NCBI GenBank assembly: GCA_047639095.1
Contig: JBLIND010000010.1
Location: 1 to 38,348 of the forward strand
Source of the DNA: Candidatus Omnitrophota bacterium
GTDB lineage: Bacteria; Verrucomicrobiota; Kiritimatiellia; SS1-B-03-39; UBA6053
Length of the DNA stretch: 38,348 bases
Direction: 5' to 3'
Both the position numbers and the translations under genes were made by a program. How positions within the stretch are numbered: the first letter of the stretch is position 1; every line of letters begins with the position of its first letter. The notes below the pieces were generated by a model. That model made no database searches. It was not told where the DNA came from and saw only the letters and a program-made list of their open reading frames with translations. Shown piece by piece: positions 1 through 38,348 of the stretch.

Positions 1-1
1 A

Positions 2-424
2 GGTGCTGCGCGTGCTTCCCTGGAAAAGAAAGTCGACCTGGAGCGAAAAATTGCTAGATTGCAACCGATGGTTGACGAGGGGCGGAATACCGCGGAAGGG
101 CTAAAAACCGAACTCTACGCCATTCAACTTCGCCTCGATGAGTCGAATCGCAAAATGAGTGAGTTGGAGACCCGGAAACGTACGGTCGATGCTCGTGAGG
201 CCCTGGAGAAGTTGCGGGAACAGCTTGGAAAGGAGAGCGCACAGGAAGCCGACGAAGAGGATGTCCTGGTGCGCGAAGTGAAGGTGGACCTGGAAAAGCG
301 CCTGCGTGAGCTGGAACAGCCGGGAGCAGAGTTTGACCGCGTTGAACTGCAGGAAAGGCTCGATGCCGAAATTGAGACCTTGGGGGAAAAAAATGTATCG
401 GATGACAAGGGAACGAACGACTAA
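2..424 (+). CDS. PspA/IM30 (Vipp1/LiaH)-family coiled-coil protein, C-terminal part; the 5' end lies outside the window
   Basis: The frame is open from nt 2 (GAARASLEKKVDLERKIARLQPM...) to the stop at 424, so the gene starts upstream of the window. The protein is strongly charged, heptad-like and coiled-coil (ELETRKRTVDAREALEKLREQL...). It sits immediately upstream of NfeD/YqiJ and flotillin genes, as in the known PspA-YdjH-YdjI type operons. The family assignment rests on composition and context, not on an alignment. Confidence 0.45.
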   Translation, partial: GAARASLEKKVDLERKIARLQPMVDEGRNTAEGLKTELYAIQLRLDESNRKMSELETRKRTVDAREALEKLREQLGKESAQEADEEDVLVREVKVDLEKRLRELEQPGAEFDRVELQERLDAEIETLGEKNVSDDKGTND

Positions 425-435
425 CGGAAGCCACC

Positions 436-1101
436 ATGCTTGAGCTATTAAAAGAATCCATCGAAATCATCAACCTGCCTTTCACGGCCTTGTTCGGTCT
501 GTGCATCCTGTATTGGTTGATGGTCATCGTAGGTGTGTTGGACGCCGAGATGTTCGACGTTGATGCCGGGGACATCGACCTGGATGCCGATGTGGATGCA
601 GATGTGGATGTCGACGGCGATGTGGATGGCCATCATTCGGGTTTCGGAGAGGTGTTGGATTTCATCACCGACGGCGACGCGCCCATTATGGTGCCGGTCA
701 CCTTGTTCACCGGGAGCATGTGGATATTCTCCGTGATGGGGAACTATTACCTGAATCCGGGCAACTCCAATCTGATCTCCGTGGGGATTCTTGCCGGGGG
801 TGGCGTCCTGGGTGTCATCATCATGAAGGTGCTGACGAAACCGGTTGCCGTACTCTACCGATTGATGAACAAGGATTACGACGCGCCGGCCGAGGTCGTC
901 GGCAGTCTGGGCTCCGTCAGTTCCATGCGCCTGGATGAACGTCTGGGTACGGTGAATGTCGAGACCAAGGGCGCCCCGATTCAATTGAACGCGAAGTATT
1001 TTGGTGGTCGCAGCCTGGACAAAGGTGCCCAGGTGGTCGTGACCGGATTTGATAAGGAAAACAACACGTACACGGTACAACCCGTAGAATTGGAGAGTTA
1101 A
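436..1101 (+). CDS. YqiJ/NfeD-like inner-membrane protein (flotillin partner with a C-terminal OB-fold)
   Basis: 221 aa with an N-terminal hydrophobic segment, an Asp-rich low-complexity linker (DAGDIDLDADVDADVDVDGDVDG), two further TM segments and a C-terminal beta-rich ~60 aa (GTVNVETKGAPIQLNAKYFGG...VVVTGFD) typical of the NfeD OB-fold. Its stop lies 1 nt before the flotillin ATG (1103). Confidence 0.6.
   Translation: MLELLKESIEIINLPFTALFGLCILYWLMVIVGVLDAEMFDVDAGDIDLDADVDADVDVDGDVDGHHSGFGEVLDFITDGDAPIMVPVTLFTGSMWIFSVMGNYYLNPGNSNLISVGILAGGGVLGVIIMKVLTKPVAVLYRLMNKDYDAPAEVVGSLGSVSSMRLDERLGTVNVETKGAPIQLNAKYFGGRSLDKGAQVVVTGFDKENNTYTVQPVELES
556..630 (+). repeat. Imperfect tandem 9-nt (GAT-GYG-GAT) codon repeat encoding the Asp-rich linker of the YqiJ-like protein
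   Basis: The sequence gatgccgatgtggatgcagatgtggatgtcgacggcgatgtggatggc gives D-A/V-D units. Confidence 0.6.
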
Positions 1102-1102
1102 A

Positions 1103-3091
1103 ATGATCATCCCTACAATGGGCATAATTCTGGAAGGGTTCCTGGTAACCCTGGCTATTGCTGTACTCGTCGTCGTCGGCCTCGTGCTGCTGATCGTAAA
1201 GTGCTATCGTAAAGTCGAGCAGGGGAAGGCGCTGATACGAAACGGCATTGGCGGAACAAAGGTCTCCTTTTCCGGCATGGTGGTCGTTCCCGTCTTTCAT
1301 AAACTCGAGGTGATGGATATCTCGGTCAAGCGGGTGGAGATTTTCCGCCACGGGGTGGACGGCCTGGTCTGTAAGGACAACTTGCGCGCAGACATCAAGG
1401 TGGCTTTTTTCGTTCGCGTAAACAAAACCAAAGAAGACGTGATGAAGGTCGCGCAGTTGCTCGGTTGCGAACGAGGGTCCGATCAAAAGGCTCTGGTGGA
1501 GTTTTTCGATGCTAAGTTTTCCGAAGCCTTGAAGACGGTCGGAAAGCAGTTCGACTTTGTGGAGCTCTACGAGGAACGCAACCGGTTTAAGGACGAGATT
1601 CTGCAAATCATCGGAACGGATCTGAATGGGTATGCACTCGACGATGCGGCCATCGACTACCTGGAGCAAACACCGCTCGACAAGATGAATCCGTTTAACA
1701 TCCTGGATGCGGAAGGTATCAAGAAAATCGAACGCTTGACCTCCGCCGAAATGTTGCTCGCCAACCAGATTAAGGTGGATCGAGAACGGACCCTGGTGAA
1801 GCAGAATAACGAGGCGAAGGAAGCCATCCTTGAACTGGATAAGCAGCTGGCGGAAGCCACCGAAAAGCAGAAGCGCGAAATTCTGGAAATCCAGGCCCGT
1901 GAGAATGCCCAGGCTGCCGTGGTGGAGCAGCAGGAATTTCTCCGGTCCGAAAACCAACGGATTATGACCGCCGAGGAACTCGCGGTCGCCGAAGAAAACA
2001 AGAATCGCCAGATTATTGTTGCGGCCAAGAACAAGGAGCGCACGGAAGCGGTGGAAACCGAACGCGTCGAACGAGATCGCCTGCTGGAAGTGACTGAGCG
2101 CGAGCGGGTGGTCACCCTGGCCGACATCGAAAAGGAAAAAGTGATCGAGGTCGAAAAGCGGAATATCCAGGATGTGATCCGCGAACGCGTGGCGCTGGAG
2201 CGCTCGGTTGTGGAGGAAGAACAGAAGATCCTCGATGTGGAAGCCTTCGCCTCTGCCGACCGGACCAAGCAGGTCTCGATCACGAATGCGGAAGAGCTGG
2301 CCCAGTCCGCCCTGGTCAAGCGTGTCCAGGACGCCGAAGCCCAAAGGCTGGCTTCTGAGAAAGAAGCTGAGCGAAAGGTCATCGAAGCGGATGCGATGCT
2401 CAAAGCGAGCGAACGTGAAGCCGAGGCCATGAAAATGCTGGCGGATGCGCACGCAGCCGAAAGTGCGGTCAAAGGCATGTCGGATGTCCAGGTGATGGAA
2501 GCGGAAGCGGAAGCCCTGCGTAAGCATGGCCTGGCAGAAGCCGAGGTCATGGACAAGAAGTACGTGGTCGAAGCGGCCGGCATCGAGGCGAAAGCGGAAG
2601 CGATGAAGAAGCTCGATGGCGTGGGTAAAGAGCACGAAGAATTCAAGCTGCGCCTGAACAAAGATCTCCAGGTGGACCTGCAGAAGATCGATGTAAGTCG
2701 TCTGATCGCGGCCGAGAATGCCAAGATCGTGGGTGAAGCGCTGAAGTCGGCCAACATCGACATCGTGGGCGGCGAAAGCACCTTCTTCGAGCAGATCGTG
2801 AATGCGGTTACGGCCGGGAAGAAGGTCGATCGCTTCGTGAACGAAAGCGAAGTCCTCACCGATGTGCGGGAGGCCTTGCTCGGCGGCGATATGGGTACCC
2901 AGCTAAAGGGCCTGGTGAAGCAATTCGGGGTGAGCAGCGAAGACGTGAAAAACCTCTCGGTCTCGGCCTTGATCGGCCGCTTGTTGGTGGATGCCAAGGG
3001 CGACGACAAGAACCTGCTGAACCAGATGTTGGAAGCGGCGAGTAAGTTCGGCGTGGCCGAGCAGCCGGCCAGTAAACTCCTCGGGAAGTAA
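1103..3091 (+). CDS. Flotillin-like SPFH/Band-7 protein (YqiK/FloT family)
   Basis: 662 aa with an N-terminal TM helix (ILEGFLVTLAIAVLVVVGLVLLIV), then an SPFH core (GGTKVSFSGMVVVPVFHKLEVMDISVKRVEIF...DNLRADIKVAFFVRV) and a long Ala/Glu-rich coiled-coil tail (EA/ER repeats). This is the classic flotillin architecture. A good RBS and the NfeD partner lie upstream. Confidence 0.8.
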   Translation: MIIPTMGIILEGFLVTLAIAVLVVVGLVLLIVKCYRKVEQGKALIRNGIGGTKVSFSGMVVVPVFHKLEVMDISVKRVEIFRHGVDGLVCKDNLRADIKVAFFVRVNKTKEDVMKVAQLLGCERGSDQKALVEFFDAKFSEALKTVGKQFDFVELYEERNRFKDEILQIIGTDLNGYALDDAAIDYLEQTPLDKMNPFNILDAEGIKKIERLTSAEMLLANQIKVDRERTLVKQNNEAKEAILELDKQLAEATEKQKREILEIQARENAQAAVVEQQEFLRSENQRIMTAEELAVAEENKNRQIIVAAKNKERTEAVETERVERDRLLEVTERERVVTLADIEKEKVIEVEKRNIQDVIRERVALERSVVEEEQKILDVEAFASADRTKQVSITNAEELAQSALVKRVQDAEAQRLASEKEAERKVIEADAMLKASEREAEAMKMLADAHAAESAVKGMSDVQVMEAEAEALRKHGLAEAEVMDKKYVVEAAGIEAKAEAMKKLDGVGKEHEEFKLRLNKDLQVDLQKIDVSRLIAAENAKIVGEALKSANIDIVGGESTFFEQIVNAVTAGKKVDRFVNESEVLTDVREALLGGDMGTQLKGLVKQFGVSSEDVKNLSVSALIGRLLVDAKGDDKNLLNQMLEAASKFGVAEQPASKLLGK

Positions 3092-3125
3092 TACTGTCTC
3101 GCGAGGACCTTTAAGACAGGACATC

Positions 3126-6100
3126 ATGGCTGACACCACACAGGAACCGGATAACCAGCAGCAGGTCGCGGAGCAGACCCATCTCGAAGGAGGTACCTAC
3201 GAGATTATCCGCAACCGGCTGCTGGGGCACGGCAAGGAGCTCCAGGCCCGTCTGGCGGAGCTGAACCAGGCACGCCAGGACGTTTTTGGATCGATTGAGA
3301 CGATACTGAAAACGACCGAGCGCGTAAGCACGGATAACAATTGTATTCCGCGCGATATCGCCCAGGTAAAAGGTGGGTTCCTGTTCGGGTATAATGTCAC
3401 TCTGGGCCTGAAGACTGAAACGCAGATCAAGGATGTCTTCAGTGAATACGCGTTGGCCGATGGCGAGCTGCGCGAAGTCGAGCTGAATCTGCTGGACGAC
3501 CCGCAGTTCAAGGTGGATTTCCAGAACCTGTATAAGTTCTACCGTGAAACCCGTTTTGTTAAATTCGCCCGGAGGGGACCCAACCTGTACATGGTGTTTC
3601 GAACCGGTAAGAGCCTTGCGGATACCAAGACCTTCAAGTGGGCGATCCTGGATGGTGGGCTGAAGTACCTGGATAACCGGAGTGATCACGAATATACTTG
3701 GCCGTCCCAGCATCAATTCGAGTGGAAACGGGCCCATCGCGATATGCATCGCGGCGGTTTGCATCCGCATATCTCGTTGGACGACATCTGTTTTGTCGAA
3801 TCGGTCGGTGGTGATATCACCATCAAGATCGAAGACAATACCGCGAGCGGGGAAGGCCTTTATGCGGAACCCGTGGAGAATCCGGATCAGACCCTCGACG
3901 ATGCGGAGGTCTTCTATTCGGTGCTCGGGCATATCGTCTTGATCAAGATTCGCCCATACCAGGAAGATGCCTTTCGCTACTTTGTCTACAATGACAAAAT
4001 CCAACGGGTTAACCGAATCGATTCCATTGAGCACACCTGCGTGCTGCTGCCGGAGAATCACGGCTTCATATTTGCCAACGGGTATTACCTGGCCGATGGA
4101 GAAACCAAGATTTTTGATAGTGCGCCCGGGGCGATGCTGTTTGAACGCCGCGTCGATGCCCAGAACGGCGAAGATTTTCTCTACGTGTTCTACAATCGGG
4201 AATACGGTGGGTATGTGCTGCTCCAGTACAATATGATTCGCCAGCAGGTGGATCCGCCGATCGTTTGCAGTGGCTACACGGCATTCGAAAATGGCGAAGT
4301 CTTTCTTTTCAAAGCGGAAGTCGAGCCCCAGAAACATCATGCGATTCAAATCTGGCAGACGCCGTTTACCGGGCCCAATTTTGTGCCCGAGGTCCGGACG
4401 GATTGCTACCTGTATAAGTTGGGGAATAAAGCGGTGGTGCGTTGCATGGCGGAATGCCAGGGCGTGGTCAATCTTCTGAACAAGGAAGAGACCTACGCGA
4501 ATCTGTACAGCGACATCGCTCGCCAGGCTGCATCCGTGGTCGATAACTACTTCTGGTTGAATACGGATGACGCGTACCATCTGGATGCACCGCTGATTGA
4601 AATCAAGACGGCTGCTGATGCTGCGGTGGAAGAATTTGCCAAGGTCACCCGCCTGAAATCCAACACCCGGAAGGAAATCAATCGGGTCTCGGCGATGGTT
4701 CAAGAGTTGATTCGCTCGATGGATCATGAGGTGCTGCGGGAAATCGGACAGTTTGTCAGCCTGTTGACTGGCTTGAGGGGTGCGCGGGGAGAGATCATTG
4801 CCACCAAGGATCTTCGCTATACCAATATCGAAGCGGTTGAGGCTTTGGAAACGGATGTGACGGAGCACACGGAGGTGTTGTCACAGAAGTGCGTGGAATT
4901 TCTGCTGCGCCAGGATGCCATGGATCCTTACCGGGCCCAGGTTAGCGAGGTAGATAAGCGGATCCGGAAACTCAACAAAGGCAGCGATGCGAAAGCTGCC
5001 GCTCAACAGATTGATGCCTGCGCAAGTGAGCTGGAAATGCTGATTGAGATCGTCAGCAATTTGAAAATTGATGATCCCACCCAGACCACCCAGATCATCG
5101 ATGGCATCTCCGACATTTACACGGAAGTCAATCAGCTGAAGGCAGCCTTGAAAAACCGCCAGATGGAACTGCTGAAGACCGAAGGCGTCGCGGAATTTAA
5201 TGCCCAGTTGAAGTTGCTGAATCAGAGCGTAGTCAGCTACTTGGAAATTTGCGACACTCCCGAAAAGTGCGACGAGTATGCCAATCGCGTGATGGTCCAG
5301 ATCGAGAGTTTGGAAAGCCGCTTCGCGGATTTCGATGAATATGTGGTTGAACTCACCGACAAGCGTGAGGAGCTCTACAGCGCGTTTGAGAGCCGTAAGG
5401 TACAGTTGCTGGAGAAGCGCTCGCGTCGGGCCAACACCCTGGCTACGGCCTCGGATCGCATCCTGAAAGGCGTTCAGCATCGAGCTAACGCACTGAAGTC
5501 GGTGGCGGAGATCAACGGGTACTTCGCGTCGGATCTGATGATCGAAAAGCTGCGGGACCAGATAGCCGAACTGAGCCTCTTGGGCGAATCCGTGAAAACG
5601 GATGACATCCTCACTCGGATCAAGACGATCCAGGAAGATGCGGTTCGGCAACTGAAAGACCGGGCCGACCTGTTTGAGGACGGCGAAAATATCATTCGGA
5701 TTGGATCGCATAAGTTTTCCGTCAACAAACAAGCCCTCGAGCTGAGTACGGTCCACCGGGATGGTGAGCTGTTTTTCCACCTGAACGGGACCGGGTTCTT
5801 TGCAGCCGTTGAGGACGAAGTGTTAACCAGCGTTCATGCGGTCTGGGAGCAGGAGGTGCTTTCGGAAAACGGCGATGTGTATCGGGCGGAATATCTGGCC
5901 TATCAACTGATGCTGGCCTGGCGTGATGACAGTGGAATATGGGATCCCACGCTGGCAAAGTTGGACGACGCGGGCTGGCAGGGGAAAGTCCAGGCTTTCG
6001 CGGCTCCCCGGTATGCTGAAGGGTATACCAAAGGCGTGCACGATCATGATGCGGCACTGATCCTCCATGCGCTGAAAACCTTTGATGAAAAACTGGGTTT

Positions 6101-8417
6101 GCTTCGATTCAGTGTGCCGTCGCGTGCTCTGGGCTTGTACTTCTGGCATGTGCAAGCCGATGAGGCCTTCGAAGCTCGAATGCTGGCCAATATTCGAAGT
6201 ACCCACCGAATACGTAAGGCGTTCGGCGGTGCAATTCCTCCTGCGGAAGTGCTGGCGGAATTGGAGCAAGCCATCTCGACCTTTGCCGAGCCCTTCACCT
6301 GCTTTAACTTGCGCCATGCCACCGATGCTGCGAGATACCTGTTTGAAGAGCTTGGCGAAGAAACACGTCATGTCATGAGTGCCCGGGCTTCCGACATTAA
6401 TCGCAAATATGACGAGACTATGAAGCGGAAACGGTTTTCTGAACCGCTGGAAAAAATTCTGGATCCCGTGCGATCTTCCCCCGTGGATCTCTACCGCATT
6501 GTGCGTGAATGGTTGGATGGTTTTGTTCGAGAGCATGGCGAAGCGGGAGATGCTGCGTATGTCGATGAGGCCGTGGTGATCTATCTGCGTGATGATTTTC
6601 AGCATCGCCTGACCATTGAGCAGGAAGCGACGGTGACGGTGGCGGAGTTAAAGGGCAACCACCCTCGGATTGACGCGAACCGTCTGATCCTGAATTACCA
6701 GGACTACATGGATCGACTCCGCCAATTCAGCTCGGAAGTGGTGCCCATGTACGAAACCTTCGTACAGCGAAGCCGCGAATTGACGGCCACCTTTACCAAA
6801 GAGCTCAAGCTCGAAGAATTTAAACCGCGTATCCTGTCTTCGTTCGTACGGAATCGCCTGCTCGATGAAATTTACCTGCCCTTGATTGGCAATAACCTGG
6901 CCAAGCAGATCGGGGCCGCGGGCGACAGCAAGCGTACGGATCGTATGGGCATGTTGCTGCTGATTTCGCCTCCGGGGTACGGAAAAACCACCCTGATGGA
7001 ATATATTGCGAATCGCCTGGGGCTTACCTTTGTGAAGGTGAACGGACCCGCCTTGGGACATGACGTGACCTCGCTGGATCCATCAGAAGCGCGGAATGCG
7101 TCGGCTCGGGAGGAGCTGAAGAAGCTGAATCTCGCCTTTGAAATGGGTGATAACATCATGCTGTACCTGGATGACATCCAGCATACCCATCCGGAGCTGC
7201 TTCAGAAATTTATTTCACTCTGTGACGGTCAGCGCAAAATCGAAGGCGTTTACAAAGGCGTAAGTCGGACCTACGACCTGCGGGGCAAAAAGGTCGCGGT
7301 AGTGATGGCGGGTAATCCCTACACGGAAAGCGGCGATAAGTTCCAGATACCCGACATGCTCGCCAACCGCGCGGATACCTACAATCTAGGTGACATCATC
7401 GGGGACAACGACGAAGCCTTCAAGCTAAGCTATATCGAAAACATGCTGACCTCGAACCCGGTGCTCAACGCCTTGTCCCGCCAAAGCCGGTCGGACATCT
7501 ATGCCATGGTGAAAATAGCCGAAACCGGAAGTCGGGATGGCGTGGAGTTCGAAGGGAATTATTCCGGAGATGAAATCGAGGAGTATACGAACACCCTGAC
7601 CAAGCTGTTGCGTGTGCGCGATGTGATCCTGAAGGTCAACGAATTGTATATCAGTTCGGCGGGCATGGAAGAGGCATATCGGGTTGAACCCTCGTTTAAA
7701 CTCCAGGGATCGTATCGGAATATGAATCGCATCGCGGAACGCGTGTTGCCGGTGATGAATGACGAGGAGCTGAATTCCCTGGTGCTCTCTTCATATGAGC
7801 AGGATTCTCAGACCCTGACCACCGGTGCTGAAGCAAATATGCTCAAATTCAAGGAGCTCATTGGCTGGTTGAGCCCGGAAGAAGCGCTGCGCTGGGATGA
7901 GATCAAAGGCAAGTTCCGGAAAAATCAGTCGATGTTCGGGATCGAAGCCGGAGATAAGATCGGCATGGTGATTGCCCAGATGGCTTCCTTCGCCGATGGC
8001 TTGGAGAATATACGCGCGGCCCTGGTTACGGGTTCATTGTCCGAGCAAAAGGACGCTGCCGGTCTTTCTCCGGAAATGCTTCAGCAGATTCAGGTGATCC
8101 TCGAGAGCCTGCGTTCCGGCAAGGAGCAGGAAGAGGTTCAGCACGAAGTGGCAACCCGCTTGCCTGATGCAATCAGTGCGATGATGGAAAACCAGTTTCA
8201 GTCGATGCAGACCTGGCTGGATCCCGTGCTCGCGACCTCAAAGCAGAATACCGATTACATGCGGGGGCTGATTGGTAATTTTAACGTCATGGTCGATGGA
8301 TACAACGATGTCTTGCGACAGTTGAAAGAGGTATACTTTCCAGAAATCGATCCGAAGATGAAAAAGGCTGATCCCTCAACCGATTCCGATGTGCTATCCA
8401 CACCACCGAAAAACTAA
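3126..8417 (+). CDS. Giant (1763 aa) protein with an internal MoxR/McrB/dynein-clade AAA+ ATPase module; function unknown
   Basis: A continuous ORF with no internal stops. It lies 35 nt after the flotillin stop on the same strand, with a short hairpin (CTGTCT..AGACAG) in the gap. Walker A LLLISPPGYGKTTLMEYIANRLG is at nt ~6960-7000, Walker B IMLYLDDIQH at ~7160-7185, and the sensor/Arg-finger-like VVMAGNPYTESGDKFQIPDMLANRADTYNLGD at ~7300-7390. The ~1270 N-terminal and ~330 C-terminal residues have no motif I recognise. The long antisense ORFs overlapping it (3111..4868, 4881..5780, 5823..6605 on the minus strand) lack any such features and are taken as spurious. Confidence 0.75.
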   Translation: MADTTQEPDNQQQVAEQTHLEGGTYEIIRNRLLGHGKELQARLAELNQARQDVFGSIETILKTTERVSTDNNCIPRDIAQVKGGFLFGYNVTLGLKTETQIKDVFSEYALADGELREVELNLLDDPQFKVDFQNLYKFYRETRFVKFARRGPNLYMVFRTGKSLADTKTFKWAILDGGLKYLDNRSDHEYTWPSQHQFEWKRAHRDMHRGGLHPHISLDDICFVESVGGDITIKIEDNTASGEGLYAEPVENPDQTLDDAEVFYSVLGHIVLIKIRPYQEDAFRYFVYNDKIQRVNRIDSIEHTCVLLPENHGFIFANGYYLADGETKIFDSAPGAMLFERRVDAQNGEDFLYVFYNREYGGYVLLQYNMIRQQVDPPIVCSGYTAFENGEVFLFKAEVEPQKHHAIQIWQTPFTGPNFVPEVRTDCYLYKLGNKAVVRCMAECQGVVNLLNKEETYANLYSDIARQAASVVDNYFWLNTDDAYHLDAPLIEIKTAADAAVEEFAKVTRLKSNTRKEINRVSAMVQELIRSMDHEVLREIGQFVSLLTGLRGARGEIIATKDLRYTNIEAVEALETDVTEHTEVLSQKCVEFLLRQDAMDPYRAQVSEVDKRIRKLNKGSDAKAAAQQIDACASELEMLIEIVSNLKIDDPTQTTQIIDGISDIYTEVNQLKAALKNRQMELLKTEGVAEFNAQLKLLNQSVVSYLEICDTPEKCDEYANRVMVQIESLESRFADFDEYVVELTDKREELYSAFESRKVQLLEKRSRRANTLATASDRILKGVQHRANALKSVAEINGYFASDLMIEKLRDQIAELSLLGESVKTDDILTRIKTIQEDAVRQLKDRADLFEDGENIIRIGSHKFSVNKQALELSTVHRDGELFFHLNGTGFFAAVEDEVLTSVHAVWEQEVLSENGDVYRAEYLAYQLMLAWRDDSGIWDPTLAKLDDAGWQGKVQAFAAPRYAEGYTKGVHDHDAALILHALKTFDEKLGLLRFSVPSRALGLYFWHVQADEAFEARMLANIRSTHRIRKAFGGAIPPAEVLAELEQAISTFAEPFTCFNLRHATDAARYLFEELGEETRHVMSARASDINRKYDETMKRKRFSEPLEKILDPVRSSPVDLYRIVREWLDGFVREHGEAGDAAYVDEAVVIYLRDDFQHRLTIEQEATVTVAELKGNHPRIDANRLILNYQDYMDRLRQFSSEVVPMYETFVQRSRELTATFTKELKLEEFKPRILSSFVRNRLLDEIYLPLIGNNLAKQIGAAGDSKRTDRMGMLLLISPPGYGKTTLMEYIANRLGLTFVKVNGPALGHDVTSLDPSEARNASAREELKKLNLAFEMGDNIMLYLDDIQHTHPELLQKFISLCDGQRKIEGVYKGVSRTYDLRGKKVAVVMAGNPYTESGDKFQIPDMLANRADTYNLGDIIGDNDEAFKLSYIENMLTSNPVLNALSRQSRSDIYAMVKIAETGSRDGVEFEGNYSGDEIEEYTNTLTKLLRVRDVILKVNELYISSAGMEEAYRVEPSFKLQGSYRNMNRIAERVLPVMNDEELNSLVLSSYEQDSQTLTTGAEANMLKFKELIGWLSPEEALRWDEIKGKFRKNQSMFGIEAGDKIGMVIAQMASFADGLENIRAALVTGSLSEQKDAAGLSPEMLQQIQVILESLRSGKEQEEVQHEVATRLPDAISAMMENQFQSMQTWLDPVLATSKQNTDYMRGLIGNFNVMVDGYNDVLRQLKEVYFPEIDPKMKKADPSTDSDVLSTPPKN

Positions 8418-8438
8418 CCTGCTACGTAAAAGGAAAAG

Positions 8439-8864
8439 ATGATGAAGTCATTTTCCGACCTGCCTGCTGAGATTCGACTGAGTCATTTCAAATTTGTCGT
8501 TGCTGCATCAGGCGCCGATAGCGATCTCACTGAGGAGGAGCGTAGCGTGCTGGGATTTGTTTCACGGAAGTGGGGGCTGTCTCAAACGGAGGTTGATCAG
8601 GTGTACCGAAATCCTGCGGTCATCGAATTCGTGATTTCCGATAGCCGGGAGGTGTGTTTTCACCAGCTATACGATCTGGTGGAGATGGCGATCATCGACA
8701 GCAAACTGAAGCAGGCGGAAATGCAAATGTGCCTGGGCTACGCAGCCCAGTTGGGATTCCCGGAAGACGCCGTCGATACGGTCATCCAGGGGATTCTCGA
8801 AGGTAATCAGGCCGGAAAATCCGAAGAGGACATCCAGGCCGGACTGATGGCGCGATTGGCGTAA
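8439..8864 (+). CDS. TerB-like (tellurite-resistance TerB / DjlA N-domain fold) small all-alpha protein
   Basis: 141 aa, 21 nt after the giant gene's stop, with an RBS-like aaaaggaaaag upstream. It carries a TerB-type signature repeat (VVAASGADSDLTEEERSVLGFVSRKWGLSQTEV matches A-x-ADG-x5-E-x3-L...LGLS, and a second degenerate copy MAIIDSKLKQAEMQMCLGYAAQLGFPED). The family call is from memory of the motif and has not been aligned. Confidence 0.5.
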   Translation: MMKSFSDLPAEIRLSHFKFVVAASGADSDLTEEERSVLGFVSRKWGLSQTEVDQVYRNPAVIEFVISDSREVCFHQLYDLVEMAIIDSKLKQAEMQMCLGYAAQLGFPEDAVDTVIQGILEGNQAGKSEEDIQAGLMARLA

Positions 8865-8955
8865 GGGCTTTCACTCGGCCATTCATACATGACGTGAGTA
8901 AAATGACGGTCCTGCCTGTCGTATATAAAGCACGATCCACTAACCCGAGATTCTT

Positions 8956-10416
8956 ATGAAAACCGTATGCCTTTCGCTCATCGCTCTGTTCCTCCTTCCG
9001 TTCGCCCTGCTTGCCACGGACAAACCCAACGTGATCATTATCTTTATCGATGACATGGGCTATGGCGATGTGGGCTTCAACGGAGCAACCGGACCGAAAA
9101 CGCCGAATCTGGATCAGATGGCGAAAGAGGGGATGCGCTTCGATGATTTTTATGTCGGATGTGCCGTTTGTTCGGGGTCCCGTACCGCTTTGATGACCGG
9201 CTGTCACTATACCCGCTTGAGTATGGCTGCGGTGCTGTTTCCAAACAGCAATCAGGGTCTGCATCCGGATGAGGTGACCATTGCGGATCAGTTGAAAGGC
9301 GTTGGGTACAAAACCGCATGCGTCGGGAAGTGGCACCTCGGCCATTTACCGCCCTGTCTGCCGACGTACCAGGGCTTCGACAGCTACTATGGCATTCCAT
9401 ACAGCAACGATATGTGGATCGATCCGGCGAATGCCCTGTCGAAGAACATCGTTTTGCGTAAGGGCGTCACCTTGGAGCAGTTGAAAGCCGGGCTTAAGCA
9501 GAAAAACGAAGTGCCGCTGCTGCGCAACGAAGAGGTGATCGAATATCCGGTCGATCAAAGCACGGTAACCAAACGCTACACCGAGGAGAGCATTCGCTTC
9601 ATCGAGTCGAACAAGGATCAACCCTTCTTCCTTTATTTGCCTCACACCATGGTGCACTTGCCCCTGGCGGCATCCGAGGCCTTTGCCAATCGTCACGACG
9701 AGATGATCTGGAATGCGATCGAGGAAGTCGATTGGTCCGTTGGTGAAATCCTGAAGACCTTGAAGTCGGCTGGCATCGCGGAGAAAACCCTGGTCATCTT
9801 TACCAGTGATAACGGCGCCGCCGTAGGGACTTCGCTTCCCTTGCGGGCCAAAAAAGGCAGCGTCTATGACGGCGGAATTCGAGAGCCCACTGTGATGTGG
9901 TGGCCGGGAAGGATTCCGGCAAATGTGGTTTGTCATGAGGTGGCGGCTACCATCGACTTGTTGCCTACGCTCTCCAAGCTTGCCGGGGCTCCGCTGCCGG
10001 ATCGCAAGATTGACGGAAAAAATATCTGGTCCCTGATGTCGGGCGAGCCCGGTGCGAAGAGCCCACATGAAACGTACGTCTTAAAGCATGGCCCGGGAGC
10101 GGTTCGGTCGGGGAAATGGAAGTTTTATCCCTGGAAAGAAGGCAAGGGCGGCAAGCAGCGGGGGGATGTAAAAGTGGCCCGATCGGATCTGCCGGTGCAG
10201 CTTTATAATACCCAGGTGGATATCGGCGAAACCCAGAATCTGGCAGCCAAATATCCCGAAGTCGTCGAGCGCCTGCAGAAAGCGTACACGACCCATGTCG
10301 CTGAGATTAATGCCAACCAACGGCCAACTGCGGCTTTACAGCGCCCGGCGGGCAAAGCTGGATCCGAACGCCCGGGTGGAGCAAAGAAAAAGCCTGCCAA
10401 AAAGAAGGCGGGTTGA
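8956..10416 (+). CDS. Secreted sulfatase (arylsulfatase family) with a non-canonical FGly motif C-S-G-S-R
   Basis: Signal peptide MKTVCLSLIALFLLPFALLA. Metal-binding IIIFIDDMGYGD, the FGly-region GCAVCSGSRTALMTG, GKWHLG, and C-terminal sulfatase blocks (IFTSDNGA, GGIREP). The C-terminus is Lys-rich (AKKKPAKKKAG). Confidence 0.85.
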   Translation: MKTVCLSLIALFLLPFALLATDKPNVIIIFIDDMGYGDVGFNGATGPKTPNLDQMAKEGMRFDDFYVGCAVCSGSRTALMTGCHYTRLSMAAVLFPNSNQGLHPDEVTIADQLKGVGYKTACVGKWHLGHLPPCLPTYQGFDSYYGIPYSNDMWIDPANALSKNIVLRKGVTLEQLKAGLKQKNEVPLLRNEEVIEYPVDQSTVTKRYTEESIRFIESNKDQPFFLYLPHTMVHLPLAASEAFANRHDEMIWNAIEEVDWSVGEILKTLKSAGIAEKTLVIFTSDNGAAVGTSLPLRAKKGSVYDGGIREPTVMWWPGRIPANVVCHEVAATIDLLPTLSKLAGAPLPDRKIDGKNIWSLMSGEPGAKSPHETYVLKHGPGAVRSGKWKFYPWKEGKGGKQRGDVKVARSDLPVQLYNTQVDIGETQNLAAKYPEVVERLQKAYTTHVAEINANQRPTAALQRPAGKAGSERPGGAKKKPAKKKAG

Positions 10417-10451
10417 GTCGGAGTTTATCGACGACGAATGGGAGGATTCCG

Positions 10452-12557
10452 CTACTCTACCACGATGCGTAGGTATTTTCTCCGCTCGTTCTGGGTCTGC
10501 AAGGTGAGCTGGAGCATTCCGTTTACTTGTTCGATCGTATAATTCGATAAGGGTTCATCGGTCCAGGTTCCGGAAAGGTCTGTCGTTTGCTGGAGGCGAA
10601 GTTGCCCGGGATCGGTTGCTGCGGGAACGAGCACCTCAAAAACCAGGTTGCTGAAGGCATTGCTGAAGACGACATCGCTCAACGAGGGTGGCGGATCGGT
10701 GACCGCGAGAGAAAAAACCGGTCCCCATTCGAGTGAAAAATCATCCCAGACCTGCGCCCGCATATCGAGGGCGTAGGTGCCAGGCGTGTCAGATGACCAT
10801 GAAAAGTTATCGCTATTCGGAACGGCCATCATGGTCGAATTGGTCAATTCCTGCGCATCAGATAAGAGGATTGAATCGATAAACCATCCCAGGTGATCCG
10901 CCGTCCCGACGAAATATACACCGGCCCGACGGTAAACAAAGCGCAGGCGGATGGCCTGACCAGCGTAGGCGTTAAGTGGAACCGTCCGAGTGATGAAATT
11001 GGATTCGCCCGGACCATCTGAACCAGCTTGTTCATAGATTGAATTCCAACTGATTCCCTCATCTGTCGAGACTTCCACGAGGGCAAATTGGGTGGTGGCG
11101 GCCCACCGGAGTTGGCTGCTGAAACTCAACTCGCAGCCCGCTCCCGGAAGAATCACTTTGTCCCATTCAATTTCGTGGTCATCCAGCGGTGTTCCGCTTG
11201 GATGTGCGAGGTGGAAGCTGTGACTGCCCGCTTGAACAACGTTGCTGTTGTGTACCTCATAGGTTCCATCCGTTCGGATGATGATGTTGTCTGTGGTTTC
11301 GGCATCCTCTCCGGATAAGAGGGCCGGCTGACTTAGTCTAACCTGATAGCCGGAGGCAAAGTCCACTTCCGGGTGGGTAAACGCCTGCGGAATGCCGGTT
11401 GAGAGATGGGTGGGTCCAGCGACTGTGAGTTGAACCGTATCCGGACCCAATTGAGATGGGTCGAAGACCGTTACTGTGTAGTTGTATGATTCCGCCGCTC
11501 CGTTTCGGATTATGTTGCTGATTGCGATGGTGTAGGTGGTGTCGACACCCAGGGTGGGCCACTCCGCGAAAAATGCATTGGGGTCCATACTCGCAGGATG
11601 CCAGACCATGGTATTCTCGCCGACCATGGGATCCCCGATGGACGAGCGATGATCGATTACCAGGGGGATGCCTGCGCCAGTTGGGCCCTGCATGCTCACT
11701 ACGGCGGCGGTGAAATCTCCGTCATCGAGCGAAAAGGACCAGCGAGTAGGTGTGATCGGATTTGGGAAATATCCGGGTGGTGGCCAGGCAATGAAAGCTT
11801 CGCGTGTAGTCGGGCGGGGGAGCCCGCCGTCACCGCTGTTAACGACCAACAGACAGTTTGCGGATGGATAACTTCCGCTTGCCGGTACATCACCGCTTGC
11901 CATGGTTTGCGTCTGGGGAAAAAGAATCCACCGCCGATGACCGACACGCGCATTGTTGCTGCCGTTATCCCGCGTCTGACTGCTCAATGCTTCATATCCG
12001 ATATTGCCCAACGAGAGGTTGGATCGCGCAGCTGCCGCCGCACCGATCGCGGAATAACAGAACCAGCTCGGTGGTGGGGAGTGGCTGAGTGCTTCATTTC
12101 GGCTGAACATCAATGCCGCGGCCTGACACTCGACAAGCGCCGCTGGGTTAAACGAAACATCGGCCGGAACACCTGCCAGTGCGCGCGTGGCATTGATTCG
12201 TCGGAGTACCGCGTCCAGAAAGGCGCTCGAAGACTCTCCGGGGATGCAGGCATCCACATCACCGTTCCAACCGATGGGTGTGCCGTTTGAACTGCTGTAG
12301 ACCGCATTGTAAAACGCGCGCACCTCTTCACGGCTTAAGGTATTTATGAACGGGAATCCACCAGTAGCCAGTGGTGCTCCGCGACGGCGAACCTGGTCCG
12401 AGGCCGCAGTCCGTTCAACCGCTACTCCATGGCGAGGTTCCATGGGACGGAGGCGCGGTGGCGTCTGGGCTTGAGACTGGACAATAAACAACCCGGCAAG
12501 CAGGCTGAGGCCGTACCCATTTAGATGCTTCTTTCGAGGCCGAACGGTGGTACCCAT
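10452..12557 (-). CDS. Secreted protein with an N-terminal CAP/SCP/PR-1-like domain and a large beta-rich C-terminal region
   Basis: 701 aa with the signal peptide LSLLAGLFIVQSQAQ. CAP-like blocks: VLRRINATRALAGVPADVSFNPAALVECQAAALMFSRNEALSHSP and ARVGHRRWILFPQTQTMASG (the bacterial SCP-like GHRR motif). The remaining ~450 aa is Ser/Thr/Gly-rich and beta-like. It is convergent with the upstream sulfatase and divergent from the next one. Confidence 0.55.
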   Translation of the reverse strand: MGTTVRPRKKHLNGYGLSLLAGLFIVQSQAQTPPRLRPMEPRHGVAVERTAASDQVRRRGAPLATGGFPFINTLSREEVRAFYNAVYSSSNGTPIGWNGDVDACIPGESSSAFLDAVLRRINATRALAGVPADVSFNPAALVECQAAALMFSRNEALSHSPPPSWFCYSAIGAAAAARSNLSLGNIGYEALSSQTRDNGSNNARVGHRRWILFPQTQTMASGDVPASGSYPSANCLLVVNSGDGGLPRPTTREAFIAWPPPGYFPNPITPTRWSFSLDDGDFTAAVVSMQGPTGAGIPLVIDHRSSIGDPMVGENTMVWHPASMDPNAFFAEWPTLGVDTTYTIAISNIIRNGAAESYNYTVTVFDPSQLGPDTVQLTVAGPTHLSTGIPQAFTHPEVDFASGYQVRLSQPALLSGEDAETTDNIIIRTDGTYEVHNSNVVQAGSHSFHLAHPSGTPLDDHEIEWDKVILPGAGCELSFSSQLRWAATTQFALVEVSTDEGISWNSIYEQAGSDGPGESNFITRTVPLNAYAGQAIRLRFVYRRAGVYFVGTADHLGWFIDSILLSDAQELTNSTMMAVPNSDNFSWSSDTPGTYALDMRAQVWDDFSLEWGPVFSLAVTDPPPSLSDVVFSNAFSNLVFEVLVPAATDPGQLRLQQTTDLSGTWTDEPLSNYTIEQVNGMLQLTLQTQNERRKYLRIVVE

Positions 12558-12671
12558 ATGCTGAGTTTAAATCCGCCAGGCTTCATTGTATAGGCCGTTC
12601 TACTTTTAGACGTTCCGACTTGGCTTGGATACGGAGATTGTTAAAAGTAATTGGATTCAGTGGAGACCCTT

Positions 12672-14738
12672 ATGAGATATCTATATATGCTGTTTAGCCT
12701 TTTCGTCCTCACAACCCATGCGGCGGTTAAACCAAATATCCTTTTTATCTTTTCCGATGACCATGCGTATCAGGCGATCAGTGCCTATGGGCATGGGCTG
12801 AATGAAACACCGAACATCGACCGCATTGCCAAGGAAGGGGTGCGTTTCAATCGGTGTTATGTGAGCAACGCCATTTGCGGACCGATGCGTGCGGTCATTC
12901 AAACCGGCAAATACTCCCACTTGAACGGCTTCCTGATCAATGGGAACAAATTTGATGGCAACCAGTGGACCTTCCCCAAGGAATTGCAGAAAGTGGGTTA
13001 CCAGACGGCCGTGATCGGCAAGTGGCACCTCGGTACGCATATGGAGCCCAAGGGCTTTAACTATTCCGAAGTGCTGATCGATCAGGGCCCGTATTACAAT
13101 CCACCGATGCTGCGTGATGAAAAAGGCGACGGCAACCGGGTGAAGAAGCAATACACCGGGTACACCACGGAGATTATTACGGATCTGGCCCTGGAGTGGC
13201 TCAAAAACCAACGCGATCAGGAAAAGCCGTTCATGTTGATGTATCAACATAAGGCTCCGCACCGGAACTGGGAACCGGGTCCTGATTACCTGCATCTCTA
13301 CGACGATGTCACCTTCCCCGAGCCGGAGTCCTTGTTCGACGATTACACCCATCGAGCCGATCCGGCCCGTGACCAGGATATGTCCATTTCTAAAACCATG
13401 ACTCGGCGGGATCTGAAGCTCGATCCCCCGCGCAATTTTACCCCTGAGCAATTAGCGACCTGGAATGCGGCTTACGAGCCGAAGAACAAAGCCTTCGAGG
13501 CGATGAAACTCGAAGGCCGCGAGCTGATCAGCTGGAAATTTCAGCGCTACATCAAAGACTACCTGCGCTGCATCGCCGCCGTGGATCATGAGGTCGGCAA
13601 AGTCCTCGATTATCTGGATAAGAGCGGCCTGGCGAAGAATACCATCGTCATCTACTGTTCCGATCAGGGCTTTTACCTGGGTGAACACGGCTGGTTCGAC
13701 AAACGATGGATGTATGAAGAATCGTTCCGGACGCCTTTTCTCGTGCGATGGCCCGATGTCGTTGCGCCCGGTCTTGTGAATGAAACCGACATCGTCTCAC
13801 CGGTAGACTTTGCTGCGACGTTTCTCGAGATCGCTGGCGCAGCCAATCCGGGAGACCTCCAGGGTAAATCGTTGATTCCTATCCTCAAAGGTCAGACCCC
13901 GCGCGATTGGCGAAAGTCCTTCTACTATCATTACTACGAGGGTGGGGGACATGGCGTTGCCCGGCATTATGGTGTGTCGAACGGACGCTACAAATTGATC
14001 AACTACTATCAGGATCATGTGAAGCAATGGGAGTTGTTTGACCTTAAATCGGATCCTCAGGAAATGCGCAGCCAATACGAGAATCCCGAATATGCCAAGG
14101 TGAAGGAGGACATGTTCCAGGAACTTCAACGCTTGCGGGTTGAACTGAAATTGCCCGATGAAGATCCGGAGGCGAGTTTCGGAGGCTGGGGGGATCGCAC
14201 CCTGGAGCTTCGCAAGATGGCCAGCGCCGCGAACGTGCCGTTGACGGAGGTCCTCCGCATGCAGGCCGTCGGCGTGGTGAAGAACAAGAAGCCCGATCCG
14301 AGCTTTAAGCCGATCACGGTCGGTGCCTGGATTTCGACTGAACGTTCGGATGGCGTGATCCTTGCCCAGGGCGGAGGCGGTATGGGCTACGCATGCTACC
14401 TGAAAGACGGCTACCTGGTCTTCGGGATCAAAAATGGCGGTTCGTTAAGTGAAGTGAAGTCGAAGGCGAAAATCCCCATGAAGACCCGGACCCATGTGCG
14501 GGCGACCCTGGATGCCGAGCTGAAGCTGACCCTGTTTGTGAATGGGAAACCGGCCGGAATCGGCAAGGGCCGGTTTGTGTCGGGCATCCCAAACGAAGGG
14601 CTGGACGTCGGGGAAGACAGCGGAAGCCTGGTGGGGAACTATACGGATGACAATGTTTTCAAGGGGACGATGAGCGACATTCGGATCTATTGGGGGCGGC
14701 TTGAACAGAAAGAATTAGACGCCTGGGCACATCGTTAA
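12672..14738 (+). CDS. Secreted sulfatase (canonical C-G-P-M-R FGly motif) with a C-terminal LamG/concanavalin-like extension
   Basis: The signal peptide [18 protein letters not shown] points to the ATG at 12672; the ORF track start at 12651 is also possible. Sulfatase blocks [34 protein letters not shown] and VIYCSDQGF. The C-terminal ~200 aa ([19 protein letters not shown]...[11 protein letters not shown]...[10 protein letters not shown]) resembles a LamG-type beta-sandwich. Confidence 0.85.
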
Positions 14739-14806
14739 GCGCACTTCTGCGATTGTTTAATGGAGCCTTGCGGCACGAGGGGTGTGCGTCGTAAACTGAG
14801 CCTCTT

Positions 14807-15907
14807 ATGCGCCGATTATTGATCACCATCCACGCCTCTTTGATCCTGCTGCTCGTCGGCTGCGATACGGTGCCCGCTCCCGTCTCGCGCCCCTTGCCTG
14901 AAGGCGAAGGTGCGCACCCGAGTCTGGGGCTTTCACCTTTCGAACCGGTCGACCGCGCCCATACCCAGGAGCCGGGGACGACCGACATTATTCACCAGGC
15001 TGAATCGCTTTTAATTCCTTACCGCTTGCGCAGCCTGCTCGAGCTGACGGGCCGATGGAGCAAGGTTCGTTTGCTACCTGCTGGTTCGCGTACAGCTGAC
15101 TGGCGCGTCGAGGGCCGGATTCTCCGCTCGGATCCAGATGGTATTCAGTTACGCATGCGTGTGTTGGATCAAGAGAACCGTCTCTTGCTGGAAAAGGAAT
15201 ACGCGCATAACCCGGCAAAAGGTGAGGCCCTGTTTAATCCGCTGTTTGATGCGATCATCTCCGATCTGAATCAGCTTCGTTTCCAATCCGCACCGAATGA
15301 GGACCTCGCGCGGGTCCGTTTTGCATCGGATCTTTTGCCGGAGGTGTTTTCAGGCTACCTGGGCGAAACGCCAGAAGGACACACCACGCTGCGCCGCATG
15401 CCTACTCAAGACGATCCGGTATATCAGCGGATGCAGTTGCTCTACACTCGTGAAGCCAGCCTGGTCGACGCCATGGATGCGCACTATGGACGGTATTACG
15501 AAGCCATCGAAAAGCCGTATACGATCTGGCGTGAAGCCGTCAGCGGCGGAGTGAATAAAATGAGCCGCTATGAGAAGCGTTCGTGGTTGGATCCGTTCCT
15601 GCTGATCGCCGGCGAGCTGACCAGCGGCGGTGGACTGTTCGTCGAAGCCGCAGGTGGGCAGACGGCTGCGGACAAGGTCTATGAGAAAGGGCGCGACTGG
15701 TCTTCGGGCTATGGCGAGAAAGCGCTTCATCTTCGGAATGACCTCGATCGGGCCGGCATGCTGGTGACCGCAGAAATGAAGCCATTTACGGTGGAGATTC
15801 AGGGCAAGGTTGAATCGCTGAGCGGAACCGCGGCCGAGCAGTACAAACAATGGCGCGACCTGCTGGGGAAGATGTACACGAAAGAAACCGGAATATCCAT
15901 CGAGTAG
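14807..15907 (+). CDS. Hypothetical lipoprotein
   Basis: 366 aa. The N-terminus MRRLLITIHASLILLLVGCDT has a lipobox L-V-G-C. The rest is soluble and mixed alpha/beta with no recognised motif. Confidence 0.55.
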   Translation: MRRLLITIHASLILLLVGCDTVPAPVSRPLPEGEGAHPSLGLSPFEPVDRAHTQEPGTTDIIHQAESLLIPYRLRSLLELTGRWSKVRLLPAGSRTADWRVEGRILRSDPDGIQLRMRVLDQENRLLLEKEYAHNPAKGEALFNPLFDAIISDLNQLRFQSAPNEDLARVRFASDLLPEVFSGYLGETPEGHTTLRRMPTQDDPVYQRMQLLYTREASLVDAMDAHYGRYYEAIEKPYTIWREAVSGGVNKMSRYEKRSWLDPFLLIAGELTSGGGLFVEAAGGQTAADKVYEKGRDWSSGYGEKALHLRNDLDRAGMLVTAEMKPFTVEIQGKVESLSGTAAEQYKQWRDLLGKMYTKETGISIE

Positions 15908-15916
15908 GAAAAGCCT

Positions 15917-16324
15917 ATGTTAAAGCCCATCCTTTTTCTTTGTCTGCTCGTTTTGCCGCCGAGCTTCGGAGAGGTTCCCGTGCCACAGCATGCGGTCGCA
16001 ATTTTGAGCACGATCCAGACCCGGCAAGGGCTCTGTGTGCTCGTCGGCAGCAAGGGTGATCTTTGCGCGCACCTCGACGCACGCAGTCAGCTGCTGGTTC
16101 TGGGCTTGAGCACGAACCGAGAAGATCAGGTGCCGTGCCAGCAAGCGATCAACCAGGCCGGGGTGAGCGGGCAGGCCCGTATCATTTTGTCGCCAGACGG
16201 GGCACTACCACTCGTACCCCATCTCGCAAATGTGATCGTGGTCGAAGACAAACGGTTCATCAAGCGGGTCGGCATGGAAGAGGTGATGCATATCCTGGCG
16301 CCGGGAGGCGAGTTGGTGGCCTGA
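15917..16324 (+). CDS. Small secreted protein with a degenerate class-I methyltransferase-like fold; possibly the N-terminal piece of a disrupted larger gene
   Basis: 135 aa with the signal peptide MLKPILFLCLLVLPPSFG. The blocks LCVLVGSKGDLCAHL...LVLGLS...ARIILSPDG...VIVVED...MHILAPGGELV follow Rossmann-MTase motif order, but the GxGxG is degenerate. It ends in TGA at 16322. It shares a frame with the PQQ ORF downstream. Confidence 0.35.
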   Translation: MLKPILFLCLLVLPPSFGEVPVPQHAVAILSTIQTRQGLCVLVGSKGDLCAHLDARSQLLVLGLSTNREDQVPCQQAINQAGVSGQARIILSPDGALPLVPHLANVIVVEDKRFIKRVGMEEVMHILAPGGELVA

Positions 16325-16373
16325 AATGGTGCGACTTGGGAAGTGCTAATCAAGCCCTGGCCCTCCACCATGG

Positions 16374-17015
16374 ATGACTGGACACATCCTTAGCACGGAC
16401 CGGACGGGCATATGGTGTCCAACGATCGTGAAGTTCGGTTTCTTCTCGGCCTTCGGTGATGAAATGGATCTCGATATCAATCTGGCCGGACCGGGGTTTG
16501 TCTCGGTCACCCGCCGCCAGGCACGCGGCATCGTCTTTCTGCGTGAACGCGATGGAAAGCTGCTTTGGGAGATCACGGGTAAACCCGTTGACCCTCTGAA
16601 GAGAGAGATGCCCTATCTCTGGACCACCCTGGTGGACGGCGAACGCTGGTTCAGTTCATGGAAATACGATCCCCTGATCGGAGAGGTGAAAGGGAAACTG
16701 CCTGTGGGACTGCCAACCCAGAGTTGTACGCCTTCGGTACTGGTGGGGAACTTACTCACCCAGAGTCGCCGCAGCGCGTACACCGAATTACCTCTCTCAG
16801 CAGATCCCCAGGACAAAGCCCGGACCTTCACGTTTGAAGCCGCCCGAGGTGGGTGTATGCAAGGCATGGTTCCCGCGAATGGCATGTTCTATACTTCGCA
16901 GAATAACTGTGAGTGCGCTCCGGGTAGGTCTAGGGCTTCCTGGGGTTTGGACCGGAAACCTTGCTGCCCGGCGGGGAAGCCTGGTCCGCGAAACGCCCCA
17001 CAGAAGCAGGCGTGA
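16374..17015 (+). CDS. Hypothetical protein (weak call; may be part of a disrupted MTase-like / PQQ-propeller gene)
   Basis: 213 aa. There is no signal peptide and no motif I recognise. It overlaps the start of the PQQ ORF by 55-80 nt in a different frame. The call rests only on ORF length in a high-GC context. Confidence 0.25.
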   Translation: MTGHILSTDRTGIWCPTIVKFGFFSAFGDEMDLDINLAGPGFVSVTRRQARGIVFLRERDGKLLWEITGKPVDPLKREMPYLWTTLVDGERWFSSWKYDPLIGEVKGKLPVGLPTQSCTPSVLVGNLLTQSRRSAYTELPLSADPQDKARTFTFEAARGGCMQGMVPANGMFYTSQNNCECAPGRSRASWGLDRKPCCPAGKPGPRNAPQKQA

Positions 17016-18169
17016 GTGCGGCTCCTTCCGCCTCTGCCACCAGCGGATGGACCATGTACCGTGGCAATGCCGCGCGCAGTCGATCCACCTTGCAAGAAGC
17101 GCCTGCAACTTTAAGTCAACGATGGGTCTATGAGGTGCCGCCCCTGCCTGCCGCTTCGTTGACCGAGGATTGGACGGCGCGCCTGGCCCCGGCCCTGACC
17201 CAACCGGTCATTCTTGGGGAGACGGTGGTCTGTGTGGTACAGGATCAAGGGCGTGTCTTCGCTCTCGATGCCGCATCCGGAAAACGTAAGTGGGAATACA
17301 TCCTCCCTTCACGTGTCGACTCTGCTCCGTCCTTATCGAATGGACTCGTGCTTTCGGGCTGTCACGACGGGTGGCTGTATGCCATCCACATCGACACCGG
17401 GGAACTCGCCTGGCGAACACGGATTGCCCCGCTTGAGCAGTATATGGTTGCGAACGGGCGGGTGGAATCTTCCTGGCCGGTCCTGGGCAGCCCACTGATC
17501 ACGAATGGACAACTTTTCGCCGTAGCCGGACGTAGTACAGAAGCAGATGGCGGGCTGGCCATCGTTCAGCTTCATCCAGAAAGCGGGGAATGTATTTGGG
17601 CGGCAGGTTCGGGACCGGGAGCGAAGCGTCGAGCCGATCTGCTTTATTCAGAAGGTGGCAAGGTCTACGCAACCCAAACGCACATTGATCCCACGCGAAA
17701 GCAAGTGCTGCGTGATGCAGAGGCGACGAGCGGGCGACCGATCGCGGGTTCTGCAATTCTGGATGCCTACCTGGGGGTGCACGGTATTCGTGGTTTTACC
17801 AAGGATCTGGACGCCTGGACGGATGGCTTGCATGTGCGGGCCAATCAAGCCACCCTGACCGCGACGACATCGCGTGCCCATGTGATCAGTCAACCTCCGA
17901 AGGCCACGGCCCTGCAGCCAGTAATCTGGCGGGTCAGTTTCGAACGTGGAGATGTTATCAATGGCTTATTCATCACCCCTGATCACGTGCTGGTAAGCAC
18001 CAGACGATCTGATTCGGCCGGTCGGATTACCGTGCTGAATCGCAGCAAGGGGCGGGAAGTGACCTGAATCGATCTGGATGCAGCACCCGCCTACGACGGC
18101 CTGTCTGTAAGTCAGAACCGCCTCTTTGTCGCTTGCGAGAAGGGTGCGCTGATCTGCCTGGGAAACTAG
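16934..18169 (+). pseudogene. PQQ-like beta-propeller (BamB-like) gene, apparently disrupted: no ATG or signal peptide at its 5' end, and an in-frame TGA at 18065-18067
   Basis: Frame 2 is open from the TAG at 16931. There is no ATG until TMYRGNAARS (17054), where the track uses a TTG at 16961. The protein has the propeller hallmarks WTMYRGNAARSRST and repeated ...G.LYA.d..TGe..W blocks. The TGA at 18065 is followed in the same frame by IDLDAAPAYDGLSVSQNRLFVACEKGALICLGN* to a TAG at 18167-18169. That is a textbook final PQQ blade in which the TGA sits where the conserved Trp (TGG) is expected. Confidence 0.45.
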
Positions 18170-18172
18170 CCT

Positions 18173-19498
18173 CTACTTAAAAACCTTCAGCGTGTTCGCC
18201 CGGGTGACGGGATACCAGCCATCGATTTGGCCAACCAGTCGCGCAACGATATCCGGGTGTTGAGCTGCCAGGTTCTGCTCTTCGCTTGGATCCGCCAGGA
18301 GATCGTAGAGCTGAGGGCGTTTTTCGGTTCGGGCATGCGTGGAGGTGTACTTGCTCACCTTGCCGTCGTACGTCAGCAGGAGCTTCCATTTACCCTCGAT
18401 GCACCAGCGATAGAGAAGGGTTGCTTCGTGGTCGTCCAGATCCAGCACATCGTGCGCACAGCCTTCACCGAAGACGATGTTGCGTTCCAGGGTTTTCCCG
18501 TCTCGAACAACCGGCATGAGATTCAGCCCCGGGAGATTGGCTGGGATCGTTGCCCCGGCCGCACTCAACATCGTTGGCATGAGGTCGATGCTGCTGATGA
18601 GCTCATCGTGCTTCGAGGGTTTAATTTTTCCCGGCCAATTGAACATGATGGGTGTCCGTATACCCCCTTCATTTGCACTTTGTTTTGAGCGCGGAGCATA
18701 GCCGCCCTTGTTCGGGCTTTGAATCCATCCATTATCCGTAACATAAATGATAAGGGTGTTTTCCCTGAGTTTCTTCTGGTCGAGGTAGCCGACCAGCTCC
18801 CCACAGGTTTCATCAAACCAATCACACATGGCATAGTATCTCGCCTCAAAGGACGACCGGCCTTCGCTTGTGTATTTCTTCAGCAGCCGCGCGGGCGGGT
18901 TGTGTGGGGTGTGAGGGAGAAAGGGCGCGTACCAAACGAAAAAGGGTTTATCCGCCTCGGTCGCTTCATCGATAAAATCAAAAACTGGCGTCATGCCGGT
19001 ACGGCCGATCTTGAGGCCGTCGTCTCCATGACGACCACCCTTTGTCGGAAATCCTCGGGTCATCCCGTGGGTGAAACCGCCGCGCGTGAAATTGCCCTCC
19101 CACCATTTACCACTCTGGTGGCTGAGATAGCCCAGGTCTCCCAACAATTTGGGCACGGTGGGACATTGGTCGATTTTTGAAATCAAGGCGCTGCGCAACT
19201 CTGGTGTATTCGGGTTGGGATCGTTGCCGGTCACGCCGTGCTGGGAGGCATACAGACCGGTGATAATCGTCATCAGTGATGGCCGACACAGTGCGGTTGG
19301 GACATAGCCGCGCGTAAAGGTGGCGCTTTCTGCGGCCAGCTTATCCAAGTGGGGCGTCTCGATGACTTCATGACCCATGAAGCTGTAATCGTTCCAGGCC
19401 TGGTCATCAGAGAGAATCAGGACAATATTCGGACGCGCTGCAGCCCGCAGGGTGGCGACGGTAAAAAGGGCAAGGACTATGAGGTAACATGGTTTCAT
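18173..19498 (-). CDS. Secreted sulfatase with a non-canonical FGly motif C-R-P-S-L (the Arg of C-x-P-x-R is replaced by Leu)
   Basis: 441 aa with the signal peptide MKPCYLIVLALFTVATLRAAA. Sulfatase blocks IVLILSDDQAW, TALCRPSLMTIITGLY (codons tgt cgg cca tca ctg, verified on the minus strand), GKWW and IIYVTDNGW. Confidence 0.85.
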   Translation of the reverse strand: MKPCYLIVLALFTVATLRAAARPNIVLILSDDQAWNDYSFMGHEVIETPHLDKLAAESATFTRGYVPTALCRPSLMTIITGLYASQHGVTGNDPNPNTPELRSALISKIDQCPTVPKLLGDLGYLSHQSGKWWEGNFTRGGFTHGMTRGFPTKGGRHGDDGLKIGRTGMTPVFDFIDEATEADKPFFVWYAPFLPHTPHNPPARLLKKYTSEGRSSFEARYYAMCDWFDETCGELVGYLDQKKLRENTLIIYVTDNGWIQSPNKGGYAPRSKQSANEGGIRTPIMFNWPGKIKPSKHDELISSIDLMPTMLSAAGATIPANLPGLNLMPVVRDGKTLERNIVFGEGCAHDVLDLDDHEATLLYRWCIEGKWKLLLTYDGKVSKYTSTHARTEKRPQLYDLLADPSEEQNLAAQHPDIVARLVGQIDGWYPVTRANTLKVFK

Positions 19499-19635
19499 GG
19501 ACGGGGATCTCGGGTTTCACAAATATACGGCAGGTTTACCTGAATTTGGACGCACAGGCGCAATGAATTCCTTGATCCATTTCGATTCAACACTGGCTAT
19601 TTTACGCTTGCTGCTTAGCGTCCCCGCGTACGTTT

Positions 19636-21825
19636 ATGAATGTAGAGCAGAAAGATCATAAGTTCGGCACGTTCGGCGGGGTCTTTACGCCCTGCACACT
19701 CACCATTCTGGGTGTGATTTTCTTTTTGCGCTTTGGCCAGGTCATCGGCCAGGCTGGGGTTCTCCACGCGGTTATTATCGTGTTGAGTGCCAAGCTCATC
19801 ACGACCCTCACCACCTTTTCCCTCTCCGCGATCGCGACCAACACCCAGTTGAAGGGGGGAGGAGCCTATTATTTGATCAGCCGCAGCCTGGGGGTGGAAT
19901 TTGGCGGTTCCATTGGCGTCGTCTTTTTCCTGGCACAGGCGGTCTCCGTGGCGATGTATGTGATCGGCTTTACCGAAGCCTTCCTTGCCGCCTTCCCCGG
20001 CTATGGATTTTCATTCCTCGGGGTGGCCACCTGTACCAACGTCCTGGTGTTCATCTGCGTGTTTATCGGTGCAGGGTGGACCATCAAAGTACAGTATGGC
20101 ATTCTTGCCCTGTTGCTGTTGTCGATCCTGGCCGTCCTTGCCGGCGCGATCCCTCAGATGTCTTTCGATGTGCTGCGCGCAAATATGGCGCCGCACTACT
20201 TGGGTGGGGCGACCTTCTTCACGATGTTCGCACTCTTCTTCCCCGCCGTTACGGGTATCATGGCCGGGGCCAACATGAGCGGCGATCTGCGTGACCCGGG
20301 CAAGTCGATCCCACGCGGTACGCTGAGTGCCATCGTGTTTACAGGCTTCATTTACCTGAGCATGATTTTCGTGCTGGGTGCGGTCCGCCCCGCAGCGAGC
20401 CTCCAGGCGGACAACCTGATCATGAAATCTATCTCCATTTCTCCCGTGATGGTGATCATCGGAATTTTTGCGGCGACGTTATCTTCCGCCCTGGGTTCCA
20501 TGATGGGCGCTCCGCGTATTCTTCAGGCTTTTGCGCGTGATCGGATTATTCTACCCCTGAAGCCGTTTGCCAAGACCAGCGGTAAGGCCAACGAACCGCG
20601 GCGTGCGACGATCCTGACCTTTGTCATCGCCCAGATCAGTGTCCTCTGTGGTGACCTGAACGCCATTGCTCCAATCATCACCATGTTCTTCATGATCACG
20701 TATGGCACCATCAATATCGCGTGCTTCTACGAGGCGATTACACACAATCCCAGTTACCGCCCCCGCTTTCGCTTAACCCACTGGACGCTCGCCCTGCTCG
20801 GTGCGGTGGGGTGCCTCCTGGTGATGTTCCTCCTGAATCCGGTTTGGGCCTGCATCGCCATGCTGGGCATGGCGGGCTTATGGTGGTACATCAGCCGCAT
20901 CGAAGTCAGTAAGCGCTGGGGCGATGCTACACGCGGATTTGCCTTTGAACGCTGTCGCCGCGCGTTGCTCCGGCTGGAGCAGGATCGCTACCATCCCAAG
21001 AATTGGCGCCCGAGTATCCTCGCCTTCATCGGTCTCGCGGGAAGCCGATCTCATCTCGCAGAATATGGGCACTGGATGACCGCCGGTCATGGTATCCTCT
21101 CCCTTGCCCAGGTGATTACCGGCGAAGTCGAAAACCGGGTGGAGCGGATGAAAATCGAGGCGGATCGTATTCGTGAATTCATTCATGATGAAACGATTGA
21201 TGCGTTTCCTGCACTGGTGGTGGCTTCGGACGTCACCGAGGGTATGAATTCGTTGATCCAATGCCACGGGGTCGGAGGCATTAGCCCGAATACCGTGTTG
21301 ATTGGCTGGAGCGATGATGCCCTGAATTACGAGGCCTTCTGTACGACGCTTCGCCTGTGCCGAAGCCTTGACCGGAGCATCATCTGCATGCGGAATCGCC
21401 AGGATATGCCCGCGCGTTGGGCACCCCCGACGGGGCCGATTGACATCTGGTGGCGTGGCCAGCAACACGGCCCGTTGATGTTGTTGCTCGCGCACCTGCT
21501 CGTACAGAATCATGAATGGCGCAACCGAAAAATTCGCCTCCTGCGTGCGGTGTCCTCCGAAAACGATCAGGTGGATGCCCGGGAACGGCTGCAGCAGCTC
21601 GCGGAAGAATCACGGATTGCGGTTCAGGCGGAAGTGTTTGTTACAAAAAACGTCGGCAAAAAAATCCGAAGCGTCTCCGCTGATTCGGCCCTGGTCTTTT
21701 TGGGCTTCGACCCGCCGATCGAAGGTCAGGAAGTGGCGTTCATGAAGCGAACGAACGATTTCACAGGTGACTTGCCCAATGTCGTCCTCGTTTCAAGTGC
21801 GGGTGGCATCTCACTTCACGCCTAG
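19636..21825 (+). CDS. Cation-chloride cotransporter homologue (SLC12/CCC family of the APC superfamily) with a C-terminal cytoplasmic domain
   Basis: 729 aa. The N-terminal KFGTFGGVFTPCTLTILGVIFFLRFGQVIGQAG matches the SLC12 TM1 signature (GT.GV..PC..I.GVI.FLR). There are ~12 TM segments followed by a ~300 aa soluble tail. It is divergent from the sulfatase at 18173-19498. Confidence 0.8.
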   Translation: MNVEQKDHKFGTFGGVFTPCTLTILGVIFFLRFGQVIGQAGVLHAVIIVLSAKLITTLTTFSLSAIATNTQLKGGGAYYLISRSLGVEFGGSIGVVFFLAQAVSVAMYVIGFTEAFLAAFPGYGFSFLGVATCTNVLVFICVFIGAGWTIKVQYGILALLLLSILAVLAGAIPQMSFDVLRANMAPHYLGGATFFTMFALFFPAVTGIMAGANMSGDLRDPGKSIPRGTLSAIVFTGFIYLSMIFVLGAVRPAASLQADNLIMKSISISPVMVIIGIFAATLSSALGSMMGAPRILQAFARDRIILPLKPFAKTSGKANEPRRATILTFVIAQISVLCGDLNAIAPIITMFFMITYGTINIACFYEAITHNPSYRPRFRLTHWTLALLGAVGCLLVMFLLNPVWACIAMLGMAGLWWYISRIEVSKRWGDATRGFAFERCRRALLRLEQDRYHPKNWRPSILAFIGLAGSRSHLAEYGHWMTAGHGILSLAQVITGEVENRVERMKIEADRIREFIHDETIDAFPALVVASDVTEGMNSLIQCHGVGGISPNTVLIGWSDDALNYEAFCTTLRLCRSLDRSIICMRNRQDMPARWAPPTGPIDIWWRGQQHGPLMLLLAHLLVQNHEWRNRKIRLLRAVSSENDQVDARERLQQLAEESRIAVQAEVFVTKNVGKKIRSVSADSALVFLGFDPPIEGQEVAFMKRTNDFTGDLPNVVLVSSAGGISLHA

Positions 21826-21828
21826 CGA

Positions 21829-22590
21829 TCACTTCGGCTTTGAAGATCCCTGCTGGGAAAACCGTTTGAGCATGTCGTCCACCCGTCGCTGAATCATCTC
21901 GCTGCGTTTGGCATCATCATCACCCATCATCTGTTCGAGCTTGCCCAGTTCCTGACGCAGCTTTTCGATGTGCTTTCGGCGTTCCGCCTGGCGGCTTTCA
22001 AAAATCCGTGCAACGTGTTGGGTGACGTCCTCGCGAATGGCATCGCGTGCTGCGTCGTCTTCGGCATCCCGATAGGCCTTGGCCAGTTGGGTAAACTGTG
22101 CGTTGATTTTCTCGTAGTCTTTACGCTTGGCATCTTTATCTTCGCTGGAATTGAAGCCCTCATGCCCTCCGCCTCCTCCGCGCATCATGAACCGACCGAT
22201 CATTTCGCGACGCCGCTCTTCCGGAAGGCGGTTCAGCAGATCCGCCATTTCGGGGAAGTCTTTGAAGCGATTTTTAAATTCGCCTTGGTTCAGGCGTTGG
22301 CCGAGGCGCTCTCTGAATGCGGCGGGGTCTTCCTCTTTGAGGCGCTGTAATTCGTCAAAAGCAGCCGGATCGTTTTCCTTGAGGCGGTTCATATACGCGT
22401 CGAGGGGGCGTCGGTTTTTGTTCGGGCTGCCCGCGGGACCATGAAACCCCGGACCTCGTTCGCCTCCGGAATGTTCACCTGGGCGCATGCCGGGGCCGGG
22501 ACGCCGGTCCGGACGCGTGTCCTGCGCTGTCACGCCAAGGGTCAGAATCAAACTGCTGCTGATGAGGAGATATCGCATAGGCCAGTTCAT
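21829..22590 (-). CDS. Periplasmic LTXXQ/Spy-CpxP-like charged helical protein; the last gene of the ECF sigma operon
   Basis: 253 aa with a signal peptide (LLISSSLILTLGVTAQ), then a highly charged helical repeat protein with KEEDPAAF / LxRLxEE-type repeats. Its start overlaps the anti-sigma stop (ATGA at 22587-22590). Confidence 0.5.
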   Translation of the reverse strand: MNWPMRYLLISSSLILTLGVTAQDTRPDRRPGPGMRPGEHSGGERGPGFHGPAGSPNKNRRPLDAYMNRLKENDPAAFDELQRLKEEDPAAFRERLGQRLNQGEFKNRFKDFPEMADLLNRLPEERRREMIGRFMMRGGGGGHEGFNSSEDKDAKRKDYEKINAQFTQLAKAYRDAEDDAARDAIREDVTQHVARIFESRQAERRKHIEKLRQELGKLEQMMGDDDAKRSEMIQRRVDDMLKRFSQQGSSKPK

Positions 22591-23150
22591 GTGTTGGATT
22601 CCAATTGTAGAAGTTCACTGGCGATTTCATCCAGGTCGTTAGGCGTGGGTTCGCCCCAGAAATTTCCGCTGAAAAGCTCGTCGCTGACTTGGGAGATCCT
22701 CGCTTCCAACGCGGTGAATCCCTGGTCCACTTCGTCGTTAACGAGTGCCGCCAGTTCAATGATGGGTTCGGTTGTCATCTCCGGAGTCTCCTGGGCCAAA
22801 GTCGCGGGGTTTGAGGAGAGCAGGGGTTTCACCAGAGTGCCCAGTGCAAAGAGCAGGACGATCGCTGCTGCCAGAGCGAGCAGGGGTTTGAAACGGCCCG
22901 CTGTGTGGCTGTTGGTGGACGTCGCCTGATGCTGTCGGGCAGCTTGATGAATCCGCTCCAGGGTTATTTCGCTCACGTTCGCATCATCGACGGGCAATGA
23001 AGCCGCTTCGCTTATCGTCGCATAGTCCTTGGCGAGGGCGCGCGCATCAGCGTTCTCCGCCAGCCAGTCTTCAAGCTCGACGGACTCCTGCTCGCCCAGT
23101 TCGCCACTTTGACGCAATAGAATGTACGTTTCCAGCTGTTCTTGTTTCAT
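22587..23150 (-). CDS. Anti-sigma factor (single-pass membrane protein)
   Basis: 187 aa. The N-terminal cytoplasmic anti-sigma-like helix (LETYILLRQSGELGEQESVELEDWLAENADARALAKDY) is followed by a TM helix LLALAAAIVLLFALGTLV and a periplasmic tail. A 4-nt ATGA overlap links it to the sigma factor stop at 23147-23150. Confidence 0.55.
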   Translation of the reverse strand: MKQEQLETYILLRQSGELGEQESVELEDWLAENADARALAKDYATISEAASLPVDDANVSEITLERIHQAARQHQATSTNSHTAGRFKPLLALAAAIVLLFALGTLVKPLLSSNPATLAQETPEMTTEPIIELAALVNDEVDQGFTALEARISQVSDELFSGNFWGEPTPNDLDEIASELLQLESNT

Positions 23151-23749
23151 AGTACTTTCCTGTCGTTAAAATCTGCGTAGTCCGCTTTCAAAGCTTCACG
23201 GAGGTGGTTGAGTGCGTATTGCATCCGGCCCAGGGCCGTATTGATGGAGCAGTCCATAATGACCGCGATCTCCTTGAACGGAAGCTGACCTTCGGTACGC
23301 ATCAAAAATACCTCGCGCTGTTCAAGCGGCAGGAGGTCGACGGCTGCACGTATGCGTTCGCCGAGCTCCAGGCCTTCTGTAATCCGAACCGGATCCAGTC
23401 CCGCAGCGGCCGTCCGGTCCTCGATGGCATTCTCGCCGTCGGCATCCCCATGGATGCTCGCGACGGGCTTTTTTTTGCGCGCCCGGTCGATGATGTGGTT
23501 GTGGGTAATCCGAAACATCCAGCTGAGGAATTTTTGATCCTTATAGCTGTCAAAACTTCGGATAGCCTTGAACCAGACCTCTTGAAATATTTCTTCCGCG
23601 TCACTTTTGTTCTCAATCATTCGCAGGATGTATCCGAAAAGAGGGCGCCGGTAGTGCTCCACCAGCAAACCCAAGGCGTTTACATCGCCGTTTCTGTATG
23701 CATCCAGCCACATCTTTTCAGGGGCATCCATTTGGTCTTCTAAAGGCAT
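23147..23749 (-). CDS. ECF (sigma-70 family, RpoE-like) RNA polymerase sigma factor
   Basis: 200 aa. Region-2 block FGYILRMIENKSDAEEIFQEVWFKAIRSFDSYK...SWMFRITHNHIIDRARK and region-4 block LPLEQREVFLMRTEGQLPFKEIAVIMDCSINTALGRMQYAL (an HTH). Confidence 0.85.
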   Translation of the reverse strand: MPLEDQMDAPEKMWLDAYRNGDVNALGLLVEHYRRPLFGYILRMIENKSDAEEIFQEVWFKAIRSFDSYKDQKFLSWMFRITHNHIIDRARKKKPVASIHGDADGENAIEDRTAAAGLDPVRITEGLELGERIRAAVDLLPLEQREVFLMRTEGQLPFKEIAVIMDCSINTALGRMQYALNHLREALKADYADFNDRKVL

Positions 23750-23773
23750 AACGGCTAGTGGTGGGCAATATTG

Positions 23774-23796
23774 TGTGAAATCTCCGGAAATTCACA
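23774..23796. promoter_or_regulatory. Inverted repeat TGTGAA-N11-TTCACA in the promoter region of the ECF sigma operon
   Basis: tgtgaaatctccggaaattcaca lies 25-47 nt upstream of the sigma start codon, which is on the minus strand at 23749. Confidence 0.25.
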
Positions 23797-23819
23797 AAAA
23801 AGAGCTTTGTTTTATTATC

Positions 23820-24664
23820 TTAGCGGTCGCTGCTCCATCGTTCGCCCTGCTCCAACACGGCGTATCGTTGGCCGAGCCCCTCACACTCCTCCTTGAAGAG
23901 GCGGGGTGAAGCGGTATTGAAGGCAAACATATCGTAATGGCACGGTATGACCACGCCTGCTGCGATCTGATCGGCAAGCTCGGCGGCTTCCAGCCCGGAT
24001 AGGTTTCCCGCGACGCGGCGCTCCGGTTTGTTCCCATTGATGGGGAGGATGGCCACGTCCAGATCGTAGTGTAAAAGTCGGGCGGCGAGACCATCATAAA
24101 GCAGGGTGTCCCCGCTATGATAGAGGGCATGGTCGCCAAAGGTGAAGACGTACCCCAGGTATTTATGTCGTCCTTGTTCATCCTGATCGAGCGTGTTGTG
24201 CGCTGCGGGCAGGGCGTGTATGGTGAACACTCCCGCTTCAATCGATTGGTTCGCATCAATCGAGGTCAGGCGATCCTCGGGCACAGCCAGGCGTTCAGCC
24301 GCGAAAGCCTGGTTGGCGGCAGGCACGATTACGTCCATGGCTTCATTGACCCGCATGAGCGGAATGAGGGTTTCGGCATCCAGATGATCGGTATGGTTAT
24401 GACTCGATGTGACTACGTCGATAAAATTGAGGTCGGCGGGTCCGATGACCTGCTCTGTGACGCGCACATGTGGTTTGTCGGTGTTCGCATATTTATGTGT
24501 GAGGGAATCAGACAGGTAGGGGTCAATCAGCAGATGCTGGTCCTGCCATTGAATCAGGAAACCGCTCTGGCCCAACCACCACAGATGGAATTGGTCCGAT
24601 TGATCCCGGGCTTCGCGAATATCGGTCAGCAGCTCGGCCCCTTTTCTTCGGGCCGCTTTCATAT
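23820..24664 (-). CDS. MBL-fold metallo-hydrolase
   Basis: The HxHxDH motif VVTSSHNHTDHLD and downstream His/Asp ligands (HALPAAH, YHSGDT, PCHYDMF). The start is assigned to the ATG at 24662-24664 (MKAARRKG...), which gives an ATGA overlap with the upstream MetE-like gene's stop. The longer ORF to 24731 would overlap that gene by 70 nt. Confidence 0.7.
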
Positions 24665-25693
24665 CCCAAGCTCCTCGCGCACGAGACGGGCGCCCTCCAC
24701 CATATGCTTCAGTTTCAATTTGGCGGCCCATCGGGCGGTCTGGCTGAGTCCGCAGTCGGGCGCGAGAGACAGGCGTTCGGGTGGTGCAAACGCCAGGCAG
24801 CGTTTAATGCGCTCAACGACATCTTCAACCGATTCGATGTAATAGCTTTTCACGTCGATAATGCCTACGGCAGCGTCCCGGGTCTGGGTGATCTGTTCCA
24901 GGATTTCCAGTTCAGCGAATTCCCGGCTGGCCATTTCGACATGTATTTCATCGACCTGCATGCCCAGGAACGCGGGGAACATGGGCGCATAGCTGCGCAA
25001 GCCCACCGCATGTCCTTTGAAATTGCCAAAGCACAGGTGAGTGGAGAGGTGGCATTTTCCGACGATTGGTTCCACCGTACGGTTAAAAATTTCGACAAAG
25101 CGATCCGGGTCTGCTTTGTGCGCGTAACAACTCATCGAGGGCTCATCCACGGTGATTTCGGTGCAGCCAGCCGCGACAAGGTCCTCCAGCTCTTTGCGGA
25201 CCAGAGGCAGCAGGGCTTCCGTGATAGCATAGCGATCCGCATACTGTGCATTTGGCAGCAGGCGACCACTCAGGGTATACGGCCCGGGTACGCTGGCTTT
25301 CAAGGTCGGGCCGGCCGGCGCGAGTCGTTGCAAGCGTTTGAATTCCTCAACTGCACCCAGGCCGTCCGGCGCGGAGAGCGTGTCAACGATTTCATGCTTT
25401 CCGCGCTGATCGTGTGCCGGTGGCCCCCAGAGTCGAGGAGATCGCGCCTCCATTTTCAGGCCCTGAAGGAAGCCATAAAAGGAAAGGTTGAAGTCAAATC
25501 GCGTCTGTTCTCCGTCCGTGATGACATCCAATCCGGCCGAAACCTGGTCATGGATTGCGTTCACCACGGCATCGTCCTGCATCTCGGCGATGTCGTCCGC
25601 GCCAAAGGCGTCGAGGTGACGGCTGGAATATTCCAGCCAGCTTGGAAAAGGATAGCTGCCGATGACGGTCGTGCGCAGGGGTTGGTCTTGCAT
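24659..25693 (-). CDS. Cobalamin-independent methionine synthase (MetE) C-terminal-domain-like protein, a Zn-dependent methyltransferase of the UroD/MetE fold
   Basis: 344 aa. TTVIGSYPFPSWLE at the N-terminus and the Zn-ligand blocks HLCFGNF and APDCGL in MetE-typical order. Its size matches stand-alone MetE C-domain homologues. Confidence 0.7.
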   Translation of the reverse strand: MQDQPLRTTVIGSYPFPSWLEYSSRHLDAFGADDIAEMQDDAVVNAIHDQVSAGLDVITDGEQTRFDFNLSFYGFLQGLKMEARSPRLWGPPAHDQRGKHEIVDTLSAPDGLGAVEEFKRLQRLAPAGPTLKASVPGPYTLSGRLLPNAQYADRYAITEALLPLVRKELEDLVAAGCTEITVDEPSMSCYAHKADPDRFVEIFNRTVEPIVGKCHLSTHLCFGNFKGHAVGLRSYAPMFPAFLGMQVDEIHVEMASREFAELEILEQITQTRDAAVGIIDVKSYYIESVEDVVERIKRCLAFAPPERLSLAPDCGLSQTARWAAKLKLKHMVEGARLVREELGI

Positions 25694-25716
25694 TCGATCT
25701 TTATGCGAATTATTCT

Positions 25717-26049
25717 TTGACCTGTCAAATCATGAACACGCGCTTCATCTATATGACCTCGGCAAGCCTCGAGGAGGCTCAACGTATCGGCCGCACCCTG
25801 GTCGAAGAATCCCTGGTTGCCTGCGTGAACCTGATGGAAGGTATGCAGTCCATCTACCGATGGGAAGGCGAGGTGTGCGAGGCCCGCGAGGTTGTTATCA
25901 TCGCGAAAACGCACGCGGATAAAGTGGAGGCCTTGATCGCCCGCGTGAAGGAGCTGCACAGCTACGAATGCCCCTGTATTGTGGTACTGCCCGTGCTCGA
26001 AGGGAACCCCGACTATTTGAAATGGATCCGTTGTGAGACGGAGGGCTGA
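25717..26049 (+). CDS. cutA: Divalent-cation tolerance protein CutA
   Basis: 110 aa. IYRWEGEVCEAREVVIIAKT and HSYECPCIVVLPVLEGNPDYLKWI match the CutA1 trimer-family blocks (YxWxG...E, HPYExP...GNxxYLxW). Alternative starts at 25732 or 25753 are possible. Confidence 0.75.
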   Translation: MTCQIMNTRFIYMTSASLEEAQRIGRTLVEESLVACVNLMEGMQSIYRWEGEVCEAREVVIIAKTHADKVEALIARVKELHSYECPCIVVLPVLEGNPDYLKWIRCETEG

Positions 26050-26050
26050 A

Positions 26051-27013
26051 TCACGGTGATGATCGCTGGTCGTACACCGTAGTGATGTTGGGTCCGGAAA
26101 TATATGCATTTTGCAGGTTATGCATGTCATCTACGAAGGCGAGCGCTTCGTCATTCACACCCGCTCCAGCCTCGATAAAAAGCGTCTCCAATTTCTGCAT
26201 ACGTGAAATGGTATAGATGCCCTGATTGTCATAGCTTCCCGGGCTCAGGTATAAGTGCTTAAGATTGGGCATGCGCGAAATGTGGGACAGACCGAGGTTC
26301 GTGAGTTTGTTCGATTTCGCAAAGTGAAGCGAAACCAGCTGACCCATGACCACGATGAGCTGAACCTGATCATCTGTGAGGTCCTGCGCTTCAAGGAGGA
26401 GCCCGGTCATTTTAGGCAGTTGGGCAAGTTCTTCCAGTCCGCCGCTTTGAAGTGAGAAGTTGGATAACGCCAGCCAGTTGAGGTTTTCGCACTCGCGCAG
26501 GCTTCGGATACCTTTGCCACTTATGGTGGTTTCGAGTAGGTTCAATCCTTGGAGCCCTTTGATGGAGGCCAGGTAGGTCATGCCGACATCCGTTACTTTG
26601 GTTTTGGATAGATCAATGATCGATAGATCCTTGATGAGATGCAGGTACTTCAAACCCTGGTTGGTAATCGCCGTGTCGCTCAGGCTGATATAGTCGGTCT
26701 GCAGGTAGTTCGCCATTTCGCGTAACTTCGTATCCGTGAGATCTTTTGCGGACCCGGCACGCGGCATGATTTTAATGTCACCAAAATAATTCAGGTCATT
26801 CAGGTGGGTAAAGGGATTGTGTTCATCCTTTACCGCCGACAAGGCATTTCGCTGTTCGACCACTTCGTATTTAACCACGCCGTCGTAGGTCTCGGTCGTT
26901 TCGATATACGTGCGCTTTTTTAACTCGAAGTCGAGCCAGGCATAGATGCCCCCGGCGGCGAGGGTCAGGACAAGGGTCCATACCACCGCGTGTTTTTTAC
27001 GTTGCGATTTCAT
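26051..27013 (-). CDS. Membrane-anchored leucine-rich-repeat (RNI/F-box-LRR-like) protein
   Basis: 320 aa with an N-terminal TM helix (VVWTLVLTLAAGGIYAWL). Repeated ~24-aa LRR units (LKYLHLIKDLSIIDLSKTKVTDVGMTYLASIKGLQGLNLLETTISGKGIRSL...LNWLALSNFSL...). By eye the gene is AT-richer than its flanks. Confidence 0.6.
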   Translation of the reverse strand: MKSQRKKHAVVWTLVLTLAAGGIYAWLDFELKKRTYIETTETYDGVVKYEVVEQRNALSAVKDEHNPFTHLNDLNYFGDIKIMPRAGSAKDLTDTKLREMANYLQTDYISLSDTAITNQGLKYLHLIKDLSIIDLSKTKVTDVGMTYLASIKGLQGLNLLETTISGKGIRSLRECENLNWLALSNFSLQSGGLEELAQLPKMTGLLLEAQDLTDDQVQLIVVMGQLVSLHFAKSNKLTNLGLSHISRMPNLKHLYLSPGSYDNQGIYTISRMQKLETLFIEAGAGVNDEALAFVDDMHNLQNAYISGPNITTVYDQRSSP

Positions 27014-27106
27014 GATGAGCTACTTGATCGTATCAGTTGCCGACTCGCTTATCGTACTGGATGACCTCGAGGACAGCTAGCCGTAAATGCATGGCTACAG
27101 CGTTAA

Positions 27107-29586
<2,480 letters not shown>

Positions 29587-30185
29587 GAAAACTTCCTTCC
29601 ATCGCCGAGGTCACCATATTCGAGTTCTGCTTTTCGACCCCGCGCATCATCATGCACAAGTGCTTCGCTTCCATCACGACGCCCACGCCGTTCGGTTCAA
29701 GCACCTCCATCAGCGTCTCGGCGATCTGATGGGTCAACCGTTCCTGAATCTGCAACCGGCGGCTGAAGAGGTCCGCAATGCGGGCAAGCTTGCTCACGCC
29801 CAGCACCTTTCCATTGGGAATGTACCCGATGTGAATCTTGCCAAAGAAGGGGAGCAGGTGGTGTTCGCACAGGCTGTAGACCTCGATATCCTTCACGATG
29901 ATCATGTCCCGTGCATCGACCTCGAACAGCGCCCCGTTCACGACATCCTCCACCTGCTGATCATAGCCCTGGGTGAGAAACTCCCAGGCCTTTTCGACCC
30001 GCTGTGGGGTGCGCTGCAGGCCCTCCCGATCGGGGTTTTCACCAATTTTGATAAGTAGTTCTCGAATAATATCCTGCATGCATGGCTCCTTTGAGCAGGG
30101 ATCGTTAGCGGCTGGCGTCCAGTAATTCAACGCAAATGCAGCCACAAGCCGGATCTAAAGTGCGTCGTTGGTATAGATTGGCTCG

Positions 30186-31085
30186 TTGTCTGCTACTTGT
30201 GTGGCGAACCAAAGAGAACGCGTGGAAACCAATACTGAAAAAATCTATTTACGTACCGCTGAAAAGGAAATCGGCCCCTTCACGCTGGAGGAAGCCGCGC
30301 TTTGCCTGGCTACGGGGCAAGTGAAAGAGCTCTCTCCGGCTCGCTTGGAAGGCGAGGAAACCAGTCGTGCGCTGAAATTCCATCCCATCTACGCAAAGAT
30401 GATAACGATTCAGGTCAAAATCCCCAAGCCGGATAAAAAAGCGGCGGGACCTAAACCCAAGCACATGGAGAGCAACTTTAAGCCGGAGACCAGTGGGAAC
30501 GTAAAGGCCTTAATCATCATTCTCGTCTTGATCGCTTTGATCCCCCTGTCGAAATTCGGATTGGGATTGCTGTCGAATGGCAAAGCCAAAAAAGAGGCCG
30601 ATGCATTTAATCTCGCATTCAGCTCCCAAGCCAGTGGGGACACGGCCGCTGCCCAGATGGCGTACGTTGCCATCCTCGAAGACGAAAAGAATGTAGAAGA
30701 TGGCGATCTGCTGTACCGAGTTCGTACGCACCTCGCCGTTATTATCCTTGATAAGAATACGATGGGGGCCATCGGTCAGCTGAGGAAGATTCCGCGTGGT
30801 GTGGCGGTACCAAATGCCGATACCGAGTTTGCCAAAAACTTTTCAGGTCTGTTCTCAAAACAGCATCCCGGATATCAGCAAAGGTACTGGGATCACCGGA
30901 AGAAATTTCCGGATCATTATCCGGGCCTGGTAGCAGATGCCTGGTTGTACGCCGGAAAAATGCCGGGCATCAAAGCGAATCCCGGTGAGCGTCAAAAGGT
31001 GCTGCAGAAGATAAGTAGCCTCAATGCGAATCCGGCCGCGGTCACCGATGCTCAGGCCAGCGCATCTGAGCCTTCCAGCACCTGA
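30186..31085 (+). CDS. Hypothetical membrane protein with an N-terminal DUF4339/GYF-like cytoplasmic domain
   Basis: 299 aa. IYLRTAEKEIGPFTLEEAALCLATGQVKELSPARLEGEETSRAL resembles the short GYF-like DUF4339 module. It has one TM helix (ALIIILVLIALIPL) and a C-terminal soluble region. The start is uncertain. Confidence 0.45.
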   Translation: MSATCVANQRERVETNTEKIYLRTAEKEIGPFTLEEAALCLATGQVKELSPARLEGEETSRALKFHPIYAKMITIQVKIPKPDKKAAGPKPKHMESNFKPETSGNVKALIIILVLIALIPLSKFGLGLLSNGKAKKEADAFNLAFSSQASGDTAAAQMAYVAILEDEKNVEDGDLLYRVRTHLAVIILDKNTMGAIGQLRKIPRGVAVPNADTEFAKNFSGLFSKQHPGYQQRYWDHRKKFPDHYPGLVADAWLYAGKMPGIKANPGERQKVLQKISSLNANPAAVTDAQASASEPSST

Positions 31086-31089
31086 GGTG

Positions 31090-31497
31090 TTACTTCAGGT
31101 CTACGCCACCCCACACAATGGTGTATTTTTCGCAATGGATGACCAGACTCTTGTAGTCATCCAACTTTACACCTGATGGCAAGGGGTACCGTTGCTCCCC
31201 CTTGGCGCTCTGCAGCTCGCCCACCAGTTTCCCCGTGGCCTCGACCGGATCTTTCTTCCCGAGTTCGCCCATCGGCTTGGCGTGGAGAAAGAGTTTAAGG
31301 TCCGGCCCCTTGGACGTCTTGAAATCCGATTGCAAAATCAATGAGGTGAGCCCTGCCTCTTCAACGATCTTCCAACTGCCCGAGGTCTTTTTGCTCTTGT
31401 TCACCCAGGTCTCTCCCGCGCGATGGATTTGCTCCGCCGATTGGGCCGAGGACAGGGTGATGAACAGGCTGGAGAGCATGATGAGTAGGGTGCGCAT
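31090..31497 (-). CDS. DM13-domain secreted protein
   Basis: 135 aa with the signal peptide MRTLLIMLSSLFITLSSAQS. SGSWKIVEEAGLTSLILQSDFKTSKGPDLKLFL and HCEKYTIVWGG fit the DM13 beta domain (G.v.i...g...L.l..dF.t..GPdL.v.L). Confidence 0.55.
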   Translation of the reverse strand: MRTLLIMLSSLFITLSSAQSAEQIHRAGETWVNKSKKTSGSWKIVEEAGLTSLILQSDFKTSKGPDLKLFLHAKPMGELGKKDPVEATGKLVGELQSAKGEQRYPLPSGVKLDDYKSLVIHCEKYTIVWGGVDLK

Positions 31498-31659
31498 GAG
31501 AATTTCCTTCGTTTAGCTTCTTTTGCTGACTTTGTCGAAAAGGTCAGACTCACCTTACGCATTTAATCGTGTAAGGATCCGGTTCGTGTCTCGACTGCAG
31601 ACACATGAGATTACGTGTAGCCTTGTGTGGACCTTTACAGAATCGGTATAAAGACATTC

Positions 31660-32031
31660 ATGCTTCACGTTGAAGAAATTTGCACCAACCTGGCAATTGT
31701 GCTGATGGCGGTAGGGGTGCTGGTCATCATGTTGGGTGGGGTGAAAACACTCATCGGTTATGCGGTCTACGAATTCCGCCATCTATTCTCATTGAAAAAT
31801 GAACTCGCCCTCGACGAGCTCCGCAGCAATTTTGGTGCGTATCTGTTACTCGGCCTGGAATTCTCTGTTGCCGCCGATATCATTGCAACCTTTGTCGAGC
31901 CGACGCAGGAAAAGCTCATTGCGCTGGTGGTTTTAGTGATCATTCGAACCCTGATATCCTATTTCATCGGCAAGGAACGCATCGAAGTCCGACAGGAGTT
32001 TGCCGAAGTGAACCACGAGGAAATGCTTTAA
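31660..32031 (+). CDS. DUF1622-family small membrane protein
   Basis: The conserved LLLGLEFSVAADIIATF block in a 3-4 TM protein. The start is taken at MLHVEEICTNL (31660); the track start at 31627 is possible. Its stop overlaps the next gene's ATG by 1 nt (TAATG at 32029-32033). Confidence 0.55.
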   Translation: MLHVEEICTNLAIVLMAVGVLVIMLGGVKTLIGYAVYEFRHLFSLKNELALDELRSNFGAYLLLGLEFSVAADIIATFVEPTQEKLIALVVLVIIRTLISYFIGKERIEVRQEFAEVNHEEML

Positions 32032-33662
32032 TGCCTGATGATACCCGTCCCGTAGCCCTCGCGCCCCTGGGTGATATTCAGGATCGGAAACCCCACCACG
32101 CCAGAGTGGGGGGAGTCGACCTCGTCATCGTGCAATACGACGACAACATTACCGTCTTGTACGGACGTTGCGCGCATCGCGGTGCCTTGATGTCGGATGG
32201 GTATGTCGAGGGCAACAATCTCATCTGTGGCGTACACTACTGGGATTACCGCCTGGATACCGGCATCAGTGAATACAACAACGCCGAACAGCTGGCAAAG
32301 TTCACCTCCTGGGTGAAAGATGATCAGGTCTGGGTCGATGGCAATGAAATTGCCGCGTGGGAGCGGGAGCATCCGCAGCCGTTCAATCATGACAGCTACC
32401 AGGGAGCCTATCAGGATCCGACGGGCACGTCCGACGAACCCCATGTCAAACTTATCCGAAAACTGGCCAACGATGGGCTGGAAAAGATGGGGCATCACGG
32501 CCCGTCTGGTGCGATGGGCGTTTCCCGCAACGTGTTGCCCGCCTGGGATGACATCCAGTTTATCACTGCTCAGCTCCACAAGCTGCCTCTGTTGGATGAG
32601 GTGCCGGTTCACACTGGCGTGGTCATCGGACCCGCAGCTAAAAAACCGCTCCATCTGGATATTCCGCTGTTTGTCTCTGACATGAGCTTTGGCGCGCTTT
32701 CCGAAGAAGCGAAGGTCGCCCTGTCGAAGGGGGCCGAGCTGGCAGGCACAGGAATCTGCAGCGGCGAAGGGGGCATGCTGCCGGAAGAGCACGCTGCGAA
32801 CAGTCGGTACTTTTACGAGCTGGCTTCGGGTCGCTTCGGCTTTTCCATGGAAAAGCTGGCGAAGGTCCAGGCCTTCCACTTCAAGTGCGGCCAGGCCGCG
32901 AAGACCGGCACCGGCGGTCATTTGCCGGGCAACAAGGTCCTGGGCAAAATTGCCGAAGTACGCGGACTCCCGGAAGGCGAAGCCGCGGTCTCGCCGGCTC
33001 GGTTTCCCGACTGGGACGACATCAAGTACTATATCGATTTCACCGCCCAGGTTCGTGAGTACACGGGAGGTATCCCGATTGGTTACAAACTCTCTGCTCA
33101 ACACATCGAAAAGGATATTGATACCGCGGTAGAAGCAGGTGCCGATTACATCATCCTGGATGGCCGGGGTGGGGGCACCGGTTCCGCTCCACTGATCTTT
33201 CGCGACAACATTTCCGTTCCGACCATTCCCGCCCTGGCCCGGGCGCACAAACATCTGCTTGCACTGGGGGTAAAAGATCGGGTCAGCCTGATCATCACGG
33301 GTGGACTCCGGGTCCCGGCAGATTTCGCCAAAGCCCTGGCGCTGGGCGCTGACGCCATTGCCGTATCGAACGCCGCTCTGCAGGCCATTGGCTGTCTGGG
33401 CATGCGTGCCTGTCATACGAACAATTGCCCGGTCGGGATTGCGACCCAGCGCGAAGATCTGCGAGCACGTCTCGAAATCGGCATCGCCGCCAAACGCCTC
33501 GAGCGCTTTTTTAACGCATCAACCGAACTGGTGGGCGTGTTGGCCCGCGCCTGTGGCCATGATGACCTGACCCAGTTCAGTCAAGAAGACCTCACCACCT
33601 TTGATCGCGATATGGCTTACCTGACGGGCATTGCGTATGGTGGCGTGGTCCCTTTGTCATGA
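32031..33662 (+). CDS. Rieske [2Fe-2S] domain fused to a glutamate-synthase (GltS) FMN-binding-domain-like oxidoreductase
   Basis: 543 aa. The N-terminal Rieske ligands CAHRG...(17)...CGVHYWDY form C-x-H...C-x-x-H. The core matches GltS domain 2: FVSDMSFGALS, GICSGEGG, KCGQAAKTGTGGHLPG, ILDGRGGGTGSAP, ITGGLR and NCPVGIATQ (the FMN/Fe-S region). Confidence 0.8.
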   Translation: MPDDTRPVALAPLGDIQDRKPHHARVGGVDLVIVQYDDNITVLYGRCAHRGALMSDGYVEGNNLICGVHYWDYRLDTGISEYNNAEQLAKFTSWVKDDQVWVDGNEIAAWEREHPQPFNHDSYQGAYQDPTGTSDEPHVKLIRKLANDGLEKMGHHGPSGAMGVSRNVLPAWDDIQFITAQLHKLPLLDEVPVHTGVVIGPAAKKPLHLDIPLFVSDMSFGALSEEAKVALSKGAELAGTGICSGEGGMLPEEHAANSRYFYELASGRFGFSMEKLAKVQAFHFKCGQAAKTGTGGHLPGNKVLGKIAEVRGLPEGEAAVSPARFPDWDDIKYYIDFTAQVREYTGGIPIGYKLSAQHIEKDIDTAVEAGADYIILDGRGGGTGSAPLIFRDNISVPTIPALARAHKHLLALGVKDRVSLIITGGLRVPADFAKALALGADAIAVSNAALQAIGCLGMRACHTNNCPVGIATQREDLRARLEIGIAAKRLERFFNASTELVGVLARACGHDDLTQFSQEDLTTFDRDMAYLTGIAYGGVVPLS

Positions 33663-33696
33663 ACGCAGCTGGAGAGATGTGAAGGACGTCGTGGAA

Positions 33697-33951
33697 ATGG
33701 TATTAGGCATCACCGGGATTTACCTCGCACTTGGGTTGGTGTTTGCCATTCCCTTCGTGTTCAAAGGGGCCGCCCGGATCGATCCCGCCGCGAAGGGATC
33801 AAGCTGGGGTTTCAAGCTTTTGGTCATTCCAGGTGTGATGGCCCTATGGCCGTTGCTGGCCAGGCGGTGGCTGAGTGGAAAAACCCAACCTCCTGAGGAA
33901 TGTGGGCCTCATCGCAACTGTGGCACCTGCAGCAAAGGTGGAGGCGCGTGA
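33697..33951 (+). CDS. Small two-TM membrane protein (hypothetical)
   Basis: MVLGITGIYLALGLVFAIPFVF...FKLLVIPGVMALWPLLA. It is tightly packed between operon genes. The start is taken after the upstream stop at 33662; the longer frame to 33631 overlaps that gene. Confidence 0.35.
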   Translation: MVLGITGIYLALGLVFAIPFVFKGAARIDPAAKGSSWGFKLLVIPGVMALWPLLARRWLSGKTQPPEECGPHRNCGTCSKGGGA

Positions 33952-33965
33952 ATCGTCCTCGGCGG

Positions 33966-34109
33966 ATGGCGCATCGCGTCGTATGGTGGGTGATCCTGGT
34001 GGCCGTCCCGGTCTTTATTTATGTCGCCATTACCGGACGCCAGCCCATTGAGCCCATGGACGCTCTGCCGGACCTGAGCATCCCGGTGACGGGAGACCAG
34101 CAGCCATGA
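33966..34109 (+). CDS. Very small single-TM protein (hypothetical)
   Basis: MAHRVVWWVILVAVPVFIYVAITG... Its stop overlaps the next gene's ATG (ATGA at 34106-34109). Support is weak (size only). Confidence 0.25.
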   Translation: MAHRVVWWVILVAVPVFIYVAITGRQPIEPMDALPDLSIPVTGDQQP

Positions 34110-35158
34110 GTCACGCGTATAAAGCCGTCGGATGGAACCGCCAGAAGAAGATCTACGACCGCATCCTGCTGGCGGGCGTGCTGCTTTACCTGGTGCTCTT
34201 TGTTGGTTTAGGCATGGTCTTGAATCCGAGTGCCGCGATTGAGACCATGTTGATTCGCGGACTGGGAACATGCGCGTTTGTCCTGTTGCATTTGATCCTG
34301 TCCATTGGACCCATGGCCCGGCTGGACCGGCGATGGTTACCGCTCCTCTACAACCGACGCCACATGGGCGTAACCCTGTTCATGCTGGGCTTGTTGCATG
34401 GGTTGTTTGCGCTGGTGCAGTACCACGGCTTTGGCGATACCAACCCTCTGGTGAGTTTGTTCTCAGCGAATACAAATTTCAGTAGCGTCTCCCAATTTCC
34501 GTTTCAGCCTCTGGGCTTTTTTGCCCTGGTGATTCTGTTTCTCATGGCCGCCACCAGTCATGATTTCTGGCTGGCCAATCTTTCCGCTCCGGTGTGGAAG
34601 AGCATTCATATGCTGGTCTATCTGGCGTACGTTTTGTTGCTGGCGCACGTCTTCCTCGGCTTCCTCCAGGCCGAGACCAGTCCGGTGCTGACCGGGCTGT
34701 TTGCCTTGGGAGCGGCCTGGATCAGTATCATCCACGTGATTTCGGGGAATAAAGAGGCCCGGATGGATCGGGAAGGTGATTTCAGAAAAGACGAAGACGG
34801 TTATCTGGAGGTTTGTGGCATCGATGAAATTCCGGAGATGCGTGCAAAGGTCTTCGTCCTCTCAGGGGACCGCGTGGCGGTGTTTAAATACGAGGGGAAG
34901 ATTTCAGCGATCTCCAACGCCTGCCAGCATCAGAACGGCCCCCTGGGTGAAGGCCGAATTATCGGTGGTTTCGTCACCTGTCCCTGGCATGGCTATCAGT
35001 ACGAGCCCGATACGGGTTTGTCGCCGCCACCCTTTACGGAGAAGGTGCCGACCTTTAATGTGAAGGTTGTAGCCGGTCGGGTCTGGGTCGATCCAAACCC
35101 AAATCCTGCAGGCACGCGGGTCGAACCCGCGTTGGTCCAACCGGAGGCCGGGTCATGA
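34106..35158 (+). CDS. Ferric-reductase-like (FRD/MsrQ-type, predicted dihaem) 6-TM domain fused to a C-terminal Rieske [2Fe-2S] domain
   Basis: 350 aa with six hydrophobic helices. Paired His are positioned as in FRD haem ligands (LLHLILS...HMGVTL; SHDFWLA...IHMLVYLAYVLLLAHVF). The C-terminal CQHQNGPL...CPWHGYQY is a Rieske C-x-H/C-x-x-H pair. An ATGA overlap links it to the next gene. Confidence 0.7.
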   Translation: MSHAYKAVGWNRQKKIYDRILLAGVLLYLVLFVGLGMVLNPSAAIETMLIRGLGTCAFVLLHLILSIGPMARLDRRWLPLLYNRRHMGVTLFMLGLLHGLFALVQYHGFGDTNPLVSLFSANTNFSSVSQFPFQPLGFFALVILFLMAATSHDFWLANLSAPVWKSIHMLVYLAYVLLLAHVFLGFLQAETSPVLTGLFALGAAWISIIHVISGNKEARMDREGDFRKDEDGYLEVCGIDEIPEMRAKVFVLSGDRVAVFKYEGKISAISNACQHQNGPLGEGRIIGGFVTCPWHGYQYEPDTGLSPPPFTEKVPTFNVKVVAGRVWVDPNPNPAGTRVEPALVQPEAGS

Positions 35159-35919
35159 GTCGAAAAGGGGAGGACGATTTCTACGTCGGGTACATGAAGA
35201 CGGCTCCCGCAGCGCTAGGCGCGGTCATGCGGAAATGGGTGGTCCTTATGATCATCATTACGGCGATTGTTGCCACGGCGATAAGCCTCAGCCAAAAGCC
35301 TTTTCGCACAGGCGTTTTCGAGTTTGGAACGGTCGACGCCTACCTCGGAATCGTTCGACTGGACCCCGTGCCCGTCGCCATGGCCAACAAGCGATGGGCG
35401 GACGTGTCGTTTGACGAAAAGCCGTACTATCTCCTGGTGAACCAGGGGAAATTCGGCGCGGCAGCACTTTTTGAAGGCATGGATGGCGCGTGCGTCAGCT
35501 TTGACGCTACCCGGATCTATCGCGATGGACAGCAAATGCTGGAAGTGGTTCCGGGTTCCGTGGTGAAGGACGGGGCGTCCTTCACGGATGACGCGCTGAC
35601 CCGTGTGATCGGACAACATACCTTTCGCGGCGAAATCGTAGACAGTAAGTGTTACCTGGGCGTCATGAATCCCGGCAACCTGAAGACCCATAAGGCCTGT
35701 GCGATCCGCTGCATATCCGGCGGTGTTCCGCCTGTGCTGGTGGTTCGTGATATCGATGACGACGTACGCTACCTCATCCTCATTGGACCCAACGGCGAAG
35801 CCATGAACGAGCATGTGCTGGATAAGATCGCCGAGCCAGTCGAGATTTCAGGAACCGTCGAAGAGCGGGGCGGTTTTTTTTATCTGCGAGCCGGCCCCGA
35901 TGCGATCAAGCGAATGTGA
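35155..35919 (+). CDS. Hypothetical membrane-anchored protein with a Cys cluster (CYLGV...HKACAIRCISGG)
   Basis: 254 aa with an N-terminal TM (WVVLMIIITAIVATAI), then a soluble domain. It is the last gene of the coupled operon. No motif I recognise. Confidence 0.45.
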   Translation: MSRKGEDDFYVGYMKTAPAALGAVMRKWVVLMIIITAIVATAISLSQKPFRTGVFEFGTVDAYLGIVRLDPVPVAMANKRWADVSFDEKPYYLLVNQGKFGAAALFEGMDGACVSFDATRIYRDGQQMLEVVPGSVVKDGASFTDDALTRVIGQHTFRGEIVDSKCYLGVMNPGNLKTHKACAIRCISGGVPPVLVVRDIDDDVRYLILIGPNGEAMNEHVLDKIAEPVEISGTVEERGGFFYLRAGPDAIKRM

Positions 35920-36038
35920 CGGGAACGGTTAGGCCGCTCTGTAGCATGGCTGTCCCCAGCCGTGGCCCCATATCCGACATTCATACGGTCGTGCACAATT
36001 GAACTGCACAGGACGGAAGTTTTTGAGGGGTGCTTTTG

Positions 36039-36070
36039 CTGTCCCCGGGTGCAAGGGACATGGGGGACAG
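36039..36070. other. Stem-loop CTGTCCCC-N16-GGGGACAG in the convergent intergenic gap; a third CTGTCCCC copy lies at 35949-35956
   Basis: Perfect 8-bp arms. It lies between the + strand operon end (35919) and the exbD end (36127). No flanking U-tract, so it is not a canonical intrinsic terminator. Confidence 0.3.
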
Positions 36071-36126
36071 ATAACGCCAAGCAACTCCTGCCTCGTCGCA
36101 AGGCTTTTATCTATCCTACGTTGGGC

Positions 36127-36570
36127 TTAGTCGCCCATACCGAAGGTCATGTGCTTCAGGCCGGCGGCCTGGCATGCATTCATGACATCGACCACGCGCT
36201 GATGCAGGGTGTCGCCGGTAGCCTGGATGGTCACCAGGGCCTTGGTCTGCTGGCTGTCGCTGGCTTCTTTGTACTTTTTCAACGTAGCGACAAGGCGGGG
36301 CAGGTCACGACCGCCGTCGGTTCCAAATTGCTCGTTGTTCAGGAACACCAGGCCTTCCGCATCCAGATCAATGATCTGTTCGGCGGGCATTTTGACTTCC
36401 TTGGATTGCTTGACCGTTCCCGGGAGCTGGATGCCGATGTCGGACTCGGGAAGTTTGAGCGTCATGGTGACGATGAAGTAGATCAGCAGCAGGAAAACCA
36501 CGTCGATCAACGAGGAGATTTGCAACTCCTCGCTGGCTTCATTCAATTCGTCTGATCCGTCTTCAAACAT
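36127..36570 (-). CDS. exbD: ExbD/TolR-family biopolymer transport protein (second paralogue)
   Basis: 147 aa. SSLIDVVFLLLIYFIVT TM, then a periplasmic domain. It sits immediately after another ExbD and ExbB. Confidence 0.8.
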   Translation of the reverse strand: MFEDGSDELNEASEELQISSLIDVVFLLLIYFIVTMTLKLPESDIGIQLPGTVKQSKEVKMPAEQIIDLDAEGLVFLNNEQFGTDGGRDLPRLVATLKKYKEASDSQQTKALVTIQATGDTLHQRVVDVMNACQAAGLKHMTFGMGD

Positions 36571-36576
36571 AACGCG

Positions 36577-36996
36577 TCACTTGGGTGCTGCAGGGTCTTT
36601 CTCGAAGGTGGCAAAAATGATTTCTGATGCGCCGACACTGGCGCAGCCTTTCATGACATCGCGCACATGCTCGTGGCGAACCCCGGCATCCGCACGCAGA
36701 AAGATTTTCAGGTCGGGCAGTCTCAGTTTCAGATCCTTGATGCGCTCGGTCATCCGCTCAAGCTCATATTTCTCCGTGCCCAGCCAGACCTGGCCATCCT
36801 TATCCACGGTCACATTCTGACGGTGGATAGGCTTTTTCTCCATCTTGGCGTTCGACGCGATCGGGACATCGATCGTGATCTTTTCCATCTGCTTCTGGCT
36901 TGAAGTCACCATGAAGAAAATAAGTAAGAGGAAGACCATGTCGATCATGGGGGCCATGTCGACTTCGTCGTCGCGCGCATTTTCTGGGAGTTGCAT
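36577..36996 (-). CDS. exbD: ExbD/TolR-family biopolymer transport protein
   Basis: 139 aa. MAPMIDMVFLLLIFFMVT is the canonical ExbD N-terminus/TM. Confidence 0.8.
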   Translation of the reverse strand: MQLPENARDDEVDMAPMIDMVFLLLIFFMVTSSQKQMEKITIDVPIASNAKMEKKPIHRQNVTVDKDGQVWLGTEKYELERMTERIKDLKLRLPDLKIFLRADAGVRHEHVRDVMKGCASVGASEIIFATFEKDPAAPK

Positions 36997-37002
36997 GCCG
37001 GT

Positions 37003-37809
37003 TTAGATCACTTCGTTATGGACCACGCCGATGTTTCCGGAAACCGCACCGGTTTCCAGGGCATTGGAAAGCTTGCCGATGTACTGGCCGAGAATGGACA
37101 TGGTTTCCGCAAAGTTGTTTTTGAAGAAGAAGTAGAACAGCATGGCCGGGATCGCGATGACCAGTCCGGTTGCGGTTGTCATCAAGGCTTCACCAATGTT
37201 TCCGGCAATGGCGTCGCCGCCGCCGGCCGCGCCGAGGGAGAGGTTCTGGAAGGCCTTGATCATACCGGATACCGTACCGAGCAGTCCGAGCATGGGCGAA
37301 ACCGCGCCAATGTTTGAGAGATAGTTAATGGCCTTGATGTAACGGGTCATCTGAGAGCGTCCGGCCTGCTCAAAACCTTGTTTGACGCTTTCCGGATTAA
37401 TCTCGTCCGTCACGATACGCTCGAGTCCACCATCGACCACCGCAGTGAGGATGCTGGGTTGTGATCGGCAGAGCTCCATACAGGACTGGATGTCTCCGGC
37501 GGCCATCAGCTGTTCAATCTGGGGGAGCAGATCGGGCCGGAGCAGTTTGTCACGGTTGAAGATCATAAAATTCCGAACCACCAGAGCCACTACCGCGACC
37601 GAGCATGCGGCTAGGGGAAACATGAACGGACCACCTGCGAGGATCATTTCGAGGAAGGTCTGGGTCTTGGGGCCAGCTGGTTGAGCAGGTGTCGCGGCCG
37701 GGGCCGTCACATTGGGCTCCTGGGCAAAGGTGTTGGCTATCGGGAGGATGGTGAACAGCATCATGCCCATGAGCAGCAGGACTGCCATCGTGTTTGACTT
37801 CAATTTCAT
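37003..37809 (-). CDS. exbB: MotA/TolQ/ExbB proton-channel protein
   Basis: 268 aa with an N-terminal signal/TM plus three TM segments. The C-terminal GNIGEALMTTATGLVIAIPAMLFYFFF is the ExbB/TolQ signature. Confidence 0.85.
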   Translation of the reverse strand: MKLKSNTMAVLLLMGMMLFTILPIANTFAQEPNVTAPAATPAQPAGPKTQTFLEMILAGGPFMFPLAACSVAVVALVVRNFMIFNRDKLLRPDLLPQIEQLMAAGDIQSCMELCRSQPSILTAVVDGGLERIVTDEINPESVKQGFEQAGRSQMTRYIKAINYLSNIGAVSPMLGLLGTVSGMIKAFQNLSLGAAGGGDAIAGNIGEALMTTATGLVIAIPAMLFYFFFKNNFAETMSILGQYIGKLSNALETGAVSGNIGVVHNEVI

Positions 37810-37863
37810 GACTTTCGTCTCCTGGGTTATCCGGAAAAGGTACCGCCTTTTAAACGGAAGGTG

Positions 37864-38348
37864 TTAATCAAGTAAAGTAGGGGTTTTGTGAATCTTGCCG
37901 GGATCTTTCGCCCGCTCGGCGGCTGCGGCGGCTTTCTCCGCTTCCAACTGAGCTTCATATGCGGTGTTACGCTTTTCAATTTTGGGCTTTGCGTCAAAGG
38001 CTTTCAGCGCCCATTGAGAATTCTGGGCCACGATATCGATTTCCTCGGTGATCTGGAGGGCCACCGGATAGTTCGTATTGCCATCGTAATACTCCATCGA
38101 GCGATAGAGGCCTGCTGGCATCCACTCAAAATCCTTGCTGCCGTAGGCGATCAGCTGGGCATTGTATTCGGCCGCCTGTTTCCAGTTGTTGGTCGAAAGA
38201 TGCATGGTAGTCATGGAATGCTGCCACATGGTCGCGAGCGGATCCTTGCGATGGATCGGCTCCATCTTGTCCAGCATCCGCACCGTAAGGTCGGCCTTGC
38301 CCATGGCCTGCAGGGAGAGGATCTTCATGAGCTCCGCTTCAACAAAAT
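37864..38348 (-). CDS. 3' part of a gene running off the window end (helical/TPR-like protein upstream of exbB)
   Basis: The frame is open to nt 38348 with no stop, so the gene starts beyond the window. The visible 160 aa are helical (AEYNAQLIAYG...YRSMEYYDGN...) with an Ala/Glu/Lys-rich tail. Confidence 0.35.
   Translation of the reverse strand, partial: FVEAELMKILSLQAMGKADLTVRMLDKMEPIHRKDPLATMWQHSMTTMHLSTNNWKQAAEYNAQLIAYGSKDFEWMPAGLYRSMEYYDGNTNYPVALQITEEIDIVAQNSQWALKAFDAKPKIEKRNTAYEAQLEAEKAAAAAERAKDPGKIHKTPTLLD

Follow-up and report, generated by a model that had tools for sequence, protein, structure and literature searches.

The first four of the five genes at the start of the window (the whole 38,348-nt stretch of DNA that was analysed) are very probably a Kiritimatiellia copy of an operon type that Ravi et al. 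described computationally (2024, mSystems; PMC11237479), judging by a gene order of pspA, a yqiJ/yuaF-type gene, a yqiK-type flotillin gene and a gene for a giant AAA+ protein. Combined with the reading of the giant as a remodeller of membrane assemblies, this is the best explanation of the locus that we can offer, and one that we think rather likelier to be right than wrong. [quoted passage not shown] Its PspA, YqiJ-type, flotillin and giant components share order and domain content with those of the window. The original prediction of an undescribed system therefore does not hold, as both the gene order and the architecture of the giant are already in that paper and the giant has the Pfam families DUF3686 and DUF7902. 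The homology search thus placed the giant in a named family, yet one whose function is uncharacterised, and our literature search returned this comparative paper only and no experimental work on the giant family. The features of the locus are as follows.

2..424, + strand: 3' part of pspA (C-terminal 140 of 226 codons); PspA/IM30, bacterial ESCRT-III
436..1101, + strand: YqiJ/YuaF-type (NfeD-like) membrane protein, by hhalign to YqiJ and a weak Pfam YqiJ_N match
1103..3091, + strand: YqiK-type flotillin, by hhalign to YqiK
3126..8417, + strand: giant, predicted cytoplasmic ATPase, 1763 aa; Pfam DUF3686, DUF7902, AAA, AAA_5
3303..4358, + strand: predicted beta-propeller, beta-rich, residues 60-411 inside DUF3686
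4407..5672, + strand: predicted long helical bundle/coiled coil, residues 428-849
4914-5165, + strand: DUF7902, residues 597-680, within the helical bundle/coiled-coil region
6933..7385, + strand: AAA+ alpha/beta core, by motifs, model and Foldseek
6975-6992, + strand: Walker A GYGKTT, residues 1284-1289
within 7164-7184, + strand: Walker B LDD (DD, residues 1349-1350)
within 7305-7328, + strand: sensor-1 AGNP (Asn 1397)
within 7359-7385, + strand: NRAD Arg 1415
8439..8864, + strand: small soluble protein, probably of the TerB superfamily, 141 aa; relatives match TerB

All five + strand reading frames were re-called at exactly these positions, with gaps of 11, 1, 34 and 21 nt between them, and every one has homologues (the giant over 2500, the flotillin-like protein over 8000 and the TerB-like protein 448), so that none of the five is a chance open reading frame. 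Purine runs resembling Shine-Dalgarno motifs precede genes 2, 3 and 5 and a weak one precedes the giant gene. Between the genes no site resembling an intrinsic terminator was found; the scans for promoters and terminators, however, performed at or below chance and hence carry no weight. The five genes look like a single operon, as had been claimed, with co-transcription predicted from their spacing. The first frame is truncated by the contig start; on a near-identical contig, L033, the operon begins with a complete 226-aa pspA. L033 is from the same organism as the window. A classical proteobacterial Psp regulon (PspF/sigma-54, PspB/C) was considered and rejected: the region upstream of pspA (L033:1040-1305) contains no match to a sigma-54 -24/-12 promoter, and pspBC are absent 3' of pspA, where the yqiJ-like and flotillin genes are found instead. 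Sulfatase, permease, LigA and similar genes surround the operon in the window.

The assignments of the first three products as PspA, YqiJ/NfeD-like and flotillin proteins were upheld by profile comparison. The pspA fragment of the window matches Pfam PspA_IM30 weakly (E 5e-5), the full gene (L033:1306-1986) scores 40.1 bits against a gathering score of 33.9, and a profile of giant-linked PspAs matches the window fragment at 2.4e-21. The YqiJ-like family aligns with E. coli YqiJ over its full length (hhalign, Prob 95%, E 2.6e-8). The gene 2 product combines transmembrane segments near its N-terminus with a D-rich acidic loop and, at its C-terminus, a soluble beta domain; its hydrophobic segments are residues 8-42 and 111-141. 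The flotillin family aligns with E. coli YqiK at Prob 100% and E 6e-41, the 389 aligned columns, with the SPFH domain among them, being 31% identical, and homologues of gene 3 carry the source names 'flotillin family protein' or 'YqiK'. The layout of the gene 3 product comprises an N-terminal membrane anchor, which is the only hydrophobic segment (residues 1-39), the SPFH/band-7 domain, a long Ala/Glu-rich coiled coil and a flotillin C-terminal region. The expected Pfam Band_7 match did not appear, however, nor did Pfam Flot match, and the protein is about 110 aa longer than E. coli YqiK. In the E. coli yqiJ-yqiK pair the homologues of genes 2 and 3 are likewise closely spaced and in the same order, but neither an adjacent pspA nor a giant ATPase gene is present.

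The giant matches DUF3686 (E 4e-178), DUF7902 (4e-27), AAA and AAA_5, the last on its AAA+ module and above the gathering score, and its more than 2500 homologues are full-length, about 50% identical and spread across phyla. Structure models (pLDDT 82 and 79) predict, from the N- to the C-terminus, a beta-propeller, helical bundles and coiled coil, a helical domain, one AAA+ module and a helical C-terminal region; no hydrophobic segment was found in the protein. The earlier assignment of a single AAA+ module is upheld, while for the N-terminal ~1270 residues, where helical stalks or a second degenerate ATPase had been envisaged, the models give helical arms plus a propeller. Since the Walker A and B motifs, the sensor-1 Asn and the NRAD Arg are invariant across 54 giant homologues, the giant is probably an active ATPase. 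Foldseek searches with the AAA+ core retrieved NorQ and CbbQ of the MoxR family as best matches, albeit modest ones (E ~1e-3, TM-score at most 0.58 on target), and also MCM, RuvB and ClpB NBD2. A beta-hairpin preceding sensor 1 is predicted at residues ~1371-1384, between helix 3 and strand 4, and a helix-2 hairpin is not evident in the model. On the sequence level, similarity to p97, RuvB and FtsH profiles is restricted to the surroundings of Walker A (~43 columns for RuvB, 35 for FtsH), and the alignment with RavA extends over 137 columns but has a probability of 8%. The MoxR-type placement of the original prediction agrees with the fold search, although sequence profiles alone cannot settle the clade, and we consider the modelled module to be consistent with membership in this group. 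With the MoxR ATPases NorQ, CbbQ and RavA it has in common the xxNP sensor-1 motif and, as modelled, the hairpin before sensor 1. The usual partner of a MoxR ATPase is a VWA protein; by contrast, neither the operon proteins nor the neighbouring genes yielded a VWA family, and the giant adds its ~1270 N-terminal residues.

The module is spread over about ten phyla, including Bacteroidota, Planctomycetota, Verrucomicrobiota, Kiritimatiellota, Sumerlaeota, Acidobacteriota and Pseudomonadota, and its proteins are ~50-60% identical across them with the gene order fixed. Of the 26 independent loci with upstream DNA, 25 have a flotillin-like gene immediately before that of the giant, and in 23 of 24 loci a YqiJ-like gene in turn immediately precedes the flotillin gene. 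PspA adjoins the module in 15 of 24 loci (~60%), and in Planctomycetota as many as three PspA paralogues flank it. CesT_Tir_1 was found in seven loci, and the arrangement of Ravi et al. was also recovered in Bacteroidota. The window and L033 differ from the published operon in that they lack the CesT/Tir gene (a CesT profile matched neither, and in L033 pspA is preceded by a divergent alpha-amylase/CBM48 gene), in their Kiritimatiellia host and in the extra TerB-like gene at the 3' end. The linkage proposed in the original prediction is therefore strongly conserved for flotillin and YqiJ and partly for PspA, but not for TerB.

Could the TerB-like protein nonetheless be an integral, required subunit of a Kiritimatiellia-specific five-component system? 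The protein itself scores 18.3 bits with Pfam TerB (PF05099), below the threshold of 24.4, and 44 of its 45 HMMER relatives match TerB (best 2e-16); judged by these relatives, it is probably a genuine member of the superfamily, as originally proposed. TerB domains are considered membrane-proximal, the gene follows that of the giant by 21 nt with a good Shine-Dalgarno motif and no terminator detected (by a scan at or below chance), and in a different metagenome its nearest relative (50% identity) begins 24 nt after a canonical flotillin gene. However, in none of ~30 other loci, a cultured Kiritimatiellota genome among them, is the giant gene followed by a TerB-like one: in Kiritimatiellota strain B12222 the slot is occupied by an unrelated 116-aa gene and in Planctomycetota by a PspA paralogue. 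A TerB-like profile run over all giant loci matched only the window and its twin L033, that is, the same organism, and of the four relatives with an informative gene context, three lie in an unrelated one. By this distribution the gene is a lineage-specific local add-on and not a conserved member of the module, and we regard the five-component system as improbable.

The suggestion of an anti-phage or abortive-infection system, in which the giant would sense infection and perturb or protect the membrane via flotillin, PspA and TerB, fares worse still and appears quite unlikely. PspA is, to be sure, the 'phage shock' protein, TerB domains occur in Ter stress and defence clusters, many defence systems include large AAA+/P-loop proteins, and plasmid or megaplasmid copies of the module exist (pQBR103, a Hymenobacter plasmid, Deinococcus). 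But the PADLOC-DB 2.0 models gave no significant match for any component, only sub-threshold ones at the level of the Walker A region (IetA, mad8, PDC-S48; E ~1e-3), and not one homologue of the giant was found in 50,697 phage records. Moreover, the identity and fixed gene order of the module across phyla are unlike fast-evolving, patchy defence islands, its flanks here and at other loci are housekeeping or sulfatase genes, the operon contains no nuclease or other effector, and its TerB-like gene is not conserved. Least probable of all, and in our opinion very unlikely, is that the giant is a DNA-repair ATPase that neighbours flotillin either by coincidence or because DNA is processed while tethered to the membrane. 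This reading draws on the Pfam title of DUF3686 ('ATPase involved in DNA repair'), the NCBI homologue name 'DNA repair ATPase', weak RuvB_N matches and a LexA-family regulator gene divergently upstream of the operon in Bacteroidota, where reading frames of a fitting size were also seen. Yet no supporting paper for the name was found in the literature, the RuvB similarity is confined to the short Walker A stretch, no DNA-binding or nuclease domain was found in the giant, and a DNA-repair enzyme would not be expected to share an operon almost invariably, in phylum after phylum, with two membrane proteins.

But on what would the giant act, if it is a remodeller of the membrane assemblies encoded beside it? 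PspA is an ESCRT-III homologue, and the locus resembles the Vps4/ESCRT-III system in that an AAA+ ATPase is encoded beside an ESCRT-III-family protein, which suggests ATP-driven polymer remodelling. Different from Vps4, however, the giant lacks an MIT domain, does not appear by fold to belong to the classical Vps4/p97 clade (Foldseek), and has a facultative linkage to PspA as opposed to a near-obligate one to flotillin. Vps4/ESCRT-III and PspA-linked AAA+ ATPases are also discussed by Ravi et al. (PMC11237479). Because linkage to flotillin and YqiJ is near-constant and that to PspA only present in some loci, the flotillin-YqiJ complex is most likely the primary partner of the giant. The locus is like HflK/C-FtsH, where an SPFH-family scaffold is genetically paired with an AAA+ enzyme, except that the giant contains neither a protease domain nor a membrane anchor, and that the topology predicted here is cytoplasmic, not periplasmic. 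SPFH proteins are known to build cages with which AAA+ machines associate, as in HflK/C-FtsH.

By analogy with these systems it is possible, at somewhat less than even chances, that the giant works in the cytoplasm, using ATP to remodel membrane assemblies of flotillin/YqiJ and also of PspA. In this picture the flotillin, held in the inner membrane by its N-terminal helix, would join with the YqiJ/NfeD-like membrane protein in a large SPFH oligomer on the cytoplasmic side. Being soluble and probably ring-forming, the giant would use its propeller and long helical arms to dock either on this assembly or on polymers of PspA/ESCRT-III drawn to the same site of membrane damage. Driven by ATP hydrolysis, it would go on to build up, remodel or take apart the scaffolds, for which Vps4 on ESCRT-III, FtsH inside HflK/C cages and MoxR ATPases on their partner complexes provide precedents.

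More speculatively, and in a form that we consider doubtful, the DUF3686 giant may represent the first case of an ATP-driven enzyme dedicated to remodelling or disassembling cytoplasmic flotillin (SPFH) cages, gripping the cage with a clathrin-like arm of propeller plus helical leg and coupling flotillin turnover to PspA membrane repair, with the TerB-like protein as a membrane-proximal adaptor or sensor recruited in the Kiritimatiellia lineage. If this were true, the giant would be for flotillin cages the bacterial counterpart of what Vps4 is for ESCRT-III.

The window covers the full length of a 38,348-bp Kiritimatiellia MAG contig. The left end of the contig carries five tightly packed, co-directional genes, as had been claimed in the original prediction, with intergenic gaps of 11, 1, 34 and 21 nt:

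2-424, plus strand: gene 1, ORF, 3' part of pspA, running off the contig start
436-1101, plus strand: gene 2, ORF, YqiJ-like
1103-3091, plus strand: gene 3, ORF, YqiK-type flotillin
3126-8417, plus strand: gene 4, ORF, giant ATPase
8439-8864, plus strand: gene 5, ORF, TerB-like

A near-identical JGI contig of the same organism (L033) reaches 1.3 kb further left and holds the complete pspA, whose 226-aa product scores 40.1 bits against the Pfam PspA_IM30 model (gathering score 33.9). Since on this twin contig 266 bp of intergenic DNA separate pspA from an alpha-amylase/CBM48 gene in divergent orientation, we take pspA to be the start of the operon. Genes 2, 3 and 5 each have a Shine-Dalgarno-like motif ahead of them; that of the giant gene is weak. 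At the other end, a secreted sulfatase gene lies 91 nt 3' of the TerB-like gene. Three ORFs unmatched in Pfam are interspersed with sulfatase genes, at least three in number, on the 3' side of the operon:

10452-12557, minus strand: ORF of 701 aa
14807-15907, plus strand: ORF of 366 aa
16374-17015, plus strand: ORF of 213 aa

The rest of the window is of a housekeeping kind and includes genes for an SLC12-type permease, an NAD-dependent DNA ligase, a Rieske/glutamate-synthase-like protein and an LRR protein. Scanned for Rfam families and tRNAs, the window yields no match.

An arrangement of this kind was originally thought to be undescribed, which is not the case. Ravi et al. (mSystems 2024; PMC11237479) report a class of operons that unites a CesT/Tir-PspA dyad with three further components, and they note that shortened versions lacking PspA are widespread among bacteria and archaea; their supplement gives an example from Dokdonia in the order CesT_Tir, YqiJ-YuaF, Band-7+Coiled-coil+Flotillin and Betapropeller+Coiled-coil+AAA-ATPase. 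The operon in the window is arranged alike but lacks CesT and ends in a TerB-like gene, and TerB is not mentioned by Ravi et al. (PMC11237479). That the locus is an operon of this type, with pspA, a YqiJ-type gene, a flotillin gene and the giant ATPase gene, we regard as highly probable. Literature searches for DUF3686, for 'DNA repair ATPase' with flotillin and for SPFH with NfeD and AAA+ found no experimental work on the giant ATPase and no paper that mentions DUF3686. The operon family is thus already described, though experimentally uncharacterised, and the present locus is a further member in Kiritimatiellia.

The two smaller genes ahead of the giant gene were correctly named in the original prediction as NfeD/YqiJ and flotillin. 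The product of gene 2 has hydrophobic segments at its N-terminus and in its middle, an acidic D-rich loop, and a soluble domain at the C-terminus. It matches Pfam YqiJ_N weakly, but in hhalign 16 aligned orthologues match E. coli YqiJ along its entire length (Prob 95%, E 2.6e-8); searched against the PDB, the profile of the YqiJ-like family retrieves YuaF alone (E 0.64). Gene 3 has no match in Pfam or NCBIfam with the cut-off relaxed to E 10, and in the PDB both the single sequence and the profile find QmcA alone, through a coiled-coil match. Its family profile, however, gives an alignment of 389 columns with E. coli YqiK in which the SPFH domain is covered (Prob 100%, E 6e-41, 31% identity), and source databases name its homologues 'flotillin family protein' or 'YqiK', so that gene 3 is, judged by these comparisons, a YqiK-type flotillin missed by the Band_7 model. 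It has more than 8000 homologues with about 60% identity across phyla; none of the 120 listed has a recorded Pfam domain, and the subfamily gives no Band_7/Flot match even up to E 10. This flotillin subfamily is a gap in the family models.

The giant protein, in which no hydrophobic segment was found, contains the following Pfam domains:

Residues 38-476: DUF3686, Pfam title 'ATPase involved in DNA repair' (E 4e-178)
Residues 597-680: DUF7902
Residues 1277-1400: AAA and AAA_5, with similar scores

Full-length homologues number more than 2500 at about 50% identity and occur in Planctomycetota, Verrucomicrobiota, Bacteroidota, Desulfobacterota, Gammaproteobacteria and others; tblastn also locates the family in Proteus mirabilis, Vibrio campbellii, Deinococcus, Streptomyces and on megaplasmid pQBR103 of P. 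fluorescens SBW25. AlphaFold models built on 54-sequence alignments (pLDDT 82 and 79) show an N-terminal helix, a beta-rich domain (residues 60-411), long helical bundles of about 420 residues, and then a small beta domain and another helical domain; next comes the AAA+ core, into which a beta-hairpin is inserted ahead of sensor 1, and the protein ends in a lid and a helical C-terminal region. The single AAA+ module originally proposed is confirmed by Pfam, and its placement near MoxR agrees with the fold search, in which the best PDB folds are MoxR-family NorQ and CbbQ, followed by MCM, RuvB and ClpB NBD2, but is left ambiguous by sequence methods: phmmer matches to p97/Rix7 are confined to the stretch from Walker A to Walker B, hhalign matches RuvB and FtsH at Walker A alone, and RavA is aligned over 137 columns with low probability. 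An initial leaning towards the classical AAA+ clade was dropped after the fold search had put NorQ/CbbQ first. All 54 homologues keep Walker A, Walker B (DD), the sensor-1 Asn and a candidate arginine finger unchanged, so that the giant protein is most likely an active ATPase. Deviating forms were seen as well: one locus (L022:9950-12094) encodes a lone 715-aa protein that matches giant residues 955-1650, the AAA+ part, the giant gene is split into two or three ORFs in L019 and L021, and the flotillin gene is split in L016, all of which may be frameshifts, pseudogenes or MAG assembly errors.

Of the 29 genome loci retrieved with the giant protein, 20 hold a full-length giant gene together with upstream DNA, and in every one of these a flotillin-like gene lies directly upstream on the same strand; a YqiJ-like gene precedes the flotillin gene in 18 of the 19 loci with room for one. 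The exceptions are L022, with no flotillin near its AAA+-only protein, and L002, without a YqiJ-like gene. The pattern recurs in three further metagenomic loci, on pQBR103 and a Hymenobacter plasmid, and in two loci that were retrieved through the flotillin, one of them in the complete genome of Kiritimatiellota strain B12222. PspA adjoins the module in 15 of 24 loci, and seven Bacteroidota loci have a CesT_Tir_1 gene ahead of pspA. The giant ATPase is genetically coupled near-obligately to flotillin/YqiJ and facultatively to PspA; of the linkages originally expected, that to flotillin thus holds, that to PspA holds in part, and that to TerB is confined to the window and its twin. Two loci of Planctomycetota (Sedimentisphaerales, Phycisphaerae) have three PspA paralogues flanking the module, two upstream and one directly after the giant gene, in the slot held by the TerB-like gene in the window:

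L001:5654-7219 and 15319-15987: PspA paralogues
L032:343-1820 and 11922-12611: PspA paralogues

On pQBR103 (L039, record 85-98 kb), the YqiJ-like/SPFH/giant triad sits behind a PspA-rhomboid-DUF2491-DUF350-DUF1190-glutathionylspermidine synthase operon, an arrangement which unites, on a megaplasmid that has been well studied, two of the PspA operon classes of Ravi et al. within a single transcription unit.

With respect to regulation, consensus promoter and terminator scans performed at or below chance and are hence uninformative in either direction, and the pspA upstream region has no match to the sigma-54 pattern. This region (L033:1040-1305, left of window position 1) does contain three 15-bp palindromes TTCCGAT-N-ATCGGAA, of which two are perfect and the third has one mismatch (0.14 expected by chance), plus one half-site; the entire 38-kb window has no copy. 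They are probably operator sites for a dimeric regulator of the operon. In a Hymenobacter locus (L040:1589-2374, minus strand) a divergent gene is annotated 'LexA family transcriptional regulator', and matching minus-strand ORFs of about 240-270 aa lie upstream of CesT or pspA in Bacteroidota versions of the operon (L003, L004, L009, L010, L015, L016, L021, L025 and L029). In strain B12222 a CII-like (Phage_CP76) HTH gene is found directly upstream of pspA (L041:8326-8796). This suggests lineage-specific dedicated regulators, LexA-family in Bacteroidota and CII-like in B12222.

But is the TerB-like gene part of the system? Its product scores 18.3 bits against Pfam TerB, below the threshold of 24.4, but 44 of 45 relatives match that model (best 2e-16), and by this measure it probably belongs to the TerB superfamily, as originally proposed. 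Membership in the system is another matter: its family profile, run over all giant loci, matches nothing outside the window and L033, and strain B12222 has an unrelated 116-aa protein in the position behind the giant gene. An exhaustive HMMER search yields 448 relatives, which for the most part are about 140 aa long and stand alone. A word-index search with the gene returns itself alone, and a metagenome scan with a narrow alignment gives two loci, neither linked to flotillin. Most relatives whose context was looked up lie on short contigs or in neighbourhoods of an unrelated kind: beside an IF-2B-like gene, beside GCV_T, or alone between genes of the opposite strand. For the closest relative, P0242 (50% identity), the gene 24 nt upstream encodes a canonical flotillin with Pfam Flot and Band_7 domains (L035:2-1426); no giant ATPase was detected there. 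A loose association between TerB-like proteins and flotillin is hinted at by this case and is not repeated in three other informative contexts. A five-gene system with TerB as an integral part is contradicted by the lack of conservation after the giant gene. The gene may instead be a lineage-specific accessory, a role with which its tight spacing to the giant gene and the single flotillin-adjacent relative would agree.

Nor is a function in anti-phage defence, also considered in the original prediction, supported. The occasional plasmid location of giant homologues is the sole point in its favour, whereas PADLOC matches are at the Walker-A level alone, the giant gene is absent from the phage collection searched, flanking genes are housekeeping in the window and in other loci, and the deep, syntenic conservation is unlike that of defence islands. 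The notion of a DNA-repair ATPase rests on a database name, on a resemblance to RuvB limited to Walker A and on the LexA-family regulator beside Bacteroidota operons; the giant protein showed no DNA-related domain.

We consider flotillin/YqiJ the primary partner of the giant ATPase because their linkage is much tighter than that to PspA. From hydrophobicity, the giant protein and the bulk of the flotillin are predicted to be cytoplasmic. Flotillin and YqiJ would together build an SPFH scaffold at the inner side of the membrane, and the giant protein, probably assembled into a ring through its AAA+ module, would engage this scaffold, and PspA polymers where present, by its propeller and helical arms. 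ATP hydrolysis could then remodel or recycle flotillin/PspA scaffolds under membrane stress. Vps4 with ESCRT-III, FtsH with HflK/C and the MoxR remodellers are functional analogies that imply no family membership. Such an ATP-driven remodeller of the flotillin-YqiJ scaffold and of PspA polymers is put forward tentatively, our doubt slightly outweighing our confidence; it is directly testable, since the family is present in tractable Proteus mirabilis, Vibrio campbellii, P. fluorescens SBW25 with pQBR103, and Bacteroidota.

The locus itself adds little beyond an instance of the module from Kiritimatiellia that lacks CesT and has a TerB-like tail gene. Two annotation problems come to light with it: the name 'DNA repair ATPase' is misleading, and Pfam Band_7 overlooks a flotillin subfamily. 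Being very large, highly conserved (about 50% identity among thousands of homologues) and almost always operonic with flotillin and an NfeD-like partner, the giant ATPase is an obvious candidate for the missing energy-dependent step in the assembly and turnover of bacterial flotillin scaffolds and in their coupling to PspA/ESCRT-III membrane repair. This operon family is a good target for learning how flotillin and PspA scaffolds are energised.

Follow-up and report, generated by a model that had tools for sequence, protein, structure and literature searches.

The question raised by this locus is what a giant bacterial ATPase does with an ATP site in which the catalytic glutamate of Walker B is replaced by aspartate. 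The gene (3126..8417; 1763 amino acids) is the third of a conserved triad in the window, a 38,348-nucleotide stretch of DNA from a Candidatus Omnitrophota bacterium, and like all features described here is on the forward strand.

Family membership and domain architecture

Homologues of the giant ATPase numbered more than 2500, more than 100 of which were 50–57% identical to it across at least 92% of its length; in a collection with one genome per species, 589 stretches were confirmed to carry relatives. Database labels for the family are 'DNA repair ATPase' or 'MoxR-like ATPase'. The AAA+ module had been described as the only recognisable module of the protein, but matches to Pfam DUF3686 (PF12458; residues 38–476, E=3.8e-178) and DUF7902 (PF25472; residues 597–680, E=3.7e-27) were also noted, and the complete architecture of DUF3686, DUF7902 and AAA recurred in nearly all of the best 120 homologues. 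The giant ATPase is a full-length member of this Pfam family ('ATPase involved in DNA repair'), from which it showed no differences. No characterised member of the DUF3686/DUF7902 family and no paper on it were found in the literature searched, and sequence comparisons indicate that the ATPases with the DD motif are a large, uncharacterised bacterial family. The protein itself is predicted to be cytoplasmic and soluble. As first reported, it had no transmembrane segment (the highest Kyte-Doolittle mean over 19 residues was 1.16) and no internal repeats were seen by self-BLAST.

Four main parts were predicted from the AlphaFold model, namely an N-terminal β-propeller (DUF3686), a helical stalk that includes DUF7902, a single AAA+ module that is a divergent form of the MoxR class, and a tail of helices. 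The DUF3686 region (3237..4553) consists of an N-terminal helix and then a β-rich domain with strands throughout residues 60–411 (pLDDT about 85–90), and Foldseek matches of this region were β-propellers (prolyl oligopeptidase, PON1, kelch and WD40) with a probability of 1.0. The long stalk that follows in the model (residues 428–847; 4407..5666) is all-helical, with DUF7902 at 4914-5165. A small β domain (residues 856–894) and a helical domain (residues 921–1155), together at 5691..6590 and ahead of the AAA+ module, had no Pfam match. The C-terminal helical tail (residues 1611–1763; 7956..8414) was modelled with low confidence (pLDDT 40–70) and varies in length within the family, in which Bacteroidota homologues are 1622–1655 amino acids long.

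The α/β core of the AAA+ module (residues 1244–1420; 6855..7385) runs in the order α0, β1, Walker A, α1, β2, loop, α2, β3 with Walker B, α3, pre-sensor-1 β-hairpin, β4 with sensor 1, α4 with the Arg finger, and β5. This core is followed by a helical lid region in the model (residues 1421–1603; 7386..7934), for which no Pfam lid family match was found. Thus, the bounds of 6930–7420 given in the original prediction were too small, as the module extends from helix α0 (residue 1244, nucleotide 6855) to about residue 1603 (nucleotide 7934) and takes in a probable sensor-2 arginine, R1531.

The ATP site and the Walker B aspartates

Translation of 6930–7420 gave motif strings identical to those reported previously (LLLISPPGYGKTT, NIMLYLDDIQH, VAVVMAGNP and IPDMLANRAD). 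Their conservation was counted among 150 representatives of 50%-identity clusters (48–76% identity), or among fewer where a position was uncovered. Walker A, SPPGYGKTT (6966..6992; K1287 and T1288), contains a P-loop of the form GxxxxGK[ST] with Ser as its first Gly and sits after β1 in the model; GYGK[TS][TSL] was present in all 138 representatives that covered it. Walker B, IMLYLDD (7155..7175; D1349 and D1350), is followed by an invariant I-Q-H. The register of DD was confirmed both by the AlphaFold model, in which β3 comprises IMLYLD and ends at D1349-D1350, and by hhalign, which placed DD opposite D114-E115 of RavA and opposite the DE of NorQ. The usual AAA+ Walker B, hhhhDE, with its catalytic Glu, was not seen in the giant ATPase, and with no such motif nearby a true DE a few residues away can be set aside; the motifs were not mis-assigned. 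Position D1349 was Asp in 149/149 representatives and D1350 was Asp in 147/149, the two exceptions being one Asn and one Ala, and never Glu. As DD was also invariant among the best 120 of more than 2500 homologues, the alignments point to a fixed trait of the family as opposed to an oddity of one copy.

The remaining positions of the ATP site were conserved to a similar degree. The sensor-1 Asn, N1397 (7314..7316, in MAGNP), is at the tip of β4 in the model, and R1415 (7368..7370, in PDMLANRAD), a candidate trans-acting Arg finger, is at the end of α4 before β5. These are the positions expected for a polar sensor 1 and an Arg finger in AAA+ proteins, each residue was present in 150/150 representatives, and the sensor-1/Arg region proposed earlier was thereby sustained. 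N1397 and R1415 would thus have catalytic roles, although the R1415 stretch was lined up with STRQRF of NorQ by eye as opposed to by a computed alignment. A candidate sensor-2 Arg, R1531 (7716-7718, in LQGSYRNMN[KR]; 137/138 representatives), was noted 116 residues after R1415 in the predicted lid, where the hhalign comparison with NorQ was of low confidence. The lid also contains a 32-residue helix (residues 1481–1512) that is, from the secondary structure of the model, a candidate pre-sensor-2 insert; we infer both of these lid assignments. In the clade 7/MoxR class, a pre-sensor-2 helical insert repositions the lid. Apart from the catalytic Walker B Glu, the AAA+ ATP site (K1287, D1349, N1397 and candidates R1415 and R1531) is complete and invariant.

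Precedent for an AAA+ ATPase of the DD type is provided by Escherichia coli DnaA, an initiator-clade protein in which LLIDDIQF aligns with LYLDDIQH of the giant ATPase and the core of Walker B is identical. ATP hydrolysis by DnaA is slow, with Hda plus the clamp as the triggering partner. As DnaA carries LIDDIQF, an AAA+ ATPase with DD can be both functional and regulated, and this shared DDIQ Walker B makes the motif by itself less of a surprise than it first seems. In NorQ, the Walker B mutant E109Q retained only about 2% of ATPase activity and the same E-to-Q change stabilised the hexamer (PMC9976466). The suggestion that hydrolysis is slow or regulated was reasonable in light of both proteins, and slow hydrolysis by the giant ATPase would follow from this single residue. 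No support was found for the companion suggestion that some other site contributes the catalytic residue. The best nearby candidate for a substitute Glu, E1401 (in YTESG), was replaced by S, T, G, A, Q or H in 15/150 representatives. Asp may itself suffice as the catalytic base, or a different residue may make up for the missing Glu, E1330 being invariant across the family.

The absence of the catalytic Glu from 149/149 representatives, together with the residual activity and stabilised hexamer of the NorQ mutant, could also be taken to indicate a pseudo-ATPase, that is, a scaffold that binds ATP but has lost catalysis, in which DD locks the ATP-bound state and merely stabilises an oligomer. 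This is unlikely in view of the retention of residues for hydrolysis (N1397 and candidate R1415 throughout, R1531 in all but one representative) and of the near absence at D1350 of N, Q or A, changes that a site with no need for catalysis should accept. Residues of the sensor-1 and Arg-finger types serve hydrolysis as opposed to binding and tend to degenerate in AAA+ domains that have lost activity. Also against a dead enzyme, DnaA is well established to hydrolyse ATP with DD, and its motif was confirmed here.

Relationship of the AAA+ module to known clades

The model suggests that the AAA+ module is a divergent member of the MoxR class with a fold related to that of CbbQ/NorQ. A pre-sensor-1 β-hairpin, which is a feature of clade 7/MoxR, was predicted from KIEGVYKGVSRTYD (residues 1371–1384; 7236..7277), with modelled strands at residues 1371–1376 and 1379–1384 (222–227 and 230–235 in fragment numbering) between α3 and β4. 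Invariant D1367 and R1370 precede this hairpin (SLCDGQR, compare PLTDDRR in NorQ), and the closest structural relatives of the module were MoxR proteins. In a greedy local hhalign comparison made with a 233-sequence family alignment, the giant ATPase was collinear with CbbQ/NorQ (the CbbQ/NirQ/NorQ/GpvN family; PDB 6l1q and 9qh4) from Walker A to sensor 1 with a probability of 89%, hairpin included, whereas with the small profiles A4 and A5, Walker A alone was aligned. Reference sequences of NorQ and RavA were from plasmid and E. coli collections. Common to the giant ATPase and CbbQ/NorQ were the pre-sensor-1 hairpin, the L-x-D-x-x-R element that precedes it, 'NP' at sensor 1, an Arg that ends α4 and a similar spacing from the Walker A Lys to Walker B (60 versus 62 residues), although identity was only 13–16%. 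In contrast with the free-standing CbbQ/NorQ proteins (about 270 amino acids with DE in Walker B), the module of the giant ATPase is embedded in 1763 amino acids, has DD and a much larger insertion before sensor 2, and has no predicted counterpart of the helix-2 β-hairpin of NorQ, RYLLKGGETVWVDG.

Absence of this hairpin bears on the original assignment of the module to the helix-2-insert clade, as a helix-2 β-hairpin is the defining trait of clades 6 and 7 (PMC7973254). The β2-α2 segment in which such an insert would sit, GPALGHDVTSLDPSEARN (residues 1307–1324; 7044..7097), was predicted to be a short helix plus loop, and DSSP applied to the model gave a loop and a regular 16-residue helix (pLDDT >90) but no β-hairpin. 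The segment was nearly gap-free in an alignment with p97 D1 and contained no aromatic pore-loop residue. In the hhalign comparison, the NorQ hairpin (GGETVWVDG) was opposite a gap, and the giant ATPase family had its own 9-residue loop after β2 in this part, which was of low local confidence. Thus, the helix-2 insert of clade 6 (bEBPs and McrB) and of clade 7/MoxR was not predicted in the giant ATPase, and the assignment was not borne out.

A second point of comparison is RavA, a MoxR ATPase of E. coli whose partner is the VWA protein ViaA and which builds a cage together with LdcI. In both RavA and the giant ATPase, a MoxR-class AAA+ module is fused to extra domains; in RavA these dock onto a large oligomeric partner, as those of the giant ATPase may also do, and the Walker B motifs of the two are in register. 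However, RavA has DE, a helix-2 insert and an adjacent viaA gene, no counterpart of which was seen for the giant ATPase, the family of which is 7 residues shorter than RavA between β2 and β3, and the hhalign probability for the two was only 25%. MoxR genes typically, but not universally, adjoin a gene for a VWA/MIDAS partner (PMC13036017), and NorD or another VWA gene is directly downstream in NorQ loci. No VWA domain was found among neighbours in the window or within 7–8 kb on either side in Symmachiella, Vibrio and Streptacidiphilus, so that the MoxR mechanism may not transfer to this protein. A search for a MoxR-type gene (DE[IV]NR) in the window and 85 loci gave none, the sole match being MutS.

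Sequence-only searches ranked classical AAA (p97 D1) over AAA_5, and the protein might accordingly be viewed as a classical or HCLR-type unfoldase or translocase that, like p97, FtsH or RuvB, threads substrate through a central pore, its MoxR resemblance being superficial. The best sequence matches were p97 D1, Cdc48 and AFG2 (E about 1e-7, Walker A to α2), RuvB gave an hhalign probability of 96% over Walker A, Foldseek E-values were equal for RuvB and CbbQ, and the β2-α2 segment is of classical length. We regard a threading enzyme as improbable. Searches of PDB sequences with the single sequence and two profiles reached only from Walker A to α2 of p97, Rix7 and RuvB and so cannot classify the clade of the module. 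A phmmer alignment to p97 was disregarded, as Walker B was mis-registered (GDN opposite IDE).

The flotillin triad and the proposed function

The first gene of the triad (436..1101; 221 amino acids) encodes a small, putatively NfeD/YqiJ-like membrane protein with two hydrophobic segments (transmembrane-like residues 8–42 and 111–141) and a C-terminal β-rich tail; it gave a weak, sub-threshold match to Pfam YqiJ_N (E=0.006) and was 32% identical to its Symmachiella counterpart (E=2e-24). The second gene (1103..3091; 662 amino acids) encodes a membrane protein that probably belongs to the flotillin/SPFH family, named 'flotillin family protein' or 'YqiK' by NCBI and JGI, with a transmembrane segment at the N terminus, an SPFH-like region, a long helical stretch rich in charged residues and, at the C terminus, an extension that is conserved. 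This copy had no Pfam match, but a 43% identical orthologue from Streptacidiphilus has Pfam Band_7, and identities to the partners in Symmachiella and Desulfococcaceae were 55–56%. Both membrane partners thus have transmembrane segments whereas the giant ATPase has none.

The main result lies beyond 6930–7420. In 57/59 informative loci the flotillin gene was the immediate upstream neighbour of the giant gene and had the same orientation (it was missing from this position in L007 and L044), and an NfeD-like homologue was upstream of flotillin in 52 of these 57. The triad was spread among Planctomycetota, Verrucomicrobiota, Bacteroidota, Desulfobacterota and Hydrogenedentes and was retained in single loci of Vibrio alginolyticus and Streptacidiphilus, with all three proteins 50–60% identical between phyla. 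In the literature searched, nothing was found on the triad or on a flotillin with a 'DNA repair ATPase' or MoxR. Genes between flotillin and the ATPase in some Bacteroidota differed from locus to locus and were rejected as a fourth member. Also rejected was the TerB-like open reading frame directly downstream of the giant gene (8439..8864; 141 amino acids; matches to TerB, E=0.003, and DjlA, E=6e-5, both below cut-off), which is outside the conserved unit and had a homologue in 0/83 related loci searched. Promoter and terminator sites in 1–10,500 were no more numerous than in shuffled sequence.

Given that the ATPase is almost always the third gene, its job is most likely at the flotillin/NfeD assembly. 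SPFH/NfeD pairs form large membrane cages (PMC13086221), and the HflK/C SPFH cage operates with an AAA+ machine (PMC13086221; PMC13220708). In HflK/C-FtsH, QmcA-YbbJ and FloA-NfeD, as probably in the triad, SPFH and NfeD-type proteins are encoded together. FtsH, however, is a membrane-anchored AAA protease of the classical clade whereas the giant ATPase is soluble, MoxR-like, protease-free and 1763 amino acids long. The best reading, to which we give a probability of roughly 45%, is that of a slow, partner-regulated, MoxR-like remodelling ATPase that acts on flotillin/NfeD assemblies. Most likely, it would oligomerise via an AAA+ ring, bind ATP normally and hydrolyse it slowly, and with no aromatic pore loop would be a timer or partner-stimulated switch as opposed to a fast, processive unfoldase. 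Its propeller-tipped arms would be docking elements, and on the cytoplasmic side of the membrane it would spend ATP on putting together or taking apart the flotillin/NfeD assembly or on handling its clients. Oligomerisation, interaction with flotillin and biological role are all matters that we infer, and the protein may be an unrecognised energy-using component of a flotillin machine. Genomic linkage of ATPase and flotillin is no proof of physical interaction.

A more elaborate and rather doubtful proposal is that the triad is a previously unrecognised, widespread ATP-driven flotillin machine, in which a ring of MoxR-like modules, with long helical arms tipped by propellers, docks on the cytoplasmic side of an SPFH/NfeD cage and a deliberately slow DD cycle serves to open, close or recycle this cage or the clients in it. 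Much work on bacterial flotillins has concerned their part in organising membrane microdomains, and we know of no energy-consuming partner for them apart from HflK/C-FtsH. If the proposal is true, the triad gives them such a partner, analogous to FtsH for HflK/C.

Some of the neighbouring genes would suit an anti-phage or conflict system composed of a membrane sensor and a large NTPase effector, such as the TerB-like frame in the window, an AbiEii toxin-antitoxin pair inserted in the Desulfococcaceae locus, and RNA ligase, HD/KTI12/AAA_33 and R2K genes, HipAB and TelA beside the Vibrio triad; weak PADLOC matches to IetA (E=6e-4) and mad8 (E=9e-4) were also noted. These matches were marginal, confined to the P-loop and lacking for either membrane partner, no domain typical of an effector, such as a nuclease or protease, was detected, the TerB-like gene was peculiar to the window among the loci compared, and the context in the window is housekeeping (LigA, MetE-like, sulfatases and a permease). 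Identities of 50–60% across phyla and occurrence at 589 stretches are unlike the fast evolution and patchiness of defence genes, and a role of this kind has little to recommend it. Least probable is the DNA-repair ATPase of the Pfam and NCBI names, for which weak RuvB_N matches over the P-loop (E about 1e-5) were set against no detected DNA-binding, nuclease or helicase domain, no linked repair genes at any locus examined, two membrane proteins as invariant neighbours and no paper behind the name in the literature searched.

Remodelling of flotillin/NfeD assemblies by the giant ATPase would, if linkage reflects physical partnership, point to a missing motor for one large flotillin subfamily and correct a misleading database name, 'DNA repair ATPase', for many sequences, and the question could be tested in cultured organisms, among them Symmachiella dynata and Vibrio alginolyticus. 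To the study of AAA+ enzymes, the DD family brings a MoxR-like scaffold in which nature has fixed Asp in place of the catalytic Glu and apparently dispensed with the helix-2 hairpin, a useful case in which to ask what sets the rate of hydrolysis and its coupling to a partner.

Architecture and spread of the giant protein

The single very long open reading frame of the window (3126-8417, + strand) encodes a protein of 1763 residues that is identical to one in public data from a Kiritimatiellia MAG, named 'MoxR-like ATPase' by both NCBI and JGI. The AAA+ module encoded at 6930-7420 had been taken for the only recognisable module of this protein, which proved to be wrong, as the giant protein also matched Pfam DUF3686 (residues 38-476, E=3.8e-178) and DUF7902 (residues 597-680, E=3.7e-27). 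Since the DUF3686/DUF7902 family is already catalogued in Pfam, as an uncharacterised family, the giant gene is not new. In the structure predicted separately for residues 1-1160 (pLDDT 81), an N-terminal helix and then a β-rich domain (60-411) give way to long helices that span approximately 420 residues; a small β domain comes next (856-894), and after it a helical one (921-1155). In Foldseek, the β-rich domain was matched by β-propellers (prolyl oligopeptidase, PON1, kelch and WD40), each with a probability of 1.0. In agreement with the remaining statements of the original prediction, neither a TM segment nor an internal repeat was noted. The giant protein is soluble, its parts being a predicted propeller, a stalk, the AAA+ module and a C-terminal tail.

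The family is a large one, and its conservation is tight. Homologues of the giant protein numbered more than 2500; the best 120 were 49-57% identical to it over nearly the full length and had the same architecture, and relatives were confirmed at no fewer than 589 places in a species-representative genome collection. Members occur in Planctomycetota, Verrucomicrobiota, Kiritimatiellota, Bacteroidota, Desulfobacterota, Hydrogenedentes, Fibrobacterota and Actinomycetota (i.e., Streptacidiphilus and Actinocorallia) and also in Vibrio. The C-terminal tail is shorter in the ATPases of Bacteroidota, which are proteins of 1622-1655 residues.

The DD Walker B motif and the ATP site

Translation of 6930-7420 reproduced exactly each of the strings quoted previously for the AAA+ module, i.e., LLLISPPGYGKTT, NIMLYLDDIQH, VAVVMAGNP and IPDMLANRAD. 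In an AlphaFold model of residues 1150-1763 (pLDDT 78 overall and >90 throughout the AAA+ core), SPPGYGKTT comes after β1, β3 (IMLYLD) terminates exactly at D1349-D1350, N1397 is at the tip of β4 (VAVVMAG), and R1415 lies at the end of α4, ahead of β5. Profile alignments placed D114-E115 of E. coli RavA, a MoxR-class reference protein, and the DE of real NorQ sequences opposite the DD. The same register was thus indicated by the model and by both alignments, and the DD Walker B is real. No hhhhDE motif was found near the DD, and the objection foreseen in the original prediction, that a true DE Walker B might lie a few residues away, therefore does not apply.

The DD motif is a family trait, as seen when 1.84 billion representatives of clusters formed at 50% identity were searched with the AAA+ module and the best 150 were checked by alignment. 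D1349 was Asp in 149/149 of these and D1350 was Asp in 147/149, the exceptions being one Asn and one Ala and never Glu, while the sensor 1 residue N1397 and the candidate Arg finger R1415 were each present in 150/150 and the candidate sensor 2 residue R1531 in 137/138. Strict conservation of sensor 1 and of the candidate Arg finger argues against a scaffold dead for hydrolysis, which is an unlikely alternative. Apart from the catalytic position of Walker B, which is Asp, the ATP site is complete and invariant. The closest acidic residue that might replace the missing Walker B Glu, E1401, was conserved in 135/150 representatives; its replacement in the other 15 makes a compensating role in catalysis unlikely. 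E1330 (7113-7115, in α2) was invariant or nearly so (146/147), as were Q1352 and H1353 (7179-7184; 148/150 and 147/150, respectively). The same DD occurs in the Walker B of E. coli DnaA, an initiator-clade AAA+ protein (LIDDIQF, checked in sequence), and the motif alone is therefore less remarkable than had been supposed.

Class of the AAA+ module

Sequence methods alone could not settle the AAA+ class of the module. Pfam matches were to AAA (35.8 bits), AAA_22, AAA_5 (27.4 bits) and RuvB_N, and PDB sequence and profile searches matched only the Walker A-to-α2 stretch of p97, Cdc48, Rix7 and RuvB. RuvB, CbbQ, NorQ and MCM were not separated by Foldseek E-values; target-normalised TM-scores from Foldseek were highest for NorQ and CbbQ (0.45-0.63), those for RuvB being 0.34-0.43. 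An alignment of 233 family sequences against NorQ proteins (real sequences from plasmid nor loci) gave a probability of 89%, with NorQ collinear with the family through Walker A, Walker B, an L-x-D-x-x-R element, the pre-sensor-1 hairpin and the sensor-1 'NP'. The TM-scores and the collinear alignment argue that the module is MoxR-class, and this assignment, taken jointly with the structural statements, is very probably correct.

Membership of the MoxR class broadly backs the original guess, but the label 'helix-2-insert clade' is not supported, as its defining β-hairpin of α2 is not predicted. It is the insertion of this β-hairpin into α2 that defines clades 6 and 7 (PMC7973254). In the confident AlphaFold model, the β2-α2 segment GPALGHDVTSLDPSEARN forms a short helix and a loop, after which α2 runs unbroken for 16 residues, and the β2-α2 segment aligned nearly gap-free with the corresponding segment of p97 D1. 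The NorQ hairpin was placed by hhalign, with low local confidence, opposite a gap in the family. The pre-sensor-1 hairpin is present (residues 1371-1384), and a long helix (1481-1512) ahead of the candidate sensor 2 would fit a putative pre-sensor-2 insert. The suggested comparison with McrB, dynein and midasin was unrewarding, giving matches no better than those to generic AAA+ proteins. Only 909 of the 1.84 billion representatives matched the module at E <=1e-3, which, judged from sequence similarity, marks it as isolated from mainstream AAA+ families. In the literature searched, no description was found of a MoxR-class variant in which Walker B is invariably DD and the helix-2 hairpin is apparently absent, or of such an AAA+ module without the usual VWA partner.

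Linkage to flotillin and NfeD-like genes and possible function

Two genes lie 5' of the giant gene, with spacers of 1 bp and 34 bp. The first (436-1101, +) codes for a membrane protein of 221 aa that matches Pfam YqiJ_N (NfeD-type) weakly, and the second (1103-3091, +) for a protein of 662 aa with an N-terminal TM segment, named 'flotillin family protein' or 'YqiK' by NCBI and JGI. Pfam Band_7 was not matched in the flotillin of the window even at E up to 10; the Streptacidiphilus orthologue, which is 43% identical, carries this domain. The 120 closest homologues of this flotillin are 654-740 aa long, and together they seem to form a divergent SPFH subfamily in which a C-terminal extension (about residues 530-662) is conserved.

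Synteny was assessed by tblastn of these proteins against 83 related loci, 59 of which were informative (i.e., extended 3.2 kb or more beyond the 5' end of the giant gene). A flotillin gene lay upstream on the same strand in 57/59, and an NfeD-like gene was detectable in 52 of these 57. The triad was also noted in Symmachiella dynata, Vibrio alginolyticus and Streptacidiphilus. These findings indicate a near-obligate linkage of the giant ATPase to two SPFH/NfeD-type membrane proteins. No description of this pan-bacterial triad was found in the literature searched, and the main value of the analysis lies in the linkage to flotillin, since cultured Vibrio or Symmachiella would allow a direct test of it. 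A full triad was also present on a contig that its depositor had marked as contamination (L055, UNVERIFIED_CONTAM: Acetivibrio alkalicellulosi), from which no Firmicutes occurrence is therefore to be inferred.

Intervening genes were noted at some loci. Between the flotillin and ATPase genes, some Bacteroidota loci contain one or two unrelated small genes that differ by locus (L049, 5111-6197; L060, 5131-6531), and a Desulfococcaceae locus contains a DUF6922/AbiEii toxin-antitoxin pair (L002, 6075-7382). The Vibrio alginolyticus triad (L084) is preceded by RNA ligase, HD/KTI12/AAA_33 and R2K ATP-grasp genes (1-6900) and followed by HipB/HipA and TelA (12190-15300). In the window, a TerB-like ORF of 141 aa (8439-8864, +) begins 22 bp 3' of the giant gene, with matches to TerB (E=0.003) and DjlA (E=6e-5) that are both below cut-offs. 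A homologue was present in 0/83 related loci; the ORF was therefore rejected as part of the conserved unit and is a lineage-specific addition.

As regards function, the AAA+ modules would make a ring in which R1415 acts in trans. By analogy with DnaA, in which a slow hydrolysis is set off by Hda together with the clamp, the exchange of Glu for Asp may slow hydrolysis, such that the ATP-bound state would be long-lived or a partner would be needed to fire. A second precedent for such slowing is NorQ E109Q, which keeps ~2% activity (PMC9976466). The propeller-tipped arms might dock on a flotillin/NfeD assembly; large membrane cages are formed by SPFH/NfeD pairs (PMC13086221), and the role of the machine would be to assemble, open or recycle a cage of this type. 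The absence of an aromatic residue from the pore-loop position makes processive threading unlikely. The functional model as a whole is tentative, and the best overall explanation, in which structure and function are considered jointly, is given a probability of about 0.45.

The island-like neighbourhood in Vibrio alginolyticus might point to a function in stress or conflict. These surroundings and the toxin-antitoxin insertions would suit a defence or conflict system, but this is improbable given the high conservation between phyla, with neither an effector domain nor a PADLOC match found. No VWA-domain, DNA-repair or recognised defence gene was linked to the triad in the window or in the Symmachiella, Vibrio and Streptacidiphilus loci. 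A DNA-repair ATPase, for which only the database name speaks, is highly improbable.

Elsewhere the window has the content of an ordinary chromosome, with genes for sulfatases, an NAD-dependent DNA ligase, a MetE-like enzyme and a permease. Three sulfatase genes (8956-10416, 12651-14738 and 18173-19498) lie within 10 kb, and one carries a fused Laminin_G_3/ConA-like lectin domain; clusters of this kind are typical of Kiritimatiellia that degrade polysaccharides. Between two of them is an ORF of 701 aa (10452-12557, - strand) with no Pfam match at E <=0.01. Two further genes encode fusions, one of Rieske and glutamate-synthase-like FMN domains (32031-33662, +) and the other of a ferric-reductase-like membrane domain and a Rieske domain (34106-35158, +).

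Follow-up and report, generated by a model that had tools for sequence, protein, structure and literature searches.

An FRD-Rieske membrane module and a Rieske-bearing, glutamate-synthase-type flavoenzyme share an operon in a Kiritimatiellia bacterium

Long-form FRD enzymes of the NOX/FRE type, such as csNOX5, SpNOX and NOX2, carry four haem histidines on TM3 and TM5 and a cytoplasmic electron-input module, an FAD/NADPH dehydrogenase domain, fused at the C-terminus. In MsrQ (YedZ), a membrane haem protein of the FRD type passes electrons on to a partner in the periplasm. Rieske ferredoxins are expected to act as one-electron shuttles that dock onto another Rieske centre, and transfer of this kind is routine in Rieske oxygenase systems. 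The bc1 and b6f complexes combine one [2Fe-2S] Rieske cluster with two b haems in a membrane protein. The architecture closest to the one described here, a bacterial FRD domain fused with Rieske (and FMN) domains, appears as model M4, with no function assigned, in an earlier catalogue by Zhang et al. in 2013 (PMC3591440). That entry gives no gene neighbourhood or partner subunits, and we found no published description of the assembly beyond this architecture listing. The component domain types are known, while the assembly and its function are undescribed.

The window analyzed here is a 38,348-nucleotide stretch of a genome of the class Kiritimatiellia (assembly GCA_047639095.1, contig JBLIND010000010.1). 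It contains a real six-gene operon: ORF coordinates confirm six plus-strand reading frames, g1 to g6, at 31660-35919, where the first-pass annotation had located them. The domain calls made there (DUF1622, Rieske, Glu_synthase and Ferric_reduct) all hold by Pfam. The features are as follows.

31660..32031, + strand: g1, DUF1622 small membrane protein, 123 aa, accessory, position varies (Pfam PF07784, 2.1e-21)
32031..33662, + strand: g2, soluble 543-aa enzyme, N-terminal Rieske [2Fe-2S] domain and GltS FMN domain with [3Fe-4S] motif (Pfam)
32052..32297, + strand: g2 Rieske domain, ligands C47-x-H49 and C66-x2-H69 (Pfam)
32559..33560, + strand: g2 FMN (GltS domain-2) catalytic domain (HMMER alignment to 1llw/1ea0)
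33393..33428, + strand: g2 [3Fe-4S] motif C455-x5-C461-x4-C466-P (aligns to GltS cluster cysteines)
33679..33951, + strand: g3, small membrane protein, 84-90 aa, two hydrophobic segments, first gene of module A (alternative start ATG 33697)
33948..34109, + strand: g4, 53-aa single-pass membrane protein of module A (GTGA overlap with g3, ATGA overlap with g5)
34106..35158, + strand: g5, FRD::Rieske fusion, 350 aa (Pfam Ferric_reduct and Rieske)
34139..34759, + strand: g5 transmembrane haem domain, aa 12-218 (invariant histidines, hhalign to E. coli MsrQ)
34805..35056, + strand: g5 Rieske domain, aa 234-317, ligands C273-x-H275 and C292-x2-H295, cytoplasmic (invariant ligands)
35155..35919, + strand: g6, 254 aa, a single TM helix plus a tandem of OB-like beta-barrels that is predicted periplasmic (family without Pfam or NCBIfam model)
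35632..35733, + strand: g6 invariant Cys3/His/Met motif, candidate metal or redox site (invariant columns, 53-sequence alignment)

Translational coupling, as had been proposed, is real, with overlaps of 1-4 nt at four of the five junctions. Three of these had been named: TAATG at 32029-32033, where direct reading of the sequence shows the g1 stop overlapping the g2 start, and ATGA at 34106-34109 (g4/g5) and at 35155-35158 (g5/g6), both borne out by ORF coordinates and sequence. The other junctions had been described as short gaps. This stands for g2-g3, given the upstream start of g3, but not for g3/g4, where the likely g4 start overlaps the g3 stop by 4 nt (GTGA, 33948-33951). The most likely start of g4 is GTG 33948, which restores the conserved N-terminal motif of its family and yields the 53-aa form called by NCBI; for g3 it is GTG 33679 (90 aa, 17 nt past the g2 stop) or ATG 33697 (84 aa).

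The product of g5, whose gene is publicly annotated as MsrQ, consists of a six-helix FRD domain and, C-terminal to it, a Rieske domain of the ferredoxin type on the cytoplasmic side (Pfam Ferric_reduct, 2.5e-13; Rieske, 2e-14). Its fold matches the TM domains of NOX5, STEAP and NOX2 as well as Rieske ferredoxins. The dihaem histidine pairs anticipated by the first-pass annotation are present: all four canonical haem histidines, H86 and H98 on TM3 and H168 and H181 on TM5, are invariant in the family, as are H152 and H210. H86/H168 are proposed as inner and H98/H181 as outer haem ligands. Aligned with E. coli MsrQ by hhalign, H98, H168 and H181 correspond to the haem histidines H91, H151 and H164, whereas the inner TM3 histidine, H86, lies opposite a Leu. 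In further contrast to MsrQ, g5 has a fused Rieske domain and no MsrP partner, and it scores 40.9 bits against the NCBIfam MsrQ cutoff of 130. With the NOX/FRE enzymes g5 shares the four histidines and a C-terminal cytoplasmic input module, but a ferredoxin-type Rieske domain of about 100 aa takes the place of the FAD/NADPH dehydrogenase domain, which makes a separate donor enzyme necessary. The spacing of the TM3 histidines is 12 in g5, compared to 14 in NOX2.

The Rieske ligands of g5 (C273, H275, C292 and H295) are invariant and canonically spaced. Both this domain and that of g2 match TodB, CarAc, NDO ferredoxin, BphF and NirD at the sequence level, and the g5 domain also does so structurally, its nearest solved relatives being oxygenase-system Rieske ferredoxins. 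Unlike those ferredoxins, the domains described here are not free shuttles: one is joined to a membrane haem protein, another to a flavoenzyme and a third, in neighbouring genomes, to a ThDP enzyme. The operon contains no oxygenase component. Counts of K+R in the loops indicate an N-in, C-in topology for g5 with an even number of helices. Because natural FRD-Rieske-g6 fusions run in frame, the g6 N-terminus lies on the Rieske side of the membrane, which independently supports the predicted topology (g5 N-in/C-in, g6 N-in). The Rieske domains of g2 and g5 are both cytoplasmic. Compared to bc1 and b6f, g5 has the same cofactor set, but its haem protein is non-homologous, with an FRD fold rather than that of cytochrome b; its Rieske domain is cytoplasmic, a twin-arginine motif was looked for and is absent, and a Q-cycle architecture is not evident.

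Three additional obligate small subunits, g3, g4 and g6, further distinguish this system from NOX/FRE enzymes; no Pfam or NCBIfam family was found for any of them. Across loci, g4 shares the motif [IL]xPLRxxHRxxF-TM, in which a cytoplasmic R-x-x-H-R precedes the helix, and the bimodal distance from g3 to g5 indicates two forms, a short one of about 50 aa and a long one of about 150-170 aa. A 16-bit match underlies the public name of g4, "Ni,Fe-hydrogenase I cytochrome b subunit". The g6 product had been described as a Cys-cluster membrane protein; a better description is an anchored protein whose tandem OB folds are predicted to be periplasmic and which bears a Cys3/His/Met site. Its cytoplasmic N-terminal peptide, FYxGY, is conserved, and in a 53-sequence alignment with a mean column identity of 51% the motif G-E-I-V-D-S-K-C-x-x-G-x-M-x-P-...-H-x-x-C-A-x-x-C-I-x-G-G-x-P-P is invariant (E160, D163, C166, M171, H179, C182 and C186), making it a candidate metal or redox site.

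The second gene encodes a Rieske domain (aa 8-89, 5e-13) and a Glu_synthase domain (aa 177-510, 1.4e-92), the FMN TIM-barrel common to GltS domain 2, archaeal-type stand-alone GltB and MgsC. The closest solved structures are FMN domains of GltS alpha subunits. In place of the amidotransferase, central and GXGXG domains of GltS, g2 has the N-terminal Rieske domain, and its score against the NCBIfam GltB model is 151, compared to a cutoff of 1047. The Rieske ligands (C47, H49, C66 and H69) are canonical; of 69 family members, at least 95% keep them, and the [3Fe-4S] motif shared with GltS is invariant in 69 sequences. A residue-level HMMER alignment to 1llw/1ea0 equates the family-invariant E246, Q288, K291 and R311 with GltS E903, Q969, K972 and R992; g2 keeps the 2-oxoglutarate-site residues of glutamate synthase, and the position of GltS Q978 is occupied by H297, a His conserved across the g2 family.

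Gene neighbourhoods separate the six genes into parts of different cohesion. At g5 loci with enough flanking sequence to be informative, a g3 homologue, sought upstream of g5, was found at 59 of 59 and g6 likewise at 59 of 59, and g5::g6 fusions recur naturally. The genes g3-g4-g5-g6, here called module A, are a conserved, obligately linked unit encoding a widespread four-protein membrane module. At least 588 species carry g2 homologues at 66-74% identity. This enzyme is far more widely distributed, with module A beside it in only some loci: module A lies within 6 kb in 17 of 80 species-level g2 loci, and 63 have none nearby. The linkage exceeds chance, for which our own estimate, taking a 12-kb window and a genome size of a few Mb, is well under one locus. 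The 17 loci, co-directional and divergent, belong to Gamma- and Alphaproteobacteria, Acidobacteriota and Planctomycetota, and adjacency spans at least four phyla or classes and three gene orders. Among six looked-up close relatives of the g5 in the window, five have g2 adjacent to module A, and two (L167 and L168) repeat all six families. These two contigs show that the genes occur together elsewhere, but the six products are not a single obligate complex: the obligate unit is g3-g4-g5-g6, g2 joins it in a minority of its loci, and DUF1622 is a sporadic neighbour of changing position.

Our preferred reading, tentative and somewhat short of even odds, is that the operon encodes a transmembrane electron conduit, module A, together with a cytoplasmic feeder enzyme, g2. 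Module A would be a four-subunit inner-membrane assembly with g3 and g4 as small membrane subunits. The FMN of g2 would draw two electrons from a glutamate/2-oxoglutarate-like substrate, split the pair through its [3Fe-4S] and Rieske clusters, and deliver single electrons Rieske-to-Rieske to g5, substituting in trans for the dehydrogenase domain of NOX. Within g5, electrons may pass from the cytoplasmic Rieske cluster to the inner and then the outer haem b, as in NOX, FRE and MsrQ, and on to a periplasmic partner, most likely g6 through its Cys3/His/Met site. We infer that g2 and g5 are in physical contact, and likewise the chain from FMN enzyme through Rieske to haems, its direction, the substrate and the terminal acceptor; the sequences have no feature that would settle which way electrons flow.

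A second feeder seems to act in parallel in other genomes, a PoxB-like ThDP enzyme with a fused Rieske domain. Its closest characterized relatives obligately donate electrons to the membrane, and it is present at 12 of the 17 loci that combine g2 and module A. It adjoins g2 in 28 of 80 loci. In 16 of these module A is absent from the vicinity, and g2 more often has this enzyme alone as its partner. Given this, and the 63 loci without module A, a closed cytoplasmic Rieske-to-Rieske redox pair of g2 and the Rieske::ThDP enzyme is equally possible. An unlikely alternative is reverse or closed-circuit flow: g2 would work reductively as an ammonia-dependent, glutamate-synthase-like enzyme and take in electrons at its Rieske domain, usually from the PoxB-like 2-oxoacid oxidase, with an adjacent module A as an alternative membrane-linked source or an overflow sink. 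The GltS FMN domain is normally reductive in physiology, PoxB-type enzymes are strong reductants, and g2 retains both the GltS active-site equivalents and the [3Fe-4S] motif. In the window, however, tblastn found no Rieske::ThDP gene, and g2 is coupled only to module A. Moreover, all characterized FRD proteins, to our knowledge, move electrons outward, and uphill transfer from b haems to a low-potential Rieske/FMN site would require a periplasmic donor of very low potential.

Ranked behind this, and likewise unlikely, is the view that two independent systems share an operon in some lineages by chance, with no direct electron exchange between g2 and g5. In that case a general cytoplasmic donor would supply module A, a redox module associated with envelope stress or lipids, and g2 would be an unrelated metabolic enzyme. 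Soil module-A loci favour this view. Their main neighbours are SDR, PF13444 N-acyl-amino-acid synthase, YHS, DoxX, DinB-like, TANGO2 and VTT/DedA genes, frequently accompanied by ECF sigma/anti-sigma pairs; g2 does not belong to the dominant neighbours, and an SDR occupies its upstream place. Only about 5% have an adjacent g2 (1 of 16 loci with 5 kb on both sides; 2 of 40 with 2.5 kb upstream), and g2 has its own neighbour set of NhaP, the Rieske::ThDP enzyme and DUF5996. Against it stand the recurrence of adjacency across phyla and gene orders and the repeated six-family set in L167 and L168. In addition, all three co-clustering enzymes carry the same kind of ferredoxin-type Rieske domain, a feature difficult to account for unless they have an electron-transfer partner in common. 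The NCBI and JGI names, which make g5 the MsrQ of a periplasmic methionine-sulfoxide reductase and g2 N-methylglutamate synthase subunit C, are disfavoured as very improbable: beyond the common FRD fold and the weak, far sub-cutoff MsrQ match, g5 has a fourth haem histidine and a Rieske domain that MsrQ lacks, the operon has no MsrP/molybdoenzyme gene, no mgsA/mgsB-type genes (GATase_2, GXGXG) were found among the scanned ORFs of the window, and MgsC is not known to have a Rieske domain.

The DUF1622 protein g1 is an accessory member of the cluster. DUF1622 is a rare neighbour, present at 3 of 80 g2 loci and 3 of 40 module-A loci; it lies 3' of g6 in L167 and L168, and in a few soil loci it immediately precedes g3.

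The operon at 31660-35919 is real. Its products are better drawn as an obligate membrane module of four genes, joined by Rieske-tagged feeder enzymes that are facultative. All six plus-strand open reading frames (ORFs) of the operon proposed in the first-pass annotation were found: g1, a DUF1622 protein; g2, a Rieske plus glutamate-synthase FMN enzyme; g3 and g4, small membrane proteins; g5, a ferric reductase domain (FRD) fused to a Rieske domain; and g6, a membrane-anchored protein with two OB-like barrels. The junctions claimed for them, TAATG at 32029-32033 and ATGA at 34106-34109 and 35155-35158, were all read in the sequence, as was a fourth overlap, GTGA at 33948-33951, in which the GTG start of g4 lies over the g3 stop. 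Starting g4 at GTG 33948 gives 53 aa, the same product as the NCBI call, and gives back the N-terminal motif common to the g4 family. The start of g3 is probably GTG 33679, 17 nt past the g2 stop, a spacing similar to the 18 nt and 23 nt in the related contigs L167 and L168. Pfam returned the domains that had been named by eye, namely DUF1622 in g1 (PF07784, 76.1 bits against a cutoff of 24; a membrane protein), Rieske and Glu_synthase in g2, and Ferric_reduct and Rieske in g5, and neither Pfam nor NCBIfam gave a family match for g3, g4, or g6. A 462-aa minus-strand ORF at 32028-33416 was taken as a shadow of g2. Scans of 31000-36300 found no promoter-like site and terminator-like sites only at background level, and an Rfam scan of 30900-36300 at E <= 1 had no match, hence no riboswitch clue.

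The six genes had been read as one complex. The operon stood, but the conserved unit is only g3-g4-g5-g6 (hereafter module A), with g2 a recurrent but facultative partner and DUF1622 a loose accessory. In a metagenome scan seeded on g5, mostly of soil samples, all 59 loci with 700 nt or more upstream contained g3, all 59 with 800 nt or more downstream contained g6, and the g3-to-g5 gap was bimodal, ~150 nt or ~460 nt, corresponding to short and long forms of g4. In this sample g2 adjoined module A in one of the 16 loci that had 5 kb on each side and in two of the 40 that had 2.5 kb upstream. Among the closest relatives of the window g5, looked up by exact protein (n=6), g2 adjoined module A in five. 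L167 and L168 repeat the same six families in the order g2-g3-g4-g5-g6-DUF1622, with DUF1622 at the 3' end, so the genes do co-occur elsewhere.

The membrane core of module A is g5 (350 aa), which matches PF01794 over aa 53-178 (50.6 bits against a cutoff of 28). In its AF2 model (pLDDT 84.6) a beta-rich domain comes after six long helices, and these six transmembrane (TM) helices have the NOX/STEAP fold. The TM region alone had no match to PDB sequences even at E <= 10, and hhalign to E. coli MsrQ was used in place of the PDB search. Four histidines, H86 and H98 in TM3 and H168 and H181 in TM5, are invariant. In the alignment H98, H168, and H181 pair with H91, H151, and H164 of MsrQ, and H86 lies opposite a Leu. 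The four-His pattern of g5 is therefore complete, with H86 filling the inner TM3 position that is Leu in MsrQ, and the His pairs of the dihaem domain that had been claimed are thus correctly placed. This pattern goes with di-haem "long forms", and YedZ has three of the histidines (Zhang et al., PMC3591440). With these ligands g5 belongs to the FRD superfamily and is of the putative di-haem type, with two predicted b-type haems. The Rieske ligands C273, H275, C292, and H295 are also invariant; their C-x-H and C-x2-H motifs, together with the Rieske fold, are those of a ferredoxin-type Rieske [2Fe-2S] domain, and g2 has the same known ligand spacing. Lysine plus arginine counts per loop alternate cleanly across the g5 family (3.3, 0.4, 4.3, 0.7, 1.2, 0.2, 3.3); therefore g5 is predicted to be N-in and C-in with a cytoplasmic Rieske domain.

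Module A would work like a split NOX/FRE or MsrQ-type conduit but is a member of neither group. Against MsrQ (YedZ), g5 scores 40.9 bits on NCBIfam NF003831, where the equivalog cutoff is 130, and there is no gene for the MsrP molybdoenzyme in the operon or its immediate flanks. The public g5 name, "sulfoxide reductase heme-binding subunit YedZ", looks misleading, since g5 is far below the MsrQ cutoff and has no MsrP partner. NOX/FRE long forms end in FAD and NAD(P)H dehydrogenase domains, whereas g5 ends in a Rieske domain and has no Pfam match to FAD_binding_8 or NAD_binding_6. The haem domain has the FRD fold and is not of the cytochrome b family of bc1/b6f complexes, and unlike their Tat-exported P-side Rieske protein the g5 Rieske domain is predicted to be cytoplasmic; a twin-arginine motif was looked for in g5 and not found. 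An FRD plus Rieske architecture was listed as model M4 in 2013, with neither function nor neighbourhood (Zhang et al., PMC3591440). That listing was the only relevant item in the literature searched on Rieske domains with glutamate synthase, YedZ/MsrQ/FRD, or PoxB, and on DUF1622 and DUF5996, in keeping with the earlier remark that the gene combination was not recognised as a described complex.

The g6 family may supply the periplasmic end of the conduit. The window g6 (254 aa) matches NCBI "hypothetical protein ACI9TH_000258" at 100% identity, and its family comprises 3555 sequences at 90% clustering, all named hypothetical and none with a Pfam domain (2555 clusters at 50% identity). In the AF2 model (pLDDT 87.2) a single TM helix leads into two OB-like barrels, and E160, D163, C166, M171, H179, C182, and C186 are invariant. 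More lysine plus arginine was found in the N-terminal than in the C-terminal TM flank of 72% of members. Natural in-frame FRD-Rieske-g6 fusions of ~600-630 aa (P0030, P0070, P0288, P0295, P0404) recur as separate 50%-identity clusters; in them the g6 N-terminus has to lie on the cytoplasmic side with the Rieske domain, so that the OB domains are predicted to be periplasmic. An Fe-S cluster is less likely here because of the Cys/His/Met chemistry and a domain with no Tat signal, and the conserved residues more likely form a Cu, Fe, or Zn site or redox-active Cys.

Two hydrophobic segments were found in g3, and the C-terminal tail of the window copy (33880-33951) holds a Cys/His-rich stretch, EECGPHRNCGTCSKGG, that is not in the g3 homologues inspected (for example, L081). 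In g4, a conserved R-x-x-H-R motif lies at the cytoplasmic end of a single helix. Compared over the g3-to-g5 gaps of loci L087-L166, the short form (~50 aa; window 33948-34109) and the long form (~150-170 aa, with an extra predicted periplasmic tail) carry the same N-terminal R-x-x-H-R and TM motif, and the long form is the one in L167 and L168, the closest relatives. The public name of g4, "Ni,Fe-hydrogenase I cytochrome b subunit", was rejected, its sole match to that family being partial and 16 bits. Apparent members of 481-497 aa in the g4 cluster are a clustering artefact, being unrelated proteins that carry a CxxxCxxC motif of the radical-SAM type.

The facultative partner g2 (543 aa) has neither a signal peptide nor a membrane segment. 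Its Rieske ligands are C47-x-H49 and C66-x2-H69; its FMN domain matches PF01645 at 1.4e-92, and the nearest solved relatives of that domain are GltS alpha subunits. In a residue-level alignment to Synechocystis Fd-GltS, the [3Fe-4S] motif C455-x5-C461-x4-C466-P aligns to the GltS cluster cysteines, the equivalents of E903, Q969, K972, and R992 are kept, and Q978 is replaced by His297. In GltS structures these four residues line the FMN/2-oxoglutarate site. In 69 family members the Rieske ligands, [3Fe-4S] cysteines, site residues, and His297 are invariant or at least 95% conserved. The enzyme belongs to the GltS FMN-domain superfamily, and the retained substrate-site residues suggest a glutamate/2-oxoglutarate-like substrate. 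Compared with the GOGAT large subunit, g2 shares the FMN domain and the [3Fe-4S] cysteine motif but lacks three of four domains, the N-terminal amidotransferase, central, and C-terminal GXGXG domains, and its NF008730 score is 151 bits where the cutoff is 1047. Gene context does not support "methylamine-glutamate N-methyltransferase subunit C" (N-methylglutamate synthase subunit C), as JGI names g2: mgsA, mgsB (GATase_2-like, GXGXG), and gmaS/mgd were absent from the subset of window ORFs scanned with Pfam. In a Kiritimatiellae MAG (GCA_012103575.1; L085:5910-7347) gene calling splits the g2 homologue into two ORFs that overlap, one with the Rieske part (243 aa) and one with the Glu_synthase part (250 aa); the cause may be a frameshift, an assembly error, or gene decay.

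A scan of a genome collection, in which each species had one genome, found the g2 family in at least 588 species. From these, 80 loci at 66-74% identity were kept, spanning Gamma- and Alphaproteobacteria, Acidobacteriota, Planctomycetota, Nitrospinota, Poribacteria, Marinimicrobia, Actinomycetota, and one cyanobacterium.

Genes within 6 kb of g2 in the 80 kept loci
17 of 80 loci: full-length g5
28 of 80 loci: Rieske::PoxB/pyruvate-oxidase-like ThDP enzyme (Rieske::ThDP)
12 of 80 loci: both g5 and Rieske::ThDP
24 of 80 loci: NhaP-type cation/proton antiporter
11-14 of 80 loci: DUF5996
3-4 of 80 loci: DUF1622

Among the 17 loci with g5, g6 and g3 were each present in 15, and g2 and module A were arranged in three forms: directly co-directional, with the ThDP gene between them, or divergent. 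Rieske::ThDP is ~659 aa with an N-terminal Rieske domain and complete TPP_enzyme_N/M/C domains (L060:8483-10462; also L005, L014, L016, L031, L033, L065, L078, and others). Its closest solved relative is 3eya, E. coli pyruvate dehydrogenase [cytochrome] (4e-64), and no description of a Rieske plus PoxB-like ThDP architecture was found in the literature. The antiporter, of NhaP/CPA1 type, is encoded directly upstream of g2 and in the same direction (for example, L065:4684-5943). It is preceded in several Alphaproteobacteria by a divergent ECF sigma and zf-HC2 anti-sigma pair, suggesting that the whole g2 cluster is under stress regulation. A DUF5996 protein of ~284 aa (L063:9639-10493) recurs directly downstream of g2 or Rieske::ThDP; the literature searched held no mention of DUF5996.

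How would electrons enter and leave module A? To our knowledge, every characterised FRD protein transfers electrons outward. Without a dehydrogenase domain of its own, g5 needs a donor, and the sole candidate within the window operon is g2. We infer the g2-g5 contact, the direction of flow, the g2 substrate, and the role of g6. In the path we propose, a two-electron substrate site at the g2 FMN would start the wire, and electrons would pass through the [3Fe-4S] cluster to the g2 Rieske cluster and from there to the Rieske cluster of g5, Rieske-to-Rieske transfer being the normal mode in Rieske oxygenase systems. They would then cross from the inner haem (H86/H168) to the outer haem (H98/H181) and reach the periplasmic face and the invariant Cys3/His/Met site of g6. 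We favour a picture in which parallel Rieske-tagged dehydrogenases feed one membrane sink, because the PoxB-like enzyme, with the same type of Rieske domain, co-clusters in 12/17 loci where g2 adjoins module A and because PoxB-type enzymes donate electrons obligately to the membrane.

Two main rivals were weighed against these parallel feeders. One has g2 working reductively, as GltS does, with Rieske::ThDP as its donor; the kept GltS site residues fit such an enzyme, and the habit of PoxB-type enzymes of donating to the membrane fits the favoured reading. According to the other, g2 and module A are neighbours with independent functions, as the rarity of g2 in the g5-seeded loci would allow; its adjacency in most of the closest relatives, and the three arrangements of the two, speak for a link.

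At its most ambitious, the parallel-feeder reading becomes a "Rieske relay", a previously unrecognised export route free of NAD(P)H and quinone, running from Rieske-plugged dehydrogenases through a NOX-like di-haem protein and a periplasmic OB-fold protein to metal or envelope under ECF sigma control; as a whole, we consider it unlikely. Its sources would be a soluble glutamate-synthase-like FMN enzyme and a PoxB-like ThDP enzyme, each with a built-in Rieske plug, which between them could oxidise an amino acid and yield the acid with one carbon fewer. Their electrons would be wired directly into the di-haem protein, and at its end a new class of periplasmic Cys3/His/Met OB-fold protein would reduce a metal ion or repair oxidised envelope parts, with an ECF sigma factor in control.

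FRD proteins (NOX, FRE, STEAP, MsrQ) are the main known means by which single electrons cross a membrane and reach an acceptor outside, and the bacterial members we know to be characterised are MsrQ and a few NOX enzymes. The module A system would be a conduit of this kind, and both the g6 family and, as an enzyme, the Rieske-GltS branch are uncharacterised. The g5 family (at least 8000 clusters at 90% identity), now mis-annotated as YedZ, has three invariant partners without a Pfam or NCBIfam family, and g5 and g6 occur in many phyla from marine to soil settings. If the wiring is true, fused Rieske domains of the ferredoxin type would act as plugs by which metabolic dehydrogenases dock onto a membrane conduit, FRD conduits would have a new input logic, and functions would be gained for a large orphan glutamate synthase FMN branch and for Rieske-fused PoxB-like enzymes. 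The system is widespread, mis-annotated, and tractable in cultured Roseibium, with a testable wiring diagram; cultured carriers include Roseibium denhamense JCM 10543, Roseibium sp. TrichSKD4, Hoeflea poritis, and Pelagibius sp.

In soil, module A has a larger conserved neighbourhood (L091, L092, L099, L100, L109, and others; for example, L092:9286-16000). A short-chain dehydrogenase, directly upstream in 22 of 30 g5-seeded soil-type loci, is followed by g3-g4-g5-g6, a PF13444 N-acyl-amino-acid synthase (OlsB/FeeM-like), a secreted YHS protein, DoxX, DinB-like, TANGO2-like, and VTT/DedA proteins; an ECF sigma factor is often nearby. This company may point to stress involving lipids, thiols, or metals. 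In L167 and L168, hydantoinase A/B genes lie just downstream of the six-gene set on the opposite strand, and L168 encodes a full-length large subunit of GOGAT 2.6 kb upstream.

Hydantoinase/GOGAT side regions
L168:1-1975
L168:10469-14073
L167:8330-11922

The hydantoinase A/B family includes 5-oxoprolinase, which makes glutamate; this could be a glutamate-metabolism context or coincidence.

Around the operon, the window holds the following features.

31090-31497, minus strand: secreted protein with an "Electron transfer DM13" domain (PF10517, 3.4e-17), divergent from the operon
23147-23749, minus strand: ECF sigma factor, ~8 kb upstream of the operon
22587-23749 (region): unannotated small ORF just downstream of the ECF sigma factor
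12651-14738 and 18173-19498: two sulfatases, one with a Laminin_G_3 domain

The DM13 protein was considered as a periplasmic partner and rejected; its adjacency to the operon is probably coincidental, because tblastn finds no homologue in any of 166 related loci.
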